Source: Candidatus Tayloriibacteriota bacterium (lineage in GTDB: Bacteria > Patescibacteriota > Minisyncoccia > Phycocordibacterales > PALSA-1337). From it: DNA of 64,000 bases. The translations under genes were made by a program, and so were the position numbers. The notes beneath the pieces were generated by a model. The model was not told the DNA's origin, did not search any database, and saw only the letters and a list, made by a program, of their open reading frames with translations. This document shows, piece by piece, positions 1-64,000 of the stretch. Every line of letters starts with the position of its first letter. Positions within the stretch are counted from its first letter, which is position 1. The stretch spans positions 23,236 through 87,235 of the forward strand of contig JBPOID010000004.1 in the NCBI GenBank assembly GCA_052034805.1, given 5' to 3'.

Positions 1-1
1 A

Positions 2-70
2 GAACAAGTTAGAGTATATGCAGAAACAATACTAATGAATGAAAAAGTATTTCAATCATTAGAAAAATAA
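2..70 (+). CDS. 3' end of an unidentified upstream CDS (partial; C-terminus ...EQVRVYAETILMNEKVFQSLEK)
   Basis: Open frame 2 runs from the window edge to TAA at 68-70. Too short to identify. Confidence 0.3.
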   Translation, partial: EQVRVYAETILMNEKVFQSLEK

Positions 71-126
71 AATAATAGAATTAAATAAAATAACAGTAAC
101 AGGATTAAATAATAGAATTAGGAAAA

Positions 127-846
127 TTAGAAGATAAGTTTAGAAACAGCCGAAATAACGGCTGTTTCTGCTTTTAGGACTTGTTCACCTAGACATACTA
201 TATTGAATTTCTCTTTGTGAAACATTTCAATTTCTTTTTCTGTCCATCCACCTTCTGGTCCAATAAACACAGCAATAGACTTATTATTTTCTATTTTATC
301 TTTTATTAAACTATCATTTAATCTTTCCCCTTCTGTATGAAACACTAATGGTAAAATATTTTTCTCTCCTTTAATAAAATCTATAGAATCATTTAGAGAA
401 ATGGGATTATGTAGATTCGGTATATTTGATCTATTAGATTGTTCAGAAGCTTCTATTATTATTTTATTTATTCTTTCTTTATTCAAATCCTTCTTTTCAC
501 TACGCTCCGAAACAATAGGAATGATATGTGAAACACCTAATTCTGTTGATTTCTCTGCTATCCATTCATATTTATCTTTTTTAATAATTGAAGCTAATAA
601 ATATATATCTTTAGAAGGTATATTCTTATTTTCTTTTTTCTCTAATATAGAGAATATTACTGATTCTTTCTTATAATCTTTTATAGATGAAATATAATTA
701 AAACCAGTACCGTCAAACAATTCCACAACATCATTGGACTTAAGTCTAAAAACATTTCGTAATTGATTGACAAGAGATTGTGAAACTATCTCAATAGTTG
801 ACTTGTCTCCTATTTCGTCTTGTATATAGAAACGTTGTATCTTCAT
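127..846 (-). CDS. rsmE: 16S rRNA (uracil1498-N3)-methyltransferase RsmE
   Basis: 239 aa with the C-terminal motif FIGPEGGWTEKEI typical of the RsmE family; length fits. Confidence 0.8.
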   Translation of the reverse strand: MKIQRFYIQDEIGDKSTIEIVSQSLVNQLRNVFRLKSNDVVELFDGTGFNYISSIKDYKKESVIFSILEKKENKNIPSKDIYLLASIIKKDKYEWIAEKSTELGVSHIIPIVSERSEKKDLNKERINKIIIEASEQSNRSNIPNLHNPISLNDSIDFIKGEKNILPLVFHTEGERLNDSLIKDKIENNKSIAVFIGPEGGWTEKEIEMFHKEKFNIVCLGEQVLKAETAVISAVSKLIF

Positions 847-901
847 AAATACAGTCTATACAAAGTTGCAGAAGATAGCAATCTGATGTAGTATATCCCA
901 C

Positions 902-1474
902 ATGTTAATACCAACAGTTATAGAAAAAACAAATTTTGGCGAAAGAGCTTATGATATATATTCACGTCTTCTAAAAGAAAATATTATATTCCTAGGCGGA
1001 CCAATAGATGATCATACAGCAAATATAATAATTGCTCAGTTATTATTCCTTCAATCAGAAGATCCAAAAAAGGACATAAATCTTTATATAAATTCTCCTG
1101 GAGGATCTGTAACAGCTACTCTAGCTATAATAGATACAATGAATCATATAAAGAATAATGTTACTACCACATGTGTCGGTATCGCAGCTTCAGGTGGAGC
1201 GCTTATATTATCTTCTGGAGAAAAAGGAAAGAGATATGCATTACCAAATTCAGAAATAATGATACATCAGCCATTAGGAGGTGCCGAGGGACAGGCTTCC
1301 GATATAGAAATAAGCGCAAGACATATATTGAAGATGCGTGAGAATATAAACAAGATTTTATCCAAAAACACAGGCCAAGCATTATCCAAGATAGAAAAAG
1401 ACGTTGATAGAGACTTCTTTATGGACGCAGAAGAGGCAAAAAAATACGGTTTGATTGACAAAGTTATTTCCTAG
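902..1474 (+). CDS. clpP: ATP-dependent Clp protease proteolytic subunit
   Basis: LIPTVIE...[20 protein letters not shown]...[10 protein letters not shown]...MIHQPLGG are hallmark ClpP motifs; 190 aa. Confidence 0.95.
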
Positions 1475-1640
1475 TTATACCATACGAGTATTACTGGATT
1501 AATTACTGTAGGTTTACTTTTTTAGAAAAACTTTGATGAATCGTATAAAAATTATAAAACTCAAATCGAACAGATCTGGCCTTTTTCCTTATTTAGATAC
1601 ATTATCAATATAATCTTTAAAAGCGAATCTATATTCGCAT

Positions 1641-3170
1641 ATGACATTAAAATTAGTAGCATTATTATTGAGCCTTGCCGGAGCAGCTGGACTTGGTATT
1701 GGTTATTACCTTCGTCTTATAATTTCTCTAGGTAAAAAGGGCTCAATGGAATTAGAAATAAAGGAAATGCTTCTTACTGCAAAAGAAGAAGCAAAGAAAA
1801 TAACCGCTGAAGCAGAGTTAAAGGCCAATAAATTCCTAGAACAAGCTAGGCATGAAATAAAAGAAAAAGAAGATAAAGTTCAACAATTAGAAAACCGCCT
1901 TATAAAAAAGGAGGATATTCTAGATAAACGCCAATTAGATATAGATAAAGAAGTAGAAATAATAAAGAATCGTGTTGCAGAAATAAAGGCAATACGTGAA
2001 CAAACTGACAAATTAGAAGCAGAAAAGGTTGAAAAACTACAAAAAATATCAGGAATGTCAGAAGAAGAAGCAAAAAAAGAGATAATAAAAACAGTAGAAA
2101 AGAATCATGAACAAGATATATTATCTAGAATACATAAACTTGAACAAAATGGTGAGGAAATATTAGAAATAAAAGCAAAAGATATATTAGCAACTTCAAT
2201 ACAAAGACTAGCAAACTCCGTAGCGGGAGATATCATGTCTACTTCTGTAACAATTCCAAATGATGAAATAAAAGGAAAAATAATAGGAAAAGAAGGTAGA
2301 AATATAAAAGCATTCGAAAGAATGACTGGCGTTGAAGTAATAGTGGATGATACACCAGGAAATATAACAATATCTTCATTTGATCCTGTACGCCGCCACG
2401 TTGCAAAACTCGCTTTAGAAGAATTAATAAAAGATGGTCGTATACAACCAGCAAAAATCGAGAAATTAGTACAAGAAGCTCAAGAAAGTATCAATAAAAC
2501 AATAAAAGAAAAAGGTGAACAAGCAGCTTATGAATGTGGAGTTATAGGATTAGACCCTAGAATACTCTTAATATTAGGACGTTTATACTTTAGAACTAGT
2601 TATGGTCAAAATGTATTGGAACATTCAATAGAAATGTCACATATAGCCGGTATGATAGCCGAAGAAATAGGTGCAAATGTAGCAATAGCGAAAGCAGGTG
2701 CCCTATTACACGATATAGGCAAAGCATTAGACCATGAAGTAGTGGGTACACATGTCGAAATAGGCCGTAGAATACTACAGAAATTCGGTGCAAATGAAGA
2801 AATAATAAAGGCAATGCAAGCACATCATGAGGAATATCCTTATGAAACAGTAGAAAGTAGAATAGTTCAAACAGCAGATGCAATATCTGGAGCTAGACCA
2901 GGAGCAAGAAGAGATAGTATAGAGAATTATTTGAAGAGACTTGGGGATTTAGAGGCTATAGCCAATGGTTTTCAAGGTGTAGAGAAATCTTATGCCCTAC
3001 AAGCAGGCCGAGAAATAAGGGTTTTCGTCACTCCAGAGAAAATGACAGATCTAGAATCCAGAAATCTAGCACGTGATATAGCCCTAAAAATAGAAAAAGA
3101 GCTAAAATACCCAGGTGAAATAAAAGTTACAGTAATAAGAGAAACTAGATCTATTGAATTTGCTAGATAA
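1641..3170 (+). CDS. rny: Ribonuclease Y
   Basis: N-terminal TM helix, long coiled-coil, KH domain (IIGKEGRNIKAFERMTGVEVIVDD) and HD domain (LLHDIGKA...HH); 509 aa. Confidence 0.9.
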   Translation: MTLKLVALLLSLAGAAGLGIGYYLRLIISLGKKGSMELEIKEMLLTAKEEAKKITAEAELKANKFLEQARHEIKEKEDKVQQLENRLIKKEDILDKRQLDIDKEVEIIKNRVAEIKAIREQTDKLEAEKVEKLQKISGMSEEEAKKEIIKTVEKNHEQDILSRIHKLEQNGEEILEIKAKDILATSIQRLANSVAGDIMSTSVTIPNDEIKGKIIGKEGRNIKAFERMTGVEVIVDDTPGNITISSFDPVRRHVAKLALEELIKDGRIQPAKIEKLVQEAQESINKTIKEKGEQAAYECGVIGLDPRILLILGRLYFRTSYGQNVLEHSIEMSHIAGMIAEEIGANVAIAKAGALLHDIGKALDHEVVGTHVEIGRRILQKFGANEEIIKAMQAHHEEYPYETVESRIVQTADAISGARPGARRDSIENYLKRLGDLEAIANGFQGVEKSYALQAGREIRVFVTPEKMTDLESRNLARDIALKIEKELKYPGEIKVTVIRETRSIEFAR

Positions 3171-3282
3171 ACAAAGGAAAAACAGTTTTTGTCTAAAATT
3201 AATTACAAAGATTAAATAAATAATTACAACGCTTTAAGTAAATTCGTCATAAATAGATTTCTGTGGTCTTATTTATAAGCTA

Positions 3283-3316
3283 TTGCACATAATACGGCTT
3301 GATATATAATGATATG
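3283..3316 (+). promoter_or_regulatory. Putative sigma-70 promoter upstream of hup (TTGCAC, 16-nt spacer, TATAAT)
   Basis: ttgcacataatacggcttgatatataat read directly from the sequence. Confidence 0.35.
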
Positions 3317-3393
3317 GAGGTTAGGTACTCTGATGTAGATATTTTTATCTTCATGAGAGTAGAAAAACAAATTATTAATAATTAATAATCACT

Positions 3394-3666
3394 ATGAATA
3401 AAGCAGGAATTGTAGATGCAGTGCACGCAGTTTTAGGAGGAACAAAGGTTCAAGCAGAGCAAGCTGTAGAAGCTATGCTAAATGGAATTATCAATTCTCT
3501 TAAGAAAGGAGAAGAGGTATCTATAGCTGGACTTGGTATTTTCTCAGTAAAGCATCGTGCAGCAAGAGATGCGAGAAATCCTCGCACAGGCGAAACAATA
3601 AAGGTTTCAGCCATGAAAGTTCCAAAGTTCCGAGCAGCAAAGGCATTGAAAGATGCAGTAAAATAG
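3394..3666 (+). CDS. hup: DNA-binding protein HU
   Basis: 90 aa; GFGxF arm and RNPxTGE motif (GLGIFSVKHRAARDARNPRTGETIKV). Confidence 0.9.
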   Translation: MNKAGIVDAVHAVLGGTKVQAEQAVEAMLNGIINSLKKGEEVSIAGLGIFSVKHRAARDARNPRTGETIKVSAMKVPKFRAAKALKDAVK

Positions 3667-3670
3667 AGAA

Positions 3671-3727
3671 GACTCGCTCGAGCGAATCATTTCAAACAAA
3701 AAACCACCATAAAACGGTGGTTTTTTG
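3671..3727 (+). terminator. Tandem hairpins after hup: a perfect 12-bp palindrome tcgctcgagcga, then a rho-independent terminator aaccaccat-aaa-acggtggtttttttg
   Basis: Stem-loop followed by a T-run, read from the sequence. Confidence 0.6.
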
Positions 3728-3795
3728 TTATTTAAAATATATTAATCGCCCTAAATCATTAGCCAATTTCAAACTATTTAGATATTACAAACCTT

Positions 3796-3824
3796 TTGAC
3801 AAAAGTCATATTTAAATGTATTAT
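3796..3824 (+). promoter_or_regulatory. Putative promoter (TTGACA, 17-nt spacer, TATTAT) for the GTG-started secreted-protein gene; duplicated in inverted orientation at about 5460-5500
   Basis: Consensus hexamers with 17-nt spacing. The whole leader is about 85% identical to the reverse complement of the region upstream of the 4724-5395 gene. Confidence 0.45.
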
Positions 3825-3901
3825 TAGAACTGCAATAAAACGATAGATATCGCCTTATTGCACAACAAAGACAACAACAGTACATTAAAAAAGGAAACAC
3901 C

Positions 3902-4573
3902 GTGAAAAGAATCATTCAGTTTGTAATTCTGTTCGTACTTTCATTCTTCGTAGGCACAGAGACGCATGGACAAAGCGCTCTGGTCAAAAAGTACAGTTAC
4001 TACTATAGATATGTTAATGATGGGTACGGCAATATTTATCAGGATAAATACAATCTCAATGCAGATGGTAATGGATCCTTGGTGAGAACCATAACGTACT
4101 CAGATCGTTGGGCCGAAGATTATGGATACCAGCGCTCAGAAGAGATTTGGATTTGGCGTGTTAAAGGTACCAAGAAATGGGCTGACTATTCGAAAAAATA
4201 CTATGAATGGTTACCAAAAAGAACACCACTTCCCAATATCCAAAAAACAATTCCCAATGAATCTCAACCGCCACTATTCAATCTTGCCGGTAATAGAACA
4301 TGGAGTGTACGTCATGATGATTTTGGGATAATAACTTATGCCAATTACTATGAAGAAGGTAGTTTAACCTATTATTATTCTGGTGATATCAAACCAGTTG
4401 ATAATGTCTTCTACGGCGTACAACAAGGTGATGATAATCCCAATCAATCGGTTGATATGTTCAAAGAATTGGTTAGTGTTTCTGGTACTGGAGATATAAG
4501 TCTCCTTGCAAAACAAATCAATGGGATGTTTGATGTTGTCAATTATTACCGTCTCTACATCGACATTCAGTAA
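3902..4573 (+). CDS. Secreted Tyr-rich hypothetical protein, paralog A (signal peptide; GTG start)
   Basis: 223 aa with an N-terminal signal peptide; C-terminal 70 aa nearly identical to the convergent paralog (YYSGDIKPVDNVFYGVQQ...VNYYRLYIDIQ). Local GC is higher than the flanks. Confidence 0.6.
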   Translation: MKRIIQFVILFVLSFFVGTETHGQSALVKKYSYYYRYVNDGYGNIYQDKYNLNADGNGSLVRTITYSDRWAEDYGYQRSEEIWIWRVKGTKKWADYSKKYYEWLPKRTPLPNIQKTIPNESQPPLFNLAGNRTWSVRHDDFGIITYANYYEEGSLTYYYSGDIKPVDNVFYGVQQGDDNPNQSVDMFKELVSVSGTGDISLLAKQINGMFDVVNYYRLYIDIQ

Positions 4574-4723
4574 GCTCTAGTATTTACTAGAAAGCTGACA
4601 ATTTCAAAAAACCTAACACATTAGTGTTGGGTTTTCTTTTTATTCTAATAGAAAAGACCTAGCACCGAAGTACTAGGTCTTGTGAAAATGTCTTAGATCA
4701 GTTAATTATCTATAACCAACCGA

Positions 4724-5395
4724 TCACTGAATATCGACATAAAGTCGATAGTAATTAACCACATCGTATAAACCATAAATTTCTGCTGGTAATACGATGT
4801 CTCCCGTGCCAGAGACGCTGACAAATTCCTTGAACATATCAACCGATTGATCAGTATTATCTCCGTACAGATATTGTTGCACTCCGTAGAAGACATTATC
4901 AACAGGTTTAATATCGCCAGAGTAATGATATGTGAGACTTGCTCTTACAGAACGTATCACATCTCCGTTCTCATCCATATAGTAACTATTGCCAGCAAGA
5001 TTGAAAAGTGCTGGCTGAGAATCATTAGCAATAGTTTTACTAACATCTGGCAAAGGGATTCTACCCTTCATCCATCCAATGTATTTAAACGTATAGTCAG
5101 CCCATTTCTTGTTACCCTTAACACGCCATCGCCAAGTCTCCTCTGTGCTTCTGTATCCATAGTCTAAAACCCAATCATCTTCATAGGTTGTTGTTTTAGT
5201 TAAGGTTCCATTACCATCTAATCTCAGATTGTATTCCTCCTTGTATGTTCTACCGGTCATTCTTGAAAAAATAGACTTCTCGTAATAACTGGCAGTCTTG
5301 ACGAGAGGACTCTGAGCATTCACTTCTCCCATACCCATGAAGAAATAGAGCAAGGAGAGAACCGACATGAACATGCCGACAATTGATTTTTTCAC
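4724..5395 (-). CDS. Secreted Tyr-rich hypothetical protein, paralog B (signal peptide; GTG start)
   Basis: 223 aa, same length as and homologous to the 3902-4573 product; oriented tail-to-tail with it. Confidence 0.6.
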   Translation of the reverse strand: MKKSIVGMFMSVLSLLYFFMGMGEVNAQSPLVKTASYYEKSIFSRMTGRTYKEEYNLRLDGNGTLTKTTTYEDDWVLDYGYRSTEETWRWRVKGNKKWADYTFKYIGWMKGRIPLPDVSKTIANDSQPALFNLAGNSYYMDENGDVIRSVRASLTYHYSGDIKPVDNVFYGVQQYLYGDNTDQSVDMFKEFVSVSGTGDIVLPAEIYGLYDVVNYYRLYVDIQ

Positions 5396-5558
5396 GATGT
5401 TTCCTTCTTTTTTTTAATGAACTGTTGTTGTTTTGTTGTGCAATAAAGCGACATCTATCGTCTTATTACAAATCAGATAATACATCTAAATCTGACTTTT
5501 GTCAAAAAAAGATTAACAAGCTCAACAAATAAGTGCAACACTACATGTTGTCTCTACA

Positions 5559-6695
5559 CTAAACCCCTTGAGTATTTAGATCTACACCGAAACTCATTTC
5601 TGCTGTATTTACGAAGGTATCCCAATCTGTAGTGAATGCTTGTGGTTCTAGATGATCGCTATTATTTTTCAAACCAGGAATCTTCTTTACTGCTGTACCT
5701 ATAGCCAAGAATTCTATTATTCCATTTCCTAATTGATATACATATGTCTTTACACCGACAACTTCATCTGCACCTATTTCATCAGCTTCTTTATTTATTA
5801 TAGACAAGGCATTCTCACGAGCTTCATATACGAGATGTGATAATTCTGGTATTTCCCCTTTCGTAAAAGATTTGAAAAATGAAGTTATTCCACCTACAAG
5901 CCCCAGCGAATAAACTGAAGTACCTATTAATATTTTCATAGGAGCATATCCCATTTTATTTAAATTCCACATTTCTTGTGGAGTAAGATCACTAGTTACA
6001 ACTTTATCATTAGGTAATGATGGATTATGAGAAGCTGTACCTATCATTAACATTTCTTGAAGACCTCCAGTTATGAGTGGAAGTATTGTGGTCTCTATAC
6101 CTACAACAGAGTTTGCATTATGTTTCTTTGCTTCATTTATAATTCTTTCCAATGCAAGATGTCTTGTTTTATTGAAAATATCTGAGAATTCCTTTATCTC
6201 ACCACGAGCAAGAGTTTTCAAGGCACCTATTATACCACTCGCTATACCTATAGAATAAGCAACATTACCGAATACGAATCTCAATGGTTTATATCCGCAA
6301 TCAGTTTGTGCATACATATCCTGACCGTCTGTAGATGTACTAAAAGCAAATTCTTCTTTAGCACCATTATTTGATTTTGTATGTAGAGAAGAACCAACAG
6401 AAAGAAATTCTATATTTCCACCATGAAAGACTAATTCGCTTGTAACACCAGTAATACCTATAGCTCCCCTATCTTTCGCCTCTTTTTCCATTCTTTCTAT
6501 AGCAGATGCACGACCTTCTTCTATAAGATTAGTGAATTGTTCAACTTCTCCACCGATAATAGCTCTTATACCAGAACCTATACCTCTACCGAAACCCAAA
6601 GCATGCACACTATTACCAACCACTAGATCCCCCGCTTTATAACCTATTTTATCCAAACAATACATTTCATTTCCAGAAAGACCTGTTGTTTTCAT
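5559..6695 (-). CDS. Protein with three tandem DUF74/YbjQ-like domains (putative heavy-metal-binding family)
   Basis: Three internal repeats of about 105 aa each, each showing the YbjQ pattern (G..IRAIIGGE...A...EA...GA.G..GV......G..EF...GTA). Confidence 0.65.
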   Translation of the reverse strand: MKTTGLSGNEMYCLDKIGYKAGDLVVGNSVHALGFGRGIGSGIRAIIGGEVEQFTNLIEEGRASAIERMEKEAKDRGAIGITGVTSELVFHGGNIEFLSVGSSLHTKSNNGAKEEFAFSTSTDGQDMYAQTDCGYKPLRFVFGNVAYSIGIASGIIGALKTLARGEIKEFSDIFNKTRHLALERIINEAKKHNANSVVGIETTILPLITGGLQEMLMIGTASHNPSLPNDKVVTSDLTPQEMWNLNKMGYAPMKILIGTSVYSLGLVGGITSFFKSFTKGEIPELSHLVYEARENALSIINKEADEIGADEVVGVKTYVYQLGNGIIEFLAIGTAVKKIPGLKNNSDHLEPQAFTTDWDTFVNTAEMSFGVDLNTQGV

Positions 6696-6715
6696 AATTT
6701 TATTTTTATTAATTA

Positions 6716-7312
6716 TTAATTATTTTTAATTTCCAATAATTCTCCATTCTTGTATACCAAATATTTCGTAATACCTATAGAAGGCTCAACTGTCATAGGT
6801 TCATCATCTCCTCTTATAACATAATTAGCAGATATAATACCCTTATCAATATTTATATTCTGTGGAGATATTCTATCTCCCAAGAAAATAGCTTTTGTAC
6901 CCTTATAGCCATTTGATTCTCTTATGGCTCCAACAATATAGAAAAATATACCAGTGCCTCCTGTTTCTTGTGAAATAAAGAAAGTGGAATCCAATTTTCC
7001 ATCATCATTTATATCAGCTTCAACAGGTTTACCAAAAATCCTAGTTTCGATTTTTGCAGAACTGTTTTCTATATTATTTGAAGATACACCATTTCTCAAA
7101 GTAATATTTTCATCATCAATATTATATGTAATATTTAATGGATCAGAATCTATATTATCTTTAATAATATTTTCTTTTGATATGTCTTTTGCTTCTTTAT
7201 TTGGATAATACTTATCTCTTATATAAACAAAGGCAATAAATACTAGATATATTAATACTGCTGTAATCAATATTTTTATAATTAAGATAGATTTATTTGA
7301 ATTTTGATTCAT
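6716..7312 (-). CDS. Membrane-anchored hypothetical protein
   Basis: 198 aa; N-terminal TM helix (ILIIKILITAVLIYLVFIAFVYI) then a hydrophilic domain. Confidence 0.5.
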   Translation of the reverse strand: MNQNSNKSILIIKILITAVLIYLVFIAFVYIRDKYYPNKEAKDISKENIIKDNIDSDPLNITYNIDDENITLRNGVSSNNIENSSAKIETRIFGKPVEADINDDGKLDSTFFISQETGGTGIFFYIVGAIRESNGYKGTKAIFLGDRISPQNINIDKGIISANYVIRGDDEPMTVEPSIGITKYLVYKNGELLEIKNN

Positions 7313-7325
7313 AGCAATATGTCTG

Positions 7326-7396
7326 TGCGGGATGCGAGAATCGAACTCGCGACCACAGTTTGGAAAACTGTTATTATACCATTTAACTAATCCCGC
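7326..7396 (-). tRNA. tRNA-Gly (anticodon TCC)
   Basis: Hand-folded cloverleaf: acceptor gcgggat/atcccgc, anticodon stem acagt/actgt with loop tttccaa, T-loop ttcgatt; 71 nt; CCA not encoded. Confidence 0.8.
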
Positions 7397-7494
7397 TTTA
7401 CAATAAACAAATCATTTAATATAGATGGAATATGTATCAAATCTAATTTAATGATAAATCCTATACTATCAGAAAATATATTTTTAGCCAATTA

Positions 7495-7929
7495 TTATTT
7501 ATTGCTTTTATGATTTTCATCAACAACCTCTTTTATATCATCTACTTCTTTTTTTAACTCTTTTACTAGATCTTGTATATCATTCAATGTAGCTTCTTCT
7601 TCTTTTACCTCTTTTTCTGTCTTTTCATGTAATTTTCTTTGTTGTTTTAAGCCAGAAATAAGAATTGTATCCCCTATAAAATAAGAAACGAATAATCCTG
7701 TAGCCAAAAGCACTATAACAACAATTAACATATTTACTGGTTCATAGAAAATAAATCCCCAGAAACCACCCCTAGCCTGCAATATATCCGCCGTATGCCA
7801 TACTCCTCTCCAGAATAAAACTATCGCCACACCTCCTATAATCGTATATAGGATAGGATAATGACTTAAATGCCCTCTTACCTTATCTTCAAATTTATCA
7901 AAGAAATTAAGAATTTTTTTCCACATTTT
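7495..7929 (-). CDS. Hypothetical membrane protein. Likely true start is MWKKILNFF; the longer ORF-track call up to 8034 overlaps tRNA-Pro
   Basis: Two TM helices followed by an E/K-rich coiled-coil tail. The N-terminal extension in the ORF track runs through the tRNA-Pro gene. Confidence 0.5.
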   Translation of the reverse strand, partial: KMWKKILNFFDKFEDKVRGHLSHYPILYTIIGGVAIVLFWRGVWHTADILQARGGFWGFIFYEPVNMLIVVIVLLATGLFVSYFIGDTILISGLKQQRKLHEKTEKEVKEEEATLNDIQDLVKELKKEVDDIKEVVDENHKSNK

Positions 7930-7954
7930 GTTATATTCAATAAAAAATAAATTA

Positions 7955-8030
7955 TGGTCGGAGCGCCGGGATTCGAACCCGGAGTCGCCTGTTCCCAAAA
8001 CAGGAATGTTAGCCGTTACACTACGCTCCG
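7955..8030 (-). tRNA. tRNA-Pro (anticodon TGG), CCA encoded
   Basis: Acceptor cggagcg/cgctccg, anticodon stem cctgt/acagg with loop tttggga, T-arm ccggg-ttcgaat-cccgg, 3' ACCA. Confidence 0.8.
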
Positions 8031-8093
8031 TCACTTTTTAGAATACTAACATAATAATCTATAAAACTCCATAATTTTAGGCCTAATATATAT

Positions 8094-8462
8094 TTATAGA
8101 ATAATATTCTCCATAAAATCGATCTTTGCCCTTCTATTTACAGTATTCATATAAACAATAATCACATGAAACTTGAATTCTGCATCATAATGATATTTAT
8201 TCTCAGACATATAGGTTTGTATAGTCCTTTTGAGTCTTCTTTGCTTAAAAAGATGAATATTTTCCTCAGGTCTATAGCTTTTTAAGCCTTTCAATATAAT
8301 ACTTTTGACTTCAATAAAATGAATCATTTTGTCCTTGGCCGCAATAATGTCTATTTCTCCCCATTTTCTATTATAATTTCGTTCAATGATTAAAAACCCT
8401 TGTTTTACAAGATATTCACAAGCAATACTTTCACCTTTATTCCCAATATCTTTTGTATTCAT
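8094..8462 (-). CDS. yraN: YraN-family (UPF0102) endonuclease
   Basis: 122 aa; GE.IAC.YL...G...ERNY....GEIDIIA....IHFIEVK pattern characteristic of YraN. Confidence 0.7.
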   Translation of the reverse strand: MNTKDIGNKGESIACEYLVKQGFLIIERNYNRKWGEIDIIAAKDKMIHFIEVKSIILKGLKSYRPEENIHLFKQRRLKRTIQTYMSENKYHYDAEFKFHVIIVYMNTVNRRAKIDFMENIIL

Positions 8463-8499
8463 AACGTATATAAGCCATATTTATTGTCTTTTATAAACA

Positions 8500-8520
8500 G
8501 TATCCACAGACTTATCCACA
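8500..8520 (+). promoter_or_regulatory. Two tandem DnaA-box 9-mers (gTATCCACA gac TTATCCACA) embedded in a hairpin (acagac...gtctgt) in the yraN upstream region
   Basis: One perfect and one 8/9 match to TTATCCACA, 3 nt apart. Confidence 0.4.
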
Positions 8521-8624
8521 GTCTGTACATTAATCATTATAAAATAAGCCATTTCCTATGAGACTGGCTGTGTATTATTTTTAGACTTTTATAAAACCTA
8601 ATATTCCCTAAAATTCAAAGACTG

Positions 8625-8695
8625 TGCGGGTAAGGAGAATCGAACTCCTACCTCATCCTTGGCAAGGACGTGTCCTACCACTAAACGATACCCGC
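8625..8695 (-). tRNA. tRNA-Gly (anticodon GCC)
   Basis: gcgggtatcgtttagtggtaggaca...; anticodon loop ttgccaa; T-loop ttcgatt; 71 nt. Confidence 0.85.
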
Positions 8696-8874
8696 ATGTA
8701 TTCACTAAGTATTTATATATTTACTATATATTTACACTACCTACTATATTTTATGAACTATTTTGATTATAGCAGTTATTATTACTTTTTCAAATAATTC
8801 ATCATGATTCGACGATATTTCAACATATTCTAGACTATTATAGTCTATCTGGTCTGTTTAGGACCATATTCGGG

Positions 8875-8946
8875 TGCGCCCGGAGGGATTCGAACCCCCA
8901 ACAACGGTTCCGAAGACCGGTATGATATCCATTTCACTACGGGCGC
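8875..8946 (-). tRNA. tRNA-Arg (anticodon TCG, tentative)
   Basis: Acceptor gcgcccg/cgggcgc, T-arm ggggg-ttcgaat-ccctc, anticodon loop cttcgga with G37. The anticodon stem has one mismatch, so the isotype call is less certain. Confidence 0.6.
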
Positions 8947-8950
8947 ATAA

Positions 8951-9613
8951 TCATAGATTATAATACCTTATAAGTATCTTTTGCCAAGCAATAACTTTTC
9001 TATATAATTCAACACCAGATACCATAATAGCCAAAGAACCCTTGTATTCCCTATCTTTTATAGCTTTTGAAGAGTTTGTGTATATGGTTTTTTGAAATAA
9101 ATTCAATGGTATATCTATTGTTTTAGCCCATAAATCCTCAAAATTACCATTTCTATGAGAAATATTAATAAAAAGTCTGAATTTAGCTTTATTTTTCGAT
9201 ATATTCAGATATTTCTTCATCCATAAAACAATTATTTTCATAATATTACTGTCCTTACTCATAAAATAAATTGAATTCCCCTTTTTCAAACCATGTGCCC
9301 AATACAATCCAAGACCTAACATAAAGAATTGATCTTTGGAGAATTTTTCAAATTCTTTTAAAGCATTATCGTATGCAAATTTATCTTTAAAAACTTTTTT
9401 TGATCTAATTGCAATAGAAGAATTCATTCTACCTTTTGCAATTTTATTTTTTAGATTTTTTTCTAAATTTAATCTTTCATTTTCAGTTAATTTAATATTT
9501 TTTACCCAATTAGAAATAGAAGCTTTAGATACTTTAAGCTCTTTTGATATCTCTGAATAAGAAAATCCTAATCTTCTTAATTCAATGGCTCTTTTACTCG
9601 TTTGAACACCCAT
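8951..9613 (-). CDS. HTH-domain protein with a degenerate LAGLIDADG-like segment (hypothetical), directly abutting tRNA-Arg
   Basis: N-terminal resolvase-type HTH (LRRLGFSYSEISKELKVSKASISNWV); internal FMLGLGLYWAHGLKKGNSIYF resembles a LAGLIDADG motif but lacks the acidic residues. Confidence 0.45.
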   Translation of the reverse strand: MGVQTSKRAIELRRLGFSYSEISKELKVSKASISNWVKNIKLTENERLNLEKNLKNKIAKGRMNSSIAIRSKKVFKDKFAYDNALKEFEKFSKDQFFMLGLGLYWAHGLKKGNSIYFMSKDSNIMKIIVLWMKKYLNISKNKAKFRLFINISHRNGNFEDLWAKTIDIPLNLFQKTIYTNSSKAIKDREYKGSLAIMVSGVELYRKVIAWQKILIRYYNL

Positions 9614-9673
9614 TTTATTATTATATAATTATATACTAGTATTCAATACTATGCAAAATAAAGATATAATGCT

Positions 9674-11164
9674 ATGATAGTTTTGATGAAAAAAACTACC
9701 ATTCCAACAGAAATTACAACAGTTATTGAGACACTTGAAAAGAGTGGCTATGAAGCATACCTAGTTGGAGGATGTGTTAGAGATCTATTGTTAGGAAGAA
9801 TTCCTAGAGACTGGGATGTTACAACAAATGCCATACCAGAAAACATAATTCCCCTATTCCCCAAGACTTTTTATGAGAATGATTTCGGTACTGTAGGGGT
9901 TGTAAATGAAAATACCAAACATGAGAATCTAAGTGTAGTAGAAGTTACCCCATACAGAATAGAAACTAATTACAGTGACTTCAGACATCCAGATGAAGTT
10001 AAGTTTAGTAACAAAATAGAAGATGATCTAGGACGTCGTGATTTCACTATCAATGCAATCGCAGTGAGTATATCGAATGGAGCTATAAAGGACATAATCG
10101 ATCTTTATGGTGGTTTTAAAGATTTAAAGGACAAAGTCATAAGGACAGTCGGAAAACCTGAAGACAGATTCAAAGAAGATGCTTTGCGTATAATAAGAGC
10201 TGTCAGATTGGCTACAGAATTAGGTTTTACACTAGAAAAAAGCACAGAAATGGCTATACATAGCCATATTTCCCTATTAAACAAGATATCTGCAGAGAGA
10301 ATACGTGATGAATTTATAAAGATAATTATGTCAAAAGAACCCAAAAAAGGCATAGAAATGCTTGAGAAAACAGGTATTTTGGCAATTATAATACCAGAAC
10401 TAGTAAGATCTATAGGTGTAAAACAAAATCAAGCTCATGCGTATGATGTCTGGGAACATCTACTCAGAACATTACAACATTCAGCCGATAAAGACTGGCC
10501 ATTAGAAATACGCCTTTCTGCCCTATTTCATGATATTTCCAAGCCAGAAACAAAGAACTTTTCACGTGAAACACAGCAAATAACGTTTTATGGCCATGAG
10601 GTTGTTGGTTCACGTGTAACAAAAAAGATTCTAGAGAGACTAAGGTTTCCATTAAAAACAATAGAAAAGGTCACAAAAATGGTTAGATGGCATATGTTCT
10701 TCTCTGATACAGAATCAATTACATTGTCTGCAGTTAGAAGAATGATAAACAATGTTGGACGTGAAAACATCTGGGATCTAATGAATATAAGAATATGTGA
10801 CAGAATCGGTACAGGTAGACCAAAAGAAAACCCCTATAGATTAAGAAAATATAAATCAATGGTTGAAGAAGCCTTAAGAGATCCCATTTCTGTAAATATG
10901 CTTAAAACCGACGGTAAACATCTTATGGAGGTTACACATGAAACACCAGGACCTAAAATAGGCCATATTTTGCATATTCTATTAGAAGAAGTATTGGATA
11001 ATCCAAAACTCAATACAATTGAATATTTAGACAAAAAAGCTATAGAATTAGCCAAATTATCTGAAAAAGAGCTAAAAACAATGGGAGATGAAGCTAAAAA
11101 GAAAAAAGGGGAGTTGGAAGAAGAAAGTCTTGAAGAAATAAGGAAAAAGTACTTTGTTTCATAA
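9674..11164 (+). CDS. cca: CCA-adding tRNA nucleotidyltransferase with HD domain and a C-terminal extension
   Basis: Pol-beta-type head motif GGCVRDLLLG...DWDV, HD domain (HDISK), 496 aa. Confidence 0.85.
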   Translation: MIVLMKKTTIPTEITTVIETLEKSGYEAYLVGGCVRDLLLGRIPRDWDVTTNAIPENIIPLFPKTFYENDFGTVGVVNENTKHENLSVVEVTPYRIETNYSDFRHPDEVKFSNKIEDDLGRRDFTINAIAVSISNGAIKDIIDLYGGFKDLKDKVIRTVGKPEDRFKEDALRIIRAVRLATELGFTLEKSTEMAIHSHISLLNKISAERIRDEFIKIIMSKEPKKGIEMLEKTGILAIIIPELVRSIGVKQNQAHAYDVWEHLLRTLQHSADKDWPLEIRLSALFHDISKPETKNFSRETQQITFYGHEVVGSRVTKKILERLRFPLKTIEKVTKMVRWHMFFSDTESITLSAVRRMINNVGRENIWDLMNIRICDRIGTGRPKENPYRLRKYKSMVEEALRDPISVNMLKTDGKHLMEVTHETPGPKIGHILHILLEEVLDNPKLNTIEYLDKKAIELAKLSEKELKTMGDEAKKKKGELEEESLEEIRKKYFVS

Positions 11165-11278
11165 AAATTAAGGTTATTTTGATAGAATAACCAGTAATAT
11201 CAATGTAATTTAAATAAAATTATATTGATATTGATGTAATTATTACAGTAATAATGCAATTTAAATATGGAAAATAGG

Positions 11279-11310
11279 AAGGTGTTTCATATGAAACACC
11301 TTTTGCTTTA
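11279..11310 (+). terminator. Rho-independent terminator (perfect palindrome aaggtgtttcat|atgaaacacctt followed by a T-run)
   Basis: Read from the sequence, downstream of cca. Confidence 0.55.
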
Positions 11311-11399
11311 TATGGTTAAATTAGAGATTATAAGGAAAATCATGCATAAAAACATATATAGAAGTTATGTACAAGAAAAATAATGTATAGATAGAATCA

Positions 11400-11800
11400 C
11401 AATATGGTCATATAGACAAAACAAAACCGCGTTAATTGAACAAATTACGCAGTCCAGGTTAGGATTGAACTATATAATTTTGTTACTACAAAACGCGGTT
11501 TTTGGTGAAGTATGGAAAAGAAGGGGTCCACGGACCGATCGAAGCTGACCTCAATATCTACTATGGGAGGTTTTGCGCGTTACCTATCTAAAAAAATAAT
11601 TTCCCAGAGGGGAATAAAATAAATTGTGTTTGAAAAGGAACGCTTACCAAGCCTAAGCTGATAAAGGGTTGTCTTCTCTTCTTTATACTTCAAAAAAGAG
11701 CCTACTACCCACAAACTTTACAAAGAGCAATTGGATTGCTTCTACTCGGTTTTTATTTTGAAACATTCCTGATCTGTTTATATTCTATCATTACTAAAAG
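11400..11800. ncRNA. Candidate structured RNA of unknown identity in a 700-bp gene-free convergent intergenic region
   Basis: No ORF on either strand. Locally GC-enriched segments (ggggtccacggaccgatcgaagctgacc; ggtaacgcgcaaaacctccc). Closed by a long-range 12-bp inverted repeat caaaaccgcgtt...aacgcggttttg and several hairpins. Confidence 0.3.
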
Positions 11801-11876
11801 ACATGTAAAGGACATATAATAGGGTAACTGTGGATAAGTCCTTTATATTTTATTTGTCTTTTATAAAAGACAAAAT

Positions 11877-12662
11877 TTATTTTAAAATTAATTCAATAGG
11901 ACAATGATCAGAGCCTGTAATATTGGCTAATATATTCGACTTTTCCACATATTTCAAAACTCCTTCTGAAATAAAAAAATAATCAATTCTCCAACCAACA
12001 TTTCTTTCTCTTGCAAATGTTTTCATATCCCACCATGTATATGAATTAGTTTTTTTAGGATTTTCTTTTCTCCAAATATCTATATATCCTTCTTTAATTA
12101 TTTTATCTATCCATGCACGTTCCATCGGAAGAAATCCTGTATTATTTTCATTTTCTTTTGCTCTGGCTAAATCTATTTCATTATGTGCGGTATTAACATC
12201 ACCACAGAAAATTATTTCATATCCAGACTTTCTTTTTTTATTTATATAATTTAGAAATTCATCATAAAAGCGCATTTTATAATCCAATCTATCTGGACCG
12301 CCACCACCATTAGGGAAATAGCAATTTATCAATACAAATTTTATTCCTATAAGACTTTTATCATAAAATAGGGCTAAAAACCTGCCTTCTTTATCAAATT
12401 CTTCTATACCTAAACCATATTCAACCTTTTCTGGTTTGTCTTTTGTATATACAGCAACACCGCTATAGCCTTTTTTCTCTTTTGAATGGTCAAAATAGGA
12501 ATAATAGCCCAATGGATTCCTAACTCCTTCATCTAATTGATCAGGATGGGCTTTGGTTTCTTGAAAACACATAAAATCAGGGGATTTTTGTAAAAACCAA
12601 TCAAATCCTCCTTTTTTCACATTTGCACGCAAACCATTCACATTCCAAGAAATTATATTCAT
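11877..12662 (-). CDS. xth: Exodeoxyribonuclease III
   Basis: MNIISWNVNGLRA...FMCFQETK...; 261 aa, ExoIII/AP-endonuclease fold motifs. Confidence 0.9.
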   Translation of the reverse strand: MNIISWNVNGLRANVKKGGFDWFLQKSPDFMCFQETKAHPDQLDEGVRNPLGYYSYFDHSKEKKGYSGVAVYTKDKPEKVEYGLGIEEFDKEGRFLALFYDKSLIGIKFVLINCYFPNGGGGPDRLDYKMRFYDEFLNYINKKRKSGYEIIFCGDVNTAHNEIDLARAKENENNTGFLPMERAWIDKIIKEGYIDIWRKENPKKTNSYTWWDMKTFARERNVGWRIDYFFISEGVLKYVEKSNILANITGSDHCPIELILK

Positions 12663-12711
12663 AGAAAAAGTATAACATTAAGTAAATATATAATTAAGCC
12701 TAATATTATAT

Positions 12712-13707
12712 TTATTGACTCTTTCTGTGGAATTTCTTATGTATTTTCTTTAATTCAGTATCTGTAACATGTGTATATATTTGAGTTGTATTTATATTTG
12801 CATGACCTAAAAGCATTTGAACCGATCGCAGATCAGCACCATTTCTCAGAAGATCAGTAGCAAATGAATGTCTTATGACGTGTGGAGTTACTTTCTTGGA
12901 AATACCAGCTTTTATGGCGTATTGCTTTATTATTCTTTCAACTGAACGAGATGTTAATCTCAATGTATCTCTATTTTTAGCCAATTTATTGCTTAATTTG
13001 CTATTTTTATTATTTTCCTCACCTTTATTATCTTTATCTATACCAATAATCTGAACAAATAGGGCATCGTCCATATCTTCGCGTTTATCTAAGTATTTTT
13101 GAACAGAATTCCTAGCATCATCAGAAATAAATACAACTCTGACCTTTTCACCCTTACCACGAACGGATAATTCGTCTAATTTTAGATTAATATCCCTAGG
13201 CAAAGCGCATAATTCAGAAACACGGAGCCCTGTAGAGAATAAAAGCTCTAATATAGCCTTATCTCTTAGACCTCTTAGAGTAGATAAATTGGGAGCTTTC
13301 ATTAGTCTATCTAATTCTTCTATAGTTATAAGATCTAATGATCTTTCTGGAACCTTGGCTAATTCTATACGATCTGGTGATAGGGAAGTGATATTCTGCC
13401 TAGCCAAATATTTTAAAAAGGCACGTAAAGCAATAAGATAATAATTCTGAGTACGTTTCTTCATAGTACTCATGGCAACACCTTTTTCTTTTTTAACTTC
13501 TTGACGATTAAGCCAGATACGGAAACCTTTTACTACAGTATCTGTTATATCTTTTGGGTCTTTTAATTTAGTAAAATCAATAAAACGACTCAAATATTGA
13601 TCATAATTACGTACTGTATTCAAACTTCTACCTTTTTCTATTTCAATATATTGAAGAAATTCAGTTTTTAAATCTTTTAGATTGTGCGACATGATATAAG
13701 TATACAT
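12712..13707 (-). CDS. xerC: Tyrosine recombinase XerC/XerD family (with a low-complexity K/N-rich insertion)
   Basis: Core-binding N-terminus; catalytic C-terminus HVIRHSFATDLLRNGADLRSVQMLLGHANINTTQIYTHV. Confidence 0.85.
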   Translation of the reverse strand: MYTYIMSHNLKDLKTEFLQYIEIEKGRSLNTVRNYDQYLSRFIDFTKLKDPKDITDTVVKGFRIWLNRQEVKKEKGVAMSTMKKRTQNYYLIALRAFLKYLARQNITSLSPDRIELAKVPERSLDLITIEELDRLMKAPNLSTLRGLRDKAILELLFSTGLRVSELCALPRDINLKLDELSVRGKGEKVRVVFISDDARNSVQKYLDKREDMDDALFVQIIGIDKDNKGEENNKNSKLSNKLAKNRDTLRLTSRSVERIIKQYAIKAGISKKVTPHVIRHSFATDLLRNGADLRSVQMLLGHANINTTQIYTHVTDTELKKIHKKFHRKSQ

Positions 13708-13879
13708 TTTATTTAAAAATAATGAAAAGTATATTTATAAATACAATAAACACATAAAATATGGCTTATTTATTGACTATAAATAGATATACTGATCATC
13801 CTAAATCATTAGGTGATTCTAATCTATTGGTATATTACAAAAACACTTGACAAAATATAATAGTATGATAGGATATACG

Positions 13880-14278
13880 CAGGATGATCTTTGAAGGTTA
13901 GGTTCTTGTGAACCCCGACCAAGCTTGGTGAAAGCATGAGATTGTCCAGATAATGAGAGTACTGTTATGATTATAGTACTCATAGAAGCCAGAAAGGCCA
14001 CGCCATTATGAACGGACCTCCTACTACCACCCTGTCAATCTTTAAGAATATTAATTTCAACCCCAAGTCCGGCCCCGGCCCGTCCCAGATGAGCCGTTCG
14101 TATTAACACCACGAACGACTCAAGTTGAAGGGCTCCCTAGCTGATAAAGTTGGCGGCACACATTACAGCCAGTGTTACAGTCGGTCAGTGCCGAATACCA
14201 ACATTCGTTTAACAATGAATTCGGCCAGTGAGCTCTTCCACCCCCTACGACAAATAGTCGCAGGGGGTGTTTTTCTTA
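13880..14278 (+). ncRNA. GC-rich (roughly 55%) structured RNA candidate of about 400 nt; identity unresolved (RNase P RNA, tmRNA and SRP RNA considered)
   Basis: Sharp GC island in a 30% GC genome with no credible ORF. It ends on the plus strand with a hairpin ccccctacgac-aaata-gtcgcaggggg plus T-run at 14241-14277. Motifs like caagtccggcc and acagtcggtcagtg are reminiscent of, but do not match, RNase P conserved regions. Strand assignment rests on the terminator. Confidence 0.4.
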
Positions 14279-14295
14279 TATAACACCCCAATAAC

Positions 14296-14598
14296 TTGCA
14301 AAGTAAAGGCCTTCATGCTATTATCATGAACATGTTAACGACAAAACAAAAGGTAAAAATCATAAAAAACGTTGCAATACACGACAAGGACACTGGCTCT
14401 CCAGAGGTACAGATTTCAATATTATCAAAGAGAATAGACGAATTAGCATCACATTTAAAGAAACACAAGAAAGATAATCACTCAAGAAGAGGACTTCTAG
14501 CTATGGTAGCAGATCGCCAAGCTCATCTAGTATATTTGAAGAAGAGACATCCAAAGAGATATTCAGGAATAATAAAGAAATTAGATTTAAAGAAATAA
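14296..14598 (+). CDS. rpsO: 30S ribosomal protein S15 (likely true start at the MNMLTTKQK ATG near 14326)
   Basis: LTTKQK...HLKKHKKDNHSRRGLLAMVADRQAHLVYLKK is a canonical S15 sequence. Confidence 0.9.
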   Translation: MQSKGLHAIIMNMLTTKQKVKIIKNVAIHDKDTGSPEVQISILSKRIDELASHLKKHKKDNHSRRGLLAMVADRQAHLVYLKKRHPKRYSGIIKKLDLKK

Positions 14599-14738
14599 TA
14601 TATTTTCTTAAAATCTACATATATTCTATATCTATCTAATTTATTTCTATCTTAATGTTATACTATAACTATAGTATTTAGTTTGGTTTTAGTTTTTTAA
14701 TAAGTTTTTTATAAGAGTTTAATTTTAATAATTTATAT

Positions 14739-15305
14739 ATGTCAGTAATAAAGCATAAGGAACAACGCGTTGGTGTTTTTATAGATACGCAAAATATTTA
14801 TCATAGTGCAAAGAATCTATATCATTCAAAAGTAAATTTTGGACAAATAGTAAAAGATGCTGTAGGAGATAGATCTCTTATTAGAGCAGTTGCATATGTG
14901 ATAACTACAGAAGCAGGGGATGAGAAAGCTTTCTTTGAGGCGCTTACAAAAATGGGTATAGAAACAAAGACAAAAGATTTACAAATTTTCGGTAGCGGTG
15001 CAAAAAAGGCAGACTGGGATGTCGGTATGGCTATAGATGCAGTAAAGCTTGCACCTAAACTAGATGCGGTGATATTGGTTACAGGAGATGGGGATTTCGT
15101 ACCATTGGTAGAATATTTGCAATTAAATGAAGGTTGTCAGGTTGAAGTAGTTTCATTTGGCAAAAGTACATCTTCAAAATTAGTAGAAGTCGTTGATGAT
15201 TTCTTGGATTTGGATGTTGCTCCAGATAAATATCTCATGAATAATAGAAATAATTTCAAAGGAAGAAAAAATAGTCCAAAATTAAAAGAAAATTCATCTT
15301 TATAA
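14739..15305 (+). CDS. NYN/LabA-like (DUF88) domain protein, putative RNase
   Basis: VGVFIDTQNIY...VILVTGDGDF is the NYN-domain signature; sits between rpsO and pnp. Confidence 0.7.
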   Translation: MSVIKHKEQRVGVFIDTQNIYHSAKNLYHSKVNFGQIVKDAVGDRSLIRAVAYVITTEAGDEKAFFEALTKMGIETKTKDLQIFGSGAKKADWDVGMAIDAVKLAPKLDAVILVTGDGDFVPLVEYLQLNEGCQVEVVSFGKSTSSKLVEVVDDFLDLDVAPDKYLMNNRNNFKGRKNSPKLKENSSL

Positions 15306-15308
15306 AAT

Positions 15309-17186
15309 ATGAAGAAAAAAGAATACTCTATAGAAGTAGGAGGAAAGGTATTAACTGCAGAATTCAATGATCTTGCATTACAAGCAAATGGTTCAGTCAT
15401 AATGAGATATGGAAATACTGTTGTATTGGCAACAGCAGTTATGGGTAATAATGAAAAAGAAGGGGATTTCTTTCCTTTAACAGTTGATTATGAAGAAAGA
15501 TTCTATGCTTCTGGAAAAATATTGGGTAGTAGATTCATGAGAAGAGAGGGTAAACCTAGTGATGAAGCTATATTATCTGGAAGAATAGTAGATAGAACAA
15601 TACGACCACTTTTCGATAATCATATACGTCATGAAGTACAAGTAATACTTACAGTATTATCTATAGACGAAGATGATCCAGATATAATATCTGTAATAGC
15701 TGCGTCATTGGCATTGGGAGTATCTGATATACCTTGGAATGGACCGGTATCTGCTGTACGCATTGTGAAAAATGAAACATTCCATGTAAATCCAAATTAT
15801 ATACAGAGAGAAGCGGTTGGTATAAATCTAGACTTGGTAGCTTGTGGTAAAGATGGTTTTATAAATATGATAGAAGTCGCAGGAAATGAAGTTAGTGAAG
15901 ATATTGTGAATCAGGCATTATCTAAAGCTAGTGAAGAAATAGAGAAGATACAGATTTGGCAGAGAAAAATCATATCAGAAATAGGTAAAAATAAAAGAAT
16001 AATACCTAAACCAGAATTAACAAATGGCACAATTGAATTATTTGATAAAGAAATAGCCCATAAATTACCTGAATATTCTTCTACTAAAGAAAAAATAGCA
16101 GAAATAAATAAAATCTGGATGGAATTATTTATAGAAAAGATTCCAGAAGGAAATACTGTATTGGCCCAAGGATGTTTCGAAGAAAAAATGAATGATTTCA
16201 TACATCATGAAGCAATAGAAAATAATAGAAGAGTTGATGGTAGGGGATTTGATGAAATAAGACCACTTTTCGTAAAAGCTGGTGGTATATCTCCGATATT
16301 GCATGGTTCAGGAATATTCTATAGAGGTGAAACTCATGTTCTATCTGCATTAACATTGGGAGGTCCAGGAGATGCTCAAACTCAAGATGGAATGGAGAAA
16401 ACTCCAGAGAAAAGATTTATGCATCATTATAATTTTCCTCCATTTTCTACAGGAGAAACAGGTAGAGTAGGTGGTACAAATAGAAGAATGATAGGTCATG
16501 GAGCTCTTGCCGAAAAGGCTTTAGCACCAATAATACCCACCAAAGAATCTTTTCCTTATACTATACGTATAGTATCTGAGGCTTTTTCTTCTAATGGTTC
16601 TACTTCTATGGGTTCTGTATGTGGCTCTACTCTCGCACTTATGGACGCTGGTGTACCAATAAAAGCTCCAGTAGCAGGTATTGCATCTGGACTTATGATG
16701 TTAGGTAACAAATATAAAATACTTACAGACATACAAGGACCTGAGGATCATTATGGTGATATGGATTTCAAAGTAGCAGGAACTAGAGATGGTATAACTG
16801 CAGTACAAATGGATATAAAAGTAGACGGTATTCCTCTTCATGTTCTAAAAGAAGCTTTAGAAAAGGCAAAGAAAGCTAGACTACAGATTCTCGATTTAAT
16901 ATTAAGTGAAATAAAAGAACCAAGAAAAGATATTTCTCCAAATGCACCAAAAATAATAACTATTAAAATAAAAGAGAATCAAATAGGTTTAGTTATAGGT
17001 ACTGGAGGAAAAACTATTAAAGAAATAAAAGAGAAGACAAAGGTTGATGATATTACTATAGAAGATAATGGCGATGTCTTTATTACTGGCAAAAACGGTA
17101 GTGCAGAAAAAGCCAGAGATATTATCCTATATATAACCAAAGACGATCCCACAAGAATGGGTAAAGACTCTAGAAGAAGATATTGA
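15309..17186 (+). CDS. pnp: Polynucleotide phosphorylase (two RNase PH domains plus KH; no S1 domain)
   Basis: 625 aa; PNPase core motifs; KH (GLVIGTGGKTIKEI) is present but the ORF ends before any S1 domain. Confidence 0.9.
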   Translation: MKKKEYSIEVGGKVLTAEFNDLALQANGSVIMRYGNTVVLATAVMGNNEKEGDFFPLTVDYEERFYASGKILGSRFMRREGKPSDEAILSGRIVDRTIRPLFDNHIRHEVQVILTVLSIDEDDPDIISVIAASLALGVSDIPWNGPVSAVRIVKNETFHVNPNYIQREAVGINLDLVACGKDGFINMIEVAGNEVSEDIVNQALSKASEEIEKIQIWQRKIISEIGKNKRIIPKPELTNGTIELFDKEIAHKLPEYSSTKEKIAEINKIWMELFIEKIPEGNTVLAQGCFEEKMNDFIHHEAIENNRRVDGRGFDEIRPLFVKAGGISPILHGSGIFYRGETHVLSALTLGGPGDAQTQDGMEKTPEKRFMHHYNFPPFSTGETGRVGGTNRRMIGHGALAEKALAPIIPTKESFPYTIRIVSEAFSSNGSTSMGSVCGSTLALMDAGVPIKAPVAGIASGLMMLGNKYKILTDIQGPEDHYGDMDFKVAGTRDGITAVQMDIKVDGIPLHVLKEALEKAKKARLQILDLILSEIKEPRKDISPNAPKIITIKIKENQIGLVIGTGGKTIKEIKEKTKVDDITIEDNGDVFITGKNGSAEKARDIILYITKDDPTRMGKDSRRRY

Positions 17187-17202
17187 TATAATATAGCAAT
17201 AG

Positions 17203-18738
17203 ATGAGAGAAGATAATATACAAAAAGATTTTGTACAGAAACCAATCCGTACATTTGAAAGTGATATAGCAGAAGCTCTAGGCAAAGGGGCTTCTCTAGC
17301 AACTATTGCTATAGCAGAACAGAAAAGAAGAGATGAGGAAAGGAATAAAAATCAAAATATAATAAAAGAAGAAATAAATAAAGAAATAAAGGAGAATAAA
17401 AATGAAGAAGAAAAAGAAAAAACTCCAGAAGAAAAATTAGAAGAAACAGAAGAATTAGCAGAAAAAGCAAAAGATAATCTGCAGGCAGAAATAGAAAATA
17501 TAACTGGAGAAAAAAGACAGAAACCCGTAGACCAAACACAGTCAACACAGAGAGCACAGAATCTAAGACCAGATAATTCTACAGTTTATAAAAAGCCACA
17601 ATTACCTATAAATCCAGCACCAGATATGGTGAGAAGTTCTCCTATAGTCGATATAGCACCTGATATAGAAAGGGAAAAGGGCGTGTTTATAGAAAATAAT
17701 ATTCCAATACCTATACCACCAAAACCAGAAATAAAGAAAGAACCTATTATACCTAAGCCAGTAGAAATACCTGTTAAGATACAAGAGCAAATTCCTATTG
17801 CAATACCAGTAATGATTCCAAAGCCAGCACCGAAAATAGAAGAGAAACCAATAATTAAACCTTTACCTAAAATAGAACCATTACCGAAACCAGAAGCAAA
17901 AATAGTAAAGGCAACAATAAGTAATATAGACGAGGATGAAGAAGAAAATACAAATAAAGAAAAAAGAAATATATTAAAACCGTTAATTACTATTGTATTG
18001 ATAATATTATTTATTGGTGGGGGAATATATGGAGCTTATTATGTATATGAAAATAATCTATTATCTACAACCACTCCAATCGAACAGAAAATAATAATAC
18101 CTAGTATAATATCTCCTGATAAACAAATGGCTTGGAATATAGATAGTATAAATAAAACCCAACTTATACCTCAAATATATTCTCAATTTAAGAAAAATAC
18201 TCAAGAAAAAGGAAAGGTTCTTGAGTTAATACTGACACAAAAAGTGATTGATTCAGAAAAACAAACAGATAAAGCTATTTCTGGATCAACTTTCATAGAA
18301 AAATCTGGTATATCTATGCCTGATGTATTAAAGAGATCACTTACAGATAGATGGATGTTGGGATCTTATTCAGAAGAAGACGGTAGAATAACTCCATTTA
18401 TAATACTTACAACCGATTTCTTCCAAAACACCTTTGCAGGCATGCTTTCTTGGGAAAAATCTATGCCAGAAGATTTATCTTTGATATTGAATTATAGAGA
18501 AAAAGCTAAAGAAATTGATTTATTTGCTTCTTCTACTATATCTTCATATTTCAATATAAGAGGTAGTTTCGTAGATAAACAGATAATGAATAGGGATCTG
18601 AGAGAGTTTAGGGCTTCAAATGGAGAATTGTTATTCTTATACTCATTTATCAATAAAAACAGCCTGATAATAACGACAACAGAGAGTAGTCTCATAGATA
18701 TAATCAAGCGTGTTGAAAAGCAAACATATATAAGGTAA
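17203..18738 (+). CDS. Hypothetical protein: E/K-rich and Pro-rich low-complexity N-terminus, one TM helix, C-terminal globular domain
   Basis: 511 aa; PKPEIKKEPIIPKPVEIPVK-type repeats; [28 protein letters not shown]. Confidence 0.5.
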   Translation: MREDNIQKDFVQKPIRTFESDIAEALGKGASLATIAIAEQKRRDEERNKNQNIIKEEINKEIKENKNEEEKEKTPEEKLEETEELAEKAKDNLQAEIENITGEKRQKPVDQTQSTQRAQNLRPDNSTVYKKPQLPINPAPDMVRSSPIVDIAPDIEREKGVFIENNIPIPIPPKPEIKKEPIIPKPVEIPVKIQEQIPIAIPVMIPKPAPKIEEKPIIKPLPKIEPLPKPEAKIVKATISNIDEDEEENTNKEKRNILKPLITIVLIILFIGGGIYGAYYVYENNLLSTTTPIEQKIIIPSIISPDKQMAWNIDSINKTQLIPQIYSQFKKNTQEKGKVLELILTQKVIDSEKQTDKAISGSTFIEKSGISMPDVLKRSLTDRWMLGSYSEEDGRITPFIILTTDFFQNTFAGMLSWEKSMPEDLSLILNYREKAKEIDLFASSTISSYFNIRGSFVDKQIMNRDLREFRASNGELLFLYSFINKNSLIITTTESSLIDIIKRVEKQTYIR

Positions 18739-18747
18739 GATAGGTGT

Positions 18748-19113
18748 ATGACCAAGAAAGATTTACAATATTTTAAAGAAAAATTAGAAAAGGAGAAAAA
18801 AGTTCTTCAAGAAGAATTATCTACAGTTGGCAAAAAGAATCCTGATAGACCAGGAAGTTGGGATGCTACATCAGGAGATATAGAGGTTGATAATGCAGAT
18901 GACAATGAAGTTGCAGATAAAATGGAAGAATTAGAAGAAAATAATCTAATAATGGAACAATTGGAACAACAATTAAATGAAGTCGATAGTGCATTGAAAA
19001 GAATTAGTGATGATAAATATGGCATATGCGAAATATCTGGTGAAGAAATAGAAAAGAAAAGACTAGAAGCAAATCCATCAGCGAGAACCTGTATGAAGCA
19101 TATGAAGAAATAG
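18748..19113 (+). CDS. DksA/TraR-family protein (coiled-coil plus C-terminal zinc-finger-like region with only two Cys)
   Basis: 121 aa; acidic coiled-coil then CEISGEEIEKKRLEANPSARTC. Confidence 0.55.
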   Translation: MTKKDLQYFKEKLEKEKKVLQEELSTVGKKNPDRPGSWDATSGDIEVDNADDNEVADKMEELEENNLIMEQLEQQLNEVDSALKRISDDKYGICEISGEEIEKKRLEANPSARTCMKHMKK

Positions 19114-19149
19114 TTTATAAAAATACTAAGACATAAAAAATACTGTGGC

Positions 19150-19185
19150 ATGAAAAATCCTATTAAAATAATAGGATTTTTCATT
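19150..19185 (+). terminator. Rho-independent terminator (gaaaaatcctatt-aaaataat-aggatttttc)
   Basis: Perfect 13-bp stem followed by T-rich sequence. Confidence 0.55.
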
Positions 19186-19290
19186 GTATAGACATTGACA
19201 TAATTATTTATTTTATATTCTTATAAAATCTTTATTGTTTCTTTATTATTTTTTTATAATTTCTTTATTTGATATTGATATATTCTGTTA

Positions 19291-20820
19291 ATGAATATAT
19301 CGAGAACTTATAGTGCTCAACTTTCAGGTTTAAATACACATATAATAACTATAGAAACTGATCTATCAAATGGTTTGCATGCTTTTACCATAGTTGGTTT
19401 AGGTGATAAATCCGTAGAAGAAGCGAGAGACAGAATATCCGCCGCAATAAAAAATACAGGGTATATTTCTCCAAAACAAAAGAATCAAAAAGTTGTTATA
19501 TCCCTAGCTCCAGCAGATCTGAGAAAAGAGGGTCCTGTATTTGATCTTGGTATGGCATTGGGTTATTTATTAGCTAGTGGTGATATTGATTTTGATACAG
19601 AAAAGAAAATATTTTTGGGTGAATTAGATCTGGAGGGAAGATTGAGAAAGGTTAATGGTGTATTGCCATTGGTAAGAGGAGTATGTGAACAAGGATTCAA
19701 AGAAGTTTATGTCCCAAAAGAGAATGTAATCGAAGCAAGTCTAGTCAGAGGTATAAAAATATATGCAGTTGAAAGTCTTGATCAGATAATTCATCATTTT
19801 TCCTTAAAGAAAAATAAAAGAATATCTATACACCCAGCAACACCTATAGTCTATAGTAATCAATATTCAGAAACTGATTTTTCTCTTATACAAGGACAGG
19901 AAACCGCAAAAAGAGGACTCGAAATAGCAGCGGCGGGTGGTCATAATATATCTATGTACGGACCTCCTGGTACTGGCAAAACTATGTTGGCAAAAGCTTT
20001 TCGTACTATACTTCCACCACTCAATCACGATGAAATATTAGAAGTTACGGGTATACATTCTATGGCTAGGACTCTGGATAAACCATTCATAGTTCATCCT
20101 CCGTTTCGCGCGCCACATCACACATCATCCTACGCATCTCTGGTCGGAGGTGGCCCCTTCCCAAAGCCAGGAGAAATAACCTTGGCACACAAAGGAGTTC
20201 TTTTCTTGGATGAATTTCCTGAATTTGAGAAAAATGTAATAGATGCCCTGAGACAACCATTAGAAGAAAGGACAATAACAATATCGCGAGCGCGTGGAGT
20301 ATTGACCTTCCCAGCTCAATGTATACTCATAGCATCTATGAATCCATGCCCATGTGGTTATGGTAAAGAAAAAGGATGTTCTTGTACCGATGCAGATATA
20401 AGATGGTATAAGAAACGCATTTCTGGACCAATAGTAGATCGTATAGATATATGGGTTTCGGTATCGAAGGTAGAATATGATAAACTCTGTAGCTCGTCCA
20501 ATCAAAATGAAAACTCAGAAACCATAAGAAAGCGCGTGGAAATGGCACGTAGAATACAGAAACAAAGATATATAAATAAAAATATAAAAAATAAAAGCTT
20601 AAATAGTGAAATGAGTGTATCTGATATAGAGAAATGTATTTCTTTTGACAAAGATGTTAAGAAATTCCTAACTTCTTCAGCAGAGAGACTCGGTATGTCC
20701 GGTAGGGCATATCATAGAACAATAAAATTATCCCAGACAATAGCCGATCTAGACAGAAGTGATATTATAAAGAAAGATCATGTATTAGAAGCATTACAAT
20801 ACAGAGAAAAAAGATTTTGA
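19291..20820 (+). CDS. comM: Mg-chelatase-like AAA+ protein ComM/YifB
   Basis: Lon-like N-terminal domain, Walker A GPPGTGKT, C-terminal ChlI-like region; 509 aa. Confidence 0.85.
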   Translation: MNISRTYSAQLSGLNTHIITIETDLSNGLHAFTIVGLGDKSVEEARDRISAAIKNTGYISPKQKNQKVVISLAPADLRKEGPVFDLGMALGYLLASGDIDFDTEKKIFLGELDLEGRLRKVNGVLPLVRGVCEQGFKEVYVPKENVIEASLVRGIKIYAVESLDQIIHHFSLKKNKRISIHPATPIVYSNQYSETDFSLIQGQETAKRGLEIAAAGGHNISMYGPPGTGKTMLAKAFRTILPPLNHDEILEVTGIHSMARTLDKPFIVHPPFRAPHHTSSYASLVGGGPFPKPGEITLAHKGVLFLDEFPEFEKNVIDALRQPLEERTITISRARGVLTFPAQCILIASMNPCPCGYGKEKGCSCTDADIRWYKKRISGPIVDRIDIWVSVSKVEYDKLCSSSNQNENSETIRKRVEMARRIQKQRYINKNIKNKSLNSEMSVSDIEKCISFDKDVKKFLTSSAERLGMSGRAYHRTIKLSQTIADLDRSDIIKKDHVLEALQYREKRF

Positions 20821-20894
20821 TTATTTACAAACAGAAGATTTCAACTATTTATAAATAAAGAGATTCAAATTTTAAATAAAGATCCCTAAACCTA

Positions 20895-22001
20895 TTAGAA
20901 AGGATTTCTTGCTCCGCGTATTTCAAAGTGAACATGAGGACCTGTAGTCTTTCCTGTCATACCTATTTTAGCTATAACATCACCCTTATCTACACTTTGT
21001 CCTACAGTAACTAGAGTTGCTGAACAATGAGCATATAGAGTTTGTGTACCATTCGGATGAGAAATAATTACATAATTTCCATAACCACCATTCCAACCAC
21101 CATTCATAACACTAGCTATAACAGTTCCGGAAGCAGAGGCTCTTATCGATGTGCCAACAGGAGCTGCTATATCAACAGCATTATATCCGTGAAGACCTTG
21201 AGATATTTTTCCATTAGGTACAGGCTTCATATAATAACCTAGATAAGAAGGACCATTTGCATCATGAAGTTTAGATGTAGTATTAGTTTTCTTTTTTGAT
21301 ATAACAGCTGATTGCAAAGCTGTTGGTTCTGCATCTGGAATGATTATTATATCTCCTTCCTTTAGAACAGAATCCTTTGTTAAATCGTTATAAGACAATA
21401 CTTCATTCAAATCTGCTTTATATTTGGAAATAATAGACTTTATTGTATCGCCTTTCTTTACTTTATGTTGAATACCAGAAACAGGTAGAATAATAAGTGT
21501 TTGTCCTTCTTGCAAACTAGATTTTCTATCTATATTGTTTGCCCAAATAATAGTATTAACAGAAACATCGAAAAGTTCAGCAATATCAGACAAAGTATCA
21601 CCCTTACGTACTGTATAAAGGCTTATTTGAGTATTAGATTGATTATTTATATCCGCAATAGAGCCAGAAGGTCCTATTTCTGCTAGAAGGGCATTGTCTG
21701 ATGCTAGAGCTATGTCTTGATTTCTTAATGATTTATCTGGATTAGGATCAACATTAACCACCGCCTTTAACACCGTCATATTCTGAGAATTAGGTACGTA
21801 TTGATCATCAAATGTCTTGGCTGAAACTTGATCTGTAGTAGCACTAAAAATCGATGAGAGAATGCCAGCATTAGCTGTATTAGGATACATTATAAAAATT
21901 GAAACTATAGTGAAAATAGACAAAAATAAAGAAGCTGTCTTTATATGATAGCCTTTAAATATATTTGTCTTTTCTAGAGAAGTATTACTGTTATATTTCA
22001 T
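20895..22001 (-). CDS. LysM-domain M23 family murein endopeptidase
   Basis: Signal/TM, two LysM repeats (YTVRKGDTLSDIA; HKVKKGDTIKSII), M23 motifs HGYNAVDIAAP...HVHFEI. Confidence 0.85.
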   Translation of the reverse strand: MKYNSNTSLEKTNIFKGYHIKTASLFLSIFTIVSIFIMYPNTANAGILSSIFSATTDQVSAKTFDDQYVPNSQNMTVLKAVVNVDPNPDKSLRNQDIALASDNALLAEIGPSGSIADINNQSNTQISLYTVRKGDTLSDIAELFDVSVNTIIWANNIDRKSSLQEGQTLIILPVSGIQHKVKKGDTIKSIISKYKADLNEVLSYNDLTKDSVLKEGDIIIIPDAEPTALQSAVISKKKTNTTSKLHDANGPSYLGYYMKPVPNGKISQGLHGYNAVDIAAPVGTSIRASASGTVIASVMNGGWNGGYGNYVIISHPNGTQTLYAHCSATLVTVGQSVDKGDVIAKIGMTGKTTGPHVHFEIRGARNPF

Positions 22002-22314
22002 AATATAAATAATCTTTCGGCAATATCTGGAATGTCTTTTTTAGACATTTATCTGTATACGGAATTTTCTGTATATGGCTCTGTTGAGCCATATTTATAT
22101 CCCTATTTTCTAGGATACCTATATAGGGTACGCGAGTGCAAAACAAAAGTCAATCTTCAATGTGGAGAACATTTAATATGAAATATTGTCAATATACAGT
22201 ATTGAAAGTTATTATAAATATGATGTAATAATGGTCATTTTCTGTATTTTTATTTATCTATAACTTTTAATGAAAATAATGATTACAGTTTAATTATGTT
22301 ATAGTGTTATTGTT

Positions 22315-24264
22315 ATGGATTTATCCAAAAAAGACGAGCTGAATATGAGACAAAAAGAGGCGGTTAATACGCTTGATGGTCCACTTCTAATACTTGCTGG
22401 TGCTGGAGCGGGAAAGACAAAGACTATAACGCATAGAATACTCAATTTAATAAAAAATGGTGTAAATCCAAGAGAAATACTAGCCATAACCTTTACCAAT
22501 AAAGCTGCAAAAGAGATGAGGGAAAGAGTTTTTGATTTATTATCAAAAAATAACGATATAAATAGCCCTATATCTATGAATGAAAAGCCATTTATAAGCA
22601 CTTTTCATGCTTTGGGTGTACATATACTAAAAGAGAATGCCACTCTCATAGGACTTACTAGACATTTTTCTATATTTGACAGAAGTGATTCAAAAAGAGC
22701 GGTAAAAGATGCAATGGAAGTACTTGGTTTCAATCCAAAAGAATATGATCCCGGAACAATACTAAATGCCATTTCAAGAGAAAAAGGTAATGCCATAACA
22801 ATCAATCAATTCAAAGAAAGAACAAAAGATTTCTATGAAAAAATGGTATCCCAAGTATGGGAATTATATGAAAAAACTTTAATGAAAGAAAAATCTTTGG
22901 ATTTTGATGATTTACTTTTAAAGACTTTTCTAATACTCAAAAAATATCCAGAAGTAAAAGAAAAATACAATAGTATTTGGAAATATATTCATATAGACGA
23001 ATATCAAGATACAAATAAAGTTCAATATGGAATTTCAATTCTTCTAGCAGATAAATATAGGAATATCTGTGTAGTGGGTGATATAGATCAAATGATATAT
23101 TCATGGAGAGGTGCTGATATACAAAATATTTTAGATTTCGAGAAAGATTATTCCGAAGCAAAAGTTATATTATTAGAAGAGAATTACAGATCAACACAGA
23201 ACATTCTAGCTGCTGCAAATAATATAATAAAAAAGAATGTAATGAGAAGAGAGAAAAATCTTTTTACAAAAAATAATGAAGGTGAAAAATTAGAATTATT
23301 GATTTCATATACAGAAAATGAAGAGGCGAGAGTAATAGCTGATACAGCGAGAGAAATGATAAATAACGGCCTAAATCCTAAAGAAATTGCAGTATTATAT
23401 AGAACTAATTTCCAAAGTAGAGTTTTGGAAGAAGCTTTTCTAAAGAAAAGTGTACCTTATCAAATACTCGGTACTAGATTTTTCGATAGAAAAGAGATAA
23501 AGGATATATTGTCATTTATAAAAGCATCTTTGAATAGAGAAAGTGTAAATGATTTGATTAGAATAATAAATATTCCACCGAGAGGTATAGGTAAGGTAAC
23601 AATTTTAAAAATAATATCTGGGAAAATAGATACATTGAGTCCAGCTTTGAGAGAAAAAGTTAATCAATTCTTTTTGCTTTTAGACAGGATAAAAGAAATT
23701 ATTCCAAAAGAAAAACCTTCTCAAATAATTAAATATATTCTGAGAGAAACAGGAATAGAAAATATGTATAGAAATGGAACAGAAGAGGAACAAGAAAAAT
23801 TAGAGAACTTAAGAGAATTAGTTTCTCTAGGAGCGCAATATGATTCTCTAGAAAATGGAGAGGGTATAGAAGCATTACTTACAAATGCAGCACTCGCAAC
23901 AGATCAAGATGAATTAGAGAAAGATAAAGATGCAGTAAAACTGATGACTGTACATGCCTCAAAAGGATTGGAATTTGATTATGTATTCATCGCTGGACTA
24001 GAACAAGATTTATTTCCACACAAAAAATTAAGCGAGAATGATATAAGCAGATCTGAAGAAGAGGAAGAAAGAAGACTTTTCTATGTAGCTTTAACCCGTG
24101 CAAGGAAAAAAGTTTATCTAAGCTATGCTCAACTTAGAACTATATTCGGTGCTCAAAAGGTAAATACGCCATCAGAATTCATTTCCGATATAGGTGATGA
24201 ACTGATAGAATCAAAAGGTGATGAAGAAATAAGGGGAGTAAAGGCTATTTTTATAGATTTTTAA
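22315..24264 (+). CDS. pcrA: ATP-dependent DNA helicase UvrD/PcrA family
   Basis: Walker A AGAGAGKT, DEYQDTN box, UvrD C-terminal motifs; 649 aa. Confidence 0.9.
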   Translation: MDLSKKDELNMRQKEAVNTLDGPLLILAGAGAGKTKTITHRILNLIKNGVNPREILAITFTNKAAKEMRERVFDLLSKNNDINSPISMNEKPFISTFHALGVHILKENATLIGLTRHFSIFDRSDSKRAVKDAMEVLGFNPKEYDPGTILNAISREKGNAITINQFKERTKDFYEKMVSQVWELYEKTLMKEKSLDFDDLLLKTFLILKKYPEVKEKYNSIWKYIHIDEYQDTNKVQYGISILLADKYRNICVVGDIDQMIYSWRGADIQNILDFEKDYSEAKVILLEENYRSTQNILAAANNIIKKNVMRREKNLFTKNNEGEKLELLISYTENEEARVIADTAREMINNGLNPKEIAVLYRTNFQSRVLEEAFLKKSVPYQILGTRFFDRKEIKDILSFIKASLNRESVNDLIRIINIPPRGIGKVTILKIISGKIDTLSPALREKVNQFFLLLDRIKEIIPKEKPSQIIKYILRETGIENMYRNGTEEEQEKLENLRELVSLGAQYDSLENGEGIEALLTNAALATDQDELEKDKDAVKLMTVHASKGLEFDYVFIAGLEQDLFPHKKLSENDISRSEEEEERRLFYVALTRARKKVYLSYAQLRTIFGAQKVNTPSEFISDIGDELIESKGDEEIRGVKAIFIDF

Positions 24265-24270
24265 TATAAA

Positions 24271-25161
24271 ATGAAGAAAATAAAAGAAAATATAGAAAAT
24301 TCAATAGATACTTCAATGGATACAGAGGGTATTGATCAAAACATATCAGAAAACGGCCAAAAATATAGACTTATAGCAAAAAAGTCATTGGGGCAGAACT
24401 TTATACATGCTCCACAGATCATAAGTGCCATGATTCATGCTGGAAATGTTATAAATACTGATATTATCCTTGAAATAGGCCCTGGAAATGGAGCTTTGAC
24501 ATCTAATCTACTGAAAACCGGTGCAAAAATAATAGCAATAGAGAAAGATGATAGAGCAATACCAATATTACAAGATAAATTCTCAAAAGAAATAGAAAAT
24601 GGTCAATTAGAAATTATACATAATGATATTTTGGCTATAAATATAGCTTCTTTAGGATTACAAGCTCATAAATACAAGATAATAGCCAATATTCCTTACT
24701 ATATAAGCGGTGAATTGATTAGGAAATTCCTAGAATCAGATATACAACCAAACAAAATAGTCATAATGTTACAGAAAGAATTAGCAAAAAGAATAGTTGA
24801 TGAAAAGGGCAGTATACTAGCAATGTCAATAAAGGCCTATGGTAAGCCAAAATACATCGTTTCTGTACCTAGAAAATTCTTTAGACCTATACCAAATGTA
24901 GATTCTGCTGTAATTTCTATAGAAAATATAAGCAAAGACTTCTTTTACTTAAATAAAATAAATGAAAATCAATTCTTTGAGGTGCTAAAAACAGGTTTCG
25001 CACATAAAAGAAAAGTATTAATAAAAAATCTAGAAAAAGTCATAGAAAAAGACAAATTAAAAAAGATTTGGGAAAAAGAAAAAATAAGAGAAAACACAAG
25101 AGCAGAGGAGTTAAAATTAGATGATTGGAAAAAGATATTGTTTTCCACAGAAATAGAATAA
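24271..25161 (+). CDS. rsmA: 16S rRNA (adenine1518/1519-N6)-dimethyltransferase RsmA/KsgA
   Basis: LGQNFI...EIGPGNGALT...NIPY motifs. Confidence 0.9.
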   Translation: MKKIKENIENSIDTSMDTEGIDQNISENGQKYRLIAKKSLGQNFIHAPQIISAMIHAGNVINTDIILEIGPGNGALTSNLLKTGAKIIAIEKDDRAIPILQDKFSKEIENGQLEIIHNDILAINIASLGLQAHKYKIIANIPYYISGELIRKFLESDIQPNKIVIMLQKELAKRIVDEKGSILAMSIKAYGKPKYIVSVPRKFFRPIPNVDSAVISIENISKDFFYLNKINENQFFEVLKTGFAHKRKVLIKNLEKVIEKDKLKKIWEKEKIRENTRAEELKLDDWKKILFSTEIE

Positions 25162-25210
25162 AATTGCCAATTTTTATAGCATTTCTCTGATATAATTATA
25201 TCGGCTATTA

Positions 25211-26197
25211 ATGAAGCAATCGAGCCTAAAAAACCTAGCCTTTATAGTTATTGCCTTGATCGTAATTGGGGCGGTTTTTGCTTTTGCAGAATATAATAAT
25301 AAATCCAGTAAAAATCTAGTATATGATTCATCTACAATAGCATCCAATAAAATAGAAAGTGTAGATCCAGAATTGAAAAATAAAGATACAGATGGAGATG
25401 GTCTAAAAGATTGGGAAGAAACACTTCTTGGTACTGATATAAAAAACAAAGATACCGATGGAGATGGAACTTCCGATGGAGCTGAAGTCAAAGCTGGTAG
25501 AAATCCATTACTAAAAGCTACGAATGATAAAATAGATAGTAATACATCAACAAAATCAGAATCCCAAAAAGAAAAACTAACAAATACAGATATTTTGGCT
25601 AGAGATTTCTTTGCTAAATATATGGAATTAAAACAAGTTGGACTCGCTGAAGACAAAGAAAGCCAACAAGAAATGATAAGTCAGGTACTAAAGGGTGGAT
25701 TGGTAATAGAAAAACCAAAAGACTATACAGTAAGTAATGTAAAAATAATTACAGATAATAGCAAAGAAGCATTAAAGAAATATGGTAATGATACAGGAGC
25801 TATTTTCCAGAAATATATAATAAAAGATTCCAGAAATGAAATGGTAATAGAAAAAGAAGCTTTAGATAAAGAAGATTTTACAGTAATTAAAGAATTAGAT
25901 CCTATTATTTTGAGTTATAAAAATATGCTTTCTGGATTATTAAAAGTGAATACACCACAAAATATAAGTAATATTCATTTAGATATTATAAATAGTTTAA
26001 ATGGTTTAATATTTGCCGATGAATCATTAAAAAAAATAGAATTAGATCCAGTATCTGGAGTACAGGGAACAGCTAATTATCTCGAATCAACAAAGAAATT
26101 AAATATCGCTTTTAATAATTTAAAAAGTAGTTTGAATAATCAAGGAATAATGTATACGAAAGACGAATCCGGTAGTTTCTTTATATCATCAAATTAA
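25211..26197 (+). CDS. Secreted or membrane-anchored protein with thrombospondin type-3-like Ca-binding repeats (DKDTDGDG, two copies); first gene of the T4SS-like operon
   Basis: N-terminal TM/signal; DxDxDGxxD repeats. Confidence 0.5.
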   Translation: MKQSSLKNLAFIVIALIVIGAVFAFAEYNNKSSKNLVYDSSTIASNKIESVDPELKNKDTDGDGLKDWEETLLGTDIKNKDTDGDGTSDGAEVKAGRNPLLKATNDKIDSNTSTKSESQKEKLTNTDILARDFFAKYMELKQVGLAEDKESQQEMISQVLKGGLVIEKPKDYTVSNVKIITDNSKEALKKYGNDTGAIFQKYIIKDSRNEMVIEKEALDKEDFTVIKELDPIILSYKNMLSGLLKVNTPQNISNIHLDIINSLNGLIFADESLKKIELDPVSGVQGTANYLESTKKLNIAFNNLKSSLNNQGIMYTKDESGSFFISSN

Positions 26198-27841
26198 ATG
26201 AAAAATAATAATTTTAAAAAACTAATTTCTGCAACTCTTGTAATAACAATTATATTTTCATCTTTTGCTTTTGCATTACCGAAAAAAGCCGAGGCACAAT
26301 GGGTGGTTACAGATCCTGGAAATATAGTACAGTCAACAATAACAGCAGCAAATACTACATCTAGTGCATTCTCTCAATATTCACTACAATTAAAAGCTTT
26401 CGTTCTTGATACATTAGCAACATCACTTGCAAAACAAGTTATAAGACAAATAACAGCAAGTGTTGTGAATTGGATAAATTCTGGATTCGAAGGCAGTCCA
26501 TCCTTTATCACTAATCCTGGAGCATTTTTCCTAGATGTTGCTGATCAAATAACAGGAGAATTCCTAGCAAAAGCTGGTGGACCATTAACGGCTTTATGTT
26601 CTCCATTCAGTATAGATATACGTATTGCATTATCGTTCAAATATCATCCTAATATCCAGAAAAGATATGCCTGTACAATCGGTACAATAATAAAAAATAG
26701 TAGCAATGCAATAGCTGGAGCAAATATAAATGGATTTACGGCAGGGGATTTCAAACAGGGTGGTTGGCCAGCATTCGTATCTCTTACAACTGAACCTCAG
26801 AACAATCCTTATGGAGCATATCTCACAGCTGATAGTGAACTTTCTCTAAGAGTAGCGAATGCTCAATTGCAACAGAAAGACGAACTTAATCAGGGTGGAG
26901 GATTTCTTTCATATAAAAAATGTAAAGATGTTGATGTTATAGATCCTAGTAGTATATCTGGCTCCGATATACCAGCAGGCGACTCTGGAGATAATGGTTC
27001 AAATGTTGTTGGTTCAGATTATATTGGCCCAATAAATTCTCCTGCGGGTCAAGTTAGAAAACAGAAAAAATGTGAAATAGTAACTCCAGGATCAGTTATA
27101 ATGGGTGCCGTAGAAGCAAATGTAAATGGTCCTTTGCATGAATTACAATTAGTTGATTCCATAAACCAAATCGTTAACGCTCTTTTTGCTCAATTAGTAA
27201 CACAAGTATTAACAAAAGGATTAGGAGCAGTTAGTGGAAATGGACCTAGTGATTCATCTTCATATATTTATCAAATACAAAACGAAAAGAATGGCGAAAT
27301 AGAACAAGTAAGTTCTACAAAAGCAGAATTATTAAAGAATCTAAGTACGTATTTGGATAATGCATTCAAATATAAAGACAATAAAGATCAATCATTAAAT
27401 CTTGCATTAGCAGCAAAGAGTTCTTATGAGGCAGTGAAAACATGTTATGCAAATAAGATTTCAAACAATCAACCTCCATTAACACAATCACAAATGTCTC
27501 AGGCTCAAGATAATATAAATGCTATTGATTCAATAATAACAAGCAATGTAACACCACTGGCATCTAGATTATTAAGTGAAGCACAAAAAGCAGACACTCG
27601 TTATCAAACTCTAATAGATATAAAGACTAGAGCAAATGCAGCAAAAACAGTAAATGAATTATCAGCTCCTAGTACAGAATATTCTCTTATGTTACAGAAC
27701 AGAACTCTAGTTTCTGTTATAGATATTTCAGATTCTAGTCAGGAATTCGAATCAGTCAAAACAACAACAGATACAATGAGACAGGATGCCAATAGGAAAT
27801 TACAGGAATGCCAATTATTCCCTAGTTATGGATTATTTTAA
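26198..27841 (+). CDS. Secreted hypothetical protein (signal peptide), T4SS-like operon
   Basis: 547 aa; cleavable signal MKNNNFKKLISATLVITIIFSSFAFALPKKAEA; start abuts the previous stop. Confidence 0.5.
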   Translation: MKNNNFKKLISATLVITIIFSSFAFALPKKAEAQWVVTDPGNIVQSTITAANTTSSAFSQYSLQLKAFVLDTLATSLAKQVIRQITASVVNWINSGFEGSPSFITNPGAFFLDVADQITGEFLAKAGGPLTALCSPFSIDIRIALSFKYHPNIQKRYACTIGTIIKNSSNAIAGANINGFTAGDFKQGGWPAFVSLTTEPQNNPYGAYLTADSELSLRVANAQLQQKDELNQGGGFLSYKKCKDVDVIDPSSISGSDIPAGDSGDNGSNVVGSDYIGPINSPAGQVRKQKKCEIVTPGSVIMGAVEANVNGPLHELQLVDSINQIVNALFAQLVTQVLTKGLGAVSGNGPSDSSSYIYQIQNEKNGEIEQVSSTKAELLKNLSTYLDNAFKYKDNKDQSLNLALAAKSSYEAVKTCYANKISNNQPPLTQSQMSQAQDNINAIDSIITSNVTPLASRLLSEAQKADTRYQTLIDIKTRANAAKTVNELSAPSTEYSLMLQNRTLVSVIDISDSSQEFESVKTTTDTMRQDANRKLQECQLFPSYGLF

Positions 27842-27844
27842 TTC

Positions 27845-29881
27845 ATGAAAAATAAAAGCAATAAAATTCTAATACTGTCAGCAATAATGGGAATAGCATT
27901 CTTTGTATTACCTTTTATTACAAATGCAGCAGGGGATGGATTCATACAGGGTGTAGGTATATCAGTGGTGAATAGTGCTATAGCGAATATAGCGAATTTC
28001 TTCTTGATGTTATCATCATCTATTGTTTTCTGGACTGGAATGTTGCTGAGTATATCAGTAAGAATAACTCTAAGTATAGGAGATATATATAATTCTATAG
28101 AAGGAATGAAATCAGTATGGGTAACAATAAGAGATTTATCAAGTATATTTATAATATTCTCATTACTTTACTATTCTATAAGGACAATACTTGGCAATGC
28201 AGAAGTCAGTATGAATAAACTGATAATAAAGATATTCATAGCGGGTATAATGATAAACTTCAGTCTATTCTTTGTAAAAATTGCCGTTGATGCTTCGAAT
28301 ATTATTTCGCTTCAATTCTATAATGCAATAACCCCAAGTGATAGTGCTAGATTGACTAATATTGATATTAAACATCTTGCTTCTGTAGAAAATACTATAA
28401 AAGATGCTAGTGGTCTTTCAAATATCTTTATGCAAAGTCTAAAATTACCTAAAATCTATGAAAATACAGGTGTGTTCAAATCAACAGATGTAACAGCAAG
28501 TATAGGATTCGCAGCTATAGCAGGAATAGTAATGATGGTGGTGGCTGGATTATCTTTCTTGGCTGCTTCTTTATCTTTCATAATAAGAACGGCAATATTA
28601 CTCACGATTATGGCTTTGTCTCCATTATTCTTTGCTGGAATGATTTTCCCAGATATAAAGAAGAGGGTTTCAGATAAAATGTCTGGTTTTCTATATAGTC
28701 AATGTGTATTTATGCCTGTTTATTTCTTTCTACTTTATGTAGCTCTTAGAATAATAAGTGATGATGGATTCATGAGTATATTCAATCAGAGTGTAACGAA
28801 TCCATCAGGAGCTACAAATAGTCCAGTATTCGTAGGTACAATAATCCAATACACAATAGCCATAATATTTATAAATCTACCTTTATTAGCTGCGATAGAA
28901 CTCGGTGGTCAGGGTATGAAATGGGCACCACAAGCAAAAGATATTGGTAAATTGTTGGGAGGATTTGCAGGTAGAAATACTGTTGGAAGATTGTCCAGAT
29001 GGGCCGGAGAATCATTTGACAAAGGTGCTGCTAGTGGAAAGGTATTCGGTAGTGAGAATCTATACAGACTAGGAAATAATCCACTCATGTCCAAAGTTAG
29101 TCAGGGTATTAGAGGTGGACTAAGATCTGGTGAAGAATCAAAATATGGTGGATCTGGAAATCTAAGTTCAGTTGAGAAAATAGATAAAGCAAGAAGAGTA
29201 GAGTTAGATACAATGAACAGACAAACTACCAGAAAGTCAGAAATAAGTAGTATTCTAGATAATCGAGCACCTCTAGATCTAAATTCTATAGATAATACAA
29301 AGAGCATAAAAGAAATAGAGAATATAAAGGGAGTATTAAGTAAAATGAATTCTAAAGAAATAGAAAAACTTGGAGATAAATTAAAAGATTCATATGTTGC
29401 GGCAGCTATGAATTCAAAACAAGCTGAAAATATTATGAAATCAGATATGCCAGATAAAAATAAAGAAGATTTTATGAAATCTAGAGCAGAAGGACTGAAG
29501 ATAGCTATGAAAACAATAAGTTCAGGAGATTTTGAATCAATAATGAAAGAGGATTTCAATGATGAACAGAAAAAAGATTTGAAAGATCATAGAGTAAATA
29601 TACTAGAAAAAGCTATAGCATCCGGTAAATCAGATGAAGTCAAAGAATATATGAAAAATCTGTCTGCAAAAGAATTGGCAAAATTAAAGCCCGAGACATT
29701 AAAAGATGTAAATCTAATTAATAATTTATCTCTTGCTCATTTGAAAGAAATGGAAGATACACTAGATAGAGGAACAAAGAGAGTTATAGCTAAACATATT
29801 CGTAACCTACCAGCAGACAATGAGCATAAGGCATACGGATATATGCAAGATGATAAAAACTTTGATAGATGGTCAAAATAA
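27845..29881 (+). CDS. VirB6/TrbL-like polytopic inner-membrane protein with a C-terminal hydrophilic extension
   Basis: 678 aa; signal plus 6 or more TM helices in the first 350 aa, then a charged tail. This topology is typical of VirB6/TrbL. Assignment rests on architecture and context, not on a sequence motif. Confidence 0.5.
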   Translation: MKNKSNKILILSAIMGIAFFVLPFITNAAGDGFIQGVGISVVNSAIANIANFFLMLSSSIVFWTGMLLSISVRITLSIGDIYNSIEGMKSVWVTIRDLSSIFIIFSLLYYSIRTILGNAEVSMNKLIIKIFIAGIMINFSLFFVKIAVDASNIISLQFYNAITPSDSARLTNIDIKHLASVENTIKDASGLSNIFMQSLKLPKIYENTGVFKSTDVTASIGFAAIAGIVMMVVAGLSFLAASLSFIIRTAILLTIMALSPLFFAGMIFPDIKKRVSDKMSGFLYSQCVFMPVYFFLLYVALRIISDDGFMSIFNQSVTNPSGATNSPVFVGTIIQYTIAIIFINLPLLAAIELGGQGMKWAPQAKDIGKLLGGFAGRNTVGRLSRWAGESFDKGAASGKVFGSENLYRLGNNPLMSKVSQGIRGGLRSGEESKYGGSGNLSSVEKIDKARRVELDTMNRQTTRKSEISSILDNRAPLDLNSIDNTKSIKEIENIKGVLSKMNSKEIEKLGDKLKDSYVAAAMNSKQAENIMKSDMPDKNKEDFMKSRAEGLKIAMKTISSGDFESIMKEDFNDEQKKDLKDHRVNILEKAIASGKSDEVKEYMKNLSAKELAKLKPETLKDVNLINNLSLAHLKEMEDTLDRGTKRVIAKHIRNLPADNEHKAYGYMQDDKNFDRWSK

Positions 29882-30678
29882 TTAAAATTATGGAAAATGA
29901 AAATTCAAAAATAAATATGGATGCAAATTTAATAGTAAAAACAATGAGTTCTATTGGTACATATTCAAAATTAGAATCTATTGGAGAAAAGTATAATCTA
30001 ATGATAGATCAAATTGGCCAATTGGAAATAGATACAAGAATGGTAATGATAGGCAAGATAAAATCTGATGATTTTGTAGATACAATAGCCAAAAATCTAG
30101 AAATACCGAGAGAAACTGCTCAGAAAATAGCAGTGGATATAAACAATGAAATCCTAATGACAGTTCGTGAATCAATACGCAAAATGCAAGAAGGTGAATC
30201 TATTGTAGAAGAAAAGATTCCATCCGTACCGCCAATGCCCCCAAGACCTATAGCACAAATGAACACCGAAAGACCTATACCAGTACCAAATCCAATACAA
30301 ACTCCTAACTATAGTCGACCAATACCATCTACACCCCAAACTACATCTCCATATAATCCGCCAATACCACCTATACCTAAAGCTCCACCAGCTTCTCCAA
30401 TAAGAAATACAAATCTATCTGATATAGAAAGAATAGGTGGATTCACTATAGAAAGTAGACCTCTTTCTAATTCTCCTCAATACAATGATACAAATCCAGA
30501 TAGGGAAGAAGTATTAAAAGAAATAGAAAAATACGAAAATACTGGATCAAAAGATGGTATAAGTTTCGTTGATCATTTGCTTTCAAATCCAGTTTCAAAC
30601 AAAGAACAAATAAAAGTTATAAAACCAGAAGTAAAAAAAGATACATATACTACAGATCCTTACAGAGAACCAATATAA
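29869..30678 (+). CDS. Pro-rich hypothetical protein (overlaps previous gene by 13 nt)
   Basis: 269 aa; PPMPPRPI...PIPPIPKAPPASP low-complexity core. Confidence 0.45.
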   Translation: MVKIIKIMENENSKINMDANLIVKTMSSIGTYSKLESIGEKYNLMIDQIGQLEIDTRMVMIGKIKSDDFVDTIAKNLEIPRETAQKIAVDINNEILMTVRESIRKMQEGESIVEEKIPSVPPMPPRPIAQMNTERPIPVPNPIQTPNYSRPIPSTPQTTSPYNPPIPPIPKAPPASPIRNTNLSDIERIGGFTIESRPLSNSPQYNDTNPDREEVLKEIEKYENTGSKDGISFVDHLLSNPVSNKEQIKVIKPEVKKDTYTTDPYREPI

Positions 30679-30698
30679 TAATGATATAATCAACATAT

Positions 30699-31133
30699 AT
30701 GCGTTTCCAAGTACCACAATTCATAGAAGTTGAAGACAAAATATTTGGTCAATTTACCATAAAGCAATTCATATATATGGCGGGTGGCGCTGGATTATCG
30801 TTTGCAGTATACAGACTTATAGGATCATTTATATTTTCAATACCAATAATAATTGTAATAATGGCCTTTTCTGCAGCATTAGCATTTTATAGAATAAATG
30901 AAAGATTTCCTTTTATTTATATAGTGGAAGCAGCATTCAAATATGTATTTTCTAATAAACTCTATATATGGAAAAAAATGGAAAACAAAAAAGTGAATGA
31001 AGATAATACTGATCAAGAAATAAAGAAATATGCATCTGTTATGGTTCCGAAAATTTCTGATAGCAAATTAAAAGATCTTACATGGAGTCTGGATATAAAA
31101 GAGAGTATGTATACAAATAAAAATCAAAAATAA
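30699..31133 (+). CDS. VirB3-like small two-TM membrane protein (PrgI/TrbD analogue)
   Basis: 144 aa, two adjacent TM helices, sits immediately upstream of the VirB4 gene as in T4SS loci. Confidence 0.45.
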   Translation: MRFQVPQFIEVEDKIFGQFTIKQFIYMAGGAGLSFAVYRLIGSFIFSIPIIIVIMAFSAALAFYRINERFPFIYIVEAAFKYVFSNKLYIWKKMENKKVNEDNTDQEIKKYASVMVPKISDSKLKDLTWSLDIKESMYTNKNQK

Positions 31134-31766
31134 ATGCCAAAAGATAAAAAAACAACACAAGATTTCGTACCAATACAAGAAATAAGAGATGGTATTGTTA
31201 TATTAAAAGATAATTCAATGAGAGCGATAGTATTGGCTTCTTCTCTTAACTTTGCATTGAAATCAGCCGATGAACAAAATTCTATTATTTTCCAATTCCA
31301 AAATTTCTTAAACTCTTTAGATTTTTCTGTACAGATTTTCGTACAATCAAAAAGATTAGATATAAGGCCATATATAGCCCTTTTAGAAGAAAGATACAAG
31401 GAACAATTAACAGAATTGATGAAAATACAAACTAGAGAATATATAGAATTCATAAAAACTTTCGTAGAAAATTCTAGTATTATGACAAAAAGTTTCTTTA
31501 TAGTTATACCTTATACTCCACCTCTTATATCTTCTAATTCTAATCCATTAGGAAATCTGATAAATAAAAAAGAGGGTCCAAAAGTTACACCGAATGAACA
31601 ATTCAATGAATACCGAAGTCAGCTAGAGCAGAGAGTAGGGGTTGTTGAGCAAGGATTAGTAAGATGTGGTGTTAGAGTCGCAGAACTTGGAACAGAAGAA
31701 GTGGTAGAATTATATTATAAGATTTTCAATCCTGGAGAAACAGAGAAACCTATACAGATCAATTAA
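31134..31766 (+). CDS. VirB4/TrbE N-terminal domain encoded as a separate ORF
   Basis: QDFVPIQEIRDGIVILKDNSMRAIVLASSLNFALKSADEQNSIIFQFQNFLNSL matches the N-terminal (CagE_TrbE_VirB) domain pattern of VirB4 proteins. Followed by three in-frame TAA codons. Confidence 0.6.
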   Translation: MPKDKKTTQDFVPIQEIRDGIVILKDNSMRAIVLASSLNFALKSADEQNSIIFQFQNFLNSLDFSVQIFVQSKRLDIRPYIALLEERYKEQLTELMKIQTREYIEFIKTFVENSSIMTKSFFIVIPYTPPLISSNSNPLGNLINKKEGPKVTPNEQFNEYRSQLEQRVGVVEQGLVRCGVRVAELGTEEVVELYYKIFNPGETEKPIQIN

Positions 31767-31780
31767 TAATAAAAAATAAA

Positions 31781-33601
31781 ATGGGTATTTTTAGCAAAAT
31801 GTTTGGTAAAAAAGAAGATCCGAAAATAGTATCTCTTATGCCACAAGAGATCTATGAAGCTGGCGTTCTCGAATTAAAGGATATTATCGCTCCTTCAGCA
31901 TTGAAAATAAATCCAAAAGAAATAAATCTTGGAGAAAAGATCGCTAGAACATTTTTCGTTATATCTTATCCTAGATTTCTAACTGATAGTTGGTTTGCCC
32001 CTATAATAAACCTAGATAAGGTCTTTAATATTTCTATTTTTATTCATCCTATAGATACAGCGAGAATATTGAGACATTTCAGAAAGAAGGTTGCCGAAGT
32101 ACAGAGTCAAATAGCTCAAAGGGAACAGAAGGGGCTTGTTAGAGACCCTTTACTTGATACTGCATATCAAGATCTAGAAGCATTGAGAGATAATCTAATG
32201 CAAGCTCAAGAAAAGATTTTTGATGTTGGCGTATATATAACTATATATGGTGATTCTGATTCTGAATTAGATAAAATAGAATCCGAAGTAAAATCCATAC
32301 TAGAATCAAAATTAGTATATATAAAACCAGCATTATTCCAACAAGAAAGTGGATATAGAAGTGTATTACCTATAGCAAATGATGAACTTATGGTTCATTC
32401 TAAACTCAATTCCTCACCACTTTCATCATTATTTCCATTCGTATCTTTCGATTTAACATCAGATAAGGGCATACTTTATGGAATAAACAGACATAATTCA
32501 TCTCTAGTACTTTTCGATAGATTTTTATTAGAAAACTATAATTCCGTAACCTTTGCCAAGGCTGGAGCCGGTAAATCATACAATGTTAAACTAGAAATAC
32601 TTAGAACTTTAATGTTCGATACTGAAGTTATCGTTATAGATCCAGAAAAGGAATACGAATACATGGCAGAAGCAACAGGTGGCAAATATTTTAATATATC
32701 TCTTAATTCTGAACATCATATAAATCCTTTTGACCTTCCTATGCCTAGAGAGGATGAAAGCGCTTCGGATGTTTTGCGTTCAAATATAATAAATTTGGTT
32801 GGACTTTTCCGTATAATGCTTGGCGGATTATCCCAAGAAGAAGATGCAATAATAGATAGAGCTATTACAGAAACTTATGCATTAAAGGATATTACACCTG
32901 AATCTAATTTCAAGAATATTGAGCCACCACTTCTATCTGATTTTGAATTAGTGCTTGCTGGAATGGAAGGAGCTGAATCTCTAGTAGAAAGATTGAGTAA
33001 ATATACAAAGGGAACATGGTCAGGATTCATAAATAGACCTTCAAATGTTGATATAAACAAGAAATTCGTCGTTTTCTCATTGCGAGATATGGAAGATGAA
33101 TTGAAACCAGTAGCAATGTATATAGTTACACATTATATATGGAATGCCATAAGAAAACAGTTGAAAAAGCGTCTTCTAGTCATAGATGAGGCTTGGTGGA
33201 TGATGAAATCAGAGGATACGGCTTCATTCCTACTCAGTTTGGCAAAGAGAGGTAGAAAATATTATTTAGGTTTGGCAACAATAACACAGGATGTTGATGA
33301 TTTCCTTAATTCTCCTTATGGATTGCCTATTATCACGAACTCTTCTATACAAATTCTATTGAAACAAAGTCCAACTTCAATAGATAAAATACAAAAAACA
33401 TTTAATCTAACCGATGAAGAGAAATATCTTCTATTAGAATCAGATTTGGGGGAGGGAATATTCTTCGTAGGACTTAAACATGTAGCCATAAAAGTTGTGG
33501 CTTCTTATACAGAAGATCAAATAATAACTACGAATCCAGCCCAAGTTCTAGCCATAAAGAAAGCCAAGGAAGATTTGGAAAATAGCGAAAATAGTAGATA
33601 A
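31781..33601 (+). CDS. virB4: VirB4/TrbE/PrgJ-family T4SS ATPase (C-terminal ATPase portion)
   Basis: Walker A FAKAGAGKS, Walker B LLVIDEAWWMM; 606 aa; with the preceding 210-aa ORF this totals about 816 aa, typical of VirB4. Confidence 0.85.
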   Translation: MGIFSKMFGKKEDPKIVSLMPQEIYEAGVLELKDIIAPSALKINPKEINLGEKIARTFFVISYPRFLTDSWFAPIINLDKVFNISIFIHPIDTARILRHFRKKVAEVQSQIAQREQKGLVRDPLLDTAYQDLEALRDNLMQAQEKIFDVGVYITIYGDSDSELDKIESEVKSILESKLVYIKPALFQQESGYRSVLPIANDELMVHSKLNSSPLSSLFPFVSFDLTSDKGILYGINRHNSSLVLFDRFLLENYNSVTFAKAGAGKSYNVKLEILRTLMFDTEVIVIDPEKEYEYMAEATGGKYFNISLNSEHHINPFDLPMPREDESASDVLRSNIINLVGLFRIMLGGLSQEEDAIIDRAITETYALKDITPESNFKNIEPPLLSDFELVLAGMEGAESLVERLSKYTKGTWSGFINRPSNVDINKKFVVFSLRDMEDELKPVAMYIVTHYIWNAIRKQLKKRLLVIDEAWWMMKSEDTASFLLSLAKRGRKYYLGLATITQDVDDFLNSPYGLPIITNSSIQILLKQSPTSIDKIQKTFNLTDEEKYLLLESDLGEGIFFVGLKHVAIKVVASYTEDQIITTNPAQVLAIKKAKEDLENSENSR

Positions 33602-33631
33602 ATAGATAAGTTCACTTATTGAAATAATGAT

Positions 33632-34018
33632 ATGGATGAAAAGCCTAAGAAAAAATACAGAATAGGAGGATTTGCTGTAGTAATACTTTTTATTATTGCT
33701 TTATTTTTTGATCTTATAAGTTTTATACCCTTTGTAGGCGATATATTCTGGGTATTTATGAGTTATTATCTGTATAAAACAGGTCATGGATTATTGAATC
33801 TGAGAAGATTAGTGCCTATTATGGTGTCATTTATTACAGAATCTATACCTTTTCTATCTAGTTTGCCTTCGATAATGGCTGCTACTATTAGTATTATAAT
33901 GCTATCCAGAATCGAAGATAAAACTGGAATATCCATAACATCACATACAAATATAGCAAAACCACAAATTCAAGTTCCACTGTATCAAGACGGCAGACGT
34001 TTACCAAAAAAAGTGTGA
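33632..34018 (+). CDS. Small three-TM membrane protein, T4SS-like operon
   Basis: 128 aa, hydrophobic. Confidence 0.5.
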   Translation: MDEKPKKKYRIGGFAVVILFIIALFFDLISFIPFVGDIFWVFMSYYLYKTGHGLLNLRRLVPIMVSFITESIPFLSSLPSIMAATISIIMLSRIEDKTGISITSHTNIAKPQIQVPLYQDGRRLPKKV

Positions 34019-34031
34019 TAAAATAATACTA

Positions 34032-35036
34032 ATGAAATTCCATAAAAAAATAATTATATCAATAATATTTTCATTAGGTCTTTTGGGTTTAGTTCATACT
34101 ACAAATGCACAAATACCTGATTCTATAGATGGAATAGATATTTCTTCAAGTCCAGATAATCCCAACCCAGGACAAAATGTAAATATAAATATTGAGAGTT
34201 ATTCAACCGATTTAAACGGTGCATCTATAGTGTGGATGGTTAATGGTAAGAATTATAAACAGGGAACAGGTATCAAATCCATAAGCATAAAGGCTCCAGA
34301 ACTAGGAAAAAATACAAATATTTTAGTAGCTATTATGACAATAGAAGGAAAACAAATAAAAAAAGCAATTACTATAAAGTCAGGCAGTATTGATCTGGTA
34401 TTAGAAAGCGATGGCTATATACCTCCACTATACAAGGGAAGATCATCATTTGCATATCAAAACTCAATAAGACTTATAGCTGTACCGCATCTAGCGTCGA
34501 ATGATGGGAAAGAATTAGATCCTAAAACTCTATTATATACTTGGTCAGAAAACGACAAGGTTATACAGAATCAGAGTGGCTATGGAAAGCAGGTATTAGT
34601 ATTGAAGGAGGAAACACCGAAGGAAATGAATATGAAAGTTGAAGTCAGCACAAAAACAGGAAGTCAAAAAGCTGTTTCATATATGGTATTAAATCCAACA
34701 GATCCTTCTATTCTATTTTATGAAGAAGATCCTTTATATGGAATACTTTACAATAAAGCATTACTGGGAGACAAAACATTAGATAATCAAGAAATAAATA
34801 TAGTATCTGCACCATATTATTTCAATATGTTAGAGAAAAATTCACCATTATCATTTATATGGAGTATAAATAATCTAGAAAGACCCGAACTATCTACAAG
34901 TCAAACAATAACCCTAAGATCAAAAGGGGATACATCAGGTAGTTCGCTTGTAAAACTAGAAATACGTAATAGCAATGAGATTCTGCAAGGAGGAAGTAAT
35001 AGTATCAAATTGAATTTCAATAAGAAAAATCAGTAA
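34032..35036 (+). CDS. Secreted beta-rich hypothetical protein (signal peptide)
   Basis: 334 aa; signal MKFHKKIIISIIFSLGLLGLVHTTNA. Confidence 0.5.
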   Translation: MKFHKKIIISIIFSLGLLGLVHTTNAQIPDSIDGIDISSSPDNPNPGQNVNINIESYSTDLNGASIVWMVNGKNYKQGTGIKSISIKAPELGKNTNILVAIMTIEGKQIKKAITIKSGSIDLVLESDGYIPPLYKGRSSFAYQNSIRLIAVPHLASNDGKELDPKTLLYTWSENDKVIQNQSGYGKQVLVLKEETPKEMNMKVEVSTKTGSQKAVSYMVLNPTDPSILFYEEDPLYGILYNKALLGDKTLDNQEINIVSAPYYFNMLEKNSPLSFIWSINNLERPELSTSQTITLRSKGDTSGSSLVKLEIRNSNEILQGGSNSIKLNFNKKNQ

Positions 35037-35051
35037 ATAATATACAAATAA

Positions 35052-36173
35052 ATGAAAAAGAAAATTTTATACATATTTATAATAATCATAATTTCTCAAG
35101 GCTTAGGAAGTAGAATAGCTCTAGGTGCAATAGACAGTTATAAATTAATAGAACCAATACCTTGTATAGATGGAACTGGAAATGGCTGTGAAAATGGTTT
35201 AATAAATAATGTTAATGTTGATACATATATAGCTTATATATTCAAAATAGCCATAGCTTTGGCAGGATTTCTGGCTGTAGTAATGATTATATATGGAGGA
35301 TTTACATATATGCTGAGCGAATCCATAACAAGCAAAAGTGGTGCAAAAGATACGATAAAGAATGTCGTATTAGGATTATTAGGGGCATTATCATCATTTT
35401 TAATACTTCAGACTATCGATCCTAGATTAGTAAACATAAATACAACAATACCTAAAATACAAGTTAAAGACGATAGTAGTGTAGACAGATTTGCAAATCA
35501 ATTAAGTTCGGATATGAAACAAATGTCTGCAGAAACAAGAGATCAGGTTGCTAAAATGAAAGATGAGTCAGATAAACTAAAACAGCAAATAGATTCTTTA
35601 AAAAAAGAAATTAGCGATAATCCATCAAATAAAAGTGATTTAGAAAATCAATTATATGAATTAGAAAATCAATGGAAAAAAGCAGAAGCAAATGTAGCAA
35701 AAACTTCTGCAATATCTATAGGTACTACCTATTTCAGAAATGCTTTTGATACAATAACCAAAGAGAATGCTGGTGAGGATTTGGTGGATACTAATTCTGT
35801 AGATAAACATAAAATAGACCTGCAAAAAGCAATGGATTTATACAAAGACAAAGCAAATAATATTGGGGAATACAATACTTCTCAAGATATTACAAATATT
35901 GAAAATTATTATCTCGATCAGATTGATAATGAAAGAATGTTCGTTGATTCAATAGTCAATGGTTATACCAAAGTAGCTAATAGAGTATCTATAAATTATT
36001 CTGTAAGAAAACAATTAATAGAGGATTTCTTGAAAAAATATGAGAATCCAGAAACTGATCCTTATTATCAAAAATATAAACTTTATCCAAATAACGAATT
36101 TATATTAGATAGTTATAAAAAATTACAAGATTCTAGAGCTTCTAGAGCAAAAGAAGTATTAAAGAAAATCTAA
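35052..36173 (+). CDS. VirB2/TrbC-like pilin-type N-terminal module (signal plus two hydrophobic helices) fused to a long coiled-coil domain
   Basis: Signal peptide, then YIAYIFKIAIALAGFLAVVMIIYGGFTYM and KNVVLGLLGALSSFLILQTI helices (VirB2-like topology), then about 230 aa predicted coiled coil. Confidence 0.4.
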   Translation: MKKKILYIFIIIIISQGLGSRIALGAIDSYKLIEPIPCIDGTGNGCENGLINNVNVDTYIAYIFKIAIALAGFLAVVMIIYGGFTYMLSESITSKSGAKDTIKNVVLGLLGALSSFLILQTIDPRLVNINTTIPKIQVKDDSSVDRFANQLSSDMKQMSAETRDQVAKMKDESDKLKQQIDSLKKEISDNPSNKSDLENQLYELENQWKKAEANVAKTSAISIGTTYFRNAFDTITKENAGEDLVDTNSVDKHKIDLQKAMDLYKDKANNIGEYNTSQDITNIENYYLDQIDNERMFVDSIVNGYTKVANRVSINYSVRKQLIEDFLKKYENPETDPYYQKYKLYPNNEFILDSYKKLQDSRASRAKEVLKKI

Positions 36174-36179
36174 TAAACC

Positions 36180-37439
36180 ATGAAAAAAATATTAATAACA
36201 TTACTAATACTCGGAATAATAGGTGGTGGTGCTTATTATTGGTTTTTTTATAAAAATAATACAGATTCAACAATAGAAACAGAAACCCCAACAGACAATA
36301 CTCCTACAAAGAAATTCACCCCAATCAATCGCTCAAACACAAATACAAATAATACAGAGAAAGTATCAACTTCAACAAAAAATACAAATATTGAAAATGT
36401 TAATAATACTGTAAAGATGCCTGCATTAAGAAAGATAAGCGATGTACCAGTAGGGGGTTATATGGCAAGTAGTACAGCTAGTTCTACAGTTATAAGATAT
36501 ATAGATCGTGGTACAGGACATATATTCGAAACTAGAAGTGATACAAACTCCGTTGAAAAGATTTCTAATACCACTATAGCTAGAGTTTATGAGAGTTATT
36601 GGAATAATACTGCAAATAAAGGCATATTTAGATATATAAAAGAGAATTCAAATATAATAACAAATTTATACGGAGAAATATTGCCATCATCTAATACTGG
36701 TACAACATCAGATAAAACAGCTTATCAAACAAAAGGATTGATACTGTCTTCGAATATAACAGAAATGGCTATATCACCCAAAGGAGATAGACTATTTTCA
36801 TTCTATAATGAAGATAATGGGGGAGTGGGCTATATATCTATGTTAAATGGTAGTAAAAATACTAAATTATGGAATACTCCATTCAAACAACTTTATTTTG
36901 ATTGGCCTGAAGAAAATACTATAGTAGCAACGAATAAACCATCCGGTTATTCATTCGGATATTCATATACAATAGATGCAAAAACTGGAATATCAAAAAA
37001 GATAATAAATCAGATATTAGGTCTATCGGTGAAATTAAGTCCTGATGCAAAAAATGCAATTCTTTCTTCTGGTGGTAGTAATATATCTACATTCTTATTC
37101 AATATTAAGAATAATTCTTATCAATCTGTAATCTTTAAAACCTTAGCAGAGAAATGTATTTGGAGTAAGATTAGAAATAATATGATTTATTGTGCTGTTC
37201 CAACAGAAATACCACAAGGATTATATCCAGATGATTGGTATAAAGGAAAAATATCTTTTACAGACAGAATATGGAGTTTCAATATAGATTCTGGGGAAGT
37301 TCATATGTTAGCCGATCTATCATCTCTAGCAAAAACCTTTATTGATACTATGAATTTAAAATTAGATAGTAAAGAAAACTTCTTATATTTCATAAACAAA
37401 AACGACCTAAGTCTATGGTCATTAGATTTGAATCTTTAA
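36180..37439 (+). CDS. Membrane-anchored T/N-rich protein with a probable beta-propeller-like C-terminal domain; last gene of the operon
   Basis: 419 aa, N-terminal TM, T/N-rich linker. Confidence 0.5.
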   Translation: MKKILITLLILGIIGGGAYYWFFYKNNTDSTIETETPTDNTPTKKFTPINRSNTNTNNTEKVSTSTKNTNIENVNNTVKMPALRKISDVPVGGYMASSTASSTVIRYIDRGTGHIFETRSDTNSVEKISNTTIARVYESYWNNTANKGIFRYIKENSNIITNLYGEILPSSNTGTTSDKTAYQTKGLILSSNITEMAISPKGDRLFSFYNEDNGGVGYISMLNGSKNTKLWNTPFKQLYFDWPEENTIVATNKPSGYSFGYSYTIDAKTGISKKIINQILGLSVKLSPDAKNAILSSGGSNISTFLFNIKNNSYQSVIFKTLAEKCIWSKIRNNMIYCAVPTEIPQGLYPDDWYKGKISFTDRIWSFNIDSGEVHMLADLSSLAKTFIDTMNLKLDSKENFLYFINKNDLSLWSLDLNL

Positions 37440-38164
37440 GCTTCTTTTAGGCTTTTCTTTATATATATTTCCTGAGCTAAAGTAAATAAACTAGATACAG
37501 TCCAATACAAAGCAATTACAGCTGAGTATTTGTATGATATTAGAAATATCATAACGGGCACTATATATTTCATATTACTCATCATATTTTGAGTCATATC
37601 TAATTGTTTATTAACATTTGCTGTCTTATTATTATCTTTCTTTGGTGAATTTATAGAGAAATGTAATTGCAAATATTGAGATACCGCGGCTATAATAGCC
37701 ATTGCAGTACTTGCTTTGCTTATATCTAGAATACCTAAGAAATTCATATTTACAGTTGGTATATGAATAAAATCATATAAAATAGTTCGATTAATATCTG
37801 GTAATCCAGATTTTATAAAAATAGAGTAGAGTGCAAATATAATTGGTAATTGTATTATTAAAAATATAAAACTAGAGAAGGGACTTATGCCTTTTTCTTT
37901 ATATAAAGCCATCATTTTCATAGCTTGAGCATTACGATCATTAGCCATAGTTGTCTTTATTTTATTTATTTCTGGCTCTATTTTCTTCATCATAAGCTGA
38001 GTTATTACAGCTTTTTTAGAAAGAGGGAATAGTATAAGTCTCACTATTATAGTAAAGATAATAACAGCCACACCCGCATCAATCCAAGGTAATAAATCCA
38101 TTAGGAATATTAGACCGTTATATAATGGATTGAATATAAATAAAGTGTATAAATGTGAAAACAT
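37436..38164 (-). CDS. yidC: Membrane protein insertase YidC (short form)
   Basis: 242 aa; YidC/Oxa1 core helices; sits in the conserved rpmH-rnpA-yidC arrangement. Confidence 0.85.
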   Translation of the reverse strand: MFSHLYTLFIFNPLYNGLIFLMDLLPWIDAGVAVIIFTIIVRLILFPLSKKAVITQLMMKKIEPEINKIKTTMANDRNAQAMKMMALYKEKGISPFSSFIFLIIQLPIIFALYSIFIKSGLPDINRTILYDFIHIPTVNMNFLGILDISKASTAMAIIAAVSQYLQLHFSINSPKKDNNKTANVNKQLDMTQNMMSNMKYIVPVMIFLISYKYSAVIALYWTVSSLFTLAQEIYIKKSLKEA

Positions 38165-38173
38165 ATGACTATT

Positions 38174-38512
38174 CTACTTTAAAAGTCCCAAATTAACAAA
38201 GATTTCTTTTGTATATAATTTTATATCTTCTAAATTCAGTTTTATAATTTCTGGTTTAACTATAAATATAATGTTACCAGTTTCGGTAGGGGATATTGTT
38301 TTAAATGAGTTTATTGAAGAATAAACCCTTCTTCTTATTTTATTTCTAATAACTGCACTCTTTGAGACTTTCTTTGATACAGATACAGCAAACCTTAAAA
38401 GACTTTTGTCCTTTATAAATCTTACTATAAAAATCTTAGAATGTAGGCTTTTGCCTTTGTCTATTACTTTCTTAAAAAGGGCTTTATTAAGCCTTTTTTC
38501 TTTTGGAAGCAT
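38174..38512 (-). CDS. rnpA: Ribonuclease P protein component
   Basis: 112 aa; LPKEKRLNKALFKKV...RNKIRRRV basic RnpA pattern; between rpmH and yidC. Confidence 0.85.
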   Translation of the reverse strand: MLPKEKRLNKALFKKVIDKGKSLHSKIFIVRFIKDKSLLRFAVSVSKKVSKSAVIRNKIRRRVYSSINSFKTISPTETGNIIFIVKPEIIKLNLEDIKLYTKEIFVNLGLLK

Positions 38513-38513
38513 A

Positions 38514-38648
38514 TTAAACTACGAGCTTCTTACGTCCTTTTGATCTACGACGATTTATAACATTTCTTCCACTTTTACTCTTCTTTCTTACTAGGAAGCC
38601 ATGTGTGCGAGCTCTCTTTCTTTTTTTAGGTTGATATGTAAATGACAT
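38514..38648 (-). CDS. rpmH: 50S ribosomal protein L34 (not in the supplied ORF track; 44 aa)
   Basis: Manual translation of the minus strand gives [44 protein letters not shown], a canonical L34 sequence. Confidence 0.85.
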
Positions 38649-38822
38649 AATGGAAATAGCATACATTACGAGAGACAAAAACGCAAGGATTAAGAAAATT
38701 TTCTATTTTCACACAATCCACATGTTATCAACATATTTATTCGCCTTACACAAGTTTGATATTTTTTAAACAAGTATATACTAGTAGTATTATTTTTATT
38801 TTTATCAAACGCAAACACTAAA
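38649..38822. promoter_or_regulatory. rpmH-dnaA intergenic region with DnaA boxes (TTATCAACA at 38725-38733; near matches CAATCCACA and TTATCAAAC); left part of oriC / dnaA promoter
   Basis: 9-mers matching TTATNCACA found by reading the sequence. Confidence 0.5.
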
Positions 38823-40166
38823 ATGAATGATCAAGATAAACTTTGGGAAAATGCTTTGGTAGAAATAGAGCTTGCTGTATCGCAAGCGAACTTTTCTACA
38901 TGGTTCAAAGATACATTCCTATTAAAGCAGGAGGATGGGGTAGTTTATCTAGGAGTTCCTAATTCTTTTACAAAAGATTGGCTATACAAGAAATTTCATA
39001 ATGTTATTTTGAGATCATTGAGAAAAATGGATGAACAAATACGTTCTTTGGACTATATAATAACCAAAGATAGTGAGAAAAAGGCCAATATGAACAAGAA
39101 ATCATCCGCAACTCCTACTATATCTATGCCTCTTCAAGATTTTTATATAAATAGAGATGATAATTTGAATCCTAGATATGTATTTGATTCATTTGTTGTT
39201 GGCCCATTCAATGAATTAGCTCATGCAGCATCAAAAACTGTAGTCAAAAGTCCAGGAACAGCTTATAACCCTCTATTTATATATGGAAATACGGGTCATG
39301 GTAAAACACATTTAATACAAGCCATAGGTAATCATATAAAACATGATTTTCCAGATAAAAAAGTGTTTTATCTGACATCAGAAAGATTCGGATCTGAATA
39401 TTTCAATGCATTACAAACAAACAAAGCCCAGCAATTCAAAGAAAAATATAGAAAATACGATGTTATTATCATGGATGATGTTCAGTTTTTCTCTGGTAAA
39501 GACAAATTCCAAGAAGAATTCTTCTATTTATTCAATACTTTTCATGAAAGCAATCGTCAATTGGTATTTTCTTGTGATAAACATCCAAACTTTATACCTG
39601 GACTAGAAGATAGAATAAAATCTAGATTCAACGCTGGTATGATAATAGAATTACCAGCTCCAGACAAAGAATCACGTATAGCAATACTGAAAGCCAAGAG
39701 CTTGAACAGTAATGTAATACTTGAAGATCAAACACTTGAATTCCTTGCCGAAAATATAGAGAGTAATGTTAGGGAATTAGAGGGTGTTGTTAATGCAGTT
39801 GTATGTCAAACTCAATTAAAAAAGAGACCTTTGTCTATCTTGGAGGTAAAAAACCTAGTTAAAAACAGTACAAAACCAAAAAAGAATATATCTATAAAAG
39901 ATGTTGTTAAGATTATATCTGATTTTTATAATATAGATGAAGAAAGTGTTTATGATAAGACAAGAAAAAAGGAAGTTGTTAAGCCAAGACAGATTATTAT
40001 GTATATTCTAAGAGAAGATCTGAATGTTTCTTTCCCATCGATAGGGGAGAAAATAGGTGGTCGAGATCATACAACAGTTATACATTCATGTGAAAAAATA
40101 AAAGAGGATTTAAAAAATAATCAGATTTTAGTCGATGAGATTTCACAGATACGGTCAATGTTGTAG
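38823..40166 (+). CDS. dnaA: Chromosomal replication initiator DnaA
   Basis: 447 aa; AAA+ Walker A GNTGHGKTHL, DnaA domain IV at the C-terminus. Confidence 0.95.
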   Translation: MNDQDKLWENALVEIELAVSQANFSTWFKDTFLLKQEDGVVYLGVPNSFTKDWLYKKFHNVILRSLRKMDEQIRSLDYIITKDSEKKANMNKKSSATPTISMPLQDFYINRDDNLNPRYVFDSFVVGPFNELAHAASKTVVKSPGTAYNPLFIYGNTGHGKTHLIQAIGNHIKHDFPDKKVFYLTSERFGSEYFNALQTNKAQQFKEKYRKYDVIIMDDVQFFSGKDKFQEEFFYLFNTFHESNRQLVFSCDKHPNFIPGLEDRIKSRFNAGMIIELPAPDKESRIAILKAKSLNSNVILEDQTLEFLAENIESNVRELEGVVNAVVCQTQLKKRPLSILEVKNLVKNSTKPKKNISIKDVVKIISDFYNIDEESVYDKTRKKEVVKPRQIIMYILREDLNVSFPSIGEKIGGRDHTTVIHSCEKIKEDLKNNQILVDEISQIRSML

Positions 40167-40388
40167 AGAATATGTTGATAAGACTGTTAATAAGTTGTGA
40201 TGGTGTTGTTTAAAAAGCTAATTATAAAGTGAATTAAAATAATTTAAGTAAAGTTATGAAAAATTATTATTTATTTATCAACAACTTAACTAATGAAAAT
40301 ATATTGATAAATAGAGACAGAATGTACTTATCAACATATCCACAGGACTAATAATAGTAATAAATTATATTTAAATAAATACAAAATT
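40167..40388. promoter_or_regulatory. dnaA-dnaN intergenic oriC candidate: at least four DnaA boxes (cTTATCAACA reverse at 40173-40181; TTATCAACA at 40275-40283 and 40328-40336; aTATCCACA at 40337-40345) with AT-rich unwinding tracts
   Basis: Box 9-mers read directly; location between dnaA and dnaN is classical. Confidence 0.6.
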
Positions 40389-41492
40389 ATGAGGATAGAA
40401 TGTTCACAAGAAAAAATAAAAGAAGCAATATCAATATCAAGACATATAATAGGGAAGAATATGACACTCCCTGTTCTTTCTTGTTTTCTTATAGAAACAA
40501 ATAAAAATAATAGTTTAATTATTAAATCAACAAATTTAGATTTAGGAATAGAGGTAGAGATACCAGCTAAAGTCATCGAGAGTGGGTCTATAGCAGTCCC
40601 AGGACAGACTTTATCATCATTTATAGATAATACCTCGGATAATGAAAAAATAATCAAAATAGAAGAAGATAAAGGCAATGTTAAAGTTATAACATCAAAA
40701 AATTCAGGAATAATAAAAACATTATCTACAGACGATTTCCCAAGTATTCCACATATAGAAAGTGACAATAAATTTACTTTATCTGCTTCTGATTTTGTAA
40801 AAGGATTAAAATCTACATGGTATAGCTCTTCTATATCAAATATAAAACCAGAATTATCTAGTGTTTATATATATTGTGAAGATGAATTTGTAACTTTTGT
40901 TGCTACAGATTCATTTCGTCTTGCTGAAAAGAGAATAAAAATGAGAAAAAGTAAGGATTTCGGTCAAATTCTTATTCCATACAAGAATATTCCTGAAATA
41001 ATAAGAGTTTTAGAAAAAATAAATAGTGATATAGAAGTTTGTTTGGAGAAAAATCAAATATCTTTTAATTATAATGGTATATATCTAACATCTAGAGTTA
41101 TAGATGGAGTTTTTCCTGATTATAAACAGATTATACCTAAACAAAGTCTCACAGAAATAATCGTATTAAAACAAGATCTTATAAATGCTTTGAAATTATC
41201 AAATGTTTTTTCTGATAAATTTAATCAGGTTAATATAAATGTTTCTTCTCTTAAGAAATGTGAAATAAAGACTAAAAATAATGATATAGGAGAGAATATA
41301 AGTCTAATAGATGCTTCTATAAAAGGGGAGTTGATAGATATTAATTTTAACTATAAATATATAATAGACTGTTTTCAATCAATAGATTCTGATAGTGTCA
41401 CTTTGATATTGAATGGTCCTCATAGACCAATGATAATATCTCCAATATCTGATAAAACATTCAGATATATAGTCATGCCTATGAATAGATAA
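40389..41492 (+). CDS. dnaN: DNA polymerase III beta sliding clamp
   Basis: 367 aa; three-domain beta-clamp; position after dnaA. Confidence 0.9.
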   Translation: MRIECSQEKIKEAISISRHIIGKNMTLPVLSCFLIETNKNNSLIIKSTNLDLGIEVEIPAKVIESGSIAVPGQTLSSFIDNTSDNEKIIKIEEDKGNVKVITSKNSGIIKTLSTDDFPSIPHIESDNKFTLSASDFVKGLKSTWYSSSISNIKPELSSVYIYCEDEFVTFVATDSFRLAEKRIKMRKSKDFGQILIPYKNIPEIIRVLEKINSDIEVCLEKNQISFNYNGIYLTSRVIDGVFPDYKQIIPKQSLTEIIVLKQDLINALKLSNVFSDKFNQVNINVSSLKKCEIKTKNNDIGENISLIDASIKGELIDINFNYKYIIDCFQSIDSDSVTLILNGPHRPMIISPISDKTFRYIVMPMNR

Positions 41493-41502
41493 TATTATTA
41501 TA

Positions 41503-41760
41503 ATGAAAAGTGTTGGAAATTTTCTAGATAAATTCAAAAATAGAGCCGTAAAAGAGATTTATAATAGAGAAATAATATCTAAAATAATTAAAGATCTATC
41601 AAATATTGATATTGATATCAAAAATATAAATATTTCTAATGGTGTATTAAAAATAAAATTATCTTCTATTGAAAAAAGCGAGATTTTTCTTAAAAAACAT
41701 CAAATTTTAAAAGAAATAAATAAAAAAATAGATAATATAAAAGATTTGGATATCAAATAA
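41503..41760 (+). CDS. DUF721/DciA-like small protein
   Basis: 85 aa; SNGVLKIKLSSIEKSEIFLKKHQILKEINKKI fits the DUF721 core pattern (G.L.v.v.ss.w..EL..k...il.kiN); genomic position right after dnaN is typical for DUF721/DciA genes. Confidence 0.5.
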   Translation: MKSVGNFLDKFKNRAVKEIYNREIISKIIKDLSNIDIDIKNINISNGVLKIKLSSIEKSEIFLKKHQILKEINKKIDNIKDLDIK

Positions 41761-41761
41761 A

Positions 41762-44287
41762 TTAATCACTCATAGTAACTCCAACAGAAGCTTCTCCTTT
41801 GTTTAAAATACTATCGTAAACTATTACTTTTATTATATTTTTACCATTTTCCATTCCTGCATCTTGAGGTATGAAGGATATTGATCTAGGATTATTCTCA
41901 TTTGTAGATATATATCTATCATTGATGTATAACTCTGTTTTTTTAACAGGATATTTGCTATTCACTACTAAATCTACTTGTATTCTTTGTTGAGTTTTAA
42001 ATGATGTATCTTCTGCTGGTGAATTTATGGATACTTTAGGGAAATTTTCTGGAATATGAACATCATCTTTTTCTACTGGTATATTTAGATTTGTTGATTC
42101 TATGAAATCAGGATTTGATTTTTTCCAATTATCAAACCAATTTCTTACACCATATTCCCAATAGCTATACTGTGAATCATTATCTGGATTTGTTGGTATG
42201 GCGCCGTTTATATTATTTTTATCTACCCATTGTAATATAGAATGAACGCCATTCAGTACAATTTCTTGTTTTAATTCATCTGGAGTATATTCTGTAGCTA
42301 ATTTCTTTGAAACACTATCTATTTTATAAGAAATTCCACCTTTCCATATACCTCTTAGTACTGGTTTTAAATCATTTGATAATGGTTCTGGTTTATTGAA
42401 AAATTCTTTAGGTATAGAAGAATTTATTTGAGCCAAATAAGCACCCCATACTGGAGCTATAATAAGTCCTGCTACTTTCTTTTCCATAGGGGTATTGTCA
42501 TTTCTACCTGCCCAGAATCCAATAGCGACACTAGGAGTATATCCTTCTATCCAAACATCTCTATAATCATTTGTTGTTCCTGTTTTGATTGCTACTTGTT
42601 TGCCTCCTATTGCCTCTACATAGGGATTTAAATAGGGGAGACGAACTTTTGTATCTGATAATATATCAGATATCTTTCTAGCGATTTCTCCAGGTATGCC
42701 TTGTGTTGGATAATCTTTTGCTTCTTCTAATAATTTTCCATTACTATCTTCTACTTTGAGTATTGATCTATAAGGATTTCTTATTCCATCATTTGCAAAT
42801 ACTCCATAAGCACTGGTTAATTCTAATAATGAAACTTCACCACCTCCAAGCACAAGGGTTAAACCATATCTATCTGGTTCTGTAAGACTTGTTATACCCA
42901 TGCTCTGTGCTGTAGCTATAGAATCTTTTATACCACTGAGATAAAGAGCTTTAACTGCGGGTATATTTCTTGATTGTGCCAATGCTTGTCTTATTGTCAA
43001 AGGCCCTTCATAAATACCATCGTATTCTTCGGGCGAATAACATTTTTTTGGATCAACTCCTGGTTTTGGATTTCCTTCTACTGTACATTCTTGAGAAAAT
43101 TCTGTTTTTGTATCAAATAATACAGTTTCCGGTGTATATCCTTTCATAAAAGAAGTTGCATAAACAAAGGGCTTAAATGTTGAACCTGGTTGTCTGTGTG
43201 CTGTAGCAACATTAAAGTTGCCATCTATTTCTTTATCAAAATAATTTCTAGATCCAACCATAGATAGAATATCTCCATTCTTTGGATTAATAGCTACCAT
43301 GGCTATATTATTTGCTTTAAAGTTTTCTTCTAATGTTGGAGCGAATTTCGATATAACACCCTCAGCTTTTTGTTGCATATCATAATCAAGAGTTGTTATA
43401 ACTTTTAATCCACCTTCTTCTACCATATTTTCTCCATATTTATCTGTAAGATAATCTTTTACATACATTACAAAATGGGGAGCTCTTATTCCTGATGAAT
43501 CATTCTTTAAGAATTCAACTTTTTCTTTTAATGCATCTTTGTATTCAGAATCAGTTATGTATTTATACTGTTTCATCTTTTCCAATACTAATCTCTGTCT
43601 AGCATCTAAGCTGGATTTGTTCTTTCCATAAGGAGAATAAAATGTTGGAGCCTGTGGTATAGCGGCTATATAGGCGGCTTCGGCTAGTGTAACGTCTTTG
43701 GCTGATTTGCCAAAAAACATTTTACTTGCTTCTTCTACTCCGTATATATTTCCTCCATAAGGGTTTTCATTCAGATAAGTATCGAAAATTTGTTCTTTAG
43801 ACAAAACCTTTTCTAGTTTTATAGAAAGTATCCATTCTTTTAGTTTTCTAGTTATTGTTTTGTCTTTTGTTAATATTGAGTTTTTTACAACTTGTTGAGT
43901 TATTGTAGATCCACCCTGAACACTACCTCCACCCATTATATTTGCAATAATTGCTCTTATTATTGAACTTGGTTGTATTCCTTTATGATTATAGAAATCA
44001 ATATCTTCTATAGAAATTGTTGCATCTTTTATATATTTTGATATTTCAGCAAAAGGTATAACTGTTCTTTTTGCTTCGCTGTGTACATCATATAGGAGTA
44101 TTTGGCCAGTTTTGTCATATATTTTCGTAGACTGAGCAACTTTTCTTGATTCGAATGCACTCAAATCAGGTATTTTCAATGTTGAAAACCATATAATCCC
44201 TATTCCTAGGATTATTAGAGACATCGATATTGCGAGTACTATTAGAGATTTTATGTGTTTTAGCCACCAAGGGCGACGACGAGCCAT
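41762..44287 (-). CDS. Class A penicillin-binding protein (transglycosylase plus transpeptidase) with a C-terminal extension
   Basis: 841 aa; GT51 motifs (EDIDFYNHKGI, GGSTITQQ), transpeptidase SxxK / SxN / KTGT motifs. Confidence 0.9.
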   Translation of the reverse strand: MARRRPWWLKHIKSLIVLAISMSLIILGIGIIWFSTLKIPDLSAFESRKVAQSTKIYDKTGQILLYDVHSEAKRTVIPFAEISKYIKDATISIEDIDFYNHKGIQPSSIIRAIIANIMGGGSVQGGSTITQQVVKNSILTKDKTITRKLKEWILSIKLEKVLSKEQIFDTYLNENPYGGNIYGVEEASKMFFGKSAKDVTLAEAAYIAAIPQAPTFYSPYGKNKSSLDARQRLVLEKMKQYKYITDSEYKDALKEKVEFLKNDSSGIRAPHFVMYVKDYLTDKYGENMVEEGGLKVITTLDYDMQQKAEGVISKFAPTLEENFKANNIAMVAINPKNGDILSMVGSRNYFDKEIDGNFNVATAHRQPGSTFKPFVYATSFMKGYTPETVLFDTKTEFSQECTVEGNPKPGVDPKKCYSPEEYDGIYEGPLTIRQALAQSRNIPAVKALYLSGIKDSIATAQSMGITSLTEPDRYGLTLVLGGGEVSLLELTSAYGVFANDGIRNPYRSILKVEDSNGKLLEEAKDYPTQGIPGEIARKISDILSDTKVRLPYLNPYVEAIGGKQVAIKTGTTNDYRDVWIEGYTPSVAIGFWAGRNDNTPMEKKVAGLIIAPVWGAYLAQINSSIPKEFFNKPEPLSNDLKPVLRGIWKGGISYKIDSVSKKLATEYTPDELKQEIVLNGVHSILQWVDKNNINGAIPTNPDNDSQYSYWEYGVRNWFDNWKKSNPDFIESTNLNIPVEKDDVHIPENFPKVSINSPAEDTSFKTQQRIQVDLVVNSKYPVKKTELYINDRYISTNENNPRSISFIPQDAGMENGKNIIKVIVYDSILNKGEASVGVTMSD

Positions 44288-44315
44288 GGCAAAATTGTAC
44301 CATACATGTTAAATT

Positions 44316-45548
44316 ATGTGCATGTTCGATATAAACAATAAGAATGTTATAAAAGATGAAAATAAGATAAACGAATTAATTTCTCGTGGTGTAGAGAATA
44401 TTTTTCCAAATAAAGATTTCTTGAAATCAAGATTGATGGAAGGCAAAAGATTAACTTTTTATCTCGGTATAGATCCAACAGGCAAGACTTTGCATTTGGG
44501 TCATGTTATACCACTTAGGAAACTCGCTAAATTACAAAATTTAGGTCATCAAATAATATTACTTATAGGTGATTTCACCGCTATGATAGGTGATCCCACA
44601 GACAAAACAGCAACAAGAAAGAAACTTACTCGTAAAGAAGTTCTAGATAATTGTAAAAGTTATAAGAAACAAGCATCGAAGTTTATTTCTTTTTCTGGAT
44701 CAAATAAAGCTTTGCTCAAATTTAATTCAAAATGGTTTAATAAAATGAATTTCAGTGATGTTCTGGATCTAACCTCTCTTATGACTGTGGAACAAATGTT
44801 GAAAAGAGATATGTTCGCAAAGAGAATGGAAGAAGGTAAACCTGTATATATACATGAATTCCTATACCCTCTAATGCAAGGTTTCGATTCTGTTTCTATG
44901 GATGTTGATGGGGAAGTGGGTGGTAATGATCAAACATTCAATATGTTAACTGGTAGAGATTTATTAAAAACTCTTAAAAATAAAGAGAAATTCGTTATAG
45001 CTACAAAACTTCTCGCTGATTCATCAGGATTGAAAATGGGTAAAACAGAAGGAAATATGGTTAGTTTGGATCAGACTTCAGAAGATATGTTCGGAAGAGT
45101 TATGAGTTGGGATGATAAGCTCATATTACCAGCATTCGAAATGCTTACCGATATTCCTATGCAAGAAATAGATTCAATAAAATCTAATATGCAAAATGGT
45201 TCCAATCCTCGTGATTTCAAAGTAAAACTTGCAAAAGAAATAGTATCAATGATTTTTGATAATAAAATAGCCGAAAAAGCTCATGAATCATTTGAAAATA
45301 CTTTTCGTAAAGGCGAAGTACCAGAGAATATACCAGAAATAATTATTCCTAATGGAAATATTATAAAAGAAGCAATTGTTAATTCAAAAATAGTTTCTTC
45401 TAATACTGAATGGAGAAGATTGATAGATGAAAATGCTATATCAATAATGAATACTAATGAAATAATAAAAGACCCTTATATAAAAGCAGATAAGGATCTA
45501 ATATTGCGAATAGGTAAGAAAAGATTCGTAAAGATAATAGTTAAATAG
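44316..45548 (+). CDS. tyrS: Tyrosine--tRNA ligase
   Basis: HIGH-type motif LHLGH, KMSKS-type KMGKT, C-terminal S4-like domain; 410 aa. Confidence 0.9.
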   Translation: MCMFDINNKNVIKDENKINELISRGVENIFPNKDFLKSRLMEGKRLTFYLGIDPTGKTLHLGHVIPLRKLAKLQNLGHQIILLIGDFTAMIGDPTDKTATRKKLTRKEVLDNCKSYKKQASKFISFSGSNKALLKFNSKWFNKMNFSDVLDLTSLMTVEQMLKRDMFAKRMEEGKPVYIHEFLYPLMQGFDSVSMDVDGEVGGNDQTFNMLTGRDLLKTLKNKEKFVIATKLLADSSGLKMGKTEGNMVSLDQTSEDMFGRVMSWDDKLILPAFEMLTDIPMQEIDSIKSNMQNGSNPRDFKVKLAKEIVSMIFDNKIAEKAHESFENTFRKGEVPENIPEIIIPNGNIIKEAIVNSKIVSSNTEWRRLIDENAISIMNTNEIIKDPYIKADKDLILRIGKKRFVKIIVK

Positions 45549-45572
45549 GATAATATAATTATATTGTATATA

Positions 45573-45767
45573 TTATTCTTCCCATTTGTCACCAAAAGGG
45601 TTTATTTCCTCATCATCTAATATAGCTTCATCATCTAGGGAAACTTCATCCTCGGCTTCTATTATTTCTGGATCTATATCTTTTTCTTCTGTGTCTACGT
45701 TTATTATTTTTTCTTCCTCTGTAACTTCCTCCTTTTTCTTTTTCTGTGTCTTTGTTGTTTTTGGCAT
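45573..45767 (-). CDS. Small highly acidic hypothetical protein
   Basis: 64 aa, D/E-rich; weak call. Confidence 0.3.
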   Translation of the reverse strand: MPKTTKTQKKKKEEVTEEEKIINVDTEEKDIDPEIIEAEDEVSLDDEAILDDEEINPFGDKWEE

Positions 45768-45829
45768 ATTATTTATAACAAATTATTTTTATTTCAATAG
45801 TTGTAACAAAATGCTAAAAATTTTGCAAA

Positions 45830-46318
45830 TCACTTAATCTGTGGAAAACTTTTTATATCATAAGCTATACATGTGAGAGCTATGGCGATAGCGTCGTATT
45901 CATCATCCTTTGTAGATTTTTTTGGCAATTTTATAAGTAATGGAAGCATTTTCATAACACTTGTTTTGTCACTTCTACCATTGCTCGTTATAGCCATCTT
46001 TACTTGTAGGGGAGTGTATTCATAAACCAATAGGTTTTTACAAATAGCCTCATATATTATGACACCACGCGCTTCGGAGACTCGCATTGCTGTCTTTTGA
46101 TTTTTCGCTATGAACAATGACTCTATGGCCATTATTTCTGGAGAATATTTTTCTATTATATCTTTAACTCTTGTACCGATTTTTCTAAGTCTTTCTAAGA
46201 AAACTTCTTTTGAAGAAGTTTCGAAACATTCTGAATATATAACTTCATCTTTCTGTCCTTTTTCTATAATAGCTATACCTAATCTGTCATATCCAGGATC
46301 TATTCCTAATATTCTCAT
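45830..46318 (-). CDS. ruvC: Holliday junction resolvase RuvC
   Basis: MRILGIDPGYDRLGIAIIE... RNase-H-like RuvC N-terminus; 162 aa. Confidence 0.9.
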   Translation of the reverse strand: MRILGIDPGYDRLGIAIIEKGQKDEVIYSECFETSSKEVFLERLRKIGTRVKDIIEKYSPEIMAIESLFIAKNQKTAMRVSEARGVIIYEAICKNLLVYEYTPLQVKMAITSNGRSDKTSVMKMLPLLIKLPKKSTKDDEYDAIAIALTCIAYDIKSFPQIK

Positions 46319-46329
46319 ATAATATTTAT

Positions 46330-46860
46330 CTATTCAGCATTAGTAAATACATCTTGAACTTCATCATTTTCTTCTAATTCTTCTACTAGACTTTGTAATT
46401 TCTCTATATCGACATCTTCTAGGGGCATTGTACTATTTGCTACCCAGCCTTCATGAGTTTTCTTGAATGCCCAAGACGCACTACCTGGTGAAGCTAATTC
46501 TGCACCATGTTTCGCTAATATAGCTTTTACTTCTTGAGCGGCTTTATTTCTATTATCAGTCAATGCTTCTATGAGTATTGCGATACCACCTGGACCATAG
46601 GATTCATAGACTATATTTTCCATGGTTGCGCTATTATCTGTACTACCTTTCTTTATTGCACGATCTATTGTGTCATTCGGCATATTTTCTTTCTTTGCTT
46701 TTTCTATAGCCAAAGCTAAACCAGGAGATTTCATATTACCTTTTGCTTTTTTGGCTTCAACTGTTATGAATCTAACTAATTTACCGAATATTTTGCTTTT
46801 CTGAGCATCGTTTTTTGCTTTCTGATGTTTTATTTTTGAAAATTTATTATGTCCTGACAT
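46330..46860 (-). CDS. yebC: YebC/PmpR-family protein (shortened, 176 aa)
   Basis: MSGHNKFSKIKHQKAKNDAQKSKIFGKL...; classical position between ruvC and ruvB. Confidence 0.8.
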   Translation of the reverse strand: MSGHNKFSKIKHQKAKNDAQKSKIFGKLVRFITVEAKKAKGNMKSPGLALAIEKAKKENMPNDTIDRAIKKGSTDNSATMENIVYESYGPGGIAILIEALTDNRNKAAQEVKAILAKHGAELASPGSASWAFKKTHEGWVANSTMPLEDVDIEKLQSLVEELEENDEVQDVFTNAE

Positions 46861-46908
46861 GGTTTTTTTCTATTATTTTATAATTTTTATATTACAGATA
46901 AATCAATT

Positions 46909-47919
46909 CTAAAGCAATTTTCCTTCGTATTTTATGCCTAAATGTTCAAAGGCTTTTTCTGTTGCTATTCTACCTCTCGTTGTTCTTTCTATAAGACCTA
47001 ATTGTATAAGATATGGTTCATATACTTCTTCTATTGTCTCTTGCTCTTCGGATAATGCTGCGGATATTGTATTTAGTCCTACGGGTCGTCCTCCGAATTT
47101 GTTTATCATTGTTTTCAATATATCTCTATCTGCATTGTTTAATCCTAGATTGTCTACACCGAGCATTGATAGAGCTTTATCTACTATTTCCTTTGAAAGA
47201 TCTGTTTTGTGTATTTGAGCATAATCTCTGCATCTCTTTAGGAAATAATTCGCAGTTCTAGGTGTGAATCTACTTCTTTCTGCTAATGATTTTATTGCAT
47301 CTTCATGTATTTCTATATTTAATATCTTTGCTGAACGGCGTATTATCTCACCGATTTCTTTTTCGGTATAGAATTCTAGCTTGAAAACTCCACCAGAGAA
47401 GCGTGAACGAAGAGGGGATGATATCATGGCAATTCTCGTTGTTGCAGCAATAAGCGTGAACGAAGGCAATTCTAATTGTATTGTTCTAGCTGAGGGTCCT
47501 TTTCCTATTATAATATCTAGATTTCCTGTTTCCATAGCTGGATAAAGGACTTCTTCTATGGATTTATTTAATCTATGTATTTCGTCTATAAAGAGTATAT
47601 CTCCATGAGAAAGATTGGTAAGTATTGATGCTAAGTCACCGATTTTGATTATTGCGGGTCCCGAAGTTATTTTCATCTGTGCTTCAGTCTCTTTTGCTAT
47701 TAGATGAGCTAGAGTTGTCTTGCCCAAACCTGGTGGACCATAGAAAAGTATATGTTCTGGTGGATGATTTCTCTCTTTCGCGGCATTTATCAATATATTT
47801 AGATTATCTTTTATTGATTTTTGACCAATATATTCGTCCCAACGGCCAGGTCTAAGAGTCTGATCGAGATAACCAGTATCATTATTCTTAGTCTTCTTTG
47901 TTGTGTTTTTACTTGACAT
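46909..47919 (-). CDS. ruvB: Holliday junction branch-migration ATPase RuvB
   Basis: LFYGPPGLGKTTLA, DEIHRL, arginine finger; 336 aa. Confidence 0.95.
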   Translation of the reverse strand: MSSKNTTKKTKNNDTGYLDQTLRPGRWDEYIGQKSIKDNLNILINAAKERNHPPEHILFYGPPGLGKTTLAHLIAKETEAQMKITSGPAIIKIGDLASILTNLSHGDILFIDEIHRLNKSIEEVLYPAMETGNLDIIIGKGPSARTIQLELPSFTLIAATTRIAMISSPLRSRFSGGVFKLEFYTEKEIGEIIRRSAKILNIEIHEDAIKSLAERSRFTPRTANYFLKRCRDYAQIHKTDLSKEIVDKALSMLGVDNLGLNNADRDILKTMINKFGGRPVGLNTISAALSEEQETIEEVYEPYLIQLGLIERTTRGRIATEKAFEHLGIKYEGKLL

Positions 47920-48230
47920 AATAATTAAAGTATGCTAAGCTATCTTTGTTGGTGAAGACAGCATGATAGTAATAGTATAGCACTTATCAGATTCATAAAT
48001 CTCTAAGCAATATAGCTAGTTTACTCTAGTTATCTGACACAGTATCAGGGACATTCTGGTTATACACCTTGTGTGTATTTACTGGGGTTATCCTAGAGAC
48101 TATGTTTAACTTTTGGTGATCGCATTGAAAGTATTGCTTAGAGATTCATGCATCCGATCTCTATAGGTCTAATGTTACTACTCTTTAATTAAAATTCAAT
48201 TGACAAGCACTATGTTTTTAATTTGAAAAA

Positions 48231-49910
48231 CTATTCTTCTATTTCTACTACTCTTTCTAATTCTTCTATTGATGTTATTCCTTTCAATACTTTAATAATT
48301 CCATCTTGTTCCATTGTGAGTATACCTTGAGGCTTAGCAGCTAATGCAATTTCTCTATCGCTACTACCTATTTCCACAGCTTTTTCTACTGATTCGTCCA
48401 TAAGTATTCCTTCGTATATACCTATTCTGCTCTTGTATCCTGTTTGACTGCATTTATCACAACCTACTGCTTGCCATATCTTGCCATTTTCTAATTCTTT
48501 ATTAGGAATTTGTGTTTTGTCATAAATAGAATCTATAATTTTATTTATTTTCTCTTTATTTTCACCTTCTAAAGGAATTTCTTTTTTACAATAAACACAT
48601 AGTCTTCTTAGAAGTCTTTGTGCTAGAGATATACTAACAGATGATGCAAATATTTTTGGATTAATTCCCAAATCCATAAGTCTAGGGAATGCTCCCGCAG
48701 CATCATTTGTGTGTAGGGTAGAGAATACCAAGTGACCTGTTAATGCAGAGTTTATCGCTATATTCGCTGTTTCACTATCTCTTATTTCACCGATCATTAT
48801 GATATCGGGGTCTTGTCTTACTGTGGCGCGTAATCCTTCCAAGAATGTATAGCCTTTATCATTCACCTGTGTTTGTACTATACCAGGTAGATGATATTCT
48901 ATTGGATCTTCTATAGTCACTATCTTTACTGTAGGATTGTATATTTTCTTTATAAAAGCATATAGAGTTGTTGTCTTTCCCGAACCTGTAGGTCCTGTTG
49001 TAAGTATCATTCCATTTGGCTTATCTATTTCTTTTAAAAGAATACCCAATAACTTTTCTGGTATACCTAATTCTTCTAATGGAACGCCAATACTTTTCGG
49101 ATTAAGCAATCTCATCACTATAGATTCACCGTATGATCCAGGTAATAGGGAAGTACGTATTTCTATATTTTCTTTATTTACATGAACACTGAATCTACCA
49201 TCCTGAGAATCTTTTTTTACATTTAGTTTTAATCCAGATAGAAGTTTTATTCTAGATAATAGAAGATTATATGTTTCTGAATCAAAATCTATTATTTTTA
49301 TCAATACTCCATCTAGTCTATATCTCAGTCTTATATATTTTTCTTCTGGTTCTATATGTATATCTGATGCATTCAGAGATAATCCACCAGCGAGTATGGT
49401 TTCTAATATTCTAGAAACTCTATAGCTTTTCTTCATTGCCAATGTTTCTTCGAGAAGAGATGTTATACTAGGTAAACTCTTTGCTTTTTCTACAATACTT
49501 CCTATTTCTTCGCTGGATATTTCTAATGAGCCAGCTTTTGTTTCGTATGCAAAAGAAAGATCTTTATACGCTGACCATGCTTTCTCTAAACTCGCCATAG
49601 AACATATATATAATATAGGTTCATAGCCTTTTTTCTTTATTTCATCTAGTATTTCTTTAGTTTTTTCTAGCTCTGGATTTCTTGCGGCTAATTTTAGTCT
49701 CTTATCTATCAATGCAAAGGCTACTATTTTATTTTCTCTTGATGTTTTCTCATCTACAAATCTCAAAGCATCAGTGTTTATAGGTATAAGAGATAGATCT
49801 ATATACTCTATTCCATATTTTGCAGAGAGAAGTTGAACTAATTCCTCCTCCTCTTTCTTTAGAAGTTCTCCTAATTTTCTTTTTTGTTTGTCTTCATCGA
49901 ACTCTATCAT
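48231..49910 (-). CDS. pilB: Type IV pilus / type II secretion assembly ATPase PilB/GspE family
   Basis: Walker A TGPTGSGKTTT, Asp box, His box, C-terminal tetracysteine (CVYC...CDKC); 559 aa. Confidence 0.9.
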   Translation of the reverse strand: MIEFDEDKQKRKLGELLKKEEEELVQLLSAKYGIEYIDLSLIPINTDALRFVDEKTSRENKIVAFALIDKRLKLAARNPELEKTKEILDEIKKKGYEPILYICSMASLEKAWSAYKDLSFAYETKAGSLEISSEEIGSIVEKAKSLPSITSLLEETLAMKKSYRVSRILETILAGGLSLNASDIHIEPEEKYIRLRYRLDGVLIKIIDFDSETYNLLLSRIKLLSGLKLNVKKDSQDGRFSVHVNKENIEIRTSLLPGSYGESIVMRLLNPKSIGVPLEELGIPEKLLGILLKEIDKPNGMILTTGPTGSGKTTTLYAFIKKIYNPTVKIVTIEDPIEYHLPGIVQTQVNDKGYTFLEGLRATVRQDPDIIMIGEIRDSETANIAINSALTGHLVFSTLHTNDAAGAFPRLMDLGINPKIFASSVSISLAQRLLRRLCVYCKKEIPLEGENKEKINKIIDSIYDKTQIPNKELENGKIWQAVGCDKCSQTGYKSRIGIYEGILMDESVEKAVEIGSSDREIALAAKPQGILTMEQDGIIKVLKGITSIEELERVVEIEE

Positions 49911-49981
49911 GAGTATAATTATACCTTATAATTGTTTTTATATGCAGGTGGTGTAGACTCTTATATTATATCTATTATATT

Positions 49982-50052
49982 GCCGAATTAGTTCAGTGGT
50001 AGAACACTACTTTCGTAAAGTAGTAACGTGGGTTCGATTCCCGCCTTCGGCT
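49982..50052 (+). tRNA. tRNA-Thr (anticodon CGT)
   Basis: Acceptor gccgaat/cttcggc (one mismatch at pair 7), anticodon stem ctact/agtag with loop ttcgtaa, T-loop ttcgatt; 71 nt. Confidence 0.75.
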
Positions 50053-50101
50053 CCGATGATCAATATCCCATAAAGTGAATATAAAAATAAGATATCTATA
50101 T

Positions 50102-50791
50102 TTATCTAAAAACCTCTTTTACTCTATTACTTAATAATAAATAGAAAATAATAATAAAATTCACTATTAGACCTACAGTATTACTGATAAGACTATTTGT
50201 TATATTTGTAAGATCTTTGGAAATATAAGCGATTGTAAGACCAGCTATAATAACAGATATAAATATAGTTAATATTCTTGCCCAATTTCTCAATTTCCAT
50301 AATTCAATAGACATAAATATTCCGATTATACCTATAAACAATCCTATTGTACCCGCCACTGATGAATATTCGCTGAAATCTATTCCTATAACTGCATTCA
50401 AGTATTTTATGCCAAAAAATGCCAAGCCAGAAAAAGACAGAATTAATAATGACATTATAAAATACAATACAGAAATAAATTCTACTCCCATAGGTTTGTA
50501 TAGTATTTGATTAGAATATTTTGGTTTTTGTTCAACGATTATTCTTTCTTGTACAACTCTTTCTTTCGCCACTCTTTCTTGATTATTAGTATTATTTATT
50601 TGATTACTAATATTGTTTATCTGTGGCATGATTTTCTTTGCTTGTATTGGCATTCTGTTTAGATTCGCAAAGGCCTGAGTTATATCATTTTCATTCCAAC
50701 CAACCTTACTAAGCACTTCTTTTATGCTATTTGGAGGTATATCTCTTTCTAATTGTTGTTTAATATAATCTATTAATTGTTGATTCGGCAT
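50102..50791 (-). CDS. Hypothetical protein: small N-terminal soluble domain, N/Q-rich linker, four-TM C-terminal domain
   Basis: 229 aa; hydrophobic C-terminal half. Confidence 0.5.
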   Translation of the reverse strand: MPNQQLIDYIKQQLERDIPPNSIKEVLSKVGWNENDITQAFANLNRMPIQAKKIMPQINNISNQINNTNNQERVAKERVVQERIIVEQKPKYSNQILYKPMGVEFISVLYFIMSLLILSFSGLAFFGIKYLNAVIGIDFSEYSSVAGTIGLFIGIIGIFMSIELWKLRNWARILTIFISVIIAGLTIAYISKDLTNITNSLISNTVGLIVNFIIIFYLLLSNRVKEVFR

Positions 50792-50909
50792 AGTATATAT
50801 TGAATATTTTATAATATTATATCATTGTAATTAATATAATTATAGAAAGATAATACATATATAATAGTAAATGCTTTTTTATATCTAATATTTCTGATAC
50901 TCTATAACT

Positions 50910-51797
50910 GTGAATAAAGAACAAATAGAAAAAAGAATAAAAGAACTAGAAGACTCAATGTTTGAGCCAAGCTTTTGGAATGACAAAGATAAAGCACAGT
51001 CAGTAATATTGGAAATAAAGAAATTAAAAGAAGAGCTCGAAGGCGTGGGTAAATATGATAAAGGCAATGCTATATTATCCATACTTGCTGGTGCTGGAGG
51101 AGATGATGCAGAAGATTTCGCCATGATGCTTGTGAGAATGTATAAAAAATACTTTGACAGTGTATTCTGGTCAGTGTCTATAATCCATGAGAATACAAAT
51201 GATCATGGTGGTTATAGAAATATAACTTTAGAAGTAAAAGGGAAGGGAGTGTATGGTTTATTAAAAAATGAATCAGGTGTACATCGTCTAGTTCGTATAT
51301 CACCATTCAATGCAAATCAAAAGAGACATACATCGTTTGCTCTTGTAGAAGTTTTACCTGAATTCGAAAAGACCAAAGAAAAAGATATGGAAATAAATGA
51401 GAATGATATAGAAGTATCAATAGCGAAATCAGGAGGTCCAGGTGGTCAAAATGTAAATAAAAGAGAAACAGCAGTAAGACTTGTACATAAACCAACAGGT
51501 ATATCTATACATGTAACAAGCGAACGTTCTCAAGCTCAGAATAAAGAAAAAGCTTTCGATATACTCAGGGCTAAACTCTGGAAGAAAATGGAAAGTGACA
51601 GATTGGCAAAAGAAAAAGGTATGCAGATTTCCTCTACAACATCTATAGAATGGGGGAATCAAATACGTTCTTATGTTATGCATCCATATAAAATGGTAAA
51701 AGATCATAGAACCGGTTTAGAAACTGCCCAAGTTGATAAGGTTTTTGATGGAGAAATAGAAGGATTCCTACAAGCTGAAAAGGATATTGTGATATAA
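50910..51797 (+). CDS. prfB: Peptide chain release factor 2 (reduced N-terminal domain; GTG start; no frameshift site evident)
   Basis: SPF tripeptide ([16 protein letters not shown]) and GGQ motif ([17 protein letters not shown]); 295 aa. Confidence 0.85.
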
Positions 51798-51804
51798 TCA
51801 AAGT

Positions 51805-52485
51805 ATGATTTATTTCGATAAAGTTACAAAGGTTTACCCAGATGAATCTATAGCATTAGACGGTGTAAGTTTCGCTGTAGAACCAAAAGAATTCATAACA
51901 ATAGTTGGTCATTCTGGTGCTGGAAAAACTACCCTAATAAAGATGCTTATAGCCGAAGACAAACCTACTGATGGGGCTATATTCTTTGAATCAAAGAATA
52001 TACATAAATTAAAAAGAAAAGATATGAATAAATTAAGACGTCGTATCGGTACTGTCTTTCAAGATTTTCGTCTTATACCTAACAAAACTGCTTATGAAAA
52101 CATAGCTTTCGCTATGGAAGTTTCTGGACATACAGATAAAGAAATAGCATCAGATGTTCCTTATGTATTAGATTTGGTTGATCTAGGTGATAAGATGTGG
52201 AATTTCCCTCATCAACTTTCTGGCGGAGAGAAACAAAGAGTAGCTATAGCTAGAGCCATAGTCAATCAGCCAGATATAATAATAGCCGACGAACCAACAG
52301 GAAGCGTTGATCCTATAAATACCTATGGAATTATAAAAATTTTACAGAAAATAAATGAATTAGGAACTACTATACTTATGACAACTCATAATAAAGGAGT
52401 TGTAGATACTGTAGGTGGAAGAGTTATAACAATGGAAAAAGGCAAAGTTGTAAGAGATGATAAAGAGGGAAAATATATTCTATAA
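51805..52485 (+). CDS. ftsE: Cell division ATP-binding protein FtsE
   Basis: ABC ATPase with GHSGAGKTT, LSGGEKQR, IIADEPTG; followed by ftsX. Confidence 0.9.
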   Translation: MIYFDKVTKVYPDESIALDGVSFAVEPKEFITIVGHSGAGKTTLIKMLIAEDKPTDGAIFFESKNIHKLKRKDMNKLRRRIGTVFQDFRLIPNKTAYENIAFAMEVSGHTDKEIASDVPYVLDLVDLGDKMWNFPHQLSGGEKQRVAIARAIVNQPDIIIADEPTGSVDPINTYGIIKILQKINELGTTILMTTHNKGVVDTVGGRVITMEKGKVVRDDKEGKYIL

Positions 52486-52503
52486 TATAAAAATACAAAT
52501 AAA

Positions 52504-53460
52504 ATGTTATTTACATATTTAAAAAGAATAATAAAAACAGGATTTATAAACTTTTGGAGAAATGGTTTTCTTTCTTTCGCTGCTATTATAATTCTTACTC
52601 TATCGCTATCTTCTTTCGGTGCTCTCATGTTCGGTAGTGCCTTTGGCAAAACTCTCATAGAGGAAGTGAAGAATAAAGTTGATATAAATGTTTATTTCAC
52701 ATTGAATGCGCAAGAATCAGATATTTTGAATTTAAAGAAAACTATAGATCAATTAGGAGAAGTGGATAAAACAGAATATATATCTAGAGATCAAGTATTG
52801 GCAAATTTCAAAGATAAATGGAAAGACAATGCAAGAATATTACAAGGTCTAGATGAAGTGGGGGACAATCCTTTCCCAGCGGTTTTGAATATAAAAGCAA
52901 AAGAACCATCTCAATACGCTGGTATAGCTAGATTCCTAGATGGCAAGAATTCTTTATCAAAGGATGGAGACAATATAATAGACAAAGTTAATTATAATCA
53001 AAATAAAGTAGTTATTGATAGATTGGGAAAGATTATTCCTTTCGCAGAGAGAACAGCTTCTTTTATAGCTATAGTATTTGTAATTATATCTATAATCATT
53101 ACTTTCAATACTATTCGTCTCGTTATATATAATTCTAAAGATGAAATTTCTGTTATGAAGCTTGTTGGTGCTTCGAATTCCTATGTTAGGGGACCATTCG
53201 TCATGTCTGGAATAATGTATGGCATATTCTCGGGAATATTGACGCTCATCATTCTTTTTACTTTTTCTTATTACAGTGATTTGGCAATAATGAAAATAGC
53301 TGGTGTAGAGAATTCAGCAGATCTTGGTCTTATAATAAATATATTTTCTCAATATTTCATATCAAATTTCGGAGAAATTTTCGCAATAGTTATGACTTCT
53401 GGTATTGTCTTGGGGGCGATATCTAGCTATATGGCGGTACGTAGATATTTGAAGGTTTAG
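52504..53460 (+). CDS. ftsX: Cell division permease FtsX
   Basis: 318 aa; TM1, large extracellular loop, three C-terminal TMs; downstream of ftsE. Confidence 0.85.
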   Translation: MLFTYLKRIIKTGFINFWRNGFLSFAAIIILTLSLSSFGALMFGSAFGKTLIEEVKNKVDINVYFTLNAQESDILNLKKTIDQLGEVDKTEYISRDQVLANFKDKWKDNARILQGLDEVGDNPFPAVLNIKAKEPSQYAGIARFLDGKNSLSKDGDNIIDKVNYNQNKVVIDRLGKIIPFAERTASFIAIVFVIISIIITFNTIRLVIYNSKDEISVMKLVGASNSYVRGPFVMSGIMYGIFSGILTLIILFTFSYYSDLAIMKIAGVENSADLGLIINIFSQYFISNFGEIFAIVMTSGIVLGAISSYMAVRRYLKV

Positions 53461-53646
53461 TATAGATGATTCCAAACTATTGGAATATTTACATATATTG
53501 ACTTATGGTGTTTTGTATGATAATATCCTTATTAGATTAATGAATATTTACATATATGAAGTACTGTTTTTGATGGGAGTCAGAAATAGTGAACTGAAAG
53601 ATTTTCTCTAAAGTTCCATAGTGTAAATATTTGTAGGGGAGTTAAT

Positions 53647-54249
53647 ATGAACCTTGATGCTGTGTGTCGGTACATTGCCATGACAGAGTCCAATTGTGAG
53701 GACTGTAATGAAAGTCCTTATTATATTTGGAATCAAGTTAGGAGAATTCTCAATAATGATTTTGCTTGGAAGATCTTCTCAACCATGGTGGTGATTATAT
53801 CCTTCTTCATCTTCCTCTTTTGGAAGAAAAGTGGTCTTTCGGCCGTGAATCTTTTGCTCGGTTTTTTGCCGATCGCCATACTGTTGGTCTCGAGATTGTG
53901 TGTCTGTTATGTAGACAGATCAAATTCTCCAATGATTCTAAGTATGTACGAAGATGTATTACGCATAAAGTATCTCTTCGGAAGGAAAGCTTACAGATTG
54001 ATTCTGAGTGATGACGGTCTAAAGGATTTTGAAAAAGAAATCCTCGAACACCTTCACGAGTCTGCCGGAAAGATGGAAATTCTAAGATTATCCGGTAATA
54101 TGAATGTCGACTATTACATCGAAAAAGCTAGATTCACAGAAATGTGGGATCTAGCCATGAGGTTTGTCGACATAAAATCACATTCAGATGCTTTCCGAAC
54201 AGCATTTGAAGGGGAGGCAAAACTTCCTGATGGCTTCTGTACTGCATAA
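53647..54249 (+). CDS. Cys-rich two-TM hypothetical protein encoded in a GC-elevated island
   Basis: 200 aa; Cys-rich N-terminus (CRYIAMTESNCEDCNESPYY), two TM helices, soluble C-terminal domain. Local GC is clearly above the genome background. Confidence 0.5.
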   Translation: MNLDAVCRYIAMTESNCEDCNESPYYIWNQVRRILNNDFAWKIFSTMVVIISFFIFLFWKKSGLSAVNLLLGFLPIAILLVSRLCVCYVDRSNSPMILSMYEDVLRIKYLFGRKAYRLILSDDGLKDFEKEILEHLHESAGKMEILRLSGNMNVDYYIEKARFTEMWDLAMRFVDIKSHSDAFRTAFEGEAKLPDGFCTA

Positions 54250-54295
54250 CGCTATGAGGAGATCGGTTCTCCTAACTGAGCGTAGTTTGAACAAA

Positions 54296-54340
54296 AAGCG
54301 CGTCCTTGTCAGAAGACAAGGGCGCTTTCTTTTTATATTT
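54296..54340 (+). terminator. Rho-independent terminator (agcgcgtccttgtc-agaa-gacaagggcgct plus TTTCTTTTT)
   Basis: GC-rich stem and T-run read from the sequence. Confidence 0.65.
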
Positions 54341-54425
54341 TGAAACATCCATACACATATTTTGAAACATTCATACATATATTATGTCAACTTCTACTTT
54401 TGTTTTTATTTGATAAAATCAATAC

Positions 54426-56171
54426 ATGAAAAAGAGAAAATCCCGCATGATAGTAAAGAAGAAAATCCAAAAGAAAAATCCTCAAAAAAAGGTTCAAAAA
54501 TTTAATCATAAATATATTTTCGTTGTCGGTGGTGTTATGTCTGGTGTAGGGAAGGGTATAGCTACGTCTTCCATAGGTACTATACTTCATGCAAAGGGTT
54601 ATAATGTAAATCTTTCTAAAGTTGATCCGTATCTAAATGTAGATGCTGGAACTATGAATCCTACCGAACACGGTGAAGTCTTCGTTTTGAATTCAGGACT
54701 TGAAACAGATCAAGATATGGGGAATTATGAGAGATTTCTGAATCGAGATGTCTTGAAAGATGATTATATGACATCTGGTATGGTCTACAGAGATGTTATA
54801 GAAAGAGAAAGAAATCTCGGCTATGGTGGCAAATGTGTAGAAGCCGTACCTCATATAAGAGATGAAATAGTTCGTCGTTTCGAACATGCCGCTAAAGTCA
54901 ATAAATCAGAAATATCTATTATAGAAATTGGCGGTACTGTCGGAGATTATCAGAATATTATGTTTATAGAAGCTGCGAGACTTCTAAAGATAAAGCATCC
55001 AGATGATGTTTTGTTTATAATGGTTTCTTATTTACCTATACCATCGAAAATAGGTGAAATGAAATCAAGACCAACACAAAACGCTATACATCAATTAGCT
55101 TCATATGGAGTTTATACAGATATAATAATAGCTAGATCAGAAAAGCCTGTAGATAAAAAAAGAAAAGAGAAAATAGCAGTAGCTTGTAATATAAAAGAAG
55201 AAAATGTTATTTCTGCTCCAGATATAGATAGTATATATGATGTTCCTGTAAACTTTGAAAATGATAAATTAGCAGAGATTATACTAAATACATTCAAACT
55301 TGAACCAAGAAAGGGTGAAGGCCTAGGTAAATGGAAGGAATTCGCTCGCGGGGTAAAGAATTTCGATAAGGAGGTAAATATAGCAATAGTGGGTAAATAT
55401 TTTAATACTGGAGATTTCGTATTATCTGATTCATATTTATCTGTTATAGAAGCAATAAAATATTCAGCATGTGCAAATAAAGTTAAGCCGAAAATACATA
55501 CAATAAACGCTCGTGATTTCGAAAGTGATAATCCTAATTTCGTACCAGATTATTCATCTCTAAATAAATTTGATGGAATAATAGTTCCTGGGGGATTCGG
55601 AGAAACTGGTATAGCAGGAAAATTAAATGTAATACGTTATGCAAGAGAGAATAAAATACCTTATTTTGGTCTATGTTATGGTATGCAACTCATGACTATA
55701 GAATATGCTAGAAATGTATTGGGTTTGGAAAATGCAAATACAGCAGAAATAGATCCAAAGTCAGAACATTTGGTAATAGATATAATGCCTGATCAGAAAA
55801 AGAAATTAGAAGAAGGTAATTACGGTGGAAGTATGAGATTGGGTATTTATAAGGCAAATATTCTAAAAGGTTCAACAGCATATAGATCATATCTTTCTTC
55901 TGGATTCCATGGCAATGCATTGTCTATAGAAGAAAGACATCGTCATCGCTACGAAGTAAATCCTTTATATATAGAAAGATTAGAGAAGGGAGGTCTTGTA
56001 TTTTCTGGAAAATCTCCAGATGGAACTCTTATGGAAATAGCAGAATTACCAGATCATCCTTTCTTTCTAGGTACACAATTTCATCCAGAATTCCTAGCAC
56101 GTCCTATGAAGCCACACCCTTTATTTACAGAGTTTATAAAAGCTTCTATAAAAAATAAGAAAAACAATTAA
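54426..56171 (+). CDS. pyrG: CTP synthase with an unusual 28-aa Lys-rich N-terminal extension
   Basis: KYIFVVGGVMSGVGKGI..., glutamine amidotransferase C-terminus (GLCYGMQ, HPEF); 581 aa. Confidence 0.95.
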   Translation: MKKRKSRMIVKKKIQKKNPQKKVQKFNHKYIFVVGGVMSGVGKGIATSSIGTILHAKGYNVNLSKVDPYLNVDAGTMNPTEHGEVFVLNSGLETDQDMGNYERFLNRDVLKDDYMTSGMVYRDVIERERNLGYGGKCVEAVPHIRDEIVRRFEHAAKVNKSEISIIEIGGTVGDYQNIMFIEAARLLKIKHPDDVLFIMVSYLPIPSKIGEMKSRPTQNAIHQLASYGVYTDIIIARSEKPVDKKRKEKIAVACNIKEENVISAPDIDSIYDVPVNFENDKLAEIILNTFKLEPRKGEGLGKWKEFARGVKNFDKEVNIAIVGKYFNTGDFVLSDSYLSVIEAIKYSACANKVKPKIHTINARDFESDNPNFVPDYSSLNKFDGIIVPGGFGETGIAGKLNVIRYARENKIPYFGLCYGMQLMTIEYARNVLGLENANTAEIDPKSEHLVIDIMPDQKKKLEEGNYGGSMRLGIYKANILKGSTAYRSYLSSGFHGNALSIEERHRHRYEVNPLYIERLEKGGLVFSGKSPDGTLMEIAELPDHPFFLGTQFHPEFLARPMKPHPLFTEFIKASIKNKKNN

Positions 56172-56227
56172 TCTATTTTATATCTAAATTAATTCTCATT
56201 TAATAAATAAGAATTTTTAGAGTTTGT

Positions 56228-57442
56228 CTAAATCTCAGTTATATCTCTAGGTGAGAAAAGATTAACAGTCCATTCAACTGCTATCTTTACTCTATTTCTC
56301 CATGAATGAAAATTGAATAGATATATAGTTCTCCATAACCACCACATAAAAGGTCCTTTAAGTGTAATACCTGATATTTTTCCCGCCGCATACCATTGAC
56401 CCAAAGATACTAATAATCCTTTTTCTTTGAATTTGAATGGTGTAAGAGGTTTATTCGATATTGTATATATAATATTCTCGGCTACATTCTTGCTTTGTTG
56501 TACTGCAACTTGAGCAAGCATAGGTAATGTTCCAGAAACATCCCCCAATGCGAATACATTATCTTTTACTCGCAAATACTCATCTATTTTTATTCTTCCA
56601 GATTTTTCTAATTCTATACCTTCTATATTTGGTGATTTTGGCTTTACACCAGCTACCCATATTATAGTGTCGGCTACTACAGAAGAACCATCCTTTAATA
56701 TTATTTTTCCTGATTCTACAGAAGTCACTGCTGTATCAACCATAACATTCACACCTTTTCTTATAAGTTCTTTATGAGCTATACTCTGTAATTTGATAGG
56801 GAATTGTGGTAATACATCTTTGCTTGCGGCTACTAGATTTACCTTCATATGATTTCTTTCGAATCCACACATTTTGTAATACGAGCATAATGTTTCATGC
56901 ATGAATTCTACAAGTTCCGCGGCTAATTCTACTCCAGTAGGACCTCCGCCGACTATTATTGTAGAAAGGATTTTGGTTTTCTCTTCATTATCTTTTATGA
57001 TTGAAGCTTTTTTGCAATTATTCAATAAAGTTCTTCTTATAGATATTGCATCTGTTAGGTTTTTCAAGGTAAAAGAATTTTCTTTTGCTCCATTAGTTCC
57101 ATAATAATTCGTTTCTGCTCCAGAAGATATAACAAGATAATCATAAGATAGAGTTTTTGTTCCTGTGGCTATCTCTCTTCTTTCTGTATTTATAGATAAA
57201 ACTTCATCTTGAATAAAGTTCACATCAATACCTCTCAATATTTCTTCTATCGGTTCTACTACATTTGTAGGTGATAGACCCCCAGTTGCAACTTCATGCA
57301 ATAATGGAGTAAATAAGAAATAATTTTCTTTATTTATAAGAGTTACTTCAGCAAAACCACTTTTTATAATTGGTTTCAAATATTTTGCAGTATAAACACC
57401 ACCGAAACCACCACCTATAATTATTATTTTTACTTTATTCAT
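56228..57442 (-). CDS. ndh: Type II NADH:quinone oxidoreductase (NDH-2)-like FAD-dependent oxidoreductase
   Basis: Two Rossmann dinucleotide motifs (IIIIGGGFGG; IVGGGPTGVE), C-terminal amphipathic / membrane-anchoring tail; 404 aa. Its start overlaps the upstream permease gene by 8 nt. Confidence 0.8.
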   Translation of the reverse strand: MNKVKIIIIGGGFGGVYTAKYLKPIIKSGFAEVTLINKENYFLFTPLLHEVATGGLSPTNVVEPIEEILRGIDVNFIQDEVLSINTERREIATGTKTLSYDYLVISSGAETNYYGTNGAKENSFTLKNLTDAISIRRTLLNNCKKASIIKDNEEKTKILSTIIVGGGPTGVELAAELVEFMHETLCSYYKMCGFERNHMKVNLVAASKDVLPQFPIKLQSIAHKELIRKGVNVMVDTAVTSVESGKIILKDGSSVVADTIIWVAGVKPKSPNIEGIELEKSGRIKIDEYLRVKDNVFALGDVSGTLPMLAQVAVQQSKNVAENIIYTISNKPLTPFKFKEKGLLVSLGQWYAAGKISGITLKGPFMWWLWRTIYLFNFHSWRNRVKIAVEWTVNLFSPRDITEI

Positions 57443-58646
57443 ATCTTAATGCTTCTATTGGATTTAATTTTGAGGCTCTTCGAGCAGGGTAATACCCGAA
57501 AGCTATACCAATAATAGCAGATACTCCGAAAGCTAGCACTATCGATAATAGGGAAACTTTTGTCTGTATAAGTCCAAGAGTTGTAACTATAGTTGCTACA
57601 GCCCAACCCAAAGTTATCCCTATAGCGCCACCTATAATAGTTAATGCTACAGCTTCTACCAAGAATTGCAGACTAATATCTTTTCCTTTTGCACCGATTG
57701 CTTTACGCAAACCTATTTCTTTTGTTCTTTCTGTTACTGTTGTAAGCATCATATTCATAATACCTATTCCACCAACAACAAGCGAAATACTTGCTATAGC
57801 AGCTAGGAATAATGTGAATGCATCCGTAACCTGATTAAGTGTCCCTAGAATATCAGCTTGAGAAATAATAGAGAAATCAGCTTCGGTAACTCTATGCTTT
57901 TTTATAAGTAATGTAGTTGCTATATCTTTTATATCGCTCATTGTATCTTTGTCAAAAACACTAACAGCTATTGTAGATAGATAATCAACACCAGTTAGGA
58001 CTTTTTGCATTGTAGATAATGGTATGAATATCATATCGTCTTGATTTGCGAATCCAGATCCTCCTTTTGATTCCAATACACCTATAACCTTGAATATCAC
58101 ACCGTTTATCTTTATTGTTTTGCCCAAGGCAGAATCTCCAGCAAAAAGATCATTAGAAACTGTAGATCCTATAACAGCTACTTTTGCTAAACTATTATCT
58201 TGGCTTGATGTAAAGAATACACCGTCTGAAGTTACTAGATTTCTTACTGTAGAATATTCTGCTACAGTTCCTATTACAGTTGAATTAGTATTATTACCAA
58301 TAGATGAAACTATTTGGAATCTTCTATCCAGTTCTGGTGCAACGAGATTTACTCCATCTATTGATTTCAATACGTCTACATCTTCATTTTTCAAACTTTG
58401 TGCAGCTCCACGTCCCGAAGACACTATACCTCTACCTGGTTGTAATGCTCCTGGATATATTGTTAATAGATTAGATCCCAATCCTTCTATACTTGATTGT
58501 ATAGAAGCTTGAGCACCTTGTCCTATGGATACCATAGCTATAACTGAACCTATACCTATTATGATACCTAACATTGTTAGGGAAGTGCGCACCTTATTTG
58601 CTGTTAGTGCTGAGAATGTCTCATGCATTATATCTCTAGTTGTCAT
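57435..58646 (-). CDS. ABC transporter permease, MacB/FtsX family
   Basis: 403 aa; TM1, large periplasmic domain, three C-terminal TMs, C-terminal YPARRASKLNPIEALRYE. Confidence 0.85.
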   Translation of the reverse strand: MTTRDIMHETFSALTANKVRTSLTMLGIIIGIGSVIAMVSIGQGAQASIQSSIEGLGSNLLTIYPGALQPGRGIVSSGRGAAQSLKNEDVDVLKSIDGVNLVAPELDRRFQIVSSIGNNTNSTVIGTVAEYSTVRNLVTSDGVFFTSSQDNSLAKVAVIGSTVSNDLFAGDSALGKTIKINGVIFKVIGVLESKGGSGFANQDDMIFIPLSTMQKVLTGVDYLSTIAVSVFDKDTMSDIKDIATTLLIKKHRVTEADFSIISQADILGTLNQVTDAFTLFLAAIASISLVVGGIGIMNMMLTTVTERTKEIGLRKAIGAKGKDISLQFLVEAVALTIIGGAIGITLGWAVATIVTTLGLIQTKVSLLSIVLAFGVSAIIGIAFGYYPARRASKLNPIEALRYE

Positions 58647-58647
58647 A

Positions 58648-59352
58648 TTATTGATTTACTTTTCTTTTTTTATGATTACGACCATCTTCCACAATCATTC
58701 CATCACGTATATGTATTATTCTATCAGCATGTTCAGCTACATCTCTTTCATGTGTTATGAGAACTATTGTACATCCGAAGTCTCTGTTTAATGATTCGAA
58801 TGTTCCTAACACTATATTTCCAGTAGCTGTATCTAGATTTCCAGTTGGTTCATCGGCAAGTATTAGAGAAGGATTATTCACCAATGCACGAGCTATGGCA
58901 ACTCTCTGTATTTGCCCTCCTGATAATTGATTTGATTTGTGATTGAATCTATCTTCTGACATACCAGCACTAAGCAATGCTTTTTTAGCTCTAGTTTCTC
59001 TTTCTTTTTCTGGTATACCTGCATAGACTAGTGGTAACGTTACATTTCGTAACACTGTCGCTCTCGGTAGTAGATTGAAAGCCTGAAACACGAAACCTAT
59101 TTTATCTCTTCTTATTGTAGCTAGTTCATCATCAGATAATTTCGATACATCATGATTGTCTAATTTGTATGTTCCTGAAGTAGGAGTATCCAATGCACCC
59201 AATATATGCATCAATGTAGATTTTCCAGATCCTGATGGACCCATTATAGCTACGAATTCTCCATCCTCTATATTGAAACTAACTCCATTTAAAGCATGAG
59301 TTTCATTATCCCCGCTAATATACGTCTTTTTTATATTTTTTATTTCTATCAT
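58648..59352 (-). CDS. ABC transporter ATP-binding protein (MacB/LolD-type)
   Basis: [41 protein letters not shown]; 234 aa. Confidence 0.9.
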
Positions 59353-59365
59353 TTTAGATTGAATC

Positions 59366-60976
59366 TTATCTAGGCACAGCTCCAGTATTATTTCTTCTTT
59401 GATTATTTCCTAAACCACTAAATAATGATGGGGCAGTGCTTGTTTTCGCTACTCCTGTAAAAGTTTTTACAATTATTTTATCACCTTCGTTTAACCCGCT
59501 ACTTATTTCGGTATTTGTGTCATCTGTATTTCCGACTGTAACTGGTAATTGTGTAACTTTCTTATTTGTACCCATTATTTCTACATAACTTTTCTGTTGC
59601 TTTGATATTGTTCTTGTCTTCACTGCACTAGAAGGTACGACAATAACATCATTTATTTCTTTTACGGTTATAGTTACATCAGTACTCATTCCAGCACGCA
59701 CTCTAGCATCATTATCTTCAAAGACTATTTTTACATTATATGTAACCACTCCTTGGCTAGCTGTTCCTATAAGATCTACTTGAGTCACTTCTCCATCCAT
59801 AGTAAGACCAGGTATAGCATCAAATGTTAATTTTACTTTCTGACCCGCTACTACCTTTACAGCATCAACTTCGTTCAATGGTATATTTGTTATCTTTTTA
59901 TTACTAGATATTGTGGCTATAGTAGTTCCAGAACCGGCTTGCTCATACACATTTACAGGTATTCTACCTATAACACCATCAAATGGTGCTCTTATGAAAT
60001 ATTTTGCATAGTTTCTTTCTTTTTGAGCCAGAGATATTTTCTGAGCTTGTATATCTAGATCATCTGCGCCTTTCACAAGATTATTCAATGCATCTTTATA
60101 GCTATCTATATTATTTATAGAAGATACAAGGCTTGATAAATCACTGTTTATTGTACTTGACCATGTTGTGACATTTGTCTTTGCTAATGTCGCTTGGGAA
60201 GTGTTCAGATCTGGCTGGCTTGAATATATGAATGCAACAGCATTTTGAGAATCTTTTAGAGCTTCAGCAAATAATTTTGTTAAATCATAAGTTTGAGATA
60301 GAAATGCGTCTATTGTATTTTTATCACTTGCTCTGGATAGATCTTTATAGTCATTTAACAGTGAATCATATTTGTATTTAGCTTTATAATAACTATTATT
60401 AGCTATTGTTCTATAACCTTGACCTGTATAAGTCATATTTACAGATTGATTATCGCTCAGATATCCACTACTGTTTGATAATAAACTTTTTAATCCATCG
60501 TCAATAGCTGTTATATCTATAAAAGCATCTGATATTGCACTTAAAGCATCATTGTATGATTTTGCTACATTATTTTCTGCATTTACCATATCTCCTTCAT
60601 CTGCAGGTTTAACAAGCTTTGCATATGCTATACGAGCATTCTCTAGGTCTAGAAGGGAATCACGAGAATCTATAGTAGCTATTAGATCACCAGTTTTTAC
60701 TATTTGTCCTACTTTAGAATTTATGGATAGAATTTTGCCAGAGACTTCACTTGTTATATCTATTTGATTTTCTGATGATACTTGACCACTACCTGTAACT
60801 GTCTCCACTATGGATCCTTTCTTGGCGGTATCATATATATATTGTGTTGTTGTAGATGAACCGAAAACAGATTTTATTATAGAATATCCCACGATAATTA
60901 TAATCATTATAACTATAGTACTTATAATTTTATGATTAACAATATATTTTTTTGCTTTATTTAATATTATTTTCAT
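59366..60976 (-). CDS. HlyD/MacA-like periplasmic adaptor (membrane fusion protein) with an extended coiled coil
   Basis: N-terminal TM, biotinyl/lipoyl-like and beta-barrel segments flanking a long helical hairpin; 536 aa; operon context with an ABC/MacB pair. Confidence 0.75.
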
Positions 60977-61494
60977 TATTTTATTGGAAGTATTCTAATA
61001 AGTTTAGCTGTTATTTCTCCATTTTGTGTTGGAGATCCAACTACTATAATATTATCATCAATTTTGATATCTGTTGTAGTGCCATTATTTCTGAATTGTC
61101 TAATAAGTGTGTCTTTGTTTGTTAATACTATTCTCTCTATATTATCACTTCCTTCAACTACTATATTTGATCCATTTATCTTTATTACTTTACCAGATAC
61201 ACCATATCCTGAAGGCATCATTTCGCCATTGAATGATCCATCCATCATTCCATTTCCGAATCCATTCATCATGCCTTTTCTGAAATCTGGTCTTTGTCCG
61301 CCGAAATTCTTATAGAAATTATCACCAAATCCATAAGAAAATGAAGCTTTTCTCAATCCTATAGACATTCCTGCTTGGAATACGAATATCAATACTATAA
61401 GTGATAATATGATTGTAAGTATTGGCTTTGTTAATTTATTTTTCATAAGATTATTTACTATACTATTTTCTTTTTTTGAATTATCTTTTTCCAT
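60976..61494 (-). CDS. Membrane-anchored hypothetical protein with a G/M/N-rich linker
   Basis: 172 aa; TM helix; GMMNGFGNGMMDGSFNGEMM low-complexity. Confidence 0.5.
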   Translation of the reverse strand: MEKDNSKKENSIVNNLMKNKLTKPILTIILSLIVLIFVFQAGMSIGLRKASFSYGFGDNFYKNFGGQRPDFRKGMMNGFGNGMMDGSFNGEMMPSGYGVSGKVIKINGSNIVVEGSDNIERIVLTNKDTLIRQFRNNGTTTDIKIDDNIIVVGSPTQNGEITAKLIRILPIK

Positions 61495-61499
61495 ATATT

Positions 61500-61907
61500 T
61501 TATATTGTTATTATTATTCTTATATTTTTATTTAGACTTGATAATGACCAAATAAATACTCCCAAGATAGCCAGAGATATCGCTATGGCAAAGAAAGGCA
61601 AAGAGCTTGTCACAAGCATTATGAATTCTTTCCAATATGACAATAAAGCCGAACTATCATAATAAATAAGTGATACATATTCATAGAAACCAGATATTCT
61701 AAGAGATTCTAATAAGCTCTTTATTACAGGCATCATTACTAGTACAGATGCGATAAATAAAGTACTTGCATAAACTATTTTGAATATCAATATTTTCTTT
61801 TTTTCTTTATTAATCCTTAGGATTATTGATTCTTCTAATCCCTTTGGAATGTCTATATATCCCATACTCATATCTTTATATACGTTATTATTTTTATTTT
61901 GGTGCAT
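61500..61907 (-). CDS. Putative anti-sigma factor (small multi-TM protein whose start overlaps the ECF sigma gene)
   Basis: 135 aa; 14-nt overlap with the upstream sigma gene; two or three TM helices; assignment by context only. Confidence 0.4.
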   Translation of the reverse strand: MHQNKNNNVYKDMSMGYIDIPKGLEESIILRINKEKKKILIFKIVYASTLFIASVLVMMPVIKSLLESLRISGFYEYVSLIYYDSSALLSYWKEFIMLVTSSLPFFAIAISLAILGVFIWSLSSLNKNIRIIITI

Positions 61908-62475
61908 TTTCTATATATTTCTTTAAAATAATAATACCTCTTCTATACTGACTCTTAACTGTATTCATCGGTTTTCCTAATACACTAGCTATTTCTTCAA
62001 AGGTCATTTCTTCATTATTCTTTAATAGTATTATAGTTCTTTGATTTACTGATATATTTTTCAATGCTTCGTTTAAAATGTCTCTTTTATTTCTTGATTC
62101 TTCTTCATTTATGAGTATTTCTTCTTGCAAAATATTTTCATCTTTTATATTTTCCTCAAATGAATTGGTATTTTCTTCATTATCATCAAGACTTGAGAAG
62201 AGTAGGGGTTTTCTTTTTCTAATCCAATCTATTGTTGTATTTCTAGCTATAGAAAATATCCAAGGCTTGAATTCTTTATTTAAATTAAATTTCTTCAAAT
62301 TTTTCCAGACTTTTATAAAGGTTTCTTGAGTTATATCTTTTGCTTCATTTTCTTCATAACATATGTGATATATAAAATTATAAATCGGTTTTGTATAGAG
62401 AAAAACAAGACTTTTCAAAGCTTCTTCGTCACCATTCAGGTATTCTTTTATTAGTTTTGTATCATAGTCTTTCAT
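61894..62475 (-). CDS. RNA polymerase sigma-70 factor, ECF subfamily
   Basis: Region 2 (YTKPIYNFIYHICYEENEAKDITQETFIKVWKN) and region 4 HTH (MTFEEIASVLGKPMNTVKSQYRRG); 193 aa. Confidence 0.85.
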   Translation of the reverse strand: MKDYDTKLIKEYLNGDEEALKSLVFLYTKPIYNFIYHICYEENEAKDITQETFIKVWKNLKKFNLNKEFKPWIFSIARNTTIDWIRKRKPLLFSSLDDNEENTNSFEENIKDENILQEEILINEEESRNKRDILNEALKNISVNQRTIILLKNNEEMTFEEIASVLGKPMNTVKSQYRRGIIILKKYIENAPK

Positions 62476-62563
62476 AGTCTTTCTTTTAGAAATTATACCA
62501 TTTAAACCTTATTTTTACCCATTTTTTCAACATTGACTTTACATAAATATTCATGCTATAATT

Positions 62564-62998
62564 ATGCCAGATATGAGGACATTGAGATTTTTGGGAAACC
62601 TTTTGGGGTTGGTGTTGTTGCTTGTCTCCGGCGTCGGTTGTGGTACCGTCGGAGACGCGCGGACTGTCGCCTATTGGCGATCTGATCCGTTATGTGATAC
62701 AAGGGTGGAAGTAGATCCGAACAACTTTGTTCGGAGAAGCTCGACCTATGTGTCGAACTTGGACGGGAGTTACCAATACTCTCACAGTCAGGGTACGGAC
62801 ATTTACGTAACCCAGACATGGTCCCCATGCGTGGGGAATAGAACCGAGGTACGTCAGAGTACCTACAGTAACACAAGTACCTATCAGAGTTCTGGTTCGT
62901 ACTATCCCTATCCCACCTTTACTTCCGGTGCTGGAGTATATGGTGGTTACAATTATGGTGGTAGTAGTATCCCACCCGGTAGAGGAATCTATCGTTAA
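62564..62998 (+). CDS. Small secreted / lipoprotein-like S/T/Y/G-rich protein encoded in a strongly GC-rich island
   Basis: 144 aa; signal peptide ...LLLVSGVGCG; local GC well above background. The antisense ORF 62562-62876 is judged spurious. Confidence 0.5.
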   Translation: MPDMRTLRFLGNLLGLVLLLVSGVGCGTVGDARTVAYWRSDPLCDTRVEVDPNNFVRRSSTYVSNLDGSYQYSHSQGTDIYVTQTWSPCVGNRTEVRQSTYSNTSTYQSSGSYYPYPTFTSGAGVYGGYNYGGSSIPPGRGIYR

Positions 62999-63005
62999 TA
63001 AGTTT

Positions 63006-63115
63006 CCGGTCTCGAGAGGGGACTCCCCACCTCTCTCATGGGAGAGAGGACTCCAAACCCCTCTCCGACCGGTTGCCGGTGTCGCTCTACCAAGAGTGGC
63101 ACCGGTTAATTTTTT
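63006..63115 (+). terminator. GC-rich nested palindrome (63006-63072) followed by a rho-independent terminator hairpin ccggtgtcgctctacc-aagagtggcaccgg plus T-run
   Basis: Outer arms ccggtctcgagagggg / cccctctccgaccgg, inner arms cctctctc / gagagagg; second hairpin then ttaatttttt. Confidence 0.55.
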
Positions 63116-63153
63116 ATATATTACTTTTTTATTTTTATGATATAGTTTTTATA

Positions 63154-63591
63154 ATGAAATCAATAATATCAAAATCAATCAATGAAACAGAGAAATTCGT
63201 AAAAGATTGGTTTTATTCTATAAATAAAAATACAGAAGAAGCGACTCTAATATGTCTCTATGGAAATCTAGGTAGTGGCAAAACTACTTTCACACAATCT
63301 TTAGCCAAAGAATTAGGTGTAAAAGAATTCGTTACCAGTCCTACATTTGTTATAGAAAAGATATACGAAACTCAAAATAAAGATTTTAAAAGATTGATAC
63401 ATATAGATGCATATAGATTAAATGGTGGTAAGGAATTACAAATATTAGGTTTTGAAGAATTGATCAATAATACAAATAATCTAATAGTCATAGAATGGCC
63501 TGAGAATGTAATAGATATTTTACCTGAAAATCATATAAAGATTCACTGCGAATTTGTCAATGAAAATTCTAGAAAATTTGATGTACAATAG
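63154..63591 (+). CDS. tsaE: tRNA t6A37 biosynthesis protein TsaE (start trimmed to MKSIISK; the longer ORF-track call overlaps the terminator)
   Basis: P-loop LYGNLGSGKTTF and SPTFVI motif. Confidence 0.8.
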   Translation: MKSIISKSINETEKFVKDWFYSINKNTEEATLICLYGNLGSGKTTFTQSLAKELGVKEFVTSPTFVIEKIYETQNKDFKRLIHIDAYRLNGGKELQILGFEELINNTNNLIVIEWPENVIDILPENHIKIHCEFVNENSRKFDVQ

Positions 63592-63599
63592 AGGGGATA

Positions 63600-64000
63600 A
63601 TGGCAAAAGAAAAGATAAAAGAAAATAAAGCGAAAAAGCTTGTATTACTTGATTCACACGCTATTCTTCATCGTGCTTATCATGCATTACCTGATTTTGC
63701 TTCTAGTAAAGGCGAACCTACAGGTGCATTGTATGGTCTCACTACTATGCTTATGAAAATAGTAGATGATATAGAACCTGATTATATAGTAGCTTGTTAT
63801 GATCTTCCTGGACCTACATTCCGCAATGAAGTGTATAAAGAATATAAAGCTGGCAGGAAGAAAGCCGAAGACGATCTCATTTCTCAAATGAAACGTTCCA
63901 GAGATATATTCAAAGCTTTCAATATTCCTATTTATGATAAACCAGGCTTTGAGGCGGATGATATGCTCGGCACTATTGTAGAGCAAATGAAAGACAATAA
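63600..64000 (+). CDS. polA: DNA polymerase I, 5'-3' exonuclease domain (partial; continues past the window end)
   Basis: Manual translation from ATG 63600: MAKEKIKENKAKKLVLLDSHAILHRAYHALPDFASSKGEPTGALYGLTTML... is a typical Pol I / FEN N-terminus. Confidence 0.85.
   Translation, partial: MAKEKIKENKAKKLVLLDSHAILHRAYHALPDFASSKGEPTGALYGLTTMLMKIVDDIEPDYIVACYDLPGPTFRNEVYKEYKAGRKKAEDDLISQMKRSRDIFKAFNIPIYDKPGFEADDMLGTIVEQMKDN

Follow-up and report, generated by a model that had tools for sequence, protein, structure and literature searches.

The GC-rich island between xerC and rpsO in the 64,000-nt stretch of Candidatus Tayloriibacteriota DNA analysed here (the window) is best explained as an autonomous, optional, and fast-evolving small gene of one genus of Patescibacteria (Paceibacteria-type), a reading in which we place about even confidence. 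Its product would be a structured RNA that bears a short open reading frame (sORF) and possibly has a dual function. An autonomous structured RNA gene, as the initial annotation had proposed, is predicted because the unit has its own promoter and terminator, folds more stably than shuffled sequences (z = -5.2), and shows three compensatory pair changes in its 5' domain. In contrast, the accompanying suggestion that the gene encodes a housekeeping RNA is effectively refuted, and the most decisive reason is that the element is absent from this slot in four relatives and nearly unalignable where it is present.

Layout of the unit between xerC and rpsO

The island corresponds to the interval 13708-14295, which has the highest GC content among the intergenic regions of the window, in agreement with its first description. 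The best 150-nt stretch of the interval reaches 55% GC, compared with 31.5% overall, but the transcript itself measures 48% (47-51% in 200-nt windows) and so falls short of the "well over 50%" originally given. C is at least as frequent as G in the elements, and several C-rich tracts are present. A promoter and a terminator delimit a predicted plus-strand unit of ~395 nt, from approximately 13881 to 14276, with the following features:

12712-13707, minus strand: tyrosine recombinase gene (xerC), flanking the island
13847-13874, plus strand: sigma-70-type promoter (-35 TTGACA at 13847-13852; 16-nt spacer; extended -10 TGaTAGGAT at 13866-13874)
13882-13947, plus strand: 5' structured domain, with a closing helix (13882-13890/13939-13947) that pairs the extreme 5' end
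13896-13898 with 13918-13920, plus strand: helix GGU/ACC in the 5' domain
13901-13905 with 13910-13914, plus strand: hairpin GGUUC/GAACC in the 5' domain
13923-13926 with 13932-13935, plus strand: hairpin GCUU/AAGC in the 5' domain
13957-13981, plus strand: second hairpin GAGUACU...AGUACUC, an inverted repeat seen in MFE folds
13988-13998, plus strand: small hairpin GCC-AGAAA-GGC, displaying the Shine-Dalgarno (SD)-like GAAAGG (13992-13997) 10 nt upstream of the ORF-A start
14008-14106, plus strand: ORF-A, 32 codons and stop, product MNGPPTTTLSIFKNINFNPKSGPGPSQMSRSY
14090-14101 with 14111-14122, plus strand: hairpin entering the 3' domain
14107-14238, plus strand: variable 3' domain, 49% GC and strongly folded
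14239-14276, plus strand: intrinsic terminator, CACCCCCUaCGAC-AAAUA-GUCGcAGGGGGUG followed by UUUUUCU
14331-14598, plus strand: rpsO, flanking the island in the same orientation as the element

The promoter matches the consensus at 10/12 positions and includes the TG of an extended -10, and transcription probably starts near A13881/G13882. Between the window copy and its closest family member, L087, the promoter is 89% identical, compared with 58% at neutral sites; its core, TTGACA-N8-TAGTATGATAGGAT, is also found in L087 and L090, and a one-base variant (TAGTATGATAGGGT) is found in L106. The same motif precedes unrelated genes in a metagenome pattern scan, and it is thus a generic strong promoter. 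At the other end, the canonical intrinsic terminator noted previously was confirmed: its arms (14239-14251 and 14257-14269) are 12/13 paired at -21.8 kcal/mol, and TTTTT follows. The segment ...GGGGUGUUUUUCUU is kept in L087 and L090, and a terminator hairpin ends every family member (-18 to -31 kcal/mol in the six members with a captured hairpin; in L102 it was seen in the fold). The downstream gene, rpsO, has its own conserved promoter at a leaderless distance from its ATG, whether or not the element lies upstream.

The predicted fold of the window element (RNAfold/MFE) is multi-domain, with unpaired 5' and 3' ends. Its best supported part is the 5' domain, which is 80% identical between the window copy and L087 against a neutral level of 58%. 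Three pairs in three different helices of this domain have changed from U-A to C-G, which accounts for six of the approximately ten substitutions between the two copies; 97.9% of cells are paired, slid registers give no double-sided changes, and the L087 domain folded alone (RNAfold) adopts the same structure. The depth of this covariation is two to three sequences, at which the shuffle control (55/500) is uninformative. L106 retains the 5' sequence and a closing helix, as judged by eye and by its MFE fold. Beyond the 5' domain, no whole-family alignment or common fold was obtained, and because the members are too divergent and modular, covariation was testable only in the 5' domain of the window copy and L087. 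A hairpin of unrelated sequence in L087 probably represents the positional equivalent of the 13957-13981 hairpin, and the GCC-loop-GGC arrangement with AAAGG that follows in the window copy (mean probability unpaired 0.58) is also kept in L087 and L090.

Occurrence among relatives and the housekeeping RNAs

Homologues of 230-480 nt occupy the same xerC-rpsO slot in five other lineages of the genus (L087, L090/L091, L102/L104, L105, and L106); the resulting sample of six lineages was located entirely by synteny. These homologues share the strong sigma-70-type promoter, the 5' stem-loop domain, the terminator, and a short ORF beginning M-(N/K)-x-[S/G]-P-P, and all six members fold below shuffles (z -2.0 to -5.6) at a GC content of 0.44-0.50. 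The carriers can hardly be aligned except in the promoter, the 5' domain, and the first five codons. In the close relatives L088, L092, L107, and L112, whose XerC is 74-86% identical, the slot, which was the region examined, is empty. Further afield, nhmmer, blastn, and tblastx searches against 80 pnp-anchored GTDB loci found no homologue, and the closest species representatives (PNPase ≤72% identical) either do not have the element or carry unrelated inserts in the slot (L007 and L020). The slot contains a 71-aa ORF in L007 and other units in L020 and L110. The metagenome scan for the promoter pattern recovered one true family locus, which was already known; the remaining matches were unrelated genes.

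If the element were an RNase P RNA, tmRNA, SRP RNA, or 6S RNA, then it would be a diverged one, and the probability of this is close to nil. It does resemble these RNAs in that it is ~400 nt long (~395 nt as predicted), GC-rich for an AT-rich genome, stably folded, and ended by a terminator. However, Rfam searches of the whole window at the gathering threshold, and of positions 13700-14400 on both strands at E≤10, returned no RNA-class match, and the low-scoring matches of the terminator (tsr31, RsaE, and a CRISPR direct repeat; 13-19 bits) are junk. Similarly, ARAGORN detected no tmRNA in the window or in seven relatives. A negative Rfam search alone is not decisive, as RNase P RNAs of Candidate Phyla Radiation (CPR) bacteria may miss the Rfam thresholds and can score down to ~5 bits, under the listing level of an E≤10 search (PMC8172020).

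The short motifs that the initial annotation likened to RNase P RNA are conserved in no homologue. For instance, AAGUCCGG is present in the window copy alone, and no CCGGCUU partner lies downstream. The universally conserved regions CR-I (GAGGAAAGUCC) and CR-V (ACAGAAnnCGGCUUA) of RNase P RNA build its P4 helix, and the RNA is the product of an essential single-copy gene that is well conserved in close relatives. Among the six members, CR-V is absent, CR-I (≤1 mismatch) occurs only off-register in L087 (GGAAAATCC), and no such motif is shared across the members; additionally, the slot is empty in four relatives, and the alignable parts of the carriers are limited to the promoter, the 5' domain, and five codons. 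In tmRNA, the paired ends form an acceptor stem, accompanied by a T-arm (GGUUCGAnUCC), a 3' CCA, and a tag frame that has no start codon and an (A/L)AA-type end. In contrast, no member has a T-loop or CCA motif, the ends are unpaired, and the ORF begins with ATG behind an SD-like box and has variable C-termini. An SRP RNA (4.5S or large) was rejected since the Rfam SRP models, which cover the conserved domain IV (helix 8) motif, gave no match at E≤10. A 6S RNA forms a rod of ~180-200 nt that is closed by pairing of its ends, opens into a large central bubble, and is conserved among relatives; the element is ~395 nt long, multi-domain, open at its ends, patchy in occurrence, and without a 6S match in Rfam. 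Overall, the element differs from all four RNAs in that it has none of their defining motifs or architecture, is dispensable in close relatives, evolves almost neutrally over two-thirds of its length, and includes an ATG-initiated coding ORF that is conserved.

A second structured RNA of ~375 nt is present 2 kb away on the minus strand (11398-11775). It is strictly conserved and has a central rod of ~185 nt, and its assignment as RNase P RNA, tmRNA, or a widely conserved RNA is not supported. Pairing between AGGUUAGG of the element and the invariant CCUAACCU of the second RNA was considered and rejected, as it comprises 8 nt, is expected by chance, and is absent from the other family members. 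Of the RNA genes in this neighbourhood, the second may be the more important one.

The adjacent recombinase gene had also suggested a tmRNA/tRNA integration target. The slot is indeed variable between relatives, but the search found neither a tRNA or tmRNA in it nor att or dif repeats of convincing quality, which leaves the idea without direct support. Direct repeats or a dif-like site were not found around the unit, and the sole candidate for a mobile-element signature, a 19-nt AT-rich flanking inverted repeat (84% complementary), is not convincing in relatives. A conserved TATAAGTATAC beside xerC is best read as the putative xerC -10 box. Blastn searches of phages and plasmids with the element gave no match, and a scan of viral contigs for the SD-plus-ORF-A motif gave 14 chance-like matches in unrelated contexts.

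ORF-A and its possible translation

The initial annotation found no ORF of credible composition and took the island to be purely non-coding. Its dismissal of a 60-aa minus-strand ORF was sound, since Pfam gives no match for that frame, which in the closest relative is interrupted by both a stop and a frameshift. However, the 32-codon plus-strand ORF-A belongs to a family of ORFs that is conserved in relatives. The motif M-(N/K)-x-[S/G]-P-P is common to seven copies from six lineages, and in every copy an ATG lies 3-10 nt downstream of an SD-like box. Conservation across the family is limited to the N-terminal M-N-[S/G]-P-P, but its pattern is that of coding sequence: the conserved Ser has the codon AGC in three cases and TCG in two, and in 15 Pro codons CC is invariant and the third base is free. 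Beyond the DNA-conserved 5' end, the translated similarity of distant members falls in the ORF-A frame; NITV is common to L090 and L106, and PPVGV is common to L102 and L105. The start motif was found solely in these elements in ~0.9 Mb of fetched loci plus the window.

The remainder of ORF-A is variable. Its length is 16-32 codons across the family, its C-termini differ (...SRSY, ...SGRF, and ...PAVA), and in L105 the unit is duplicated within one transcript. The 3' end of the window ORF-A overlaps the GC-rich motif CCGGCCCCGGCC, and an in-frame stop precedes the PGPG-encoding motif in L105. The peptides are polar, rich in Pro, Gly, and Ser, and have no hydrophobic stretch of 18 or more residues; no relative was found in Pfam or among 1.84 billion representative proteins. 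The relatives additionally bear ORFs of 5-7 codons preceded by perfect Shine-Dalgarno boxes, one of which (MKPFT/MKPFL with an AAAGGAG box) is conserved between L087 and L106 even though neutral sites are saturated. SD-like motifs, and such motifs paired with starts, are enriched in the sense orientation alone (13 against 1.5 expected; 0/500 shuffles), with a density of 5.5 per kb in the elements and 0.52 per kb in the genome. Ordinary genes rarely use such signals, with 0/47 having a 5-mer SD and many starts being leaderless. Of all family members, the window copy has the weakest SD (GAAAGG with a 10-nt spacer), and it has no SD-led mini-ORF. Taken together, the coding-type conservation in seven copies and the SD-plus-ATG enrichment may point to translation of ORF-A, but in a host that rarely uses SD sequences SD-led initiation is itself only a possibility.

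The same signals could instead act purely at the RNA level, in which case the C-rich stretches (CCNCC at "Pro-Pro") and the purine-rich AAGGAG boxes of a non-coding regulatory sRNA would be interaction sites, acting as seeds for base pairing or by binding or sequestering a protein or the 16S anti-SD tail, and the ORF would be incidental. Such a function is compatible with a strong fold and a GC content that are kept without sequence conservation, with C being at least as frequent as G and the several C-rich tracts, and with the occurrence of ACCUCCU, the anti-SD core, within codons 3-5 of ORF-A. In a host genome without SD use, SD-like boxes also need not signal translation, and CCGGCnCCGG persists downstream of the ORF-A stop in L105, which implies a nucleotide-level constraint. 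Nevertheless, RNA pairing is hard to square with a Ser that is kept through AGC-to-TCG changes, and the codon periodicity at the conserved site, the regular placement of ATG behind the SD-like box, and the translated similarity in the ORF-A frame all point to coding. A purely non-coding sRNA is thus considered unlikely.

Translation of a small ORF could also regulate the downstream genes. The element lies directly upstream of rpsO in the same orientation, and a ribosome-mediated attenuator or leader for rpsO-NYN-pnp could operate if sORF translation and Pro-Pro pausing set terminator formation and hence a read-through that supplements the rpsO promoter. sORFs followed by a terminator are the classical attenuator layout, the last sORF stops 6-26 nt before the terminator stem in L110, L102, and L106, and intrinsic termination is known to respond to EF-P-dependent pausing (PMC5021804). 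As in leader and arrest peptides and attenuators (the trp, his, and thr leaders, ermCL, and SecM), the ORF is very short, conservation is focused on a motif with a pause signal, and the frame sits in RNA prone to alternative structures, with a terminator and a gene in the same orientation beyond it. However, the window ORF-A ends 132 nt ahead of the terminator and the spacing across the family (6-132 nt) is inconsistent, the pause motif is at codons 4-5 and not near the leader C-terminus, and the terminators are strong where measured. The transcript also appears to have no regulated downstream cistron: rpsO retains its own conserved promoter and would be expressed without the element in relatives, and absence from four close relatives would be odd for control of a ribosomal-protein operon. 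We therefore regard an attenuator as distinctly unlikely.

A small ORF enclosed in a long and stably structured transcript whose 5' domain is conserved, in a patchy, fast-evolving unit at a single locus among close relatives, is likewise reminiscent of type I toxin mRNAs (hok, ldr, tisB, fst, and aapA), in which the fold would limit translation of a short toxic peptide. These toxins are transmembrane helices. In contrast, the ORF-A peptides are hydrophilic, lack any segment long enough to span a membrane, and are conserved at only five residues, and there is no Pfam match. No antisense partner was detected, in that no conserved minus-strand promoter, terminator, or other feature was seen in the element, although weak promoters could escape such inspection. 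A module of this kind is very improbable.

Maintained composition, possible mechanism, and relation to known RNAs

Outside the conserved parts, which leaves two-thirds of its length, the RNA has a roughly neutral rate of divergence but remains folded, with ~48% GC. The 3' domain is 49% identical between the window copy and L087, no better than neutral, and thus shows no sequence conservation even with the closest relative; its GC content (0.49), however, exceeds that of fourfold sites (0.155) and of the neighbouring spacer (0.19). A 52-codon open frame in this domain is not conserved and has no homologue among 5.8 billion proteins. Over the whole element, the GC content stays at 0.48, although the mutational equilibrium lies at about 0.16-0.19.

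This composition bears on the possibility that the island is a functionless leftover, either decaying GC-richer, SD-using DNA that was horizontally acquired or the remains of a once longer protein gene, with its promoter still present. Both GC content and SD usage are alien to the host genome, divergence over most of the sequence is nearly neutral, the distribution is patchy with differing slot contents (the 71-aa ORF of L007 and the other units of L020 and L110), and the stop in L105 shortens ORF-A. If the DNA were neutral, however, then it should have reached the 0.19 of the spacer, given that fourfold sites are 58% identical and have an equilibrium GC of ~0.16. Instead, the elevated GC content and significant fold stability persist in six separate lineages, and none of the promoter, 5' domain, terminator, and ORF-A start has been lost. 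The idea of a degraded protein gene, which the initial annotation had named as a finding that would refute its reading, is unsupported because searches of Pfam and of 1.84 billion and 5.8 billion proteins were empty, and phages and plasmids offered no source. A mere leftover is therefore quite improbable.

The reading that we prefer, an autonomous gene for a structured, sORF-bearing RNA, can be arranged as follows. A very strong promoter would produce a highly folded, GC-rich RNA of ~395 nt, ending at a terminator of its own just upstream of a separate and apparently leaderless rpsO promoter; this is the layout of a structured small mRNA or a dual-function sRNA. The 5' domain, by pairing the extreme 5' end, would likely shield the RNA from 5'-end-dependent decay. 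The small hairpin would then present the SD-like GAAAGG for translation of ORF-A, behind which lies the variable GC-rich 3' domain, and the Pro-Pro within the first five codons would be an EF-P-dependent pause site. Consecutive Pro codons stall ribosomes and require EF-P, and such stalls alter the coupling to transcription and termination (PMC5021804). It is favoured that translating, or pausing on, ORF-A matters in cis, through RNA folding, stability, or the exposure of other parts, and not through a folded peptide, because only five codons including Pro-Pro are conserved, the length and sequence of the ORF are otherwise free, and the unit is duplicated in L105. Transcription and translation, the stabilisation by the 5' helix, and the cis role of the pause are all deduced from sequence signals.

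Dual-function sRNAs with peptides of <50 aa are a known class (PMC12310071, PMC12612679). The element is likened to this class as a functional grouping and not as a homology family. As in SR1/SR1P of Bacillus subtilis, RNAIII/delta-hemolysin of Staphylococcus aureus, SgrS/SgrT, and VcdRP, a short structured RNA has its own promoter and intrinsic terminator, here indicated by sequence signals for a discrete small transcript, and an ORF of <50 codons. Sequence outside the ORF also appears to be selected; a separate activity at the RNA level, through base pairing or protein binding, may be reflected, indirectly, in the 5' fold with its covariation and in the GC content and fold kept in the variable 3' domain. 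Unlike these sRNAs, the element has no assigned base-pairing target or seed. SR1P and SgrT peptides are conserved over their full length, in contrast to the first five residues of ORF-A, and relatives of the element hold several tandem micro-ORFs of 5-7 codons. Moreover, the family is confined to one CPR genus, in which it is optional, and has no sequence or Rfam relationship to these RNAs.

A more speculative possibility, to which we give a low probability, is that the element is a dedicated ribosome-engaging RNA. Its unusually strong SD boxes, micro-ORFs (such as MKPFT), and Pro-Pro pause would then capture or report ribosomes or the free 16S anti-SD tail, as a translation-status sensor or ribosome sponge, and its body would be selected only for folding. 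If true, it would give CPR bacteria a principle of regulation that has not been described for them.

To our knowledge, small RNAs and micro-proteins are almost unexplored in CPR bacteria, whose tiny genomes are thought to be poor in regulatory capacity. The results remove a false lead, in that the element is not the missing rnpB or ssrA, and a GC-rich island in an AT-rich genome need not be a housekeeping RNA. Instead, at least one Paceibacteria-type genus appears to maintain an optional, structured RNA with a predicted strong promoter and a conserved mini-ORF, and in this element the GC content and fold persist although mutation is very strongly biased towards AT. SD-led micro-ORFs among otherwise SD-free and largely leaderless genes may thus offer a testable handle on translation initiation in CPR bacteria.

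The island between xerC and rpsO

The interval between the tyrosine recombinase gene xerC and rpsO is the highest-GC intergenic region in the entire window (31.5% GC overall), with a best 150-nt stretch of 55% GC. Its predicted signals are those of a plus-strand unit that is transcribed independently, here called the element.

Features of the interval and its neighbours
12712-13707, minus strand: tyrosine recombinase gene (xerC), with Phage_integrase and SAM-like domains
13847-13874, plus strand: element promoter, TTGACA-16-TGaTAGGAT
14008-14106, plus strand: ORF-A, a 32-codon mini-ORF, MNGPPTTTLSIFKNINFNPKSGPGPSQMSRSY
14239-14276, plus strand: element terminator, a GC-rich hairpin (12/13 bp) followed by TTTTT, -21.8 kcal/mol
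14296-14324, plus strand: rpsO promoter, TTGCAA-17-TGCTATTAT, downstream of the element terminator
14331-14598, plus strand: rpsO (S15)

The promoter motif is that of a generic strong promoter, and the terminator is the canonical plus-strand intrinsic terminator that the initial annotation had placed at the end of the island. Its description of the island as well over 50% GC was overstated, as 200-nt windows reach 47-51% and the transcript is 48% GC. For the ~395-nt RNA the predicted folding energy is -122.6 kcal/mol, compared with -95.3 +/- 5.3 kcal/mol for dinucleotide shuffles (z = -5.2); since the reverse strand scores equally well, fold energy alone is uninformative on strand. Together with compensatory pairs in the 5' domain (13882-13947), these signals predict a structured RNA gene, as had been proposed, whereas the suggested identity of RNase P RNA, tmRNA or SRP RNA is wrong. 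Rfam 15 at gathering thresholds returned five tRNAs and nothing else in the whole window, and even at E<=10 no known family was recovered for the island, only 13-19-bit noise over the terminator. ARAGORN detected no tmRNA in the window. Rfam was not relied on alone: in motif scans, CR-I and CR-V (the conserved regions forming the P4 helix of RNase P RNA), a T-loop and a CCA end were absent from every family member, and no CR-I-like site occurs anywhere in the window. Moreover, four close relatives have nothing at this position.

Several features of the surroundings were also recorded. A 19-nt inverted repeat (84% complementary; 13828-13846, TGGTATATTACAAAAACAC, and 14267-14285, GTGTTTTTCTTATATAACA) exactly brackets the element, from immediately upstream of the -35 box as far as the terminator U-tract. 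Being AT-rich and without clear counterpart in relatives, this repeat may have arisen by chance. No convincing terminal or direct repeats of a mobile element were found around the element. The window XerC-like protein (326-331 aa) has a low-complexity Lys/Asn-rich insertion at residues ~222-250 (…DKDNKGEENNKNSKLSNKLAKN…), and most homologues in the genus are shorter (308-316 aa). The family is named 'site-specific tyrosine recombinase/integron integrase' in some database entries, but neither attC nor cassette features of an integron type were seen. The rpsO ATG (14331) lies 6 nt past the -10 box, a leaderless distance. The S15 mRNA thus seems leaderless and would therefore lack a 5' UTR that could house the usual autoregulatory structure of S15; Rfam gave no S15-leader match.

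Distribution and divergence of the element

PNPase-anchored loci from GTDB place the organism in the Patescibacteria, as one of the Paceibacteria/Nomurabacteria type. The order cca-exoIII-xerC-[slot]-rpsO-NYN-pnp recurs widely among such loci, with a slot of about 60 to 590 nt, and none of the 80 species-level loci has a homologue of the element. A graded series of contigs was obtained through XerC homologues at 72-94% identity.

Slot contents in syntenic loci of relatives (L handles; positions are those of the locus)
Recognisable homologue, 230-480 nt: L087 (XerC 94% identical to that of the window), L090/L091 (86%), L102/L104, L105, L106
Different small promoter-sORF-terminator unit: L110, 1720-2000 (reverse complement), a 17-codon ORF led by a Shine-Dalgarno (SD) box (MEYPTTGAILPTEVAPT)
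Empty: L088, L092, L107, L112
71-codon ORF with its own terminator: L007, 3430-3720
Unrelated promoter-driven ~300-nt GC-rich unit: L020, 1715-2010
Long inverted repeat (GCCCCCACACCCAC...GTGGGTGTGGGGGC-like): L024, 3660-3810

The element is optional within a single genus, because the slot is filled, differently filled or empty among its members, and the slot is a hotspot for differing small inserts by lineage. No integration-site repeats were identified in the slot of relatives. An essential housekeeping RNA is effectively excluded, since the element is optional in the genus and extremely divergent among its carriers.

Between the window and L087, neutral divergence is near saturation, with identity of only 58% at fourfold-degenerate sites in the flanking genes. 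Identity is 89% in the promoter, 80% in the 5' domain, 55% in ORF-A, 49% in the 3' domain (14107-14238) and 58% in the AT-rich spacer from xerC to the -35 box. Of the ~10 substitutions in the 5' domain, six account for three exact compensatory changes, each replacing a U-A pair by C-G in a separate helix; shifted registers, used as a control, gave none. An independent RNAfold run on L087 returned the same architecture, and L106 retains a 5'-terminal closing helix. Therefore, the 5' domain is predicted to be a selected RNA structure.

The composition of the element is foreign to the host: its RNA is 48% GC, compared with 15.5% at fourfold sites of host genes and 19% in the adjacent spacer. It could thus be a decaying foreign remnant; however, all six family members have a GC content of 44-50% and are more stably folded than shuffles (z of -2.0 to -5.6). 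As neutral divergence is saturated, GC content and foldedness must, on this comparison, be maintained by selection, or the sequence repeatedly replaced, even though the bases themselves are free to change across the 3' two-thirds. Searches of phages, plasmids and viral contigs gave no real match. Similarly, translated homology searches gave no match for a degraded protein-coding remnant, and the 60-aa minus-strand ORF, already dismissed as not credible, is disrupted in L087.

Mini-ORFs and Shine-Dalgarno motifs

Seven ORF-A copies from six lineages begin with M-(N/K)-x-[S/G]-P-P, a start motif unique to the elements in a search of about 0.9 Mb of fetched loci and the window. Three copies use AGC and two use TCG for Ser, and all 15 Pro codons keep CC with a variable wobble base. 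ORF-A length varies from 16 to 32 codons and constraint is limited to the first five residues; the frame carries the translated similarity of distant members outside the DNA-conserved 5' end, and sub-groups have common motifs (NITV in L090 and L106; PPVGV in L102 and L105). This pattern of variation suggests selection on a translated peptide. A type I toxin mRNA is a less likely alternative reading of the element. Pfam matched none of the candidate ORFs, and no relative was found for ORF-A among 1.84 billion representative proteins or for a 52-codon open frame in the 3' domain among 5.8 billion proteins. Relatives also have 5-7-codon ORFs downstream of perfect AAAGGAG boxes (MKPFT in L087; MKPFL and MKPFT in L106; MKAPLE in L090; MKKMHPT in L105). 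Of these, the MKPFT unit has been kept in both L087 and L106 although neutral sites are saturated. The window copy has no SD-led 5-7-codon ORF.

Among 47 ordinary window genes of 150 aa or more, a 5-mer SD precedes none and any 4-mer only two, against a random background of 10%. Translation initiation in this organism thus appears essentially SD-free. Many start codons, including those of xerC and rpsO, lie 6-8 nt past a TATAAT-like box (for instance, 13692-13707, 14319-14333, 17178-17205 and 51780-51807), which implies that leaderless mRNAs are widespread, these two genes included. Unlike host genes, the sense strands of the family are strongly enriched in SD-like motifs.

SD-like motifs on family sense strands (observed; shuffled expectation; shuffles reaching the observed count)
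AAGGAG: 5; 0.6; 0/500
AAAGG: 14; 2.8; 0/500
SD plus start codon: 13; 1.5; 0/500

SD-plus-start sites have a density of 5.5 per kb in the elements compared with 0.52 per kb elsewhere in the genome; only three occur on the element antisense strand. A purely non-coding sRNA, or one that binds the ribosome or anti-SD, is a rival explanation for the element, to be set against the ORF-A codon pattern. On the best-supported reading, the element encodes an accessory, lineage-specific small RNA that is structured, has a strong promoter and contains a mini-ORF predicted to be translated. It would join the broad class of sORF-bearing or dual-function sRNAs as a new, narrowly distributed case. For ORF-A, we lean towards translation in cis over a folded micro-protein, a step that we infer because only M-N-[S/G]-P-P is conserved, Pro-Pro is a pause site, and the SD-plus-ORF unit can be duplicated, as inside a single transcript in L105. 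Pro-Pro pausing is EF-P-dependent, and pauses of that type can alter coupling to RNA fate (PMC5021804). Translation and pausing on ORF-A would then act in cis on RNA folding, stability or exposure. The element could instead be an rpsO attenuator, but the spacing between the final sORF stop codon and the terminator stem is inconsistent across the family (6 to 132 nt). In the window copy it is 132 nt, which makes a classical ribosome-terminator attenuator unlikely there.

A second structured RNA nearby

A second structured RNA, 2 kb from the element, lies within the 712-nt gap between the convergent genes cca and exoIII.

Features of the second RNA
~11398-11775, minus strand: second RNA, ~375 nt
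11809-11782, minus strand: invariant promoter, TTTACA-16-TGaTAGAAT
11829-11837: DnaA box, perfect and invariant, immediately upstream of that promoter
Equivalents, plus strand of each locus: L087 4884-5260; L088 4866-5268; L092 4901-5311; L110 3837-4242; L102 3877-4236; L107 3852-4241; L105 3846-4235; L112 3865-4260

All genus-level loci retaining cca-exoIII have this RNA, even where the xerC-rpsO slot is empty (nhmmer and profile E of 1e-58 to 1e-122), and it contains the invariant islands AACCGAGGA, GGGUAGUAG, GACAACCC, GGUCAGUUU and UCUAACCU. Over the 198-nt core, identity of the window to L087 is 100%, compared with only 58% at synonymous sites. The predicted fold has long-range helices nested within one another, and 17 of the 28 pairs that RNAalifold predicts are preserved by double (compensatory) changes. 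There is also a hairpin with a constant UGUG loop and a co-varying stem. Rfam (E<=10), ARAGORN and scans for P4 and T-loop motifs were all negative, which supports neither tmRNA nor RNase P RNA as its identity. A 7-bp stem closes the central rod of ~185 nt, which is loosely similar to 6S RNA, a resemblance only. A covariance model of the core matched none of 36 more distant loci outside the genus, and a 36-codon ORF within the RNA is not conserved and has no Pfam match. By its conservation, this neighbourhood RNA behaves like a core gene.

Perfect DnaA boxes occur at both 8512-8520 and 11829-11837, and four one-mismatch boxes are clustered at 40173-40344, in the most AT-rich intergenic region of the window (40167-40330, GC 0.20). 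This region lies between ORFs 38823-40166 and 40389-41492, which are likely dnaA and dnaN; the cluster is probably the replication origin.

The significance of the element would grow if the idea of SD and ribosome engagement, or the neighbouring conserved RNA, proves functional.

Follow-up and report, generated by a model that had tools for sequence, protein, structure and literature searches.

A chromosomal type IV secretion system operon next to the predicted replication origin of a Tayloriibacteriota genome

Known relatives and layout of the locus

The closest described system is the Patescibacteria-clade type IV secretion system (T4SS) of Quinonero-Coronel et al. 2025 (PMC12102498), which is devoid of a relaxase and, in Paceibacteria, is located near dnaA, dnaN, rnpA, ksgA and rpmH. 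A T4SS is also present in Southlakia epibionticum (Se), where it is essential for epibiotic growth (PMC10633639, Wang et al. 2023); this essentiality rests on one Saccharibacterium only, whose locus differs from the Paceibacteria type.

The locus described here covers positions 25211-37439 of the window, i.e., the whole 64,000-nucleotide stretch of DNA that was analysed. It shares with the Patescibacteria-clade T4SS the VirB4 ATPase, a separate TrsD, PrgI/VirB3, VirB6 and a VirB2-like pilin, as well as the absence of a relaxase and the same dnaA, dnaN, rnpA, ksgA/rsmA and rpmH surroundings. It is an instance of the Paceibacteria arrangement, without essential difference. With a probability of about 0.8, it can be assigned to the Paceibacteria (Parcubacteria) version of this T4SS: a chromosomally fixed, vertically inherited, origin-adjacent, VirB4-only contact-dependent conduit of monoderm (MPF-FATA) descent.

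The Se cluster (SEML1_0006-0019) is likewise chromosomal, near the origin and without relaxase or coupling protein; it has the same core order (VirB6-like, PrgI, TrsD-like, VirB4), long helical tails on its VirB6-like proteins and VirB2-like pilins. However, in Se the pilins are small and encoded in tandem by six genes, VirB6-like proteins are encoded twice, and lysozyme genes as well as an NTF2-like (VirB8-like) gene are present, whereas the window contains one pilin with a 250-aa extension and neither an in-operon hydrolase nor an NTF2-like gene. ORF1, 2, 4, 9 and 11 were not detected in Se, as judged by the Se annotation table only. The genes of the operon are as follows:

25211..26197, + strand: ORF1, 328 aa, anchor/signal and two thrombospondin-type-3 Ca-binding repeats (TSP3_bac)
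26198..27841, + strand: ORF2, 547 aa, secreted, TrbJ/DUF4141-like N-terminus
27845..29881, + strand: ORF3, 678 aa, extended VirB6-like polytopic channel subunit
29869..30678, + strand: ORF4, 269 aa (probably 262 aa from 29890), cytoplasmic, conserved C-terminal motif
30699..31133, + strand: ORF5, 144 aa, PrgI/VirB3-like membrane protein (Pfam PrgI)
31134..31766, + strand: ORF6, 210 aa, TrsD-like, separately encoded VirB4 N-terminal domain (NCBIfam matches)
31781..33601, + strand: ORF7, 606 aa, VirB4 ATPase, middle and C-terminal P-loop domains (CD1110 family)
33632..34018, + strand: ORF8, 128 aa, small multi-pass membrane protein (hydrophobic segments)
34032..35036, + strand: ORF9, 334 aa, secreted beta-rich protein (signal-peptide-like N-terminus)
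35052..36173, + strand: ORF10, 373 aa, VirB2-like pilin module and C-terminal extension (T4SS_pilin PF18895)
36180..37439, + strand: ORF11, 419 aa, membrane anchor, low-complexity linker and beta-rich domain of ~330 aa

All 11 forward-strand ORFs are present and intact, separated, in order, by 0, 3, -13, 20, 0, 14, 30, 13, 15 and 6 nt. The -13 overlap (ORF3/ORF4) probably vanishes, because database homologues of ORF4 begin at Met8, position 29890. The base composition of the operon is native: its GC content is 0.310 versus 0.317 in the rest of the window, and the tetranucleotide correlation between the two (r = 0.90) is within the spread of other 12-kb windows. The sequence-only reading had described eleven tightly packed, co-directional genes with the composition of the core genome, and both points are borne out, the second one relative to the rest of the window. 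Neither repeats nor a tRNA were found flanking the operon.

Translocon and pilin

T4SS identity is confirmed for five genes. The translocon in the cytoplasmic membrane consists of ORF3 (VirB6-like), ORF5 (PrgI/VirB3) and the two-gene VirB4 (ORF6 and ORF7), while ORF10 is a VirB2-like pilin whose surface extension is hypervariable.

On sequence grounds, ORF7 is the motor of the secretion system. It matches the NCBIfam CD1110 family (2.8e-111, 373 bits; cut-off 325), in agreement with the VirB4-family ATPase proposed earlier, as well as the TraG P-loop (1.2e-26). Walker A (AKAGAGKS, aa 259-266, 32555-32578) and Walker B (LLVIDE, aa 465-470, 33173-33190) are both present, and the Walker A core G-x-GKS is invariant in 80/80 VirB4 orthologues. 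ORF7 is 77-91% identical to VirB4 in at least 587 species genomes, including many Paceibacteria MAGs; its closest plasmid relatives are 29-35% identical and all from monoderms (Streptomyces, Bacilli, Clostridia).

ORF6 was previously taken for an unknown secreted protein. Instead, it matches VirB4_plasma (2.1e-10, profile positions 99-233) and the TrsD family (4.6e-7) of NCBIfam, as well as CD1110 (positions 1-112) and VirB4_CagE (positions 6-142). It is the VirB4 N-terminal domain on its own gene, and VirB4 is therefore split over two genes, a split that the sequence-only reading overlooked. ORF6 is a separate ORF in 79/80 loci, with a median identity of 66%. ORF5, already recognized as VirB3-like, matches Pfam PrgI above the cut-off (3e-10, 40.9 bits; cut-off 27), occurs in 79/80 loci (median identity 56%) and would anchor VirB4.

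ORF3 is composed of a signal/anchor, a helical transmembrane (TM) domain (aa ~40-355) and a helical hydrophilic tail of 300 aa. Its PrgH/VirB6 homology spans the TM region, none of the HMMs detects this Paceibacteria VirB6-like protein, and its modelled structure confirms the VirB6 identity, as had been predicted for a polytopic VirB6/TrbL-like protein with a long tail. The pilin module of ORF10, also predicted, comprises a signal peptide and a two-helix hairpin (aa ~25-125). The window copy matches T4SS_pilin PF18895 below the Pfam cut-off (2.7e-4), but this profile matches 28/30 orthologues (best 4.7e-10), and the pilin-like NCBIfam model Mbov_0395 matches ORF10 at 9.5e-5. Its coiled-coil extension of ~250 aa is hypervariable (3-12% identity among orthologues), carries an SLT, Peptidase_M15_4 or He_PIG domain in single orthologues and may be incompatible with a canonical pilus.

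The MPF-FATA T4SSs of monoderms (pCF10 Prg/Pcf; pGO1/pSK41 Trs) share with the window a CD1110-type VirB4 (ORF7 is 26% identical to PrgJ), the PrgI family, the PrgH/VirB6 homology and the order VirB6, VirB3, VirB4; the separate N-domain of the TrsD type is shared with the pGO1 subclass. In contrast to them, the window has no T4CP (PcfC), relaxase (PcfG), PrgK-type hydrolase, VirB8-like PrgL/PrgD proteins or LPXTG adhesins, has a VirB2-like pilin, and is chromosomal and not mobile. The mycoplasma ICE models Mbov_0395 and Mbov_0397 (VirB4) of NCBIfam match ORF10, ORF6 and ORF7. A further relative is found on the 898-kb chromid of Pontibacillus sp. ALD_SL1 (NZ_CP062975.1), with pilin-like, VirB6-like, PrgI-like, TrsD-like and short VirB4 proteins in the same order. 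VirB4 is 34% and TrsD 29% (1.7e-23) identical to the window proteins, and the ORF5 profile matches the protein at the PrgI position (1.8e-9). This relaxase-free locus, with an M23 protein directly after VirB4, is on a replicon typed as non-mobilizable. Unlike the window, it belongs to a free-living member of the Bacillota, is not origin-adjacent, has short pilins and lacks counterparts of ORF1, 2, 4, 8, 9 and 11.

Lineage-specific genes

These six genes are lineage-specific: ORF1, 2, 8, 9 and 11 are extracellular or membrane proteins, and ORF4 is cytoplasmic. The sequence-only reading counted at least six further secreted or membrane proteins without recognizable homology, which fails for ORF6, for ORF4 as to location, and for ORF2 as to homology.

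ORF1, an accessory component, matches TSP3_bac above the cut-off (8.9e-10), as expected from the Ca-binding repeats noticed before; it has one hydrophobic segment (aa 8-26) and a mainly helical C-terminal domain. Its orthologue, present in 45/80 loci (median identity 29%), is always the first gene of the operon; no counterpart was found in the Pontibacillus core locus. The family signal of ORF2 is weak, with DUF4141 matched above the cut-off and the N-terminus of TrbJ at 8.4e-5. A Cys-containing domain with strong conservation spans aa ~60-350 and is followed by a confidently predicted C-terminal three-helix bundle, and ORF2 is a candidate, unproven, for a VirB5-like stalk or tip protein. In structure comparison, however, the bundle matches VirB5 no better than many unrelated bundles, and VirB5 lacks the large conserved domain of this 547-aa protein. 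The VirB5-VirB6 stalk of R388 (PDB 7o3v) and the Legionella DotA-IcmX protochannel (PDB 9ngy) are only 9-10% identical in sequence to the window proteins, and ORF3 differs from both by its extra 300-aa tail.

In ORF4, a helical N-domain of ~90 aa is conserved, the Pro-rich linker varies, and the motif D-P-Y-R-E-P at the C-terminus is nearly invariant. ORF4 corresponds to the Pro-rich protein reported earlier, although the secreted or membrane label was not borne out: having no hydrophobic segment, it is probably cytoplasmic. It has no match in Pfam or NCBIfam and is a candidate adaptor or substrate. In 56/57 loci, the VirB6-like gene and PrgI enclose a gene with C-terminal D-x-Y-[RKH]-E.

ORF8, with two to three hydrophobic segments and sub-threshold Pfam matches only, is a variable accessory component: in 49/67 loci, the gap between VirB4 and ORF9 holds a small ORF with two or more TM segments, which is missing where this gap is below 61 nt. 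ORF9 (76/80 loci, median identity 34%) probably consists of tandem Ig-like domains, with faint matches only to BiPBP_C (7/31 orthologues), Ig_3, PKD_3 and Hoc (0.0044). ORF11 (59/80 loci) has one hydrophobic segment (aa 4-22) and a conserved beta-rich domain, possibly a beta-propeller (TolB at E 0.25, a hint only). Its family counts 3,256 cluster representatives at E<=1e-3, and no Pfam or NCBIfam match was found in 31 members. ORF9 and ORF11 are both extracellular components.

Missing parts, genomic context and possible function

Apart from a few ORFs of 100-190 aa at 60976-63591, the scan covered the window's ORFs from about 120 aa upwards; it revealed neither a relaxase nor a T4CP or VirB11, and the same holds within 10 kb on either side of VirB4 in the loci of 80 relatives. 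This agrees with the absence claimed earlier. VirB8-like and in-operon VirB1-like components were not found either. The term VirB4-only holds locally, in the 64-kb window and within +/-10 kb in relatives, because VirD4-like genes occur elsewhere in most Patescibacteria genomes (PMC12102498). Since the operon lacks relaxase, coupling protein and VirB11, we regard it as a VirB4-only, contact-dependent episymbiont-host conduit rather than a conjugation system.

A putative cell-wall hydrolase is encoded outside the operon:

20895..22001, - strand: LysM + M23 peptidoglycan endopeptidase (Peptidase_M23 6.2e-30, LysM 1.2e-21)

It is a possible VirB1-type analogue, and M23/LysM-bearing VirB1 candidates are associated with virB4 in Paceibacteria (PMC12102498). 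The gene is retained upstream of uvrD in loci whose flank reaches that far. Its association with the T4SS is uncertain, as it lies outside the operon on the opposite strand, and a housekeeping role is equally possible, because its best NCBIfam matches are cell-division endopeptidases, e.g., DipM.

In the conduit, a VirB4 hexamer would dock on VirB3/VirB6 and pull the pilin out of the membrane, giving a pilus- or stalk-like passage across the cell wall. ORF2 (possibly VirB5-like), ORF9 and ORF11 would form or decorate the extracellular part meeting the host cell, and their fast evolution (about 30% identity versus 82% for VirB4) may reflect adaptation to different hosts. Nothing in the sequence points to the direction of transport. 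We tentatively lean towards uptake, in which macromolecules of the host (nucleic acids or other building blocks) would be the cargo, by analogy with Helicobacter pylori ComB and archaeal Ced, in which a VirB4-type ATPase and VirB2/3/6-type membrane parts import DNA (PMC11665869, PMC12102498), likewise without T4CP, VirB11 or relaxase. The analogy is functional: ComB, unlike the window, has a diderm VirB7-10 core, and the window is not a member of Ced (CedB match only 2.1e-8, 33 bits; cut-off 700). Uptake models have been proposed (PMC12102498, PMC11665869, PMC12857230), and host-RNA acquisition and tubular connections are described for a Microgenomatia co-culture (bioRxiv 10.64898/2026.06.21.733656).

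The main alternative, somewhat unlikely, is protein export, by which the episymbiont would subvert its host with proteins placed in the host cell or on its surface. As in Bordetella Ptl, Sec-exported substrates could be collected outside the membrane, or, following Brucella VirB, cytoplasmic ones could be recognized with no canonical coupling protein, both being known T4CP-less exporters (PMC12857230); Wang et al. suggest that the Se system "may instead export proteins". Several operon products carry signal peptides, and the extreme C-terminal motif of the cytoplasmic ORF4 resembles a docking or secretion signal, so that this protein could be a substrate or its adaptor. However, Pfam/NCBIfam profile searches revealed no effector-like gene or toxin domain in or adjoining the operon, no T4CP or chaperone is close by, and a motor so extremely conserved in lineages whose hosts differ widely would, by argument only, suit generic transport better than host-specific effectors.

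Still less probable is a pilus or adhesion organelle for host attachment or sensing, in which VirB4, the pilus-biogenesis ATPase of canonical systems (PMC12102498), solely builds a VirB2-type fibre and no substrate passes. The adhesin-like variability of the pilin extension and of its fast-evolving extracellular partners and the lack of a substrate-recruitment ATPase close by are in line with it; against it, attachment is already served by type IV pili encoded in these genomes (a PilB-type ATPase is located at 48231-49910), the extended VirB6 channel protein is retained together with a cytoplasmic protein bearing a conserved motif, and the essentiality in Se exceeds what type IV pili provide.

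The operon is flanked by UvrD and RsmA upstream and by YidC, RnpA, RpmH, DnaA and DnaN downstream, the setting already recognized from the sequence. With four DnaA-box-like 9-mers at 40173-40344, the rpmH-rnpA-yidC/dnaA-dnaN genes suggest a position close to the replication origin. The synteny comparison proposed earlier, run across 80 species-level Paceibacteria genomes, found that essentially all long loci keep the order uvrD-rsmA-[operon]-yidC-rnpA-dnaA-dnaN-PBP1; in the same genomes, identity is 82% for VirB4 versus 62% for DnaA. An integrated conjugative element or remnant, with relaxase, T4CP and integrase decayed or outside the window, is largely refuted and very improbable: VirB4 belongs to a family named after conjugative elements (CD1110), relaxases occur in a small minority of Patescibacteria (PMC12102498) and a tyrosine recombinase is present, but the rsmA/yidC context is common to dozens of species, VirB4 is more conserved than DnaA, composition is native, flanking repeats and tRNA are absent, none of the 11 ORFs is disrupted, 80 loci are free of a relaxase or T4CP within 10 kb of VirB4, and the recombinase, the only one in the window, is XerD/XerC-like (12712-13707, 3e-73) and 11.5 kb of housekeeping genes upstream of the operon. 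Because of this synteny and composition, and without repeats or relaxase, T4CP and integrase within reach, the locus is not mobile.

The T4SS identity of five genes, the synteny and the composition thus uphold the sequence-only reading, in which the locus encodes a chromosomal apparatus for secretion or cell contact in an episymbiont with a reduced genome, rather than a conjugative element. The system is real and biologically important; having been described in 2023-2025, it is correctly rediscovered here rather than new. To this known system, the analysis adds the structural confirmation of VirB6, the distinction between five core genes and six lineage-specific ones, the C-terminal motif of ORF4 and the variable extension of the pilin.

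Operon layout and chromosomal setting

A fixed chromosomal operon encodes a translocon of VirB6, VirB3 and a split VirB4, together with a VirB2-like pilin and several extracellular proteins. Its eleven co-directional ORFs, all on the + strand, span 25211-37439 in a window with a GC content of about 0.31. They are as tightly packed as the sequence-only reading had described: the gaps, between -13 and 30 nt, are successively 0, 3, -13, 20, 0, 14, 30, 13, 15 and 6 nt. The -13 overlap probably vanishes, since database homologues of ORF4 start at its eighth codon, position 29890. A promoter/terminator scan returned no convincing internal terminator in the operon; promoter-like sites were fewer than in shuffled sequence, and the scan has no bearing on operon structure.

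Genes of the operon and of its flanks (flanking genes identified by Pfam, RpmH separately)
22315-24264, UvrD, upstream of the operon
24271-25161, RsmA/KsgA, upstream of the operon
25211-26197 (+), ORF1
26198-27841 (+), ORF2
27845-29881 (+), ORF3, VirB6-like
29869-30678 (+), ORF4
30699-31133 (+), ORF5, PrgI/VirB3
31134-31766 (+), ORF6, TrsD-like
31781-33601 (+), ORF7, VirB4
33632-34018 (+), ORF8
34032-35036 (+), ORF9
35052-36173 (+), ORF10, pilin
36180-37439 (+), ORF11
37436-38164 (-, opposite to the operon), YidC, downstream
38174-38512 (-, opposite to the operon), RnpA, downstream
38514-38678 (-, opposite to the operon), RpmH, downstream
38823-40166, DnaA, downstream, beyond RpmH
40389-41492, DnaN, downstream, beyond DnaA

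The location between rsmA and yidC-rnpA-rpmH-dnaA and the native base composition, both noted from the sequence alone, hold: the GC content of the operon is 0.310 versus 0.317 in the rest of the window, with the same tetranucleotide usage. The dnaA-dnaN spacer (40167-40388) falls where the window is richest in AT (GC 0.25), carries four DnaA-box-like 9-mers with one mismatch each (40173, 40275, 40328 and 40336) and is likely oriC. Over the window, 32 DnaA-box-like sites were counted, not significantly above the 22.5 ± 4.7 expected by chance, and the GC-skew profile has no clean switch at dnaA; hence, we infer the proximity to the origin from gene context, together with the cluster of boxes in the spacer.

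When one genome per GTDB species was scanned, at least 587 genomes were found to encode relatives of this VirB4, the best 80 at 77-91% identity. Wherever the name is informative, it points to Parcubacteria/Paceibacteria (Taylor-, Zambryski-, Kaiser-, Campbell- and Wolfebacteria). Virtually every locus whose flanks are long enough shows the order uvrD, rsmA, ORF1-11, yidC, rnpA, dnaA, dnaN, PBP1. In the databases, the closest relatives, with 86-91% identity in VirB4, go under the title 'uncultured Candidatus Saccharibacteria bacterium'. Since MAGs just as close bear the names Parcubacteria, Paceibacterota or Taylorbacteria, and since the locus architecture is unlike that of Saccharibacteria, the Saccharibacteria names are probably wrong, a default label.

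No relaxase, VirD4/TcpA coupling protein or VirB11 was identified among the scanned window ORFs (about 120 aa or more, leaving out a few of 100-190 aa at 60976-63591), all of which are housekeeping genes or unknowns. Likewise, the coupling protein (PcfC), relaxase, PrgK hydrolase, PrgL and PrgD of the conjugative plasmid pCF10 gave no tblastn match in the window or in the 80 loci. The absence of relaxase and coupling protein is thus a local one, covering the window and these loci, and an oriT is unrecognisable without the relaxase family. The sole recombinase found, a full-length tyrosine recombinase at 12712-13707 (-), lies 11.5 kb upstream of the operon, beyond PNPase, ComM and other core genes. 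It was overlooked in the sequence-only reading, which had reported no integrase; its XerD/XerC-like match (3e-73) makes it most likely a chromosome-dimer resolvase and not the integrase of a mobile element. A repeat search revealed no att-like direct repeats around the operon, and no tRNA genes flank it. An integrative conjugative element was rejected on these grounds: no relaxase, coupling protein or integrase nearby, no att repeats, native composition and fixed synteny. These properties support the proposal of a chromosomal secretion or cell-contact apparatus, and the lack of a nearby relaxase, coupling protein or VirB11 makes conjugation very unlikely.

Two other regions of the window deserve mention. 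A secretion-type ATPase encoded at 48231-49910 (-), ~11 kb beyond the T4SS, was discarded as a VirB11 since its best match is the type IV pilus protein PilB (7e-135); the genome hence encodes, for attachment or motility, a T4P system distinct from the T4SS. Upstream of the operon, RNA-turnover genes are concentrated: RNase Y (1641-3170), a CCA-adding/poly(A) polymerase-type enzyme (9674-11164), an NYN-domain RNase (14739-15305) and PNPase (15309-17186), the last being central to a host-RNA-feeding model for Patescibacteria (2026 preprint, bioRxiv 10.64898/2026.06.21.733656). Directly after PNPase, a 511-aa ORF (17203-18738) has no Pfam or NCBIfam match; it is also a called gene in an NCBI contig sharing the region.

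A five-gene core with a split VirB4

Family searches identify four genes of the operon: ORF5, ORF6, ORF7 and ORF10. ORF7 is a VirB4-like ATPase, as first proposed, belonging to the NCBIfam CD1110 family (2.8e-111, 373 bits for a cut-off of 325) with a TraG P-loop match (1.2e-26). Walker A and Walker B are present, and the core of Walker A is invariant in the 80 orthologues. ORF6 matches the VirB4 models only at their N-terminal 100-230 positions (VirB4_plasma, 2.1e-10), in addition to the TrsD family (4.6e-7); VirB4 is thus encoded in two pieces. As the TrsD-like ORF is a separate gene beside virB4 in 79 of the 80 loci, the split is not a frameshift. ORF5, the expected VirB3-like protein, is a PrgI/VirB3 homologue near virB4 (Pfam PrgI, 3e-10, above cut-off).

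A VirB6 homologue, also anticipated from the sequence, is present near virB4 as ORF3, an identity with structural support. The PF19590 tag precomputed in the database was not reproduced when ORF3 homologues were rescanned with Pfam at E<=10. Among 15 individual pCF10 T4SS proteins compared by hhalign with ten orthologue alignments, only PrgH (ORF3) and, weakly, PrgI (ORF5) were recovered; the method missed the known TrsD-VirB4 relation, hence its negatives carry little weight.

The core is strongly conserved. Median identity to the window proteins is 82% for VirB4, 66% for TrsD and 56% for PrgI, compared with 62% for DnaA, 52% for DnaN and 47% for RsmA in the same genomes, and with 29-35% for ORF1, 2, 3, 4, 9, 10 and 11. 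Judged by these identities, the VirB4 motor is under more constraint than the replication initiator, and the surface parts evolve quickly. Such a contrast within one operon (82% for VirB4 versus ~30% for the extracellular products) is unusually strong.

The nearest plasmid-borne VirB4 relatives are from monoderms (Streptomyces, Pontibacillus, Clostridium, Bacillus) and share 29-35% identity. Compared with the 77-91% found in relatives, this strongly suggests that the VirB4 of ORF7 belongs to a monophyletic Patescibacteria clade. The best-covered plasmid relative is located on a non-mobilizable chromid of 898 kb from a Pontibacillus sp. (NZ_CP062975.1, locus at 7492-17045), in a free-living Bacillota. 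This locus is relaxase-less, adjoins flagellar genes and contains, in order, two pilin-like genes, a VirB6-like gene (779 aa), a PrgI-like gene, a TrsD-like gene, a short VirB4 and an M23 hydrolase, which matches the core of the operon. Profiles of ORF3, 5, 6 and 10 match its proteins, and ORF1, 2, 4, 8, 9 and 11 have no counterpart there. Five genes of the operon therefore form its core and six are lineage-specific, and the split-VirB4, pilin-bearing architecture is not confined to Patescibacteria.

A survey of Patescibacteria (Quinonero-Coronel et al. 2025, PMC12102498), which used HMMs of known T4SS parts, reports VirB4 in 2,417 of 3,035 genomes, as a monophyletic clade nested in MPF-FATA and associated with TrsD, PrgI/VirB3, VirB6 and VirB2-like pilins. 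Relaxases are almost absent, and coupling-protein homologues are rarely near virB4. In Paceibacteria and Microgenomatia, the T4SS is placed beside dnaA, dnaN, rnpA, ksgA and rpmH. The operon has the same set (MPF-FATA VirB4, TrsD, PrgI/VirB3, VirB6, VirB2-like pilin, no local relaxase) in the same position: the system is already known, and the window holds a typical Paceibacteria instance and no new system. In the accessible sections of the survey, no description of the six Paceibacteria-specific components was found.

Lineage-specific proteins and the variable pilin

The pilin, ORF10, had been recognized as VirB2/TrbC-like from the sequence. Of 30 orthologues, 28 match T4SS_pilin (PF18895), the best at 4.7e-10; the copy in the window stays below the cut-off (2.7e-4, 21.4 bits versus 26.6). 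The VirB2-like hairpin is fused to a C-terminal extension of ~250 aa that is only 3-12% identical between species; the total length of the orthologues varies from 263 to 628 aa, and single orthologues bear SLT, Peptidase_M15_4 or He_PIG domains in the extension. It looks as if the hairpin tethered variable surface modules to the membrane or to a pilus.

The sequence-only reading had counted at least six further secreted or membrane proteins without recognisable homology. Of these, ORF6 turned out to be TrsD-like, and ORF4 has no hydrophobic segment. ORF1 is membrane-anchored and has two Ca-binding repeats of thrombospondin type 3 (8.9e-10); a protein with Ca-binding repeats had been noted before. 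ORF8 is a small multi-pass membrane protein, found in most loci but not all. ORF9 is a beta-rich secreted protein in which Ig-type signals are only faint. ORF11 has a membrane anchor and a conserved domain rich in beta structure; its family comprises ~3,250 cluster representatives and lacks annotation. Profiles of ORF2, ORF3, ORF9 and ORF11 orthologues gave nothing below E 0.004 against all PDB sequences; the best matches were to designed proteins or coiled coils.

Among the extracellular domains encoded by the operon, the one in ORF2 (aa ~60-350) is conserved most strongly, with 35 invariant columns, six Cys included, in 80 homologues. AlphaFold2 gives it a pLDDT below 60 although the alignment is deep; the C-terminal bundle, less conserved, exceeds 90. 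This domain may have a new fold or may need partners.

In ORF4, a conserved helical N-domain is followed by a proline-rich linker that is hypervariable, and the C-terminus bears a nearly invariant D-P-Y-R-E-P(-I) motif. In 56 of 57 loci, a gene with such a tail separates PrgI from the VirB6-like gene. The tail looks like a docking peptide or a secretion signal; no description of it was found in the accessible portions of the literature on Patescibacteria T4SSs.

Parts not found and possible role

A VirB1-type cell-wall hydrolase, one of the families named in the sequence-only reading, was not found by family searches in the eleven operon genes. A LysM-M23 endopeptidase is encoded at 20895-22001 (-), on the opposite strand 3.2 kb upstream, and related loci keep it upstream of uvrD. 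A role as the wall hydrolase of the system is possible, as the Pontibacillus locus has an M23 protein directly after VirB4; an ordinary function as an endopeptidase in cell division is equally possible, since its best NCBIfam matches are DipM and ActS. No sequence signal of a VirB8-like protein (NTF2-fold; PrgL, TraM or TcpC type) was detected in the operon, single-sequence hhalign being insensitive. The C-terminal domain of ORF1 was considered for this role and set aside, as it looks mostly helical by eye.

In the assembled machine, VirB4 would dock on VirB3/VirB6 and would drive pilin extraction and the assembly of a wall-spanning conduit, the host-facing part of which would be formed by ORF2, ORF9, ORF11 and the variable extension of the pilin. 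T4SSs running on VirB4 alone are either DNA importers (ComB, Ced) or exporters of periplasmic cargo (Ptl). The likeness to ComB and Ced is functional (VirB4-only) and not one of membership: among Ced-specific subunits, only CedB was hit (2.1e-8, 33 bits for a cut-off of 700), with no CedA-type match. By analogy, uptake of host macromolecules would be the leading role, at roughly 40%. Export of effectors comes behind it as a tentative alternative, and a pilus with no transport function is unlikely. Nothing in the sequence settles the direction of transport.

In Southlakia epibionticum (Saccharibacteria), Tn-seq showed the corresponding cluster SEML1_0006-0019, reported to miss relaxase and coupling protein, to be essential for epibiotic growth (Wang et al. 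2023, PMC10633639). The role of the system is termed 'completely unknown' in reviews, where delivery of effectors or import of molecules from the host is considered (PMC11665869, PMC12857230). In a Microgenomatia co-culture, host-RNA acquisition was described along with tubular connections, possibly T4SS pili (the 2026 preprint).

It is doubtful, but conceivable, that the six Paceibacteria-specific genes form an undescribed module that makes up for the lack of VirB8, VirB1, adhesin and coupling functions. ORF4 would then be a novel type of adaptor docking on VirB4/TrsD, or a universal substrate, and so stand in for the absent coupling protein; ORF2, VirB5-like but giant, would cap the VirB6 stalk, and a wall-spanning tube that pierces the host would be built from ORF9 (Ig-like) and ORF11 (beta-rich). 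If true, this would define a distinct Paceibacteria T4SS subtype with its own substrate-selection logic.

A large part of bacterial diversity belongs to the Patescibacteria, which appear to live by drawing on other cells. Their T4SS, essential in the only species tested, almost universal and, in this lineage, more conserved than DnaA, is one of the few candidate machines for exchange with those cells. The window gives a clean and complete Paceibacteria example, with a structurally supported VirB6 and a clear split between lineage-specific genes and a core common even to a Bacillota chromid. The ORF4 tail, the unmodellable ORF2 domain, the pilin extension and this partition seem not to have been described yet. 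The six lineage-specific genes provide handles on how cargo is selected and moved by a T4SS without a nearby coupling protein, the main ones being the DPYREP-tailed cytoplasmic ORF4, the Cys-containing domain of ORF2 and, from the core, the hypervariable pilin extension.

Follow-up and report, generated by a model that had tools for sequence, protein, structure and literature searches.

The VirB4 motor of a type IV secretion system (T4SS) in a Candidatus Tayloriibacteriota bacterium is very probably built from two polypeptides, in which a TrsD-like protein of 210 aa supplies the first half of the VirB4 N-terminal domain and a 606-aa protein supplies the rest, while the split between them appears to be ancient and to have been reversed by re-fusion in the Colwellbacteria-type Paceibacteria. 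The two genes, termed the N ORF and the C ORF, are located in a window of 64,000 nucleotides, the whole stretch of DNA that was analysed (contig JBPOID010000004.1, assembly GCA_052034805.1), and the coordinates are collected in Table 1. The assignment draws on homology, fold, colinearity, conservation, synteny and independent assemblies. The two-gene VirB4 is real, functional and already known, and the abundance of TrsD beside virB4 in Patescibacteria has been published.

Table 1. Features of the T4SS gene cluster (positions are those of the window).
Feature	Position	Strand	Remarks
TSP3-repeat protein	25211-26197	+	
DUF4141 protein	26198-27841	+	
Polytopic VirB6/TrbL-like protein	27845-29881	+	weak TrbL_3 on near-identical gene in L085
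Pro-rich 269-aa protein	29869-30678	+	
PrgI/VirB3-like small membrane protein gene	30699-31133	+	144 aa; Pfam PrgI 3e-10
TrsD-like N ORF	31134-31766	+	210 aa, soluble; detached first half of VirB4 N-terminal domain
Junction	31764-31780	+	TAA stop plus two in-frame TAA to 31772; 14-nt spacer; +2 frame offset
606-aa VirB4 ORF (C ORF)	31781-33601	+	606 aa
C ORF aa 1-228, second half of VirB4 N-terminal domain	31781-32464	+	TrwK alignment; TraC_F_IV
VirB4 C-terminal ATPase domain in C ORF	32465-33601	+	4AG5, P-loop_TraG
Walker A	32564-32578	+	GAGKS, C ORF aa 262-266
Walker B	33173-33193	+	LLVIDEA, C ORF aa 465-471
Downstream cluster genes	33632-37439	+	128-aa membrane, 334-aa secreted, 373-aa T4SS_pilin-like N-terminus, 419-aa protein

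The product of the N ORF was recognized by the NCBIfam profile VirB4_plasma (2.1e-10), and it covers positions 6-142 of the 792 in TIGR00929 and positions 1-112 of the 752 in the CD1110 profile. It also matched positions 10-143 of the 201 in the NCBIfam TrsD/TraD profile (NF041427) with 4.6e-7, where the 29.8 bits obtained, below the curated cutoff of 200 bits, denote remote homology only. Nevertheless, it fits the functional definition of TrsD/TraD, namely a soluble homologue of the VirB4 N-terminus of ~200 aa that is encoded after a VirB3-like gene and before a VirB4 shortened at its N-terminus. The N-terminal gene is thus already named, as the TrsD/TraD family and as 'TraC-like' in Pfam (PF26593). 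The latter was tabulated as an unmarked match (E <= 1e-5) for the identical protein and all 120 homologues, whereas the local hmmscan against Pfam-A returned no family, PF26593 included, a discrepancy that is probably due to a difference in library version. In the PDB, the fold search alone gave a result, and the sequence search returned nothing meaningful (best Dcp2, E 0.66). The gene immediately 5' of the split VirB4 belongs to the PrgI family (40.9 bits versus a cutoff of 27), which places VirB4 beside VirB3, and its product displays TM-like hydrophobic stretches with a Kyte-Doolittle (KD19) maximum of 2.59.

The C ORF covers positions 184-733 of the same CD1110 profile (NF045971) with 373.1 bits, above the cutoff of 325; it was also assigned to Pfam P-loop_TraG (1.2e-26), and its residues 229-583 matched the VirB4 C-terminal domain 4AG5 with 1.1e-39 in phmmer. 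Its N-terminal 228 aa contain a match to Pfam TraC_F_IV positions 290-373, and residues 109-551 were aligned to residues 285-736 of TrwK, the full-length VirB4 of R388 (PDB 7O41/7O42/8RTB), whose N-terminal domain comprises residues 15-400 (PMC9259494). TrwK is a single 823-aa chain of a diderm system with an identity of about 13-15%, whereas two chains are encoded here, and the ATPase polypeptide does not harbor a complete N-terminal domain, positions 1-112 of CD1110 being found on the separate 210-aa ORF. The first-pass annotation had described VirB4 as two ORFs headed by a VirB3-like gene, of which the former resembles VirB4 N-termini and the latter, after three consecutive TAA codons and a change of frame, carries the Walker A/B ATPase. 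The gene layout and the resemblance are borne out by the profile matches, the stops and the frame change are read directly from the sequence, and both Walker motifs are present. However, the second ORF is not an ATPase only, as its first ~228 residues form the second half of the VirB4 N-terminal domain, and the fission therefore lies inside the N-terminal domain rather than between the two domains.

The TAA of the VirB3-like gene directly abuts the ATG of the N ORF, which ends with ATC AAT TAA TAA TAA, the stop codon being 31764-31766. The 14 nt of 31767-31780 separate this stop from the ATG of the C ORF, and the frames of the two ORFs differ because (31781-31134) mod 3 = 2. A promoter and terminator scan found sites no more numerous than in shuffled sequence and none between the N and C genes. 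The two ORFs align end to end, without overlap, on natural fused VirB4 proteins of 778-800 aa from Colwellbacteria-type loci; in one of 797 aa (P0210), residues 1-214 align to N 1-205 and residues 225-796 to C 27-597. Alignment to full-length homologues, which the first-pass annotation had recommended, thus revealed complementary, colinear pieces with nothing missing at the junction. The junction maps to a gap-rich, lower-confidence linker of the fused orthologues, which has a pLDDT of 58-65 and is flanked by well-folded blocks in the AF2 model of the fused protein, where the N part shows the same secondary structure as in the stand-alone N model. In the 210-aa protein, the first ~200 residues of this N-terminal domain of VirB4 have become a separate chain, and the break is situated in a variable linker mid-way in that domain. 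The fused VirB4 of the Colwellbacteria-type Paceibacteria (e.g. P0342, GCA_016176525.1) occupies the orthologous locus with the same neighbours, and one such locus (L082) carries ksgA, a VirB6-like gene, PrgI, the fused VirB4, yidC, rnpA, dnaA and dnaN in synteny with the window. These proteins, whose identity is 41-43% for the N part and 54-56% for the C part, are encoded by one ORF, with a short linker where the window has a stop, a spacer and a start.

Three stops and a frame change that cut what is one gene in most T4SSs might be taken as an inactivating mutation, leaving a decaying, non-functional T4SS in this genome. It is, however, exceedingly improbable that this explains the split, given that neither ORF is shortened and the Walker motifs are intact, that a separate upstream N gene is present in 78 of 80 related species-level loci, and that the proteins are highly conserved among related species (45-84% identity in the N part, 67-91% in the C part). 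Moreover, dN (0.11-0.24) is far under the saturated dS; since dS is saturated for most pairs, only dN and two omega values are given, the latter about 0.07 where computable. Among 8000 scored matches of the N ORF, the best 120 are without exception stand-alone and 209-233 aa long, with 81-100% identity, and come from Patescibacteria MAGs, the source of all close homologues. In S. epibionticum, the homologue of TrsD is essential (PMC12102498). At the level of 50%-identity clusters, of which the homologues form 2428, 149 of the best 150 are not fused, and the extra length of the longer proteins examined consists of low-complexity tails. Between the two readings offered by the first-pass annotation, true domain fission is accordingly supported and inactivation is rejected. 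The split is an old, lineage-wide two-gene arrangement and not an event of this genome. An assembly or sequencing artefact breaking a single gene does have a precedent in a 600-aa 'split-like' protein (P0289), which is a fused gene with a 100-N scaffold gap. Such an origin is hardly credible here, as the junction is free of Ns and reads the same in three independent assemblies, which differ in sample and pipeline (Logan SRR34217542, ENA ERZ4216102 and ERZ27258480), a single frame would require the loss of three stop codons plus a frame change, and junction lengths and frames vary among related species.

The same variation bears on programmed recoding, by which frameshifting or readthrough would produce a single fused VirB4 from both ORFs. 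The A-rich junction TAATAATAAAAAATAAAATG is superficially slippery, and the fused orthologues indicate that a single chain is viable; on the other hand, the ribosome would have to pass three in-frame stops in a row, and the spacers of related loci range from a 4-nt overlap (-4) to 481 nt in all three relative frames, with TAA, TAG or TGA as stops. The order B3-N-C is kept in 74 of the 78 loci, while in one related locus (L018) a whole 23S_rRNA_IVP gene lies between the N and C genes, and in a single locus (L043) these two genes lie on opposite strands. Together with the conserved C ORF start (ATG GGx, 'MG'), these observations reduce recoding to a negligible probability. Somewhat less remote, but still very unlikely, is that the 210-aa protein is an accessory factor that arose as a paralogue, by duplication of the VirB4 N-terminus, and acts beside a complete VirB4 instead of forming part of it. 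Its annotation as a family of its own (TrsD/TraD, PF26593) would agree with this; by contrast, the 606-aa ORF is devoid of the region found on the 210-aa ORF, as reflected by the separate CD1110 segments, and the two pieces occupy separate, non-overlapping stretches of fused orthologues that are encoded at the same chromosomal position.

With respect to the direction of change, the fused clade lies within the stand-alone N proteins, at a depth of six nodes, and is nested in 99 of 100 bootstraps, while it is strictly monophyletic in only 1 of 100. The neighbour-joining tree, with a midpoint root and about 207 columns, thus points to the fused state in Colwellbacteria-type Paceibacteria as a derived re-fusion. 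Two proteins of 600-601 aa (P0289 and P0385, 77-88% identical to the fused P0210) were regarded as candidates for recent fused-to-split transitions, but the claim was dropped because P0289, which begins inside the N-part tail, is artefactual. Long TrsD-like homologues of 300-440 aa were likewise considered as VirB3-TrsD fusions or truncated fused genes, and were rejected since what extends them is low-complexity sequence rich in Pro and Gln, which in those examined resembles neither PrgI nor VirB4.

Among the closest described counterparts is the pSK41/pGO1 system (MPF_FATA, pGO1 subclass), in which VirB3-like TrsC, TrsD (227 aa) and VirB4-like TrsE (672 aa) are encoded in the same order and the trsC-trsD-trsE region has a 14-nt spacer, as in the window. 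Residue 34 of the C ORF aligns to residue 36 of TrsE (BLASTP 5e-34), and because the two N-termini correspond in this way, the break point is the same in pSK41 and in the window. The N ORF, in contrast, shows only remote similarity to TrsD of pSK41 (BLASTP E 0.036; hhalign E 0.004, probability 8%), so that common ancestry of both splits rests mainly on the break point and the gene order. The staphylococcal pSK41/pGO1 system is carried on plasmids, mediates conjugation and includes a relaxase as well as a VirD4-like protein, whereas no relaxase or coupling protein was found among the scanned ORFs of the window, which comprised all cluster genes and most ORFs >300 aa.

In Patescibacteria, Quinonero-Coronel et al. 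2025 (Microb Genom, PMC12102498) reported TrsD as the most abundant T4SS component, usually adjoining virB4, with 2272 homologues in 2221 assemblies, of which 1664 adjoin virB4. The window is one instance of the T4SS described there, without substantive difference: it is chromosomal, lies near ksgA, yidC, rnpA, dnaA and dnaN, has Paceibacteria-type homologues, and shares the set and order of VirB6-like, PrgI/VirB3, TrsD-like, VirB4 and pilin-like genes, with yidC, rnpA, dnaA and dnaN coming after the downstream cluster genes. The VirB6-like and pilin-like assignments are weak, the former relying on a weak TrbL_3 match to the near-identical gene in L085 (664 aa as called there) and the latter on T4SS_pilin at 2.7e-4, below cutoff. 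The same paper regards TrsD as a remote homologue of the VirB4 N-terminus, citing Guglielmini et al. 2014, in whose main text 'TrsD' was not found. The words 'split' and 'fission' are absent from its text, and it does not spell out that TrsD and the shortened VirB4 equal one complete VirB4, nor that a fused form exists in some lineages. The essential T4SS cluster of S. epibionticum, SEML1_0006-0019, was reported by Wang et al. 2023 (PMC10633639).

In R388, the VirB3, VirB8-tail and dimer contacts are made by the VirB4 N-terminal domain as a whole, the first of them in just 6 of the 12 VirB4 subunits. For the two-polypeptide motor favoured here, we infer that the virB3-like, trsD-like and virB4-core genes would be co-transcribed and translationally coupled, and that the TrsD-like piece would dock non-covalently on the remaining N-terminal domain to rebuild a complete VirB4. 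The VirB3-like membrane protein may then act as in R388, where VirB3 wraps the VirB4 N-terminal domain (PMC9259494), by wrapping this domain and anchoring the ATPase hexamer at the membrane. The split would be ancient, and its position corresponds to that between TrsD and TrsE in Gram-positive conjugation systems of the pSK41/pGO1 type; the two genes would have been re-fused in one Paceibacteria lineage, the Colwellbacteria type. It is doubtful, though conceivable, that the break is no neutral accident but a maintained design, which would allow the amount of the detached half-domain and the timing of its assembly to be controlled separately from the ATPase, and that the shared break point marks descent of the Patescibacteria system from the pSK41/pGO1 subclass; if true, nature would have supplied a control experiment in the Colwellbacteria re-fusion.

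The two-gene VirB4 leaves the current understanding of T4SS biology unchanged and is chiefly of use for annotation: what is found across these genomes as a 210-aa 'hypothetical protein' is to be treated as a part of VirB4, and the 600-aa VirB4 should not be labelled as truncated or as a pseudogene. For modelling and reconstitution of the Patescibacteria T4SS, it is useful to know that the motor consists of two chains, divided mid-way in the N-terminal domain where TrsD and TrsE of pSK41 also part, and the natural fused orthologues provide a ready design for a single-chain VirB4 construct of a system that is essential for epibiotic growth in the one tractable species.

The three-ORF layout described in the first-pass annotation was recovered in full, with its frame change and triple stop: a VirB3-like gene is followed by a gene for a TrsD-like protein (N ORF) and by a VirB4 ATPase gene (C ORF), as listed in the table. 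The N ORF ends in TAA TAA TAA, and 14 nt separate its stop from the next ATG, which opens the C ORF in another frame. The Walker A/B ATPase ascribed to the second ORF is present as well, and neither the N product nor the C product contains a transmembrane-like stretch. A promoter/terminator scan, in itself uninformative, found no terminator-like site between the N and C genes, and the TAAATG junction followed by a 14-nt spacing with no such site is compatible with co-transcription and coupled translation.

Features of the window and of related loci (L handles), with their positions
Feature	Position	Strand	Description
VirB3-like gene	30699-31133	+	144 aa; Pfam PrgI 3e-10, over cutoff; clear hydrophobic segments
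N ORF	31134-31766	+	210 aa; ATG abuts TAA of upstream gene
C ORF	31781-33601	+	606 aa; Walker A GAGKS, aa 262-266; Walker B LLVIDEA, aa 465-471
Pilin-like gene	35052-36173	+	373 aa; T4SS_pilin-like N-terminus (E 2.7e-4, under cutoff)
YbjQ_1 gene	5559-6695	-	378 aa; three tandem YbjQ_1 (putative heavy-metal-binding) domains
PilB-type T2SSE ATPase gene	48231-49910	-	3e-113; MshEN domain; ~15 kb from T4SS cluster
ORF between pnp and ComM-like gene	17203-18738	+	511 aa; no Pfam family at E <= 1e-5
23S_rRNA_IVP gene	L018:1495-1979		124 aa; PF05635 3.5e-40
Divergent arrangement	L043:4801-7761		TrsD-like and VirB3-like genes on strand opposite to VirB4 gene
Hairpin spacer	L006:5881-6001
Hairpin spacer	L055:5876-6001
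Hairpin spacer	L032:2609-2760
Hairpin spacer	L007:2887-2966
Hairpin spacer	L039:4031-4122
Hairpin spacer	L037:5847-5956
Hairpin spacer	L052:5166-5271

Among NCBIfam profiles, the N product matched VirB4_plasma (2.1e-10), positions 1-112 of 752 of the CD1110 family and positions 6-142 of 792 of TIGR00929, and reached the stand-alone TrsD/TraD family at 4.6e-7 (29.8 bits, far under the 200-bit cutoff); the C product covered CD1110 positions 184-733 (373 bits, cutoff 325). Nothing was found for the N ORF in the PDB by sequence. Foldseek with its AlphaFold2 model (63-sequence alignment, pLDDT 77.3, pTM 0.63) returned TrwK/VirB4 chains of R388 as all of the best 14 matches (E 3e-5 to 2.5e-3, probability 1.0), the following match appearing only at E 0.29, and these hits together with the profile matches to VirB4 N-termini bear out the VirB4 N-terminal likeness suspected earlier. 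In the solved-structure search, C residues 229-583 matched the VirB4 C-terminal domain 4AG5 (1.1e-39), and C residues 109-551 matched residues 285-736 of TrwK, the full-length VirB4 of R388. Since the TrwK N-terminal domain spans residues 15-400 (PMC9259494), this alignment assigns the first ~228 residues of the 606-aa protein to the second half of that domain and the 210-aa protein to its first half. Precomputed tables give PF26593 'TraC-like' for a protein identical to the N product and for all its homologues, whereas Pfam-A hmmscan of the ORF returns none, which probably reflects different library versions.

Searched against 1.84 billion cluster representatives, the N ORF yielded 2428 related clusters. 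All but one of the best 150 were not fused, most being 150-260 aa long, and in the longer non-fused members examined the extra length consisted of low-complexity tails. The exception was P0210, a 797-aa single-chain VirB4, whose residues 1-214 and 225-796 correspond to N residues 1-205 and C residues 27-597, respectively. More than 100 fused proteins of 775-807 aa were found, with Candidatus Colwellbacteria or Patescibacteria as source names. In the multiple alignment, the stop, spacer and start of the window map to a gap-rich, poorly conserved linker with a conserved block on either side; by this and by alignment of both ORFs to P0210, no residues are missing at the junction. The AlphaFold2 model of P0210 shares secondary-structure elements with the stand-alone N model over residues 1-207, and its residues 211-230 have pLDDT 58-65 between blocks of 82-90. 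The fused locus L082, on a 645-kb contig, carries genes for ComM-like, ksgA, VirB6-like, PrgI, VirB4, yidC, rnpA, dnaA, dnaN and a class A PBP, and this neighbourhood, common to the window, indicates that a single locus exists in two orthologous states, fused and split. Pro/Gln/Ala-rich low-complexity tails of 60-230 aa occur at the N or C terminus of the TrsD-like proteins P0244, P0221, P0197, P0206 and ~40 others, with no similarity to VirB3 or VirB4.

The split had been read either as a true domain fission or as an inactivating mutation. Assembly error was ruled out by the identical 210-aa protein and junction on contigs from three independent samples, each with its own assembler. In the database, the best 120 matches to the N ORF come from MAGs of Patescibacteria and Paceibacterota; all measure 209-233 aa and are 81-100% identical. 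Among 80 loci of distinct GTDB species (C part 67-91% identical), a separate N ORF lies directly upstream in 78 and none is fused; the remaining two are one cut by a contig end and L043, whose divergent arrangement, the sole case in the 80, stems from either a genuine inversion or an assembly error. Non-synonymous divergence is 0.11-0.24 with synonymous sites saturated, and omega is ~0.07 in the two computable pairs. Inactivation is rejected by this low non-synonymous divergence and by the retention of the N ORF, which, with the colinear fused orthologues, supports domain fission. Recoding into one chain was also dismissed: the spacer varies from an ATGA overlap of 4 nt to 481 nt, every relative frame and every stop codon is represented, and in L018 a gene for a 23S rRNA-intervening-sequence protein lies between the TrsD-like and VirB4 genes, which excludes programmed frameshifting or readthrough as a general mechanism. 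The hypothesis that the 210-aa protein is a paralogue was rejected. Long spacers (76-148 nt) between the N and C genes of relatives are imperfect hairpins, with short tandem motifs in one arm and their complements in the other (for example TACGAATA / TATTCGTA, varying by lineage), which may represent small palindromic elements between genes or hairpins with a regulatory role.

The plasmid pSK41 has the same order, namely trsC (a weak PrgI match), trsD (227 aa) and trsE (672 aa, VirB4-like), and likewise a 14-nt spacer. Direct similarity of the N ORF to TrsD is weak; in the BLASTP alignment of TrsE with the C product (5e-34), residue 36 of the former pairs with residue 34 of the latter, which places the break point in common. 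A neighbour-joining tree built from 138 N-part sequences and rooted at the midpoint puts the fused proteins together in a single group, which sits six nodes deep among the stand-alone proteins; the nesting recurred in 99 of 100 bootstraps. Together with the published occurrence of TrsD in most Patescibacteria classes (PMC12102498), this favours an old split that was later reversed by fusion in a single Paceibacteria lineage, the polarity being inferred from a simple tree. P0213, a stand-alone protein of 224 aa that groups within the Colwellbacteria-type clade of otherwise fused proteins, could have been split again secondarily or could come from a broken gene; P0289, which looked split near that clade, was discarded for a scaffold gap.

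The pilin-like product of the window bears a ~250-aa tail with weak matches to many coiled-coil families and is unusually long for a VirB2-like pilin. No relaxase or coupling protein was found among the window ORFs scanned, which comprise housekeeping genes and the PilB-type ATPase.

[quoted passage not shown] By analogy, the TrsD-like protein would dock on the remaining half of this domain in the 606-aa protein, the two would constitute a complete VirB4, and the VirB3-like protein may tether the assembly to the membrane.

TrsD is the most abundant Patescibacteria T4SS component: 2221 assemblies hold 2272 homologues, and 1664 of these homologues adjoin virB4. Within MPF_FATA it occurs only in the pGO1 subclass, it is essential in S. 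epibionticum, and the Paceibacteria cluster, found close to dnaA, dnaN, ksgA and rnpA, usually lacks a relaxase (Quinonero-Coronel et al. 2025, PMC12102498). The window fits this description on all points, and the two-gene arrangement is already known and ordinary for the phylum. The additions made here are small: a residue-level demonstration that the TrsD-like protein and VirB4 together are one VirB4, the location of the break at a variable linker in the middle of the N-terminal domain, a break point in common with pSK41, and a lineage in which the two genes have re-fused at the orthologous locus.
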